Positions 1-32,000 of a stretch of 32,000 bases of DNA are shown piece after piece. The translations under genes and the position numbers were made by a program. The notes below the pieces were generated by a model. That model saw nothing but the letters and a program-made list of their open reading frames with translations. It searched no databases and was not told where the DNA came from. The DNA is from Paramicrosporidium saccamoebae KSL3 (Eukaryota > Fungi > Cryptomycota), in contig MTSL01000048.1 of the NCBI GenBank assembly GCA_002794465.1, positions 50,535 to 82,534 on the forward strand. The letters run 5' to 3'. Positions within the stretch are counted from its first letter, which is position 1, and each line of letters begins with the position of its first letter.

Positions 1-1
1 C

Positions 2-1939
2 CGCTTTGTGCCGTCATTGAGAGCCCTGCCATACTGGGGCAATGTAAATGATCGAAAGACGTTGCGCAAATTTTGGAATCCAAAAAAGCTATATTCAAAG
101 GATTCGCATTTCCATATCCTCATCACCAGCTATCAGCTCGTTGTGGCTGATGAAAAGTACTTTCAACGCATCAAATGGCAATACATGATTCTTGACGAAG
201 CCCAGGCCATCAAAAGCAGTTCTAGCGTGCGATGGAAGACGCTGTTGAGCTTCCAATGCAGAAATCGTCTGCTGTTGACGGGCACTCCAATTCAGAACTC
301 TATGCAAGAGTTATGGGCCTTGTTACATTTTATCATGCCTGGTTTGTTCGACTCCCACGACGAGTTCAGTGATTGGTTCTCTCGCGATATTGAAAGTCAT
401 GCTGTGGCTGCCGAGGCCAAAAGTGGCACAAGTACCCTCAACGAACATCAACTCCAACGATTGCACATGATTCTAAAACCATTCATGTTGCGGCGTGTTA
501 AGAAGGATGTGGAGGATGAGCTGGGTGCCAAGGTGGAGATTGATGTTGACTGTTCTCTTAGCGGACGACAACGCACAATGTACAGGGCGATTAGAGACAA
601 GTTACCATTGGCTGATCTTGTCAGCATGTCCTCGAGCAATGCTGACACTTTGATGAACATTGTGATGCAGTTTCGCAAAGTCTGTAATCACCCCGAGCTG
701 TTTGAACGGACCGAAATCAAGTCACCGTTCTTTCTTCATGAGCTTGACATTATCCGGCCGACCGGAAGGGATTCCTCCGTCCTGTACTGGGACGGACCAT
801 TGCAAAACCCTCTTGTCATGAGAATACCCAAAATTTGTGCACCTGTGGTGGGGGAGAAGAGCAAATTTTTAGAGTTTGACACTTCCATATTCCATCCGCA
901 ACATGTAGCATCGACTCGGTGGCAGAAAGACGATGCATTTGCTGTATGCTACACTTCGCCGGTTTTGGACAGAAGTGATATACCTTTAATTCTGAGGAGC
1001 GGCCCGGTGGGACTGGCATTATGGCAGGAGGGTAACAAGAAATCTCTTCTGGACCAATGGAACGGGCATCCTGATGAATTGGAGAATATCAGGATGCCAT
1101 GGGAGAAGAACAGTCTCCCATCCTTGGAAATCCCTGACAATGTTCGATTCGTGTGTCGCAATTCCGTCTTTTACTCCCCTCGAGTGGTTGCTGGACCCAT
1201 TTCCTTGGTAGTTGACGACATGAGCTACATGCTCCGCAGCAATGTCCATATTGGACAAGAGTTGAAGATTGACTCACTGCCTGACTTTGAGGTGGATGGA
1301 GGTTCTGGCCGCTTTATTGTCATGCCTAACATTGGTAAGTTGGTGAGCGATGCGGGAAAGATGGCCACGCTCGACAGGTTGCTGACTGAACTCAAGGCGG
1401 GGGGACACCGAGTGTTGATCTACAATCAAATGACGCGAATGATTGACTTGATGGAGGAATATTTACATTACCGGGGCTACTCGTACATTAGACTAGACGG
1501 ATCATCCAAGATTGCTGATCGACGCGACTTGGTTAACGACTGGCAGAGTCGGCCCGACATTTTTGTATTTTTGCTAAGCACCCGCGCGGGAGGACTGGGG
1601 ATTAATCTAACGGCGGCTGACACGGTCATTTTCTATGATTCCGACTGGAATCCGACGGTGGATCAGCAAGCAATGGATCGTGCGCATCGTCTGGGACAGA
1701 CAAAACAGGTCACAGTATACCGACTAATCACACGGAACAGCATTGAGGAGCGGATGCGACAGAGGGCGAAGCAGAAGGATGAGATCCACAAGGTGGTGAT
1801 TGCGGGAGGAGAGTTTAGACAGATGGATGCGGGCCGCCCCAACCAAAAGGACATTGTGTCGCTGCTGCTGGAGGAAGGCGATGATACAACATTGCGCAGC
1901 ACAGAGGATCCTGGCGCAAAAAGGATGCGTCTTGAATAG
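2..1939 (+). CDS. INO80: INO80 chromatin-remodelling SNF2-family ATPase, C-terminal part (5'-truncated by window)
   Basis: Frame open from base 2. Motifs LPYWG, FHILITSYQLVV, WQYMILDEAQAIKSSSS.RWKTLL, LLLTGTPIQNSMQELWALLHFIMP, long insertion, then GKMATLDRLL.ELKAGGHRVLIY.QMTRM and DSDWNPTVDQQAMDRAHRLGQTKQVTVYRL. Confidence 0.95.
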   Translation, partial: RFVPSLRALPYWGNVNDRKTLRKFWNPKKLYSKDSHFHILITSYQLVVADEKYFQRIKWQYMILDEAQAIKSSSSVRWKTLLSFQCRNRLLLTGTPIQNSMQELWALLHFIMPGLFDSHDEFSDWFSRDIESHAVAAEAKSGTSTLNEHQLQRLHMILKPFMLRRVKKDVEDELGAKVEIDVDCSLSGRQRTMYRAIRDKLPLADLVSMSSSNADTLMNIVMQFRKVCNHPELFERTEIKSPFFLHELDIIRPTGRDSSVLYWDGPLQNPLVMRIPKICAPVVGEKSKFLEFDTSIFHPQHVASTRWQKDDAFAVCYTSPVLDRSDIPLILRSGPVGLALWQEGNKKSLLDQWNGHPDELENIRMPWEKNSLPSLEIPDNVRFVCRNSVFYSPRVVAGPISLVVDDMSYMLRSNVHIGQELKIDSLPDFEVDGGSGRFIVMPNIGKLVSDAGKMATLDRLLTELKAGGHRVLIYNQMTRMIDLMEEYLHYRGYSYIRLDGSSKIADRRDLVNDWQSRPDIFVFLLSTRAGGLGINLTAADTVIFYDSDWNPTVDQQAMDRAHRLGQTKQVTVYRLITRNSIEERMRQRAKQKDEIHKVVIAGGEFRQMDAGRPNQKDIVSLLLEEGDDTTLRSTEDPGAKRMRLE

Positions 1940-2145
1940 GATAATAAACTCCTGATTGGCTGGTGAGTGTTTTTTGCAAAGACCAATGACTGGGGACAAT
2001 TAGGGACTATTTCAAAATAAAGACTGTCGATTGGACACGAGTTGGATTGACGAATGGGAGGGTGGGAGGGACGAGTGACACGCTAGCAACCGAAACTTGG
2101 CAACGAAGTACGATACAAAGGAAGGCAGACGGACGATGCAACACG

Positions 2146-4428
2146 ATGGCGTCACCGACAAAGCACACTGAAGACACGATCCGTCTTTTATTGCCGTTGC
2201 CGACAACGTGCACCCTGCCGACGATGCGCTACACCATTGATCGACTGCGGACGACATTGTCCTGTGAGGTGGAATTGCTACCGGCCTCCCGGACCGTATC
2301 CGTACAAGGACAACGTGCTCAGGTTATGGCAGCGCGTCAGCAATTGGCCCGAGCAAGACGATCAGAACGCATGACGATGCGCTATCGACAGCGAATGGAA
2401 AGTCCAGCTGCAATCAGCGTCGCCAGGGTAGGCACGGGGGAGAAGGAGCTGAGAGTGCAGGGAGTTCCCGATGAGGAAGAAATTGACGGGGACGTCACTG
2501 ATCTGGAATATGCACGATTGGCACACATTATGGAAATGGACGGAGGCGTGCGTCAAGAAATCTCAATCCCCTTGCACGTGGCTGGACGAGTGGCAGGTTG
2601 TTCTGGTCGAAATCGATTCCACACGCTCCTAAAGAATGGAGTATTGTTAGAGGTAGCAGGAAGGATTTGCGAGAAGGAGCTTGGCCATGAGCATGAGCAT
2701 GAACACGAAAATGGGACTGGGACTGGGACTGGAAATGAGACTAGTTCCCAGAATCCTCAGCATCAACATCTTCAGACTAAGTGTACAGTGTTTCTCAGTG
2801 CTCGCACTCAGGAGGAACTCGACGTTGTGCAAAAGGGCATTTTGGAAGATGCGGCTTCCACCGAGGCGATGCAATTTGCTCTTTGTGTGGATGAACGTTT
2901 GTCAGATTGGTTATTGTCCCATCGCCGGACGCAGCTGCAGCAGATTACTTATAAAAATGGGACAAGTGTGTCATTGCGACCAACAACGCTGTTAGTGCAT
3001 GGCCATCGACGTGAGACAGTGCGAACTACAGCGGAGGAGATTACGCGATTGACTCACAACTTTCATTCGTGTACATTGTGGTTGGCAGAACAGTATGAAA
3101 CGCTTCCAGTGCTGTTGGAACGAGCAGCTCGACAGAGCGGTGCTGAAATCCAACAGGCCTCTCATGCGGTAGACCTATTTGGGACGCAGGAGCAGTTGCG
3201 CACCGCTATTGCCACATTGCAGGCGGCAGGCATTGAATGTCTGCAGATTAAATATCGACTGGGTCAGAGTGAAGAGATTCGCGATTTTATCAGTGGTAAG
3301 AAGGATGGGAAACTGATCAAAATTATGAAAGAGACGGGTGCCTCCATTTCATTGGGCGGTTCAGGCCGTTTAGGCATTGATTCCCAAATCGACATTGAAT
3401 TGGTTGCCCAGGATCCTGACTCTCTTGCCATTGCCCTCGATATGTTATTGGGAGAGTTTCCTGCTGAACGTTCCTTCTTCTTAGCTGACAGTCATCACAA
3501 ACGACTGATTGGCCACGGTGGCAGGACCATCCAGCGGGTCATGAAAAAGTATGCCGTGTACATTAAATTCCTCAGTGCGGAGGAGGCGGCAGCTCGTGCA
3601 CCTGTCGATGCCATGGCTTTGCCCCGAGTGTTGGCTAGTCGACTGCCCAATGTATTGGTCCGTACTCCCTCAAAGAACGAAGAGGCCTTAAGTGCGGCAC
3701 AGGACGAGATCCACGACATGGCCGAGGAGCTTGAGCACCAAATCCCCAAACGCGTCATGCGATTGGATCGTCATGCTCTATTAGCTCTCAGTGATTCTGA
3801 ACGGACGGCATTGGCAGACTTTCTTAGACAGTTTCGAGAGTCATTAGACTTTTCCGTTCCGTCCACCTTTTCAGAGAGTCCCGAGGATGATGGCGTCTTT
3901 GTTATCAAAGTGCGTGGATATCAGACACCTTTGAATCTGTTCTATGAACGGGTCACCGGTGATATGGCATCTCTCATTAAGCCTCTCCTCCACACGGCTG
4001 CCGTCTCTCCCCCGTCCACACCCACTACCCTCCCCTCGCCCACCATTTCCATGCAGAGTAATCTGTCCGTCAGTAGTTCGGCCAGCTGGACCGCCCAATC
4101 CCCCGACCTGTTCTCCCATTTCCCCATGTCGGTGCTGCAGCCTCCCGTTTCAACTACCCTCACTCCCACCAGTCCCATGGTTGCGCCAACAAAGCTGCCT
4201 CAGTTGGGATTCAATCCCACCATTGGCAGTCAGAAGCGCAAACATTGTCCCTGGAACATGGGCTTTCCCAAATTGTCGCTCATGACGGTCGATTCGCTCT
4301 GGCGGAACGATGTCGATGACTTTACTACACTGGTAAGATTTTGTTCGTGTATTGACGTATAGGATTGGAAGATTATCAGTGAACAGCATTACCGGAGAAG
4401 GGCATCCTCTGTATTCCGTGCTCAATAA
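2146..4428 (+). CDS. KH-domain RNA-binding protein (fungal Mug60/YLL032C-like); predicted 30-nt intron 4333-4362 near 3' end
   Basis: KH-like segments FISGKKDGKLIKIMKETG and FPAERSFF..SHHKRLIGHGGRTIQRVMKKY.VYIKF; Ser/Pro/Thr-rich tail. First ATG is at 2146. Intron GTAAGA...TTGAC.GTATAG extends the frame to DWKII...FRAQ*, whose TAA overlaps AATAAA. Confidence 0.8.
2686..2733 (+). repeat. Coding hexamer microsatellites (HE)n and (GT)n inside KH protein
   Basis: catgag-type repeats then gggact x3, encoding HEHEHEHENGTGTGTG. Confidence 0.85.
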
Positions 4429-4484
4429 ACTGTCTAGAAAATAAACTGTATTCAACCTGTGATTTCGTCCATCTATACAGTCCA

Positions 4485-4544
4485 AGGATAAAGGGCCTGC
4501 GCTACAGTATCCGCTGATGATCGGTAGTCCGACCCAGGTAGCGG
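4485..4544 (+). repeat. Fragment of dispersed repeat family R1
   Basis: agtccgacccaggtagcgg (4526-4544) is identical to 29913-29931. Upstream taaagg..ctg...acagtatccgct resembles the R1 5' end. Confidence 0.65.
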
Positions 4545-4797
4545 AAACTCTGATCCAGCGGGCAATCCTAGTCTAGCTGATTGCCCTAATACAGATAGCA
4601 GTCCTAATTCAGGTAGTAGGCACACTAGTCACGGCTGTCCTGAAGGTGACTGCCTATCCATATGCCACACTTTTTGATGACACTATCTGTATTTGGATTG
4701 TTTGGAAAACGTGGTGTAACATGAATTACTGATTTTGGACATATTATTGGCAGAGTACAAAAAAGGCAAAAAATTGTTGTCATTGTGTACCACTGCG

Positions 4798-5745
4798 ATG
4801 AGGCTGGCTTGTTCCTTGCTCCTCTCCACAGTGTGCGGCGCTGCTAATGTTCTATTTCATTACAAGGGAGACTCTCTTCCTTCTATTGGAGAGAAGGGTG
4901 ACTTTAATTATTTATCTGCAGGAGGATTTGTCGCCAACGATGGAAATCTGGAACTCTGGAATGACGCATTGCATGTAGTGAGCCTTCCGTTCAAGTCTTC
5001 CCACTTTTCGCTCCTGGACAATCCCAAATTCCAGCTCTTTACTAACCAACATTTCTCAATCAAGGATAAGCTAACTGTCAAGATGACATCCCACATAATG
5101 ACCTCGGGCGTGGATAAGCATCCCTTTGGCGATCAAGTCTTCAGTCCGTGTAGCGATCCACGTCTGGCAGCAGGTACAATGGTTGCAAAGGACAATGAGA
5201 ATGGCATTGTTTACAGCTTTGTGCTGGCCGAGGGATACATCTTTGCCGTGGTCCAATCATTGCTGGTGACGCCAGGGGGACCGAGCGATGCTCCACGAGC
5301 CGCCTATGCCATCCCTCTCCTCGGAATCAGTCCAATGGGCGAGTATAACATTGGAATGCACTTTGATCGGGCAGCTGAGACAATCTCCTGGGTGATCAAC
5401 GGATATCAGCACTTCCAAATGAAGAGTTCGGAATTGCTACCGCCAGAGCACAAGGTGTTGAAATGGGGACCCGATGCAACATTTAAATTCCCCAACCGTA
5501 TCACTGTAGGATTTGGGACTCTCAGCGCTCTGGAATACTACCCGCCCCAATATCCGCCCGACTACCCACCAAACGGACAGAATGTTGGGATTGCCCTAGT
5601 GAAGCTGGCAGCGCCGATGCAGTTTCTAGATCCAAAGAATGATGGGCCAGCACAGTATTTTATTGATCATAGTGATCCTGAGTACCAGGTGTGGGGACAG
5701 GGAGCCATGCTCGATGTTCAGGACCTCATCGTCGAGGCACAATAA
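4798..5745 (+). CDS. Secreted tandem-array paralog 1 (subfamily A), DUF6081-like
   Basis: ATG 4798 gives signal peptide MRLACSLLLSTVCGA. Family motifs VLFHYKG, DNPKFQ, HPFG..SDPRLA, YAIPL, ISWVING, WGQGA.L. Intronless. Confidence 0.85.
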   Translation: MRLACSLLLSTVCGAANVLFHYKGDSLPSIGEKGDFNYLSAGGFVANDGNLELWNDALHVVSLPFKSSHFSLLDNPKFQLFTNQHFSIKDKLTVKMTSHIMTSGVDKHPFGDQVFSPCSDPRLAAGTMVAKDNENGIVYSFVLAEGYIFAVVQSLLVTPGGPSDAPRAAYAIPLLGISPMGEYNIGMHFDRAAETISWVINGYQHFQMKSSELLPPEHKVLKWGPDATFKFPNRITVGFGTLSALEYYPPQYPPDYPPNGQNVGIALVKLAAPMQFLDPKNDGPAQYFIDHSDPEYQVWGQGAMLDVQDLIVEAQ

Positions 5746-6110
5746 AGCGTTATTTAGTTTGCAATCAGATTCAATTGGCAATAATTCCACCCGGAACCCG
5801 CCAATCGAAAAATGCGATCCCATCGGCCCGATTTGTAAGACTGGCAATCGATCTGCCAGTCCATCAACAGACTTGCAAGTTACTGAGAATCGATGGTGGT
5901 TTGGATAACGCCGACCCATTAATTCTATGACAGTCAGGCGCCATGCTACTCCGTTCCAAAGATTCTAGACTGCTATCAATCACAAGGTCTGTGCGCAATT
6001 AACTACTTGGAGATTGAACATTCTAGACATGTGGCTTAGCATCGATCTTTGGGTTTATCATATTAAACGTAATTTCTGACGTATAGTCGCTGATAGTGTG
6101 CGCCATCGAG

Positions 6111-7034
6111 ATGAGAATAGCCTGCTTATTTTTCGCGTCAACAGTGTATGGTGCCGGCGTGGTATTTCAGTATAAGGGAGACACTCTTCCTTCCATTGGA
6201 GAGGACGGTGACTTTAACTTTTTCTCGGCCGGCGATTTCATCAGCAATGATGGAACGGCTCGCATCCAGGATGAAAGACTACTTATTGATAGCTCCCCCT
6301 TCACTTCCCATTCTCCTACGCTCCTTGACAATCCCAAGTACCAAATTTTTACCAACAAGCACTTTTCTATCGATGATTCTACATTGTCTGTCAAAATGAC
6401 AGCTGCTGTAACCACGCCCGGTGTGCAAGATCATCCCTTTGGCCCATACGTCACTAATCCGTACAGCGATCCGCGCCTGGCAGCTGGTGCAATGATTGTC
6501 AAGGACGACGAGCATGGCGTCATTTACGACTTTGTGCTGACCGAACAACGCATCTGTGCTGTGGTCCAGTCTCTGCTATTTACACCAGCGGGGCCAAACC
6601 AATCTCCAAGCGCTGCCTATGCTATCCCTCTCCTTGACACTACTGAAATGACACGTCATCAACTTGAGATAAAGTTTGACGGGGTAGCCAAGACGATCTC
6701 CTGGGTGATTGATGGACAGCAGCTGTTCCAAATGAAGAGCTCTGAGATGTTGCCAGCAGAGCACAAGGTGCTGAAATGGGGACCCAATGAGCTATTCAAG
6801 TTCCCCAACAAGATCAATGTCGGTTTCGGGACCCTAACTGCGTTTGAATATTATCTGTCCGACGAAAACACTGAAGGGATAGCACTGGTAAAGTTGGCGG
6901 CGCCAATGCCTTTTATTGATCCGAGAAGCGACGAGCCTGCGCAGTATGTCACCGACTCTGCTGTTAAAGAATACCAAGCATGGGGACAAGGCGCTGGGCT
7001 CTACATCGAGGAGCTTGTAGTCGAGCGGCAGTGA
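6111..7034 (+). CDS. Secreted tandem-array paralog 2 (subfamily A), DUF6081-like
   Basis: ATG 6111, signal peptide MRIACLFFASTVYGA. Collinear with and closest to paralog 1 (LLDNPK, SDPRLAAG, AAYAIPLL, EHKVLKWGP, WGQGA). Confidence 0.85.
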   Translation: MRIACLFFASTVYGAGVVFQYKGDTLPSIGEDGDFNFFSAGDFISNDGTARIQDERLLIDSSPFTSHSPTLLDNPKYQIFTNKHFSIDDSTLSVKMTAAVTTPGVQDHPFGPYVTNPYSDPRLAAGAMIVKDDEHGVIYDFVLTEQRICAVVQSLLFTPAGPNQSPSAAYAIPLLDTTEMTRHQLEIKFDGVAKTISWVIDGQQLFQMKSSEMLPAEHKVLKWGPNELFKFPNKINVGFGTLTAFEYYLSDENTEGIALVKLAAPMPFIDPRSDEPAQYVTDSAVKEYQAWGQGAGLYIEELVVERQ

Positions 7035-7582
7035 ACCTGAGAGCCAGTTCAGCATATAGCGTGGCACATCATCCAATAAACAAGGACTACATGTTAATAG
7101 TATATAGCGTATTGAGGACTAGAATTTGTGATTATACAATCTCGCAGATAGGTAAAGGCCGAGAGGTTTGAGTCTGTCGTATGCTCTACTCTGGTAGACC
7201 CTTCTTAACTATGATATACTTACACCTATTGGTTATGATTGGGCTCGCTTGCCCACTCACGCCCCTTACTGACCGTTAGTTGTTCCGCAGACGCAAGGAA
7301 CTTAATGTCCGGCCATCTGATCTAGAGAGATACTTTTAAATGTATTCTACCTATCCTGTTACTGTAATGAGCACAAATGTTCAATATCTCGCCTCCCCAC
7401 CAATCCAAATTTCTTCTTAAATTGCAAAGTAGTGGGGTCGTTACTAAAACACACTGTTGATTAGGGTCGATAGTTCCATATAGTACAGTCACTATCGAGG
7501 CTCACCTAATTCGTCAGTATCATCAAGATTGCGGTATATTAAAATGTTACTGAAATGCGGGCCTAATTATTACGATATCACC

Positions 7583-8527
7583 ATGCTCCTCTGGAATGCA
7601 CTTCAACTAGCATCTTTCGTGTCCAGCGCCAAGGTGCTCTTCGAATACCAGGGACACGAGCTGCCTAATATTGGCCCGAAGGGTATTTTTGATTATCCTG
7701 TACATCCCAACCTGCCTACAGATGGCGAACAGCTCACAATCAAAGACGATCGTCTTGTGATAAACAGTTATCCATTTAAGCACACTCGAGCTGATTTCCA
7801 TGATGCCCTCAAGTTTCAAATGTATACGAATGATCGCTTTAAATGCAATTCAGGAAAGGTAACCGTTCAAATGACTGGCGGCGCTCTCATGCATGGTGTT
7901 GAAGATAATCCCTTTGGGGAAGAGCCCATGCTCTCTCAAATCGACGCCCGCCTAGTAGCGTCAGTGTTCAATGTGCAGGATGATAAAGGGCAGGTGTTCA
8001 ATTTTATCATTACAAATGCCAGAATTAGCGCCGTTATCCAAGCCCCGTTCATCTTCCCACCCAGCCAAGAAGAGGTTACCAGCACTATGAGTTATAATAT
8101 CCCCTTGGTTGAGACGCAGGCGGGAGAAGAACACACTTTGGCCCTGATTTTTGATGCTGCTTCTCAGTCAGTGTCCTGGTCGGTTGATGGGACAATTCAC
8201 TACACCTGGACAGTCGATTCACAGATCCCTCAAGAGAACTGTATTCTTAGATGGGGCGATCTAAACCGTTTCACTTACCCAGGCAATTTTGCCGTCGGAT
8301 TTGGCAACTACGAAACCTTGTCATATTACCCGCCCCTAAATGACGCTAAGGCTTTTGGTATAGAGTACAAGGGACTGGTGAATCTCCCTTTCGAGCTACC
8401 CCTTTTCGATCCCCAATCTGGCGAGCCTGCCGAGTACATGACTAGCTCTAGTGAGCAAAAAGACCATACCTGGGATCGAGGAGCTATCCTGAGAATCAGG
8501 GACATTATTGTCACTTATGAGGTGTAA
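7583..8527 (+). CDS. Secreted tandem-array paralog 3 (subfamily B)
   Basis: ATG 7583, signal peptide MLLWNALQLASFVSSA. Motifs KVLFEYQG, DALKFQ, NPFG..IDARL, YNIPL, VSWSVDG, WDRGA.L. Confidence 0.85.
   Translation: MLLWNALQLASFVSSAKVLFEYQGHELPNIGPKGIFDYPVHPNLPTDGEQLTIKDDRLVINSYPFKHTRADFHDALKFQMYTNDRFKCNSGKVTVQMTGGALMHGVEDNPFGEEPMLSQIDARLVASVFNVQDDKGQVFNFIITNARISAVIQAPFIFPPSQEEVTSTMSYNIPLVETQAGEEHTLALIFDAASQSVSWSVDGTIHYTWTVDSQIPQENCILRWGDLNRFTYPGNFAVGFGNYETLSYYPPLNDAKAFGIEYKGLVNLPFELPLFDPQSGEPAEYMTSSSEQKDHTWDRGAILRIRDIIVTYEV
8114..8242 (+). repeat. 129-nt near-identical coding block shared by paralogs 3 and 6 (partner 12025-12153)
   Basis: 5 mismatches in 129 nt by manual alignment (TQAGEEH...PQENC). 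Confidence 0.9.
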
Positions 8528-8789
8528 ACCCTAATTAAAAGTGAGATTGGTAATAAATATTTCATTAGGGCGGACGGAGAAGAAGATTTTTACTAAACAA
8601 TATGGCTCTTTTTAGGCAACCACTCTCAATATCACGGCCCTGACGTGTAACTGATATGCACATTCAAGTCTCCAGGCACAAAATGCTATTTTATTACAGA
8701 TACTTTATGTGGGATATTGGTTTGTGAACGTGCTATCTCGTATAAGCCAAGCAAATTGGTTGCTAGCAATCTCATCTTTTGCGGGAGGT

Positions 8790-8871
8790 GGACCAATGAG
8801 AAGAGGTCTAGCTAGAATCCATTAAGATGCAATCTCAAGATACCACCCCCGGATTAGTGGCTGAATTTAGT
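8790..8871 (+). promoter_or_regulatory. Conserved upstream block of subfamily C genes (copy at 12684-12773), with CCAAT
   Basis: ggaccaatga...ctagaatccattaagatgcaatctc.agatacc.acccc..ggattagtggctg.attta.t precedes both ATG 8872 and ATG 12774. Confidence 0.6.
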
Positions 8872-9804
8872 ATGCAGTTGCGAATTCTTCTTGCCTTGAC
8901 TGCCGTTGCGTCGGCGAGCACCAAGCTTTTCGAGTATAATGGCAGCGGGGACCTGACTGCCCCCCTCGAGGAGCAATTCCGATATCTTGATTCGCTTTAT
9001 GACGAAGATACTGGCAAGCGTATTCCTCAGGCCCGGAATGGAGTTATGTGCCGCACCGCCGAGGGACTAGTTGTTGGGTGCAGTCCATCCCAATCCACTT
9101 TCTCACCTTCTATTCCAGGAGCTCAGTTTGTCTTGGGTGCCCGACCTCTGTTCCCCGTCCAACCTGGTAGTCTGGCCATAGAAGTGGCAAGCAGTGTCCA
9201 TATATATGGAGTTGAGAACCATCCCTTTGGTGACAAAGTCAAAGACCCGCACACTGACACGCGCCTTGCGTGCTCCACTATCGCCGTGATTGCAAGCGGC
9301 CGAATGTTCTTCAGCTTTACATTTACCAATGAGATGATCTATGCGTCAGTTCTTAAAGGATCGACTAAATCCGCACCGTCAGCCCTTCAGTATTTGATTC
9401 CATTGATCGCTACGAAGGCTGGAGTGATGCACAAAGTCAAATTCATATTTAATGATGATCTGAAGCGTATAGACTGGCTCGTCGACGAGCAATCGCTATT
9501 CTCGTGGCAACAGGACACAGTGATTGACAAAAAATATTTAATTGAACAGATAGGTGAAGACGCAGTCCTTAAATTTCCCACAAATGAAGTAGTCGTCGCA
9601 ACTGGAATTTTCACATTTTGGAATGATTTCCTGCCGCTGGAAGGAGAGCCAAAGGAGCATACGGCGGTGCTCGATCCGGCTACTCCCGAGCCAAACTTTT
9701 GCCTTAGTGAGCAAGCCCAGAATGCTGCAAAGTCAATTTTTAAAGATTGGAGCCCGGAAGTTATTTTAACCATCAAAAACATTACAGTTACTCGAGAATA
9801 CTGA
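8872..9804 (+). CDS. Secreted tandem-array paralog 4 (subfamily C, divergent)
   Basis: ATG 8872, signal peptide MQLRILLALTAVASA. Motifs KLFEYNG, HPFGDKVKDP..DTRLA, FTNEMIYA, YLIPL, IDWLVDE. Lacks DxxK and WxxGA. Confidence 0.85.
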   Translation: MQLRILLALTAVASASTKLFEYNGSGDLTAPLEEQFRYLDSLYDEDTGKRIPQARNGVMCRTAEGLVVGCSPSQSTFSPSIPGAQFVLGARPLFPVQPGSLAIEVASSVHIYGVENHPFGDKVKDPHTDTRLACSTIAVIASGRMFFSFTFTNEMIYASVLKGSTKSAPSALQYLIPLIATKAGVMHKVKFIFNDDLKRIDWLVDEQSLFSWQQDTVIDKKYLIEQIGEDAVLKFPTNEVVVATGIFTFWNDFLPLEGEPKEHTAVLDPATPEPNFCLSEQAQNAAKSIFKDWSPEVILTIKNITVTREY

Positions 9805-10013
9805 ATAGACAAAGATGTCCTCTTTTAGATAAAATCTACATTCATTTGCCGGTTCATGAGACAGGTTTTACAGAATACGTCTCAAGCTCAGATAATGAGC
9901 GTATACCGGTCGATCACCAAGCGTTCCAAATATCGATGCATTGCCTCACAAAGAATAGGGTCTAAGGATTGCCTGCACAGACCGATTAATATCTCTCCAG
10001 ACCAAAAATCCCA

Positions 10014-10169
10014 ATAAAGGATCTGTCGATGGGTGAAAACTCTCTTTTATTAAAGTATGTGGCTTCTTTACAGGTAGCCATTCCTAATATAGCCAAGCTG
10101 GCCTGCGGGGCCGCTATCTGGGTCGGACTCATCAATGATGAGTGGACGCGGTTTAACAGGATCTTTACT
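10014..10169 (-). mobile_element. Dispersed repeat R1 (~155 nt), MITE-like, inside the array
   Basis: Reverse complement aligns to 29873-30025 at roughly 80% identity by eye. Ends resemble inverted repeats (TAAAGATCCTGT...ACAGATCCTTTA). Confidence 0.6.
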
Positions 10170-10330
10170 ACTACGGACGGGTATGGCGGATCAAAATTCC
10201 TCAGCAATGAGTCCTGGCTACTACGGACAAGTGTCTGACGAATTAAAAATCTTCAATAAAGGACCGCTACTACAAATCTCACAAATGCTTCATTTCACAA
10301 TCTTGGGCCCTGGTTTCAGTGGCGGGTAAG

Positions 10331-11278
10331 ATGAAGTGGTCAGGAATTTTGCTTTCGCTAGCCACTGTTGCGTCAGCGAGCAAGGTGCTTTTTGAATACG
10401 ACGGCAAAGAGCTGCCAATTACGGGACCTAAAAAACAATTTGAATATCTACCTATCAAAGATAGGCAGTCCCTGGGCCAGGACGGAAGACTGAGCATCAC
10501 CGCTGAGGGACTAGTGATTGACAGCAACCCGTTCAGGCATACAGTCCATTCTTACCAAGACCGCATCAAATTTCATATTGGATCCAGAAATCCAATTGAA
10601 CTTAATGGCATCACGACCGTTCATATGACTGGCAGTGTCCAGACATTTGGGGTTGAGAACCATCCCTTTGGCGACCAGGTTTCCAATCCTCAAAGCGACC
10701 CACGACTCGCTGCCGCAGCAATCACGGCCTATGGGGAGACTGGGGAACATTTTAGCTTTACATTCACTAATCAAAAGATATATGCGGGGATCAATGCGAT
10801 GCAAAGAGATGCGCTAACGGAGGCGATGACAGGTTTTACCGAATACCGCATTCCTCTGCTAGTCGATACGCAGGCTGGTAAGCAGCACGCCGTTCGGTTG
10901 ATATTTGACAAACTTTGGAAACGAGTTTTGTGGTACGTCGACGGACAGCTGATGTACGAGTGGAGGGAAGGCTCGGTTATTTCCAAAAATTATTGTGTTA
11001 CCAGATTTGGCTCTAAAATATCTCCCACTTTTCCTCGTGGAAAAACCATCAAGATTGGACTTGGGACTTCATCGGGATTAATGTCCTACGCGCCACGAGT
11101 GGGTGAATCCAAAGAGGATAGAGCACTGGTCATGTTGGAACCTGGCATGATCAATCCTAATGACGATGAAAAGGCCAATTATGTTAGTGAGTCAAGGGAG
11201 GAGGCATGGCGTCTGTGGGATCACGGTGCTGTTTTCACAGTCGGGAATGTAAAAGTCACCCAAACGTACAACGTCTAA
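10331..11278 (+). CDS. Secreted tandem-array paralog 5 (subfamily D)
   Basis: ATG 10331, signal peptide MKWSGILLSLATVASA. Motifs KVLFEYDG, DRIKFH, HPFGDQVSNPQSDPRLAA, FTNQKIYA, YRIPL, VLWYVDG, WDHGA. Confidence 0.85.
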   Translation: MKWSGILLSLATVASASKVLFEYDGKELPITGPKKQFEYLPIKDRQSLGQDGRLSITAEGLVIDSNPFRHTVHSYQDRIKFHIGSRNPIELNGITTVHMTGSVQTFGVENHPFGDQVSNPQSDPRLAAAAITAYGETGEHFSFTFTNQKIYAGINAMQRDALTEAMTGFTEYRIPLLVDTQAGKQHAVRLIFDKLWKRVLWYVDGQLMYEWREGSVISKNYCVTRFGSKISPTFPRGKTIKIGLGTSSGLMSYAPRVGESKEDRALVMLEPGMINPNDDEKANYVSESREEAWRLWDHGAVFTVGNVKVTQTYNV

Positions 11279-11496
11279 ATGGATTCGGATGCCACATCAT
11301 AATTAGATTGAGGTGTTGCGTGACCGTGCCTAAAATATATTGCTAGTCTGACCGATAATTTCACTGAATAAAGCAATCGCATTTCAAGCAATTTTCTCGA
11401 TTCGAAAGGATCTCTAAATTGCATGTAATCTAGCAAACCTATCTCATTATAATGCCATTTATATAATAAATGACGTACTTTATACGACATTGCACA

Positions 11497-12441
11497 ATGC
11501 TTCTCTGGACAGCGCTTCAGCTAGTATCGTTCGTGTCCGGTGCCAAGGTACTTTTCCAGTATAGAGGAAACAGGCTGTGTTCCATCGGCCCAAAGGGTTC
11601 TTTTAAATATTTTGAGGGTCCTGGCTTTACTGCGAATGACGGAGAGCTCTCAGTTGAAGGCGGATGTCTTGTCGTGAACAGCTATCCATTTAAGCAAAGT
11701 CGGTCCGATATATCTGATACCACCAAGTTTCACTTGTCCACAAATCGTGCCTTTCAATACAAAACAGGGAAGGTGATTGTTCAAATGACTGGCAGCGCAA
11801 TAATGCACGGTGTAGAAGATAACCCCTTCGGAGAGGGTTACGCGCTTTCTAGGATTGACTCACGACTAGCCACTTCCGTGTTTGGTGTGCGGGATGCTTG
11901 TGGGCAGGCGTTTAACTTTCTTATTGTAAATGGCGAGGTCAGCGCTATGATCCACGCACCGTTCAGTACATCACCCGGCCCAACTGTTACCAGTACCATG
12001 TCCTATAACATTCCGCTGGTCAATACGCAGGCGGGGGAAGAGCACACTTTGGCCCTGATTTTTGATGCTGCTGCTCAGTCAGTGTCCTGGTCGGTTGACG
12101 GGACAATCCACTACACCTGGACAGTCGATTCACAGATCCCTCAAGAGAACTGTGTCCTTCGGTGGGGCGATCCAAACCGCTTCACCTACCCAAGAAAGTT
12201 TACTGTCGGGTTCGGGAACTATGCAGGCTTAGCATACTATCCGCCCGTGAGCGCCGCTAAAGCCTTTGATGTAGAATACAAAGGACTCGTAAATCTCCCT
12301 TCTCTACCAATGCTTCTAAATCCGCAAACCGGTGAACCTGCAGAGTTCATTACTGACTCGAGTGAGCAAAAAGCCCGTGTCTGGGATCGAGGAGCTGTCC
12401 TGAGAATCAGGGACATTATTGTCACTCATAATGACGCGTAA
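11497..12441 (+). CDS. Secreted tandem-array paralog 6 (subfamily B)
   Basis: ATG 11497, signal peptide MLLWTALQLVSFVSGA. Collinear with paralog 3, with near-identical C-terminal blocks. Confidence 0.85.
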   Translation: MLLWTALQLVSFVSGAKVLFQYRGNRLCSIGPKGSFKYFEGPGFTANDGELSVEGGCLVVNSYPFKQSRSDISDTTKFHLSTNRAFQYKTGKVIVQMTGSAIMHGVEDNPFGEGYALSRIDSRLATSVFGVRDACGQAFNFLIVNGEVSAMIHAPFSTSPGPTVTSTMSYNIPLVNTQAGEEHTLALIFDAAAQSVSWSVDGTIHYTWTVDSQIPQENCVLRWGDPNRFTYPRKFTVGFGNYAGLAYYPPVSAAKAFDVEYKGLVNLPSLPMLLNPQTGEPAEFITDSSEQKARVWDRGAVLRIRDIIVTHNDA

Positions 12442-12773
12442 ACCTTTTTGAGGTAAAGATTCCTTATTTGGAGAATGGGGAGAGTCGAAGGCTATATAAA
12501 AAACTCTCTATTGGAATCTTGGTTTGCAGTTACATCCTCGTACGCATACGTGAGAGCCTTGGATTAGGCCCAAGATTTAATTATCCAGTCGCGCGCTCAG
12601 CTGGGCTGCATAGGCCATTTTACTGTTACCATAATGAACAAAGAGATGTAATATTTCATGCTTGTAACATCTTTGTATTAAATGGACCAATGAAAAGGAG
12701 TCTGGCTAGAATCCATTAAGATGCAATCTCGAGATACCGATACCACCCCCTCGGATTAGTGGCTGGATTTAAT

Positions 12774-13688
12774 ATGCGGTTGCGGATTCTTCTTGCCTTG
12801 ACTACCGTTGCGTCGGCGAGCACCAAGCTTTTCGAGTATAATGGCAGCGAGAACCCGATTGCATTCCCCAATGGGAAATTTCGCTGTCTTGACTCGCCTT
12901 ATAATGAAGACACTGGTGAGAATATCCCTCAGAGCCAGAATGGAGATTTATGTCCCACTCCCGAAGGACTAATTATTGAGTGCAGCCCGTCCCACCTCAT
13001 TCAACCACAGTTCGTTCCAGGAGCTCAGTTCTTCATGTATACCGACGCTCAGTTTCCCGTCCAGCCCGGTAAGCTGGCCATAGAAATGACAAGCAGTGTC
13101 CATATTTATGGAGTTGAGGACCATCCCTTTGGTGACAAAGTTCAGGACCCGCACAAGGACCCACTTCTTGCATGCACCGCTATTACTGTGCATCCACACA
13201 GTGACATGCTGTTCAGCTTTGTATTCACCAATGAAGCGATCTATGCTTTTGTTACTAAATTACTAACGAGACCTGAGCAGCCAGGCGCTCAATATCTAAT
13301 TCCGTTGATCACTACGCGAGCTGGGGCAGTGCATACGACCAAATTTATATTGAATAATGATTCGAAGAGTATCAACTGGCTCATTGATGGGGAACAGCAA
13401 TACTCGTGGCAACAAGGCGCAGAGATTAGCGAAATCTACTTACTTAGACGACCCGGTGAGAATGCGGTCTTCCAGTTTCCCACAGGTAAAGTCGGAGCCT
13501 CGGTTGGAATTTTGAGTTTTTGGGACGAGCTTAAGGGGGAGCGCACGACGTCACTCGATCTTGATACTCTGGGGGTAAATCCTACCTTTGGTGAGCAAGC
13601 CCAGAAGTTGGCAGAGTCAGTTGACAATAAATGGAGTCCGAAAGTCATTTTCACCATCAACAGCATCACAGTCACTCAAGAATACTAA
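12774..13688 (+). CDS. Secreted tandem-array paralog 7 (subfamily C)
   Basis: ATG 12774, signal peptide MRLRILLALTTVASA. Collinear with paralog 4, including 5' and 3' flanks. Confidence 0.85.
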   Translation: MRLRILLALTTVASASTKLFEYNGSENPIAFPNGKFRCLDSPYNEDTGENIPQSQNGDLCPTPEGLIIECSPSHLIQPQFVPGAQFFMYTDAQFPVQPGKLAIEMTSSVHIYGVEDHPFGDKVQDPHKDPLLACTAITVHPHSDMLFSFVFTNEAIYAFVTKLLTRPEQPGAQYLIPLITTRAGAVHTTKFILNNDSKSINWLIDGEQQYSWQQGAEISEIYLLRRPGENAVFQFPTGKVGASVGILSFWDELKGERTTSLDLDTLGVNPTFGEQAQKLAESVDNKWSPKVIFTINSITVTQEY

Positions 13689-13996
13689 CTAAATGGAAAT
13701 GCCACATAAGTAAAATTTACATCCACATGTCAGTTCAATGGATAGGTCTTTAGGGATAGGCCACCATCCCTCAATTTAGGAAAGCCTGCTGCCGCAAATA
13801 GTAGATGCGTACTGGACAACCGTTAAACGTTCAAAATCTCGATCCAGTAACCCACACGGAGTATTCAAGTTTAAGGGTCGGCTCCTTAGACCGGCCAGTG
13901 TATATTGATAGACCAGAGATTTTGATAAGGAGCATTTACCACACCCTACGCTTGACGACAATGTTCGTAATCATTGGTAAGAGTTAAGATGGTAAT

Positions 13997-14218
13997 GTAG
14001 AGGACCGATTGCCATGTTCTTTGAAAATAGTTCCTAGTTTGGGGACTACATATTGGTGTGATAGGGTGAATCGATTGGCTGGGTATTTGAGAGCAGTGAG
14101 AGCTGTATTCTTGCGATTTTAGAATTAGCGGCGAACGAGTTCTTATCCCGCTCCATGTCACCCCATCTCGTCTCTTCCCACCTGACAAGGTCCGTGGTAC
14201 TATTCCCATTACGCGACA
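13997..14218 (+). repeat. Dispersed repeat R2 (~200 nt), copy 1
   Basis: Aligns with reverse complement of 16588-16776 along its length and with 29505-29711 at both ends (14171-14218 vs 29664-29711: 39/48 identical). Confidence 0.75.
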
Positions 14219-14357
14219 TGTGGATCCTTTCTTTTAATTGATAATCTTTACTAATTGTCCATAAATAAAATTTCAGCAAATCGTGCCACTATTTCACACT
14301 GTAATGATTAAAGTAAAAGAAATTATCAGTCGCTTCGTTTTGGTGGATGCCGTTTGA

Positions 14358-16286
14358 ATGGAAGAACGACGCAAAGTCACCACGACACAACTTTACAACC
14401 GTATCTTGGAATGCGAAGAGCGTTTTGACCGTCTTTCCTTTGACCTGCTCGCCAGCATGCGCTCTGGAGACCATGGCCGGGTTCAGTGGCTCGAAGCTCG
14501 ATATCTTTTAAAATTGCTCCATGAAGAGTTGCTGACAGCAGATGTGGAGTTTGTAGCCAAGAGCCAGTTGCTTGAGCCGTTGTGGAGACGGCTTTACTAC
14601 GGGGTGGTGGAACAGGCTCGGAGGGCAGAGGATGAACAAGTGGGGTTGGAGGTGCTGGCCTTGATTGACGAGGGTCTTGGGTTCTTTATGATCCTGTGCT
14701 ACAGGCTGCAGAAGGCTCTCGATGCGTTCAAGGACGATATGCCCCTATTTATCAGAACAATTTCGAAAAAAAAAGTAGTGCCGGTGGATCTTGTTAATGG
14801 TCTTATCTATGAGAGTCTCGTATACATGGGAGATCTGATGCGATATCGACACGGTTCTGTCTCAACCCAGCAGGCTGATTTGTCGCTGGCTGAGGGACAG
14901 TACAAACGAGCAGCCAAGTTACTTCCTGACCTTGGTCATGCCTACAACCAGCTAGCAGTTTTGTGTTGCATCCAAGATGAAGTCCTTCACGCCATCACAT
15001 ATTACCTGCGGGCAGCCATGTCCGTGACGCCATTCCCAAAGTCTACCGATAATCTGCTGGCAATTTGTCGTCGAGTGGTCAACATCCCCGAGGAACGGCT
15101 TGCACTCTCAGAGGACCCTGCGATGGCGGCATTCTTTGGTCTTTTAGCGCGATTGATGGCAGCAGTGATTGTGCACGACACTACCAGAAACACACAGTCG
15201 GTTCATCTCGAATCAATCACTAGCGGACTGGCAAAGCTCTTGCCGAGGTTGCAATTCGACTTGAAACCGAAAGAATTGGATGTTCTGCACCATTTGCTGA
15301 TGGGGATGATTCTCTCGGTAGAGTTCTTGCAACACCAAAGTGATGATGGACGCTCTCGCTATCTGTCAGCCAGTCAGATGCGTTTAGTGTTATGGATCAT
15401 TTGCTGCTGTGAAAAGTTTCTGTTGACAAAAATGATTTCAATCGTCTCGCCAGTCTGTCTTTGGTTTACACGGAGCGATATAATCAAGAGAATTCTTAGC
15501 ACTGATGCGGTTACCATACCGTTCGATGAGGCCTGGTCGAGATTCCTGCGGGTATTGGCGGAATCTCGTGCAGAATTGGGGGATCTGTCAGTTAGCTGCA
15601 CCAACGAGCTCTTGCTAGGGACAAGGCCCTTTGGACATTTTGAATTGGAATCGCCGCAGGATTGTATTAAGAAGGCGATTAAAGTGCTCGCTGATGAACA
15701 TTTCCTCCTCATCTATGACCCTGATGCCGACAGCTACTACTTGCGAGAAGAGACGAGCAGAAAAGACCTGCTGGGGACCCGCTTAGCAAAACAGAAACTT
15801 ACCAGGGAGGTTTTAAGCCTACAAAGTTCTATTCCAAAAGAAGTGTTATTCGAGTCTACTTGGCATTTGGTCGATGCTGAGACACTGTTGAAATTTTGGA
15901 ACTTGATCGAACCGCGTCTGGAGGCCCGCTCGTTTCGATTGATCATTACCCTTGCCGTTCTGCGATTCCTGGATGTTGCTAAAGCCGATCCCGGACATAT
16001 GATTGTCGCACGGCAGATTATGCGCTGCATTGCGTCGTTTAGCAAAAAGATTGACTCTCCCGTTCATTTGCAACATCCCTCAGAGATTAGCGAGACTGCG
16101 CTCCCTGCTCTGGCGAAACATCACAAGGCGCTCTTGTCGGCATATTATTTCTACAAACAGCCGCGGGGTTTGAAACCGTTGGTTATTCTATCCAACGATC
16201 CACTCTTGGATGGGATACTGAGCAAGCTTAACGTTGATCATGTTTCCAATATTGAAAAATATCTACTACCAAAACAATCGCAATAA
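14358..16286 (+). CDS. EST1/SMG5-SMG7 family protein (14-3-3-like TPR domain plus degenerate C-terminal PIN domain)
   Basis: EPLWRRLYY, LVYMGDLMRY, YKRAAKLLPDLGHAYNQLAVL, YYLRAAMSVTPFPKSTDNL match the EST1 domain. WHLVDAETLL, LIITLAVLRFLD and VILSND are PIN-like strands. Confidence 0.8.
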   Translation: MEERRKVTTTQLYNRILECEERFDRLSFDLLASMRSGDHGRVQWLEARYLLKLLHEELLTADVEFVAKSQLLEPLWRRLYYGVVEQARRAEDEQVGLEVLALIDEGLGFFMILCYRLQKALDAFKDDMPLFIRTISKKKVVPVDLVNGLIYESLVYMGDLMRYRHGSVSTQQADLSLAEGQYKRAAKLLPDLGHAYNQLAVLCCIQDEVLHAITYYLRAAMSVTPFPKSTDNLLAICRRVVNIPEERLALSEDPAMAAFFGLLARLMAAVIVHDTTRNTQSVHLESITSGLAKLLPRLQFDLKPKELDVLHHLLMGMILSVEFLQHQSDDGRSRYLSASQMRLVLWIICCCEKFLLTKMISIVSPVCLWFTRSDIIKRILSTDAVTIPFDEAWSRFLRVLAESRAELGDLSVSCTNELLLGTRPFGHFELESPQDCIKKAIKVLADEHFLLIYDPDADSYYLREETSRKDLLGTRLAKQKLTREVLSLQSSIPKEVLFESTWHLVDAETLLKFWNLIEPRLEARSFRLIITLAVLRFLDVAKADPGHMIVARQIMRCIASFSKKIDSPVHLQHPSEISETALPALAKHHKALLSAYYFYKQPRGLKPLVILSNDPLLDGILSKLNVDHVSNIEKYLLPKQSQ

Positions 16287-16427
16287 AGTTGGCGTTTGTA
16301 CTAAAGATCCTGCTAGTGGGTAGAAAAGGTACCTTGTTAAAAATTGTGATTGGGGCCTGGATTGGGATTGTCAACGACAGGCAGAATTTGTAGCTAAACA
16401 AAAGATTACCTTAATGATGGAATATTT

Positions 16428-16505
16428 ATAGGTAGCCATTCTCAATATGACTGGCAAGAGCTCCAAGCATTAGCGGATACTACCTTACAATGGCTTTTAC
16501 TCAAG
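16428..16505 (-). repeat. Internally deleted R1 fragment
   Basis: ataggtagccattctcaatatgact (16428-16451) matches the reverse complement of the R1 core at ~29.95-29.97 kb with 2 mismatches. Reverse-strand gagtaaa...agtatccgct resembles the R1 5' end. Confidence 0.55.
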
Positions 16506-16587
16506 CTTTAGCGCTTGTTGCGGCCACCAGCACAATTGGATAATTATATCCTTCCTCAGATTACGCATCCGAGTAAAGGTAATTGAG

Positions 16588-16776
16588 TGTTGCGTAGTGG
16601 GGATAATACTACAGACGGGAAGGGGGGTTGTTCACTGCTAATCCTATAATAGTATGGAGACACATCTCACTGTCCTCAAACACTCAGTTCATCAGTCCAC
16701 TTTATCACACAAATGTGTCGTCTCCAAACTAGGGAACCATTCTCAAATACCCAGCCAATCAATCCTCTACGTCACA
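16588..16776 (-). repeat. Dispersed repeat R2, copy 2 (inverted)
   Basis: 16721-16776 reverse complement vs 29505-29560: 43/56 ungapped. 16741-16760 is an exact 20-nt inverted match to 14073-14092. The gtattatccccactacgc block is shared with ~29690-29709. Confidence 0.75.
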
Positions 16777-16813
16777 TAAGCATAGCAGATTGGCTGACGA
16801 ATTAGCCAAATCC

Positions 16814-17868
16814 ATGTTTCCAGTATCGGAGAATACCAAGCTCTGGGAGGCAGTAAAGAATGAACATGTTTACAGTTTTTAGGTCTCGAACCAATACGAG
16901 TTGTCTCTTTTGGCAGTGGCCATCGAGCGTGGACTCATTAAAGCGCTTTCTGAAGGACCAAAGAGCCGAGACGATATTACAGCAGTGGGTATATTTGGAC
17001 CTCGAGCATACGATGCAATTGTCCCAGCTCTCATCTGCGACGGATATCTCATTAGAATCGACGGAAAATTGTACTTGACTGGTATATTGACTGGCCGTTC
17101 TTAATACTAGCACTGGGACAAACATTCTTAAAAGTTGGCAGCCCTTATAGCTGGGAAACAGTAATCAACTGTTTTGCCGTTGAACCCACAGCCATCCTGC
17201 ACAAGATTGACAACGAGATTCACGGCGAAGATCGAAATGCCAGCAAAGTACCGAGGAACTGGCGCATCAATGGCCCATCGGACTGTGAAGCGGCAAATTT
17301 CGCAAGTCTTATGAACAGCAAGTCAGCCGCACCTGCTGAAGCATTTGCCACAATAGATTTCCGCACTCTGTTTGGCACGAGGCGGCTTTTGGATATTGGT
17401 GGTGGGGCCGGTACTTATTCAGATCGGATTGCGGCTAAACACGATATCCAATGCACAGTGCTGGAAATGTCTGCAATGGCAAGATGCGTCCCGCAATATT
17501 GCAACTCGAGAGTAGAGGTAGTGACAGGCGATGCCTTACAATCACTACCTACAGGATACGACACCCATTTGCTTTGCGACACATTGCACATGTTTGATCG
17601 CAACGATGCACTCGCCATCTTGCGCAATTGCTACTCTGCACTGCCTGCTGGCGGAGTTCTTCTTATCAGCAGTTCAATGCTCGATGACGGCGGCTGTTCA
17701 CCACGCAACTCGGTGTACTTTTATGTGCACATGTTTGTGACTGGCGCTGGTTCACGGTACACGCCGACTGAATTCAGGGAGCTACTCAGTGAGGCTGGGT
17801 TTGGGGAAATTCAGTTTCAGCCCTACTATGCCCACTACATGCTGGTTAGCGCGAGTAAACAAAGATGA
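16814..17868 (+). CDS. SAM-dependent O-methyltransferase (Methyltransf_2-like, N-terminal dimerisation/wHTH domain); introns 16853-16882 and 17082-17110
   Basis: Removing two GT-AG introns (30 and 29 nt) gives one 331-aa ORF: MFPVSENTKLWEAVSNQYELSLLAVAIERGL..L.EGPKS...YLTALGQTFL..GSPYS...RLLDIGGGAG...GDAL..LP.GYD...LHMFD...LP.GG.L. Confidence 0.85.
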
Positions 17869-17911
17869 GGGTGTGAAAAGGATAAATGTATTGCTATTGC
17901 CTTATTACCGA

Positions 17912-17970
17912 ATCCCTGCATCCCTGCATCCCTGTATTACTGTATTACTGTATTACTGTATTACTGTATT
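17912..17970 (+). repeat. 8-nt-period tandem repeat (ATCCCTGC drifting to ATTACTGT)
   Basis: atccctgc x2, atccctgt, attactgt x4, ending just before ATG 17972. Confidence 0.9.
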
Positions 17971-17971
17971 G

Positions 17972-19003
17972 ATGTATTTTTTGGTAAAGGGTCATGAAAG
18001 GCAAGTCTCACTGGAATGCCAGCAAAACGCTTCTATATTAGAGCGAGTAAGGGGCAAGGTTGGGGACGAATACACTGTTTTGGAGACGGATAAAACTATC
18101 GTTGCCTCCTTGGAAGAGACACTTGACGTATATTTTAGCATTGCCGAAAAGGGACACGTTACTGTGTTCAAATTGGAATCTGGGGATGACTGTATCCTTC
18201 CAAGGATGATTCCCGGAGCAAATAATGACACTCGGCAAATAATCGTATTTGCTACTGATAATCCTGATGGCTTGCGCCTATATCAAACGAACTTTGGTGA
18301 TGAATTATTGCCAATAGTTGTACCTGATGCAAGAATCCTCACTGTTGAGCCGCAGGCGGCAATGACTGAAATTTATTTCTCCTTCAGTGGGAAGCCGTCA
18401 CTACTCGTGGTGGGTGTCTTTTCCGTCACTGCTTCCAAAGCCGCTGCACCGTTAGACACGCTGTTTGTCATAGAGGGCGAGGGGCCTAATGAAGCATTCC
18501 TTGATGACTCTTTTGTTGACTTGCCCTGTTTCCTGCCACCAATTGCAGATGAATTGCTCTCCGAGCTAGTTGCTGCAAATAGTGTTCATGTTGGGCCATT
18601 TGACTATCGTTGCTATGAGCTGGTGGCCCTTCAAGCTCTTCCGAAACTACAGCACGCGGTTCTCAGTGATTCCTTCCGGGACCATATTGCCAGTCTCACT
18701 GGTCTAACGTTGGTGGGCATATCATCTTTGGAGCTGCGCAGGATCACACCGGGATCTTATCAGTTACTGAACGATGAATATACTGAACCTGCCGGTTTGG
18801 ACGTGGTGATGACGCTGGGTGAGGGAGAAGGCGCCGTGCACTATCTAGTGGATGGAGAGCAAGTTGCAGAGGTAAAAGCTTTACATAACAGAATGGCTTT
18901 GGCATATCGGGTGGAAGGCTGTACGCGGTTCATGTCCTACGTGTCCCAGCGTGCAGAATCTACATATTACCAGCTGGTTGTCACGTTCAAAGTCAAAGAA
19001 TGA
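17972..19003 (+). CDS. Tpa1/Ofd1/OGFOD1-like protein, apparently lacking the HxD...H iron ligands
   Basis: C-terminal ELRRITPG.YQL..LDVVMTL...Y.....VKALHNRMALAYRVEGCTRFMSYVS matches the Ofd1 C-terminal domain. The N-terminal half looks like a degenerate double-stranded beta-helix domain with no HxD. Confidence 0.7.
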   Translation: MYFLVKGHERQVSLECQQNASILERVRGKVGDEYTVLETDKTIVASLEETLDVYFSIAEKGHVTVFKLESGDDCILPRMIPGANNDTRQIIVFATDNPDGLRLYQTNFGDELLPIVVPDARILTVEPQAAMTEIYFSFSGKPSLLVVGVFSVTASKAAAPLDTLFVIEGEGPNEAFLDDSFVDLPCFLPPIADELLSELVAANSVHVGPFDYRCYELVALQALPKLQHAVLSDSFRDHIASLTGLTLVGISSLELRRITPGSYQLLNDEYTEPAGLDVVMTLGEGEGAVHYLVDGEQVAEVKALHNRMALAYRVEGCTRFMSYVSQRAESTYYQLVVTFKVKE

Positions 19004-19139
19004 ATAAAGTGTGTGTTTTGCAGTAAAATCCGTGCTTCTGATTTGAATCCTTTATTTCTGATTTGCATAAATGATATACTCTCTCACATACTTACACACG
19101 ACGACTCTAGCGGCACCTTAGCTCGCCCCTTTTATAATG

Positions 19140-20813
19140 CTAGTAGGGAAAGGACTCTTCAAGTCCGCGGTAAATCCCGTCAGTATGATACACCTTGGGT
19201 CTATAGTTGGCCGGTTCCATCATAACTCTACATGTTAATACTCCTAGTAGTCTCACCTGGAGTGACGAAACTTTTCCAAGAGAGCCAGCTTTCCTTGGAT
19301 TCGAGCATAGGAGAGATGGCAAATCTTGTCACTGTTAAAACGCGGCCATCTCTTTCCGAGGACACGCTGGGCAAATGTAACAATGCTGGCGGGTTCCACA
19401 AAGTTGATAAATGCATAGCCGACATTGCACTTGTTTTTAAAGTCCATGCGCAAGTATATAAAATCATATGTGCCGTAGTGAGTTTCGTTGATCATGTCAA
19501 TCAGCATTTGCTACAATCAATAGGAGATGCAATGGATACTTGGGTATATTTGTTGGGGATATTTCGGATCATGCAGGTGGTGCGGAGATCGTATCTTGAT
19601 TCAATTTTACCAAAGTCTATTTCAAAGTCGTTTCCACTAAACGGGGAACGGCCGTCGAGCTCAACTTGTGGGTCAAGAGAAAATGGTTTAGGAAACGAGT
19701 CTACTTCAGACAAGGCTGATGAGCGACTCTGGGAACGTGCAGACTCGGACCCAAAGAGGGTCTGGCGATCGGTCAATAGCAACTCGCAGGATTTCCACCC
19801 CATTCGAACTGTATCCTACATTGTCAGCGTCAAGCACAAGAAACTTACGGGTATGGCAGCATCACGAAGCTTGTCGATGATGATGGGAAGCTTGCGTATG
19901 TCAAGATATTCCACAAAAAACTTGACAACTTTTCTAGTTTTCACATCCAAAAATGTACTGTTTGACACCTGACATGGTCCCAATGATTGGAAAAACTTCT
20001 ACAACAACATTAGCCAATTGTGACGGCGGACCTGCGCCCAAGACAAAGATTCGTCCGCATGGCAGTGTTCATCGGAAATCTTGATATCGATTACTAAACT
20101 GGAAGAGTCCAAGTGGTAATTGTCATAGATATGACTGAGGATTGACGGACAACAGAAGCGATAGAGGCCCTCGCCAGAATTTGGTAGGGAGAGACAGACG
20201 GTGTAAAACTCGATCGAGTCGCGTAGATCAAAAAACTCGACTACCAACCCCACCGATCCCAGTCGATGGACACATGTTATCGAATCCGGACTAATCTTTC
20301 ACTGCGTTAGGATCGTCACTAGGTGGTTACCTTTGATGCATCGAGTATGCTGACCAGGTTATCGCCTTGCACAAATACCAGTCGAGTTGAGACGGTATCA
20401 CTTGAAAGATGATGCCATACCATCTCGTAATCAAAATCTCTCTCTCCTGTCGTATCATTCTGCATCTTCTTTCTGCCATGCAAAGTGGAAAGCAATATCG
20501 ACTCGCGTTCATGGAATTGAAGCATCGCCTCGTCGGGCGCCGATAGTGTGGAAAGTGTTCGGCAATGAGCCTTTGATGGAGGGGGCCCGTGCCACAATGT
20601 GTGAAGAGTCCGATGCGCCTTTGTCGGAGAGATTTCATGTGACAATGTGGGGTGGGTCCGATGCTGTGTTTCGTGTTGATTAGTCAGCATGGAATGAGTC
20701 CGCTGCTGCCCCCCGTGTGGATTAGTCAGCATGGGAAGGGCCGGACACTGCACTTCGTGGGAGCCGGTCAGCGCGGAGAAAGTGCGATGCCGCGCCTCAT
20801 TGGAGCTAGTCAT
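19140..20813 (-). CDS. mei2: Mei2-like RNA-binding protein (three RRMs); predicted introns 20296-20330, 19999-20031, 19816-19848, 19511-19539, 19228-19256
   Basis: RRM3 DLRTTCMIRNIPNKYTQQML...YDFIYLRMDFKNKCNVGYAFINF...FNSDKIC.LSYARIQGK.AL.EKFR. RRM1/2 motifs VVEFFDLR and FVEYLDIR. Five GT-AG introns join the ORF pieces in frame. Confidence 0.9.
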
Positions 20814-21172
20814 ACCCTCGACCGTTCATGCACAGCGCCTATGCGCCAAATTACTGATTATGGAAGGTGAGTGGCGATTCGGCACTGCCCATTGCCATAA
20901 ACAGAAAGGTCGCCGGCTGTCCCCATTGACCAATTAGAGGTGGCACTAGTCATGAACTATAGACCCTCGACGAAATGTGCTACTCGAAACTCTTGGTTTA
21001 TTATCGACGGAGCAATCCCACTTTTTGAATCGCTTTAATGCATTGCACGTGATACTACATGATGATATAGAGGATATACGCAGGGTGCAATAGAGCTATT
21101 TGAGAACTGCTGTACTATTTACGGACCAGGGACTCTAATAAAGGGCCTTTATTATAAACCTCACACGTAGTA

Positions 21173-21580
21173 ATGTCAGAGGACTGCTCTCGGTGGAACT
21201 GTCTCTATCCATTATATTTTGATAAGGCTCGCAGTCTTGCTGACGGAAGGCGCGTCAAGAAGGAGGAGGCTATTGAAAAGCCGACTGTCCAGCATTTAGC
21301 ATTTGCATGCGAGTCCTTGGGGGTGCCTTTCTCTGTTGAGGCCATGAAGAGGCACCCACGGGATCCGCTGCTGATGGGGCGGGTTCGGGTACACTTGACA
21401 GACGCTAATATCTGCAACACCCGAGTGCTCATCCGTCAAATTGCCTCATGCCTTCCTGAGATTGCCTCCAAGATGCCAAGCAAAGATTTGAAAGAGGTGC
21501 AGGGTCGAAATTCGCCGAGCGCAGAGTCATCGGGAGTAACATTGGTGCCGAGGATCAAGAAAAGGGGGAAAAAGAAGTAA
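21173..21580 (+). CDS. SRP19: Signal recognition particle subunit SRP19/Sec65
   Basis: W.CLYPLYFD..RS..DGRRV....AI.KP...LA.AC..LG......KRHPRD...GRVRV.L and basic C-terminal tail. Confidence 0.92.
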   Translation: MSEDCSRWNCLYPLYFDKARSLADGRRVKKEEAIEKPTVQHLAFACESLGVPFSVEAMKRHPRDPLLMGRVRVHLTDANICNTRVLIRQIASCLPEIASKMPSKDLKEVQGRNSPSAESSGVTLVPRIKKRGKKK

Positions 21581-21585
21581 TAAAT

Positions 21586-22281
21586 CTATTTGCGCAAGTT
21601 TGTAGGTTTTGTGAATTTCCGTAACTCTATTTGTACAGGTTTAATCGCTTCAATGAGATGAGTAGGCTGGTCAGTGTCACCAGAAGGGGTGTGACTTGTT
21701 CCAGAGGGGGGAGTGTGACGTGATTCGGGAATAGTGTGGCGTGATTCGGAAATATAAGTGTGACATGACTCGGAAATACTACAATCCTTACCAGGTACAG
21801 GGAGGGTAGAAACTTCACAAGGCGGTTCTTCGTCTTCAGATGACTCGGTTTCACTAGACTCCTCGTTATCTAATGGCCTCTTAAACTGAATTTCCTCTGT
21901 TGATCTGTCGACGGAGCTCCATGCCCCAACATGTGCGATTTGTATAGGTGCCGCACCAACAACATTTTTCCGTTTTGATACTGCAACTGGTCCCTTCATG
22001 CCCAAAAGGGTCACTGGTTGCGGCTTCTTACTCGGCTGGTAAAAACTGCTGCTTGACTCGCTACTCTTTTCATTTTCCAATCTTACGCCTGTCCTTTGCT
22101 CAAAATCCTTCATTAGTCGCGAGTGTTGACGCTCTTCTTTCTGGACGCGCTCTACGTACCTCCCCAGTGCGGCCTTGTGCTCTGGACTATTGTCGTGTTT
22201 TGTCCTACATATCTTGTTGTCAAAGACATAGACCCGACAGTATTCGCACCAGAATTTAGCGTTGCTCTTCCGTGGGGGCAT
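21586..22281 (-). CDS. U1/matrin-type C2H2 zinc-finger protein (WBP4/FBP21-like N-terminus) with low-complexity tail
   Basis: MPPRKSNAKFWCEYCRVYVFDNKICRTKHDNSPEHK followed by a coiled segment. Tail has ESRHT-type repeats. No WW domain recognised. Confidence 0.75.
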   Translation of the reverse strand: MPPRKSNAKFWCEYCRVYVFDNKICRTKHDNSPEHKAALGRYVERVQKEERQHSRLMKDFEQRTGVRLENEKSSESSSSFYQPSKKPQPVTLLGMKGPVAVSKRKNVVGAAPIQIAHVGAWSSVDRSTEEIQFKRPLDNEESSETESSEDEEPPCEVSTLPVPGKDCSISESCHTYISESRHTIPESRHTPPSGTSHTPSGDTDQPTHLIEAIKPVQIELRKFTKPTNLRK

Positions 22282-22289
22282 GGGTATCG

Positions 22290-23300
22290 ATGGAGACAGT
22301 CCAGAGGTGGTCCCTGCCTGCTGGTGACTTTTACAAGTGTGCAAAATGGTCACCCGATGGAAGCTGCATCTTGAGTAGTGCGGAGGAGAACCAGTTAAAG
22401 GTTCATTCTATTAACAAGGAAGACTTGTTGACCTTGGCTGAGCCAGACAGTATCCATGATATCTGTTGGTATCCTTGGATGAATGCTCAGGAACCGGCAA
22501 CTAATTGCTTCCTAAGCTGCAGTAGGGACCAACCCATTCATCTGTGGGACGTCTCTCTGCATAAAGTTCGGTGTAACTATGTGGCAATGGATCATCTTGA
22601 TCAGGTGGCAACTTGCTATAGCTGCACATTTAACGCGGACGGACGTCTCGTCGTTGCTGGCAGCAACAAGTCCATTCATGTTTTTGACTCTTCTGTCCCA
22701 GGACGGTCAATTGTTGACGTGGCGGTAAAGACTACAGAAGCACCCGTTTCTTCCTTGTCATTCCGGCGAGATGATACGGGCGTGTTGGCCGCCGGCAGTT
22801 TTGCAGGACACATTGGCGTCTATGATATTCGAATTGGCGAGGATCCATCACAGGTCATGCTACTCGCTGGACACTCGGAAGGTGTCACGCAGGTGCTATT
22901 TGACGGTTGGAATGTTTACTCCGTGGCGAGGAAAGAAGATCGGATCTGGCAATGGGATCTGAGGACATCCTCAGTTGTGAAGCACTTTGGACCAAGAACT
23001 TCTACCACAAATCAGCGATTGTACTTTTCACTTTGTGGAACAAGGCTCATGACGGGCGACCAGGATGGCAATTTAATAGCATTTGACACTTCCTCTGAGG
23101 AAGCCGGGTCTATTGAGCCGACGGAAATTACAAAAGTTGCAAATACTGTCACTTCCAGTGTTTCCACAAGTGCTCACCATCCAGATCTGGTCGCCATTAC
23201 TGTTGGTGAGCGATCTTTCCATATTAGTGATGATACGTCTTCGGATGATGAAATTCCTCCCGAACCTAGTCATCTCAGTTTATTTAGAATAAAAGTGTAA
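22290..23300 (+). CDS. WRAP53: WD40 protein WRAP53/TCAB1 (Swt21-like)
   Basis: FYKCAKWSPDGSCILS, IHDICWYPWM....PATNCFLSCSRDQPIHLWD, RCNY...DHLDQV, GHSEGVTQV, STTNQRLYF. Confidence 0.85.
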   Translation: METVQRWSLPAGDFYKCAKWSPDGSCILSSAEENQLKVHSINKEDLLTLAEPDSIHDICWYPWMNAQEPATNCFLSCSRDQPIHLWDVSLHKVRCNYVAMDHLDQVATCYSCTFNADGRLVVAGSNKSIHVFDSSVPGRSIVDVAVKTTEAPVSSLSFRRDDTGVLAAGSFAGHIGVYDIRIGEDPSQVMLLAGHSEGVTQVLFDGWNVYSVARKEDRIWQWDLRTSSVVKHFGPRTSTTNQRLYFSLCGTRLMTGDQDGNLIAFDTSSEEAGSIEPTEITKVANTVTSSVSTSAHHPDLVAITVGERSFHISDDTSSDDEIPPEPSHLSLFRIKV

Positions 23301-23417
23301 ATCTACTATTTTGAAAGTTAGTACATGGTATATTATGAGTCTGGGTGTTTCTCTATCAAGACCTCTGGGCTCCAGTCTTGGCTGTAATCTAACGGAAATA
23401 CCGAATTTCTTTAGTCA

Positions 23418-24449
23418 ATGAGTGATAGCGAAGATTCTGGATGGTGTACTATCGAGTCGGACCCGGGTAATTATTGTGCCACGTGCACTGAACTTTTAGG
23501 AGTATTTACAGAGCTGATTAGGGAGCTGGGAGCAAAAGGGTTTCAGGTAGAAGAACTGTATGGTTTGGATGAGGTCTTTGTGGCTGACCTCGAGCCAATA
23601 TACGGCTTCATCTTTCTCTTCAAATGGGATGCTACTCTCGAATCTAAAAGTAAGAAACAAGCCACGTCGCCCGTTGAAACGCCCCCTATCTTTTTCGCTC
23701 AGCAGACTGTGCAGAACGCGTGTGCCACCCAAGCCATCCTCAGCATCTTGCTGAACGTTCCTGCAACGGCAAGTGTTGAATTGGGCCCCGATTTACTCAA
23801 TTTCCGCGAGTTTACGCAAGAGTTGACACCAGAAATGAGAGGCGAGTCCATTGGTGCAAATGAGATAATGAGGAGGGTGCACAATGGGTTTGCCAGACCA
23901 GAACTGGCCATGGTGGAGAGTAAGAAGAAGGGATCGCAAGGGAAGCAAGAAGATCCCTTTCATTTTGTCAGCTTCCTACCCATTGGCGACACTTTATACG
24001 AATTTGACGGACTAAAATCGGCGCCCATATCACATGGATCCTGTGGGGATGCCTGGATTGGAGCGGCGTTAAAGGCGATAAGTGAGAAAATTGATGGAAT
24101 CCAAAGCGCCGGTTCCGGAGAGATTCGGTTCAACCTGATGGCCGTCATCAAAGATCGTGCCAGTCTTTACCGCGAAAAAATTGATCAGCAAATACGGTTA
24201 ATTTGCCAGCTGGAGGACTCGCTTCGCCTTACTCCCGCCTCTGATTCAAATGATCCGCGTCAGCACCAAATCCAAGCCCTATTTGCACAGAATGCCGATC
24301 TGGAGGAGCGATTAGAGGAGGAGCAACTCAAAATGTCACAGCAGCAACGTGAAAACGCCAGACGTCGCCATAATTTTGTGCCCCTTGCTGTGGCGCTCTT
24401 AAAGGAAATGGCCAAAACGGGGGAGCTTGCCAAATTCACAAACAAATAA
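23418..24449 (+). CDS. UCH37: Ubiquitin C-terminal hydrolase UCH37/UCHL5; in-frame 33-nt intron 23467-23499
   Basis: WCTIESDPG|VFTELI after splicing. FFAQQTVQNACATQAIL (catalytic Cys), FHFVSFLP (His), LYEFDGLK, EIRFNLMAV, C-terminal ENARRRHNFVP. Confidence 0.93.
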   Translation: MSDSEDSGWCTIESDPGNYCATCTELLGVFTELIRELGAKGFQVEELYGLDEVFVADLEPIYGFIFLFKWDATLESKSKKQATSPVETPPIFFAQQTVQNACATQAILSILLNVPATASVELGPDLLNFREFTQELTPEMRGESIGANEIMRRVHNGFARPELAMVESKKKGSQGKQEDPFHFVSFLPIGDTLYEFDGLKSAPISHGSCGDAWIGAALKAISEKIDGIQSAGSGEIRFNLMAVIKDRASLYREKIDQQIRLICQLEDSLRLTPASDSNDPRQHQIQALFAQNADLEERLEEEQLKMSQQQRENARRRHNFVPLAVALLKEMAKTGELAKFTNK

Positions 24450-24466
24450 AAATGAATTTATCTTCC

Positions 24467-25155
24467 ATGAAGTTGAAGGAGCTCGAACAGATTCTGAGCT
24501 CAGTGAAGCCATTCCCAAAGCCGAAACTAGAGTTGGAGCAATATGCTACAGATGCGCATATAGCCGGTATGTCCTTCATGAGTGTTTAATGGGCAGCACG
24601 GATGGTGTACACAGGTGCGACAACCTTTGACGATTTTGAGGAAAAGACGGTATTGGATCTTGGCTGTGGGTGTGGGATGCTCAGTATTGCTTCACTGATT
24701 ATGGGCGCTTCGTACAGAGAAGGGCGGTTTCTGATTGTTATAGGCGGGTGGTTGGTGTAGATATAGACGAGGACGCACTCGGTCAGTGTAGAGCAAACAT
24801 GGAAGAACTCGAAATCGAAAGGGACGAAGTCGAATTACTGCACTGCAATGTTCTCGCACTGCCCTTAGCCCTAAGGGAGCGTTTCCATACAGTGGTGCTC
24901 AATCCACCATTTGGTACAAAGAACAATGCCGGCGTTGACCTCGCCTTTCTCCAAATAGCCTCCAAAATGGCCACAAATGCAGTTTATTCTATGCACAAGA
25001 GCAGCACTCGCGAGCATGTTGTCAGAAAAGCACAGGAGTGGGGAGAGGTTCAAGTACTAGCACAAATGAAGTTTGAAATTTTGAACCAGTTCAAATTCCA
25101 TAAGAAGGAGCGTGTTTTTGTTGACGTAGATCTCGTTAGGATAAAAATTAAATAA
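24467..25155 (+). CDS. METTL5: METTL5-like N6-adenine rRNA methyltransferase; introns 24567-24596 and 24712-24743 (alternative start 24452)
   Basis: Spliced product MKLKELEQIL...F.KPKLELEQYATDAHIAARM...VLDLGCGCGML...VGVDID...VVLNPPFGTK..G.D..FL..A...VYSMHKSSTR. Confidence 0.9.
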
Positions 25156-25480
25156 CAAGTCTGCGTTATGTTTTGGACCACAAATTTGGGGGCCCTAACG
25201 CGCGCTGTTCTTACTAAATGTAGAAAGAAGAGTCAGGAGCGAGGAGCGCAAACATTGACACTTTACCATGTTTTAACATTTCCTCCACTACACGACCATA
25301 TTCCCATCACGCAACACGCTAATCTACACGTTCTTTATTAAGAACGAAAAAGATCAAAAGCTAGCACTGGAAAGAATACCCTTTGAATCCAACTACATCT
25401 TTGAACCACCCAACTTGATAATGAATGGACATTCTTCTAGTACGATTATCCCGCTAAGCGACATATCACTACCTACTTAT

Positions 25481-26904
25481 TTACAGCTTATAATATGCGT
25501 CGTAGGGGAAATCAGGGGCAACATCAATGGAACTCCGTGGAACCAGCCAATCTAGAAATGCAAACAGCAGGAAATCAATCATGACAAGGACACACGCAAT
25601 TTTTCCCAGTACCGGACCTGATCCATAATACTCGGCCATCCGATGGATTACTGTGCTATCTCGGGGTTGTTTATGGGCGGCAAAGTAAATATCCTCGGTT
25701 CGTTGGGCGACGTCTTGCCACGAATACATTCTGGCCACTCGATCGTGAAAAGTTGAAGTGTCAATTCGTCCAGCCTCCATATCAATGATGACCTTGGCGA
25801 GAGTCTCTGTAAGATGATCTTCTTCAGGCATTGCCAGCTCAATCATGTCACTAGGCAGTACCTCAGGAACGCCGCCCACTTTGGTGCTAACCACAAAAAG
25901 ACCGCAACTAGCAGCCTCAATGATGGCCATACAAAAGGCCTCTGTCAATGAAGTATTCAAAAAAATGTGTCCACGCACCATGATATTTTGTGCCTCTTCA
26001 GATGCCACTGCCCCGATCAAGTTTACTTGATTGTGGAGCAGATGCTCGTCGCAAAGTTGCTCCAAATCAACCTTTTTTGGACCGTCGCCTGCAATTAAGA
26101 ATCGGACTTTGGGAAACGCTGCACAGATTCTTGGGATAACAGCAAGCAGCAAATCGACACCCTTTCTATACACAAGTCTACTGAGCACCACAATGGTAAC
26201 TAAAAGTTAGGATACAGGCCAATTTGGGTACTATGATCGGGATCCCGCTTGGATGGATCGGGTGTGAATTGCTCCGATAGAACAGCATTCGGAATCACAA
26301 AGACCCTCTCAGGATCCAAGGCTGCTCTCAACACGGTATTTTCTTTGCTCGTGTTGGAGACACAAATGACACTATCAACATCGGACAGGGTGAATTTGAG
26401 CAGCTTATTGGTAAGAATGCTGCTAGTATCGGCAAAACCAAAGAGCGAATGGTCAGTAAATGTACAGGGAATCCCCATGGTTCTGGAATGAAATATTGCT
26501 TCGTGACAAATTGCAGAAAAGGCCTACAGATTACGACTCTGGCAGACATGAGAACCTGGTGGCCGTGCAGATGGGTGATACGTTCCCGAATTAAAACGGA
26601 GCGTATGAGGGGAAGAGTGGAGAATATTGTAGGAAATGTGACTTGGTTGAACATGACGGGAATGGGCATATAATACACCTTGAGTCCGCCTGACAGCCAG
26701 CGGACTCCATTACGATCCCCGTACGCATGTGTAATGATGACCACCTTGTGGCCTCTCTTCAGCATACACTGAGAGAGATTGTACAAGTGGTTCTCCACCC
26801 CACCCATATTGGGGTAAAAAAAGTCGCAGGCCATGCTATCTGGTTTACCGGTCTGATGGAGAGGTGTACCAAATGTTAAGACGTCTAAAGTCATCGCGAG
26901 GCAT
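25481..26904 (-). CDS. PIGA: GPI-GlcNAc transferase catalytic subunit PIG-A/Gpi3; introns 26836-26869, 26524-26555, 26200-26231
   Basis: Spliced product [22 protein letters not shown]...HGHQAFS..CHEA..H...MG....FTDHSLFGF...[14 protein letters not shown]...[22 protein letters not shown]. Confidence 0.93.
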
Positions 26905-27121
26905 CAAAAATAATCAATTGTTTCTTAACTTTGTCGACGCACATTGTACAATGCTCATCAAGCTTTACAGAGCGTGAATGGCTATCAATGACTCTATTTG
27001 TCACAAAATATGGTGGGATGGTGATTGGTCAGGAGCGCATGTGTTTACTCGCGATCAACCAATGAACATTGAAAAGGGCTTTAGAAGGCCCTAGGAAAGT
27101 CGACGAATCTATACCAAAAGC

Positions 27122-29482
27122 ATGCTTCTATGCACCGCAGCCATAGGGATGCTGGCCATCACACCCGTGATGTGCGGCAAAAAGACTGACAATGGTTATA
27201 TCGGCTACGTGGGCGGAGTATATGCCGTGGCGGAAGACTGGTGGGGAGTAGCCAAAATGTACGATTCCCTCAAAGAGAGCTGTCCTTCTTGTGCCGAGCT
27301 GCTTCTCAAACAAGCTCCCAGTGAGGCAATTAGAAAGGAGATTGAGGATGGACAGGTGCAGCTTTACAAACCCGGAGGTATGACTTCAAAACTGGCCTCG
27401 TTGGTATCCGGAAAGTACCCAGAATGGCCCGGCACTGGAACGCAGCTGTTAACAAACATCGAATTAGCCAGGTCGTTGCTGGAATCCAAACAATGGACTG
27501 CTCTGCGGGGACTGATTCTTGATGAAATATTGCCCGATCCAGACTATCCAAGGTACAACTTGCCTCGACGGATAGTAGTGGCCTGTGGACTGGCCTTGAT
27601 GGATTTCAAGAATGACTGTCCAAATTGTGTGGCCCCTTGGCGCACCAAAGAGGTCGGTGGCAAAGACCTCACCATTGGGAAAAAGGCAAAGATTATTGAA
27701 GCTGTCCTCAAGATGCGGAATAACAAGCTGATTATTTCGGGACCACACAAGGCATGCGAAGAGGTGGGCATGCGGAAAGACCTGGAAGGATGTGTTCGAG
27801 TATTAGTTGCGGGTGGATATAGTCGTGCCGATGAGCTGTTTGCAAACATCAAAAACGACGATGAGCTGACAGTTGTTGCTGGGTGTTTCTATTTGGAAAC
27901 GCGTGGTCCGAAGGAGGCTGTCAAATATTATGGAAATCGACCGCCGATCCAGAACAAGTCAATCTTGGAGTTTGTAGGTACCATGCGCAAGACACTACTT
28001 CCTCTCTCAGAGTGGCATTCAGCGGCCAAGACACTTGCAATGGCCTGTCCTTGTCAAGAAACAGAGTTGCCAATCTTTAGGCGAGTGCGTCGCTCGGCCA
28101 TGCTGAACCAAGAAGTCAAGGCAAGCATCAAGAATCGCGAAAAACTATTCTGGGCCCTGTGTGCAGCCCAGTACAAGGAGCCAGCCCGAGAAAACTATGA
28201 AAAACTAAAGACTGATTTAGATCCGATTCTGCCAGGATTGAAGGCGTCAACGATGGAAAAGGTCAAAGAAGCCTTGAAGTCGATGGAAGATTCCCTCCTC
28301 AGGACTGAGCTGATTGATCTATCACATGTGGCAAAATACCAGGATCACATGAACAAGGCAGTAAAGGCCCTTCAGGTCGGAGACATACCAAGTGCACAGG
28401 GACAACTCGACAGCGTTACCCAGAAAGTACGAGAGACAGGCGAGGCAGGCAGAGCGGAGGAGGATCCATCAGTGCAGTTTATCACTCTGATGATTGCAGC
28501 ATTCCGTAATCCACAAATTCTATTTCACGAGGCCATTTCATTCCTCCGCTTTGATGATTGGAAGTTTAACTGGTACGTTGCCCAGGCAGTTGATCAGTAC
28601 ACTTCGGGGGCTAATCGTGTTCTCCTAGTTGATCAGACGGTAGATCAGGACTTGTTCAATATGCAGTATGCATTGATCCTGTTCTTTTCAGGGAGATTTC
28701 AGGACGTCCTGGACTTGAACTTTGAACTGCCCGACTCGCTCAAAAATTACACTCTGTTATGTGCTATGAAGCGGCAGGATGTCTGTACCATTGCGCAAAA
28801 GCCGATAGTCCCAGGGGTTTCAGATGAGCCCAGTGTGCTATTGCAGACCATTCCTCCTAGTCTTTGCAATGCAATCAGGGCCGCCCAAAGTGCCAAAGCT
28901 GTGCGCGATCCTGTGGTTCCCCTTTCTCCAGAGAGCCGCCAAGTATTGACTAACATGTCAGCGCAGAGCTATTTGCAGCCGCCTCTGCCGAGTGAGGCAC
29001 GTATGAAGCCACTAAGTGCCGTGATGGAAGTGAGAATAATATCCCCACCACTGACGCTGGACCCTGAAGCAAAGGCACGACTGGAGGCGAGAAAGACGCT
29101 CCCCTATGACATGGTCAGCATTCCAGAAGGTGTGGAGACGAGGGGTGCGAGATTCCTAAAATCAATGAAAAAGCTAAAATCTTTTTTGAAGAAAGCAAGA
29201 ACCAAGAATGGAAAAGTTAATCTTGATGATGAAACGCGAGAGGCTGCTACCACATTAATTGACGATCTTCCCGTCGTCTTGGAAAGCAAAGATCTCTCTG
29301 ATGAGCAGCAGGATGGGATCGAGAAATTCTTTGCTGGAGTCAGGAAAAACTCGTCGTTCAAAATGTCACTGGACAGCAAGGAGGCTGTTTATGAGCTTAT
29401 TAAAGACCAATATGATGCTATTCGGAATGTAAAGTCGGATGACATTGAAAAATTATTTGAAGAAGAGGAAGATTCTGACTAA
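27122..29482 (+). CDS. 786-aa intronless hypothetical protein with N-terminal signal peptide, mostly helical, possibly TPR-like
   Basis: Long uninterrupted ORF; hydrophobic N-terminus MLLCTAAIGMLAITPVMCG; AATAAA at 29497. No family recognised. Confidence 0.75.
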   Translation: MLLCTAAIGMLAITPVMCGKKTDNGYIGYVGGVYAVAEDWWGVAKMYDSLKESCPSCAELLLKQAPSEAIRKEIEDGQVQLYKPGGMTSKLASLVSGKYPEWPGTGTQLLTNIELARSLLESKQWTALRGLILDEILPDPDYPRYNLPRRIVVACGLALMDFKNDCPNCVAPWRTKEVGGKDLTIGKKAKIIEAVLKMRNNKLIISGPHKACEEVGMRKDLEGCVRVLVAGGYSRADELFANIKNDDELTVVAGCFYLETRGPKEAVKYYGNRPPIQNKSILEFVGTMRKTLLPLSEWHSAAKTLAMACPCQETELPIFRRVRRSAMLNQEVKASIKNREKLFWALCAAQYKEPARENYEKLKTDLDPILPGLKASTMEKVKEALKSMEDSLLRTELIDLSHVAKYQDHMNKAVKALQVGDIPSAQGQLDSVTQKVRETGEAGRAEEDPSVQFITLMIAAFRNPQILFHEAISFLRFDDWKFNWYVAQAVDQYTSGANRVLLVDQTVDQDLFNMQYALILFFSGRFQDVLDLNFELPDSLKNYTLLCAMKRQDVCTIAQKPIVPGVSDEPSVLLQTIPPSLCNAIRAAQSAKAVRDPVVPLSPESRQVLTNMSAQSYLQPPLPSEARMKPLSAVMEVRIISPPLTLDPEAKARLEARKTLPYDMVSIPEGVETRGARFLKSMKKLKSFLKKARTKNGKVNLDDETREAATTLIDDLPVVLESKDLSDEQQDGIEKFFAGVRKNSSFKMSLDSKEAVYELIKDQYDAIRNVKSDDIEKLFEEEEDSD

Positions 29483-29504
29483 ATATATACCATTGCAATA
29501 AATC

Positions 29505-29711
29505 TGTGACGTAGAAGACTGATTAGTATGTCTTTTGGAAATAGTTCTCTAGTTTGGAGAAGGGATAATCAGAACAATCGATGAAGGATAATGAGATCTT
29601 TACCATTTGAGGATTATGTTATTTGTGAGACTATAAATGGGTCGTTGGATTGACTGAAGAAATTCTCTTCTCACCTAAACTGGGCCGTGGTATTATCCCC
29701 ACTACGCGACA
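29505..29711 (+). repeat. Dispersed repeat R2, copy 3
   Basis: Both end blocks align with 13997-14218 and inverted 16588-16776; the middle has diverged. Confidence 0.75.
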
Positions 29712-29872
29712 AATCTATTTCCTCATGCCATTCATGACCAAACTCTAGTAGCACCTTTGTATCTGGAGCTTTTTATTCACTGCTTTAACATGACTGGAGC
29801 GGTATCAAGAGAGATGTCTAAATAATTAGTATAGTTGCAGTTGGGACGAGGAGCCGTGACTGTGAAGTGGAG

Positions 29873-30025
29873 AGTAAAGATTCTGTTAAACAGCATCCGC
29901 TTATTATTGATCAGTCCGACCCAGGTAGCGGTCCCACGGCCCAGTTTAGTCCTATTAAGAATGGCTACCTATGAAGAAGCCATATATTTTATCAAAAAAA
30001 GTTCACTCATCAACAGATCCTTTAT
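29873..30025 (+). mobile_element. Dispersed repeat R1, MITE-like copy
   Basis: Inverted match to 10014-10169; 19-nt exact match to 4526-4544. Confidence 0.6.
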
Positions 30026-30637
30026 CCTTGGCTCATGTATATATAATGTGGTGGATTGATTAGCAGGCTCTTTGTTGTTCCACGGCGCCAAGACACCCCA
30101 CCCACAAGAATAATGAGAGCTGGCTTTATTAGTCATAAACTACATTTTATAGGCCCGAATCCTTCATTTGATTTCTGCAACAATTGGGCAACCACGTAAT
30201 ACTTAACGGTCAACTAAATCCAGAACTACGAAGAATTGTAGTCAAATATATGTGAGAAACGCAATAGTAGCCGCTCATCAAAGTGATAGACTGATTGACT
30301 GGTTGCTTGCTGAGAGTGAACCAGTTATGACAAAGAAAATCAGAAGCACAAAATGCAGAGAATGGGGCTGCCTTCTTCTCATTTAGACATCAGGCTTGAC
30401 GAACTGTGAATATTCCATGCAAGATGGGAATGATCGGCTCTCTTCCCGCTCAACCGAAAGCACGTGATTTTATCTGTGTTGACTTCCACTCTCTGACATG
30501 TACGGGCTAGAAATTCCAGTAAAGGATCGTTCCTGCTACGAGAGAGTATGGGCGAATACTTACCCGAGTTACTCTGGCTGATACGAATGCGGATATAAAC
30601 ATCAGCACAAGTCTGCTCGGGGTCAGGCGAGTCGAGC

Positions 30638-31306
30638 ATGGTCAAAGCAAGTCGCCCTCCCATCATACCTACGCTCCGTCGAGCTAAGGCCAAGGTCGAG
30701 TCTCGGTACCCAAATGCCTTTGATAAGGGTATTCCACTCTCACAAAGAGTTGAGGCTATGGTGCCTTTTGACGACGAACTGCTAGAGCTATTCCAGCTCG
30801 TTGAGGTTTTCTTGGCCACCGGCTACAGTGATTGGCGCAAGTTTCAAGAAAAGAACTTTCCTCTATACGATATCCACAATGGGTTCATCTTTCTGTATGA
30901 TAAGAAGGTCGACGAGTGCAAGGCACTGTTTAGTAAAAGACTCTTCCCTCCTACCAAGCCTGTTTCTTGGCAAGGACTTACCTTTGCAGAGATGAGAAAG
31001 ATGAACGGTCTCATACCCGATCACCTTTTAATAACAGGTGAGGGTGTCGAGTTGTATTTTCTCATTTCGAAGTTGAAGCCAGAGGGGCACCTCAATTTCT
31101 GCAAGACCTATTACTGTCTATCTGTTTATGAGAAGCTTACGAAAGACAGGATGGTCCCCCCTGAAAAGCTTGAACGAGGGCTGCAATATGTTTGGCATCT
31201 GTTTACCTCTCAAAGTTTGTATGGTACAATTTACCACAAGTTGTTGTCCGGCACTCCTGAGGAATTTGTTGAGTTTTTGGACATTGTCGTGGGACAAGCA
31301 TCCTGA
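30638..31306 (+). CDS. 222-aa hypothetical protein
   Basis: ATG-initiated ORF with protein-like composition; no recognised domain; true start uncertain. Confidence 0.55.
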   Translation: MVKASRPPIIPTLRRAKAKVESRYPNAFDKGIPLSQRVEAMVPFDDELLELFQLVEVFLATGYSDWRKFQEKNFPLYDIHNGFIFLYDKKVDECKALFSKRLFPPTKPVSWQGLTFAEMRKMNGLIPDHLLITGEGVELYFLISKLKPEGHLNFCKTYYCLSVYEKLTKDRMVPPEKLERGLQYVWHLFTSQSLYGTIYHKLLSGTPEEFVEFLDIVVGQAS

Positions 31307-31630
31307 GGTGCACTGCTAGCCAAGAATTTGCGAATCTATCTTGAACAGCTCGATGGTCAGGCGGAACATTTGTGAGTATTAGCCAGTTTAGGGGCTTAAA
31401 TATGACCCGCTAATTGTAAGTAACTATAGGCAACTAAAGTACCTGTTATTAAACGACGAAAAGCTGAAAGTACGTGCACTAGTCTAATCATCTAGAGTGA
31501 GCACGAGGGATCTTGTGGCCAGCCACTCGGCATATAGCCGTAGCTTTTAAGTATACCTATTTAGCATGTTTTTCTAGCGCTTATGATGAAAAGTGGAAAA
31601 ATAGATAAGAGAAATCATGGGTATGAAGAA

Positions 31631-31781
31631 ACAGACTTGTCCGAGCGGATCAACAGGATTGTGCTAATATCAAATCTGGAGCAACAAATCTGTCCGTTGG
31701 TATTTAAATTGACAAACGGTCAAAACTACTGCTCCAGACTTGGTATTAAACAATTCTGTCGATCAGCTCGGGCAAGTTTGT
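31631..31781. repeat. ~150-bp imperfect palindrome (foldback)
   Basis: Arm 31631-31683 vs reverse complement of 31730-31781: 44/53 identical; the inner part also pairs around a central ATTTAAAT. Confidence 0.85.
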
Positions 31782-32000
31782 GCCTCCGAATTCGGCCGTC
31801 TGTTCCCTAATGGCTTTGTAGTATGGAACTTTTGATGCAATATCAGCGAGACTAGCTGTCGTTTGGTTGGTGAGAAAGGTGCTACACCATGCCATGCCCT
31901 CGAGCAACACTACAGCCTCCCCGCTGTGACAATACAACCTCGGTGCGCCGTAAAGAACTCCTCCCACCTGCCACACTATCCCCAAGATAGGCGGCATGTT

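Follow-up and report, generated by a model that had tools for sequence, protein, structure and literature searches.

The window, a 32,000-nt stretch of Paramicrosporidium saccamoebae contig MTSL01000048.1, contains seven co-oriented, intact ORFs on the + strand at 4798-13688 (g1 to g7; 304-315 aa in the ORF list, counted from a conserved ATG), and none of the seven has an internal stop codon, in agreement with the intronless ORFs described in the initial annotation. The proposed membership of their products in DUF6081 is borne out by a Pfam profile search: all seven match PF19559 (DUF6081) with E = 6e-35 to 2e-16, far beyond chance, and score 60-121 bits where the gathering threshold is 25.9. 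The match is near full model length in three of the seven proteins, and in g4 covers only model positions 83-244. The chain of collinear motifs reported previously is visible in the seven-protein alignment, which has 27 invariant columns: DG..L..S.PF, D..KF, HPFG...D.RLA, F..TN..IYA, Y.IPL, W.VDG, G.G, and W..GA...V. Pairwise identity likewise yields the four subfamilies that had been suggested, g1/g2 (60%), g3/g6 (66%), g4/g7 (56%, the most divergent pair), and g5 alone. A tblastn search with the family found no additional copy or relic in the window. The g6 and g7 products are identical to database proteins P0003 (100% match) and P0005, respectively. The g2 product corresponds to PSACC_00526 except for the annotated N-terminus; it is 96% identical to P0001, with the mismatch confined to the first ~15 residues, where the annotated model splices an upstream ATG onto the g2 ORF. 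As the initial annotation had supposed, no published description of the array was found in the literature. Coordinates are collected in Table 1.

Table 1. Features of the array and its immediate flanks (positions in the window)
Feature	Position	Strand	Remarks
KH-domain protein gene, upstream flank	2047..4362	+	Pfam KH_1 and related KH families
g1, DUF6081 paralogue	4798..5745	+	315 aa; subfamily A with g2; PF19559 E = 8.4e-26
g2, DUF6081 paralogue	6111..7034	+	307 aa; PF19559 E = 6.2e-35
g3, DUF6081 paralogue	7583..8527	+	314 aa; subfamily B with g6; PF19559 E = 4.8e-19
Source block of two-gene segmental duplication (g3-g4)	7583..9807	+	direct repeats
Conserved element upstream of g4, candidate promoter or 5' leader	8789..8844	+	repeat of 12683-12738
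g4, DUF6081 paralogue	8872..9804	+	310 aa; subfamily C with g7; PF19559 E = 2.1e-16
g5, DUF6081 paralogue	10331..11278	+	315 aa; singleton subfamily D; PF19559 E = 1.2e-25
g6, DUF6081 paralogue	11497..12441	+	314 aa; PF19559 E = 8.9e-17
Copy block of segmental duplication (g6-g7)	11497..13691	+	direct repeats
Conserved element upstream of g7	12683..12738	+	repeat of 8789-8844
g7, DUF6081 paralogue	12774..13688	+	304 aa; PF19559 E = 1.4e-20
Est1-like gene, downstream flank, synteny anchor	14358..16286	+	EST1_DNA_bind

Local duplication built up the array. A single-gene tandem duplication with a spacing of 1313 nt accounts for g1 and g2, and a segmental duplication with a period of ~3.9 kb produced g6-g7 from g3-g4; five families of direct repeats (D2, D3, D6, D7, and D8) connect these two blocks at a constant spacing of 3884-3911 nt. 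The dS values are 0.73 for g3/g6 and 0.56 for g4/g7. The elements upstream of g4 and g7 are 91% identical over 56 nt, compared with 71-83% for the coding repeats, and their identical 25-nt core is present at just these two sites, with none expected by chance. In the g7 element an ATG starts a short uORF that ends at a TAG stop before g7, while the equivalent ATG in the g4 element is in frame with g4.

Paramicrosporidium saccamoebae is a parasite in the nucleus of Saccamoeba, an amoebozoan (PMC5701793), consistent with the small-genome eukaryote predicted from the letters, and the flanking genes are ordinary eukaryotic ones on both sides (SNF2, KH, Est1, Ofd1, WD40, and UCH). A gene for a PF00891 O-methyltransferase, for which anthraquinone and anthracycline O-methyltransferases are the best relatives of solved structure, lies 3.6 kb downstream, with Est1 in between. 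The array is internal to the 82.5-kb contig and does not differ appreciably from its flanks in GC (0.485 vs 0.489) or GC3 (0.506 vs 0.513), and there is no excess of bacterial promoter or terminator motifs over shuffled sequence. An assembly chimera, or a contaminant stretch placed in a eukaryotic contig, had been named as a possible refutation; nothing was found in its favour, and its probability is practically negligible given the position of the array, its composition, and an independent metagenomic contig (L023) on which an array gene and the orthologous Est1 are linked.

The N-termini of all seven proteins, MRLACSLLLSTVCGAAN in g1, have a hydrophobic segment of 16-18 residues that closes with a small-residue motif (ASAS, SGA, or GAG), and then (V/K)LF.Y.G. 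These hydrophobic N-termini are conserved in all seven paralogues and in the genes of three environmental relatives, and the claim of signal peptides is upheld to the extent that a signal-peptide-like N-terminus is present in every ORF. In the NCBI models of g2 and g5 an upstream ATG is joined 3' of the hydrophobic segment, which is thereby removed. No second hydrophobic span, KDEL-like C-terminus, or hydrophobic C-terminal tail is found in g1 to g7, and from their sequences the proteins are predicted to be secreted, soluble, and roughly 32 kDa. The proposal that the family was routed to secretion after a transfer is not supported: an N-terminal hydrophobic segment is already present in many homologues, about 70% of those on the bacteria side and 48% on the eukaryote side, and secretion need not postdate transfer.

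Tandem arrays are also present in three environmental relatives (L021, L022, and L023). In L023 an array gene adjoins Est1, as in the window; the Est1 of the window is 92.7% identical in amino acid sequence to the L023 ORF following the array, and g3 is 67% identical to the L023 gene adjoining Est1. The second gene of environmental contig L022 is 64% identical to g5. The four subfamilies appear to be older than the split from environmental Paramicrosporidium-like organisms with arrays of the same subfamilies, and in at least one relative the array occupies the same place, with gene order and content turning over between relatives. Between the window and L023, Est1 has a dN of 0.038 and a dS of 0.87, and g3 and its counterpart have a dN of 0.209 and a dS of 0.72; in this comparison with one relative the array gene dN is about 5.5-fold above that of Est1 at similar dS, which suggests that the array proteins evolve roughly five times as fast as the product of the housekeeping gene next to them. 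Among paralogues dN/dS is 0.20-0.53, with g4/g7 at 0.53. The array genes are under purifying selection overall, and positive selection is undemonstrated because dN/dS remains below 1.

The predicted beta-sandwich or jelly-roll fold is supported by AF2 models and Foldseek. The g2 model (pLDDT 94.1) is a concanavalin-A-like beta-sandwich, and the g7 model (pLDDT 84.3) has the same core with a remodelled C-terminal region at 250-290. Both match GH16, PL7, legume-lectin, and Emp46/47 jelly rolls with a probability of 1.0 and E values as low as 3e-9; TM for the top-scoring matches is about 0.4-0.5 (query-normalised) or 0.5-0.6 (target-normalised) at 7-12% identity, and in these models the likeness is at the level of the fold only. 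The array proteins have the two-sheet jelly roll in common with GH16 laminarinases, lichenases, O-glycanases, and Crh5, and with PL7 alginate lyases, legume lectins, Emp46/47 cargo receptors, and the calreticulin globular domain; however, their length exceeds that of these domains by about 50-80 residues, and they have neither the GH16 E.D..E catalytic motif nor the PL7 QIH motif. No PDB chain with a sequence-level match to the array proteins was found.

The initial annotation had described DUF6081 as an actinobacterial family, which is too narrow. Beyond actinobacteria, the named bacterial members include sequences of Myxococcota, Luteibacter, Bacillus, and a Paludibacteraceae MAG. The domain is also found in six dictyostelid genera (Cavenderia, Heterostelium, Dictyostelium, Tieghemostelium, Acytostelium, and Synstelium), and numerous unnamed metagenomic proteins that look eukaryotic have it too; eukaryotic genes surround all four groups whose contigs were checked. 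Among the sequences with a source name there is no fungus, animal, or plant. The dictyostelid homologues (for example, Cavenderia fasciculata DFA_01469 and Acytostelium SAMD00019534_122050) and the environmental ones (P0002, P0009, P0010, P0157, and P0134) have the same domain as the array proteins, in many cases preceded by a signal peptide or by a membrane anchor at the N-terminus, and none has a described function. Unlike the array proteins, they keep the YxYER, R177, G211, GG, and WGQG positions, many have cysteine-rich N-terminal extensions, and they are single-copy where the context is seen.

A bacterial origin had been proposed for the array, and nesting of the clade among bacteria had been named as support. 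In its most direct form, a DUF6081 gene would have passed from an actinobacterium to the Paramicrosporidium lineage, gained a signal peptide, and then expanded. The named bacterial genomes with close DUF6081 sequences are mostly Streptomyces, Kitasatospora, and Saccharomonospora, the bacterial members score highest with the Pfam model, and the absence of fungi, animals, and plants noted above also speaks for such a transfer. However, the Paramicrosporidium clade (bootstrap 99-100) is not nested among bacteria in a neighbour-joining tree, built from saturated distances and with a backbone that lacks support; its sister is on the eukaryote side in 99 of 100 bootstraps, and the array has the group P0002/P0009/P0010 as its nearest outgroup. 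Each of the seven proteins scores 16-58 bits higher with the eukaryote-side HMM than with the bacteria-side one, where "eukaryote-side" is a label read off the same tree and verified by organism name or gene context in 18 sequences only. The nearest relatives P0002, P0157, and P0134 are on contigs with PRP8, Arf, RPS6e, SIR2, B56, and Tfb2, the composition of the array is native, hydrophobic N-termini are common to bacterial and eukaryotic homologues, and the array is common to relatives, once at the same place adjoining Est1. Direct actinobacterial transfer is therefore disfavoured as very improbable; an ancient inter-domain transfer somewhere in the history of DUF6081 is possible. A eukaryote-to-eukaryote transfer from the lineage of the amoebozoan host, in place of vertical descent, is a little easier to entertain but still unlikely: the only named eukaryotes with the domain are Amoebozoa, to which the host Saccamoeba also belongs (PMC5701793), but the dictyostelids are not sister to the Paramicrosporidium clade in the neighbour-joining trees, and the nearest sequences are on gene-dense eukaryotic contigs.

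With respect to function, the described relatives are bacterial. ActVA-ORF3 (actinorhodin), Aln6 (alnumycin), and NcnN (naphthocyclinone) are described as cofactor-independent oxidases with quinones and H2O2 as products (PMC10108166, PMC10697411); the closest database match of NcnN is named "DUF6081 family protein" (PMC10697411), and what ties ActVA-ORF3 to DUF6081 is this NCBI product name, as quoted there, and not an alignment. The array proteins share PF19559 and the HPFG, D.RLA, TN..IYA, IP, and W.VDG motifs with the DUF6081 family, but they are eukaryotic, have predicted signal peptides, and are encoded outside a polyketide cluster and without an NmrA-type partner gene. It is conceivable, though doubtful, that the array proteins have remained enzymes, either cofactor-independent oxidases that are secreted or related small-molecule enzymes, with hydroquinones or phenolic compounds as substrates; they could cross-link or pigment the spore wall or generate H2O2 or quinones in the host, perhaps together with the nearby O-methyltransferase. 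Bacterial homologues are beside or fused to FMN reductases, ActVA-5-type acyl-CoA-dehydrogenase-like monooxygenases, polyketide cyclases, Abhydrolase_3, and YceI domains, which would suit an enzyme, as would the anthraquinone/anthracycline-type relatives of the O-methyltransferase; the latter is linked to the array by proximity only, with Est1 intervening. HPFG, D120, R122, and T144/N145 are largely kept in the array, and the first three are also in keeping with an enzyme. Against this, at least seven positions that hardly vary in the family have changed in all or nearly all of the array proteins. The replacements include Y152 (94% conserved) by V/I, R154 (92%) by S/A/K, R177 (83%) by T/I/D, and D222 (78%) by K/R/Q, together with the loss of G225 (92%), and G211 (99%) is S or D in five of the seven proteins; conservation at these positions elsewhere in DUF6081 is 78-99%. 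WGQG is retained in g1 and g2 only and lost in g3-g7, with the WGQGA C-terminal region remodelled in g4/g7, and the fast protein evolution and copy turnover would be unusual in a metabolic enzyme. Loss of conserved residues is nonetheless not proof of lost oxidase activity.

Microsporidia have lineage-specific, expanded, fast-evolving families of secreted or host-exposed proteins, such as the large gene families of Nematocida. By description the array resembles these families: its genes are clustered in tandem, have diversified into subfamilies, turn over in copy content, and encode rapidly evolving proteins with predicted signal peptides, and they belong to an obligate intracellular parasite related to Microsporidia. 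Unlike those families, the array proteins are no orphans and have a Pfam domain that is recognisable and widespread.

On balance we lean, with restrained confidence, towards a native tandem array of secreted, concanavalin-A-like DUF6081 proteins that is eukaryote-side and fast-evolving and whose products bind ligands and have lost oxidation. The locus would be a native part of the P. saccamoebae nuclear genome, its clade deriving from the eukaryote-side DUF6081 branch, in which about half of the full-length proteins appear to be extracytoplasmic, and not from a recent actinobacterial import. The proteins would enter the secretory pathway, shed a signal peptide of 16-18 residues, and act outside the parasite cell, whether in the nucleus of the host or at the wall of the spore or cell. 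A ligand, either a glycan or a small aromatic molecule, may be bound in the sheet cleft typical of the fold, and the cofactor-independent hydroquinone oxidation of bacterial DUF6081 proteins would be absent. The array is probably a native, fast-evolving secreted family of P. saccamoebae whose members would bind ligands at the host interface.

The array consists of seven genes (g1-g7), read here as intronless ORFs, whose products have 304-315 residues when counted from an ATG conserved among all of them. The chain of collinear motifs that the initial annotation had described in seven co-oriented ORFs is present both in the ORF list and in an alignment of the products (A1), which has 27 invariant columns. 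The proposed four subfamilies agree with pairwise identities of 60% for g1/g2, 66% for g3/g6, and 56% for g4/g7, with g5 standing alone. A tblastn search of the window with the family gave no extra copy or relic beyond these seven. Each product begins with 16-18 hydrophobic residues ending in ASAS, SGA or GAG, followed directly by (V/K)LF.Y.G; judged by hydropathy, these segments are conserved in paralogues and orthologues, with a 10-residue Kyte-Doolittle maximum of 1.3-2.4, and have small-residue motifs at their ends. The mature products have masses of roughly 32-34 kDa and are for the most part acidic, and a sequence scan of g1-g7 found no further hydrophobic span, hydrophobic C-terminal tail or KDEL-like ending. 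For g2 and g5, the N-terminal segment is missing from the NCBI gene models: these start at an upstream ATG joined to the ORF downstream of it, which implies short introns, and the g5 model alters or replaces the C-terminus as well. Because the segment is kept in all seven paralogues and in the orthologues of three other organisms, the plain intronless ORFs of g2 and g5 are more likely to be correct than the spliced models.

Features of the array and its surroundings (positions in the window)
Feature	Position	Strand	Remarks
g1	4798-5745	+	ORF from conserved ATG
g2	6111-7034	+	ORF from conserved ATG; PSACC_00526 of P. saccamoebae
g3	7583-8527	+	ORF from conserved ATG
g4	8872-9804	+	ORF from conserved ATG
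g5	10331-11278	+	ORF from conserved ATG
g6	11497-12441	+	ORF from conserved ATG
g7	12774-13688	+	ORF from conserved ATG; matches contig MTSL01000048.1
NCBI model discrepancy, g2	6029-6173		upstream ATG and implied splice
NCBI model discrepancies, g5	10285-10405 and 11234-11330		upstream ATG and implied splices
56-nt upstream element	8789-8844 (g4) and 12683-12738 (g7)		91% identical; part of segmental duplication
PF00891 small-molecule O-methyltransferase	16901-17104 and 17311-17868	+	E = 3.6e-22
PIGA-type GPI-anchor glycosyltransferase	25481-26191 and 26328-26894	-	two ORFs, 136 nt apart (intron or frameshift)

The likeness to DUF6081 noted at first is real membership, since all seven proteins exceed the gathering score of Pfam PF19559 (25.9 bits, 272-position model), with whole-protein scores of 60.4-121.2 bits and E = 2e-16 to 6e-35. 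The matches cover model positions 23-269 in g1, 17-269 in g2, 7-271 in g5, 56-270 in g3, 59-270 in g6, and 68-270 in g7; g4 matches positions 83-244 only. NCBIfam has no model for the family. The array keeps HPFG (P109, F110), D120, P173, W198, and G240 throughout, R122 in six of the seven proteins, and T144 and N145 in five each. Several positions that are near-invariant in bacterial and other eukaryotic members are replaced: Y152, R154, R177, F168, D222, and G225 in all seven, and G211 and G292/Q293 (the start of WGQG) in five. The substitutions in the Paramicrosporidium clade are Y152 to V/I, R154 to S/A/K, R177 to T/I/D, and D222 to K/R/Q; G211 becomes S or D in the five proteins affected, and WGQG is lost in g3-g7. 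Y152, R154, R177, G211, D222, G225, and the WGQG positions are 78-99% conserved in all other members.

The beta-sandwich or jelly-roll fold suggested earlier emerges from structure prediction as well. AlphaFold2 models of g2 (pLDDT 94.1, pTM 0.91) and of the divergent g7 (pLDDT 84.3, pTM 0.84) are confident and all-beta, and in Foldseek searches of the PDB both fall into the concanavalin-A-like lectin/glucanase jelly-roll fold with probability 1.0. Among the structures matched are GH16 enzymes (O-glycanases, laminarinases, lichenases, Crh5), PL7 lyases, legume lectins, Emp46/47, and calreticulin; the top ones have TM of about 0.4-0.5 query-normalised and 0.5-0.6 target-normalised at 7-12% identity, a similarity at fold level only. 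The array shares the beta-sandwich jelly roll of GH16 structures 6t2o, 4dfs, 6xof, 6ibu, and 1gbg (target-normalised TM 0.53-0.61), but the catalytic motif E-x-D-x(-x)-E did not turn up in its expected form in a regex scan of g1-g7, the sole loose match being EYDGKE at g5 residue 22, beside the signal peptide. The PL7 QIH motif is also absent from g1-g7 in a motif scan, and both catalytic motifs, GH16 and PL7, are rejected. Likeness to legume-type or L-type lectins is likewise at fold level only (Foldseek, 7-10% identity). In g7 the C-terminal region 250-290 is remodelled where other members have LV.L..NP..G.P..F.D..RLWGQGA. A profile sequence search of the PDB gave no true match, returning just chance-level antibody and glucanase hits.

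DUF6081 had been regarded in the initial annotation as an actinobacterial family, which the distribution of its members contradicts. Searching 1.84 billion cluster representatives exhaustively with HMMER gave 369 relatives at E <= 1e-3. A word-indexed search with g2 alone matched g2 itself and one metagenomic protein, and further homologues came from a word-indexed search with a domain-only alignment. The named bacteria among the matches listed are Streptomyces, Kitasatospora, Saccharomonospora, Actinosynnema, and Pseudonocardiaceae, together with Myxococcaceae, Stigmatella, Luteibacter, a Bacillus, and a Paludibacteraceae MAG. The named eukaryotes among them are all dictyostelids: Cavenderia, Heterostelium, Dictyostelium cf. 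discoideum, Tieghemostelium, Acytostelium, and Synstelium. Many other matches resemble eukaryotic proteins in composition and carry signal peptides or anchors as well as cysteine-rich extensions. No named fungus or microsporidian occurs among the name-bearing matches (150 of the 369 representatives listed, most of the matches being metagenomic proteins). For four of these homologue groups, the other genes on the contig are unmistakably eukaryotic: P0002 occurs with PRP8, GPDH, and Arf; P0134 with RPS6e, CAF1A, SIR2, and BRO1; P0157 with B56 and Tfb2; and P0066 adjoining a fused methyltransferase/DinB/FGE-sulfatase gene, which we take to have the architecture of the fungal ergothioneine synthase Egt1. 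The dictyostelids, the other bacterial phyla, and these contigs show that DUF6081 is neither only actinobacterial nor only bacterial; a profile scan of genome contigs used a four-sequence actinobacterial alignment and is biased towards Actinomycetes. An N-terminal C-type lectin domain considered for P0002 was rejected, as Pfam finds none. In P0029 (Heterostelium album PPL_01275, 899 aa; UniRef name "solute carrier family 40 protein") DUF6081 is joined to a full ferroportin (FPN1) domain; this fusion, probably two merged genes, was not drawn on.

The earlier proposal of direct transfer from actinobacteria predicted a clade nested among bacteria, and this is seen neither in neighbour-joining trees on HMM-aligned match columns (156, then 268 sequences) nor in HMM scores. 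The array and four metagenomic proteins form one group with bootstrap values of 99-100. One bipartition, itself without bootstrap support, places all nine named bacteria opposite all 18 sequences, the array among them, whose eukaryotic origin is verified by name or gene context. The immediate sister of the Paramicrosporidium clade consists of eukaryote-side sequences only in 99 of 100 bootstrap replicates, the label being read from the same tree, in which distances are saturated and the backbone is unsupported; in 40 of those 99 it includes P0002, P0009 or P0010. Each of g1-g7 scores 16-58 bits higher with the eukaryote-side HMM than with the bacteria-side HMM. Foreign base composition is not seen either, with GC of 0.485 in the array and 0.489 in the flanks, and GC3 of 0.506 and 0.513. 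Within the limits of the trees, these comparisons do not support a direct origin of the array from actinobacteria. An older transfer between domains in the family, in either direction, is possible. Entry from the amoebozoan host lineage is also possible, but dictyostelids are not the sister group of the Paramicrosporidium clade in the trees. The horizontal-transfer story is attractive but unsupported, and the array analysis corrects it.

Contamination or assembly chimerism is dismissed as a source of the array. It is internal to the 82.5-kb contig MTSL01000048.1 (assembly GCA_002794465.1), between eukaryotic genes for an SNF2 helicase, a KH-domain protein, Est1, Ofd1, a WD40 protein, UCH, SRP19, and PIGA, with matching GC and GC3, and matches to bacterial promoter or terminator consensus are not enriched at the locus. 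The environmental contig L023 (JGI metagenome 3300042203, contig Ga0451581_025326) independently joins an array gene to an orthologous Est1.

This contig carries, in order, the tail of a g4/g7-like gene, a g3-like gene (67%), and Est1, and is one of three short environmental contigs with co-oriented tandem genes of the array subfamilies. L021 (JGI 3300079521) has three g1/g2-like genes, and L022 (SRR16214429) has one g4/g7-like gene and, after it, a g5-like one (64% identity). Gene order differs from the window in L023 and L022, and the array gene adjacent to Est1 belongs to a different subfamily in L023 than in P. saccamoebae. The Est1 fragment of L023 is 92.7% identical to that of the window in protein and 85.6% in DNA (dN 0.038, dS 0.87), and the array gene beside it is 67% identical to g3 (dN 0.209, dS 0.72). 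Since synonymous divergence is equal, the array protein evolves about 5.5 times as fast as Est1, so that protein evolution faster than in a neighbouring housekeeping gene is combined with copy turnover between relatives. Shared arrays, one of them in the same place beside Est1, and their differing content argue that the array is inherited within the Paramicrosporidium group with fast turnover. Congeners of P. saccamoebae thus occur in public metagenomes with their own versions of the array. A profile scan of metagenome contigs with alignment A1 gave no match.

Within the window, g1 and g2 arose by tandem duplication (direct repeats at 1313-nt spacing), and g3-g4 were copied into g6-g7 by segmental duplication, with a constant direct-repeat spacing of 3884-3911 nt. 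The paralogue pairs have dS of 0.56-1.4 and dN/dS of 0.20, 0.31, and 0.53, values that indicate old duplicates under purifying but uneven constraint. The 56-nt element upstream of g4 and g7, whose 25-nt core is identical between the two and absent elsewhere in the window, is conserved better than the coding sequence, which makes it a candidate promoter or leader. An ATG inside the element is in frame with g4, and before g7 opens a short uORF ending in TAG. A MAFFT alignment of the upstream regions gave no array-wide motif, resemblance being limited to g4 and g7.

Several features lie downstream of the array. The probable winged-helix N-terminal part of the O-methyltransferase is read in a different frame, which points to a likely intron or frameshift. 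Public annotation fuses Est1, the O-methyltransferase, and an Ofd1-like gene (window 14358-19003; L024 4585-6915, +) into one product of 1268 residues; in the window each of the three has its own ORF, and the frames differ. An octamer tandem repeat (CTGTATTA x5.9, 17932-17978) lies in the 5' part of the Ofd1-like ORF; this repeat, whose translation is a repeated ITVLLYY-like stretch, may be the sign of an intron. A 21-24-nt repeat (x3, 21712-21778) lies within the reverse-strand ORF of a U1 zinc-finger protein (21586-22353). The PIGA-type ORFs indicate that the window includes the gene for the step that begins GPI-anchor biosynthesis. Two long forward-strand ORFs, 27122-29482 (786 aa) and 19232-19972 (246 aa), have no Pfam match.

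Before this analysis, all that was known of DUF6081 was an "actinobacterial" domain with unknown function and three polyketide-tailoring oxidases. ActVA-ORF3, Aln6, and NcnN from Streptomyces are described as cofactor-independent oxidases that use O2 to convert polyketide hydroquinones to quinones, releasing H2O2 (PMC10108166; PMC10697411). The NcnN study, the sole paper found in a literature search for "DUF6081", reports that the nearest database protein of NcnN carries the name "DUF6081 family protein" and stated in 2023 that the enzyme family was structurally uncharacterised (PMC10697411). The array is tied to these enzymes only by the name of that best database match (PMC10697411). With that tie, the models confidently predict a concanavalin-A-like jelly roll for the family holding ActVA-ORF3, Aln6, and NcnN. 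Bacterial DUF6081 genes have neighbours encoding Abhydrolase_3, NADPH-FMN reductase, SRPBCC polyketide cyclase, acyl-CoA-dehydrogenase-type monooxygenase, MFS transporter, and Zn-ADH; Abhydrolase_3 and NADPH-FMN reductase recur (loci L002, L005, L010, and L012), and the domain is fused to YceI, HAD or Abhydrolase_3 in P0104, P0059, and P0138. This context, which is not in the NcnN study, fits small aromatic redox chemistry.

Whether the array retains such chemistry separates the two principal readings. The one we favour, with moderate confidence, is a native, rapidly evolving secreted beta-sandwich family that has diverged from the ancestral chemistry. Full-length homologues have a hydrophobic N-terminal segment in about 70% of bacteria-side and 48% of eukaryote-side cases, which makes a location outside the cytoplasm a common and old trait of this part of DUF6081. 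For g1-g7 we infer that the proteins are secreted, where they act, and that they bind instead of catalysing. The main rival, that the seven proteins are still small-molecule oxidases, is rather improbable, although the HPFG/D/R core is retained and the PF00891 O-methyltransferase lies 3.6 kb downstream, with Est1 between; the best solved relatives of that enzyme (the Photorhabdus anthraquinone O-methyltransferases Plu4894/4892/4895, plant OMTs, and DnrK) include ones that methylate anthraquinones and anthracyclines, and a functional link to the array is possible. A place in an aromatic polyketide cluster beside an NmrA-type reductase or flavin monooxygenase partner, as would be expected of oxidases like ActVA-ORF3, is not seen for the array, which is flanked by KH-domain, SNF2, Est1, Ofd1, WD40, and UCH genes; the bacterial homologues, in contrast, do have redox and tailoring genes as neighbours. 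The evolutionary pattern of the secreted, diverged family is that expected of proteins at a parasite-host interface or a spore surface. A fuller account, tentative and less likely than not, is that DUF6081 has a concanavalin-A-like fold and a large, undescribed eukaryotic branch, which occurs in protists of soil and fresh water and often lies outside the cytoplasm, and that an intranuclear amoeba parasite turned it into a secreted, diversifying array whose members gave up ancestral active-site residues and would act as binding effectors in the host nucleus or at the spore surface.

The P. saccamoebae genome paper mentions neither the array nor its secretion nor any transfer, and its supplements do not include the PSACC_0052x genes; the broad eukaryotic branch of DUF6081, with dictyostelids and many protists, has no mention in the literature. 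Paramicrosporidium branches at the base of the line that leads to the Microsporidia, parasites in which expanded families of secreted proteins are already familiar. To our knowledge, almost nothing is known of the means by which Paramicrosporidium, living inside the nucleus, attaches to its amoeba host or manipulates it. For this parasite-host interface, a secreted array that is conserved but evolves fast is a concrete, testable candidate; if the effector account is true, it would be the first such family proposed as effectors in the Rozellomycota/early-microsporidian grade.
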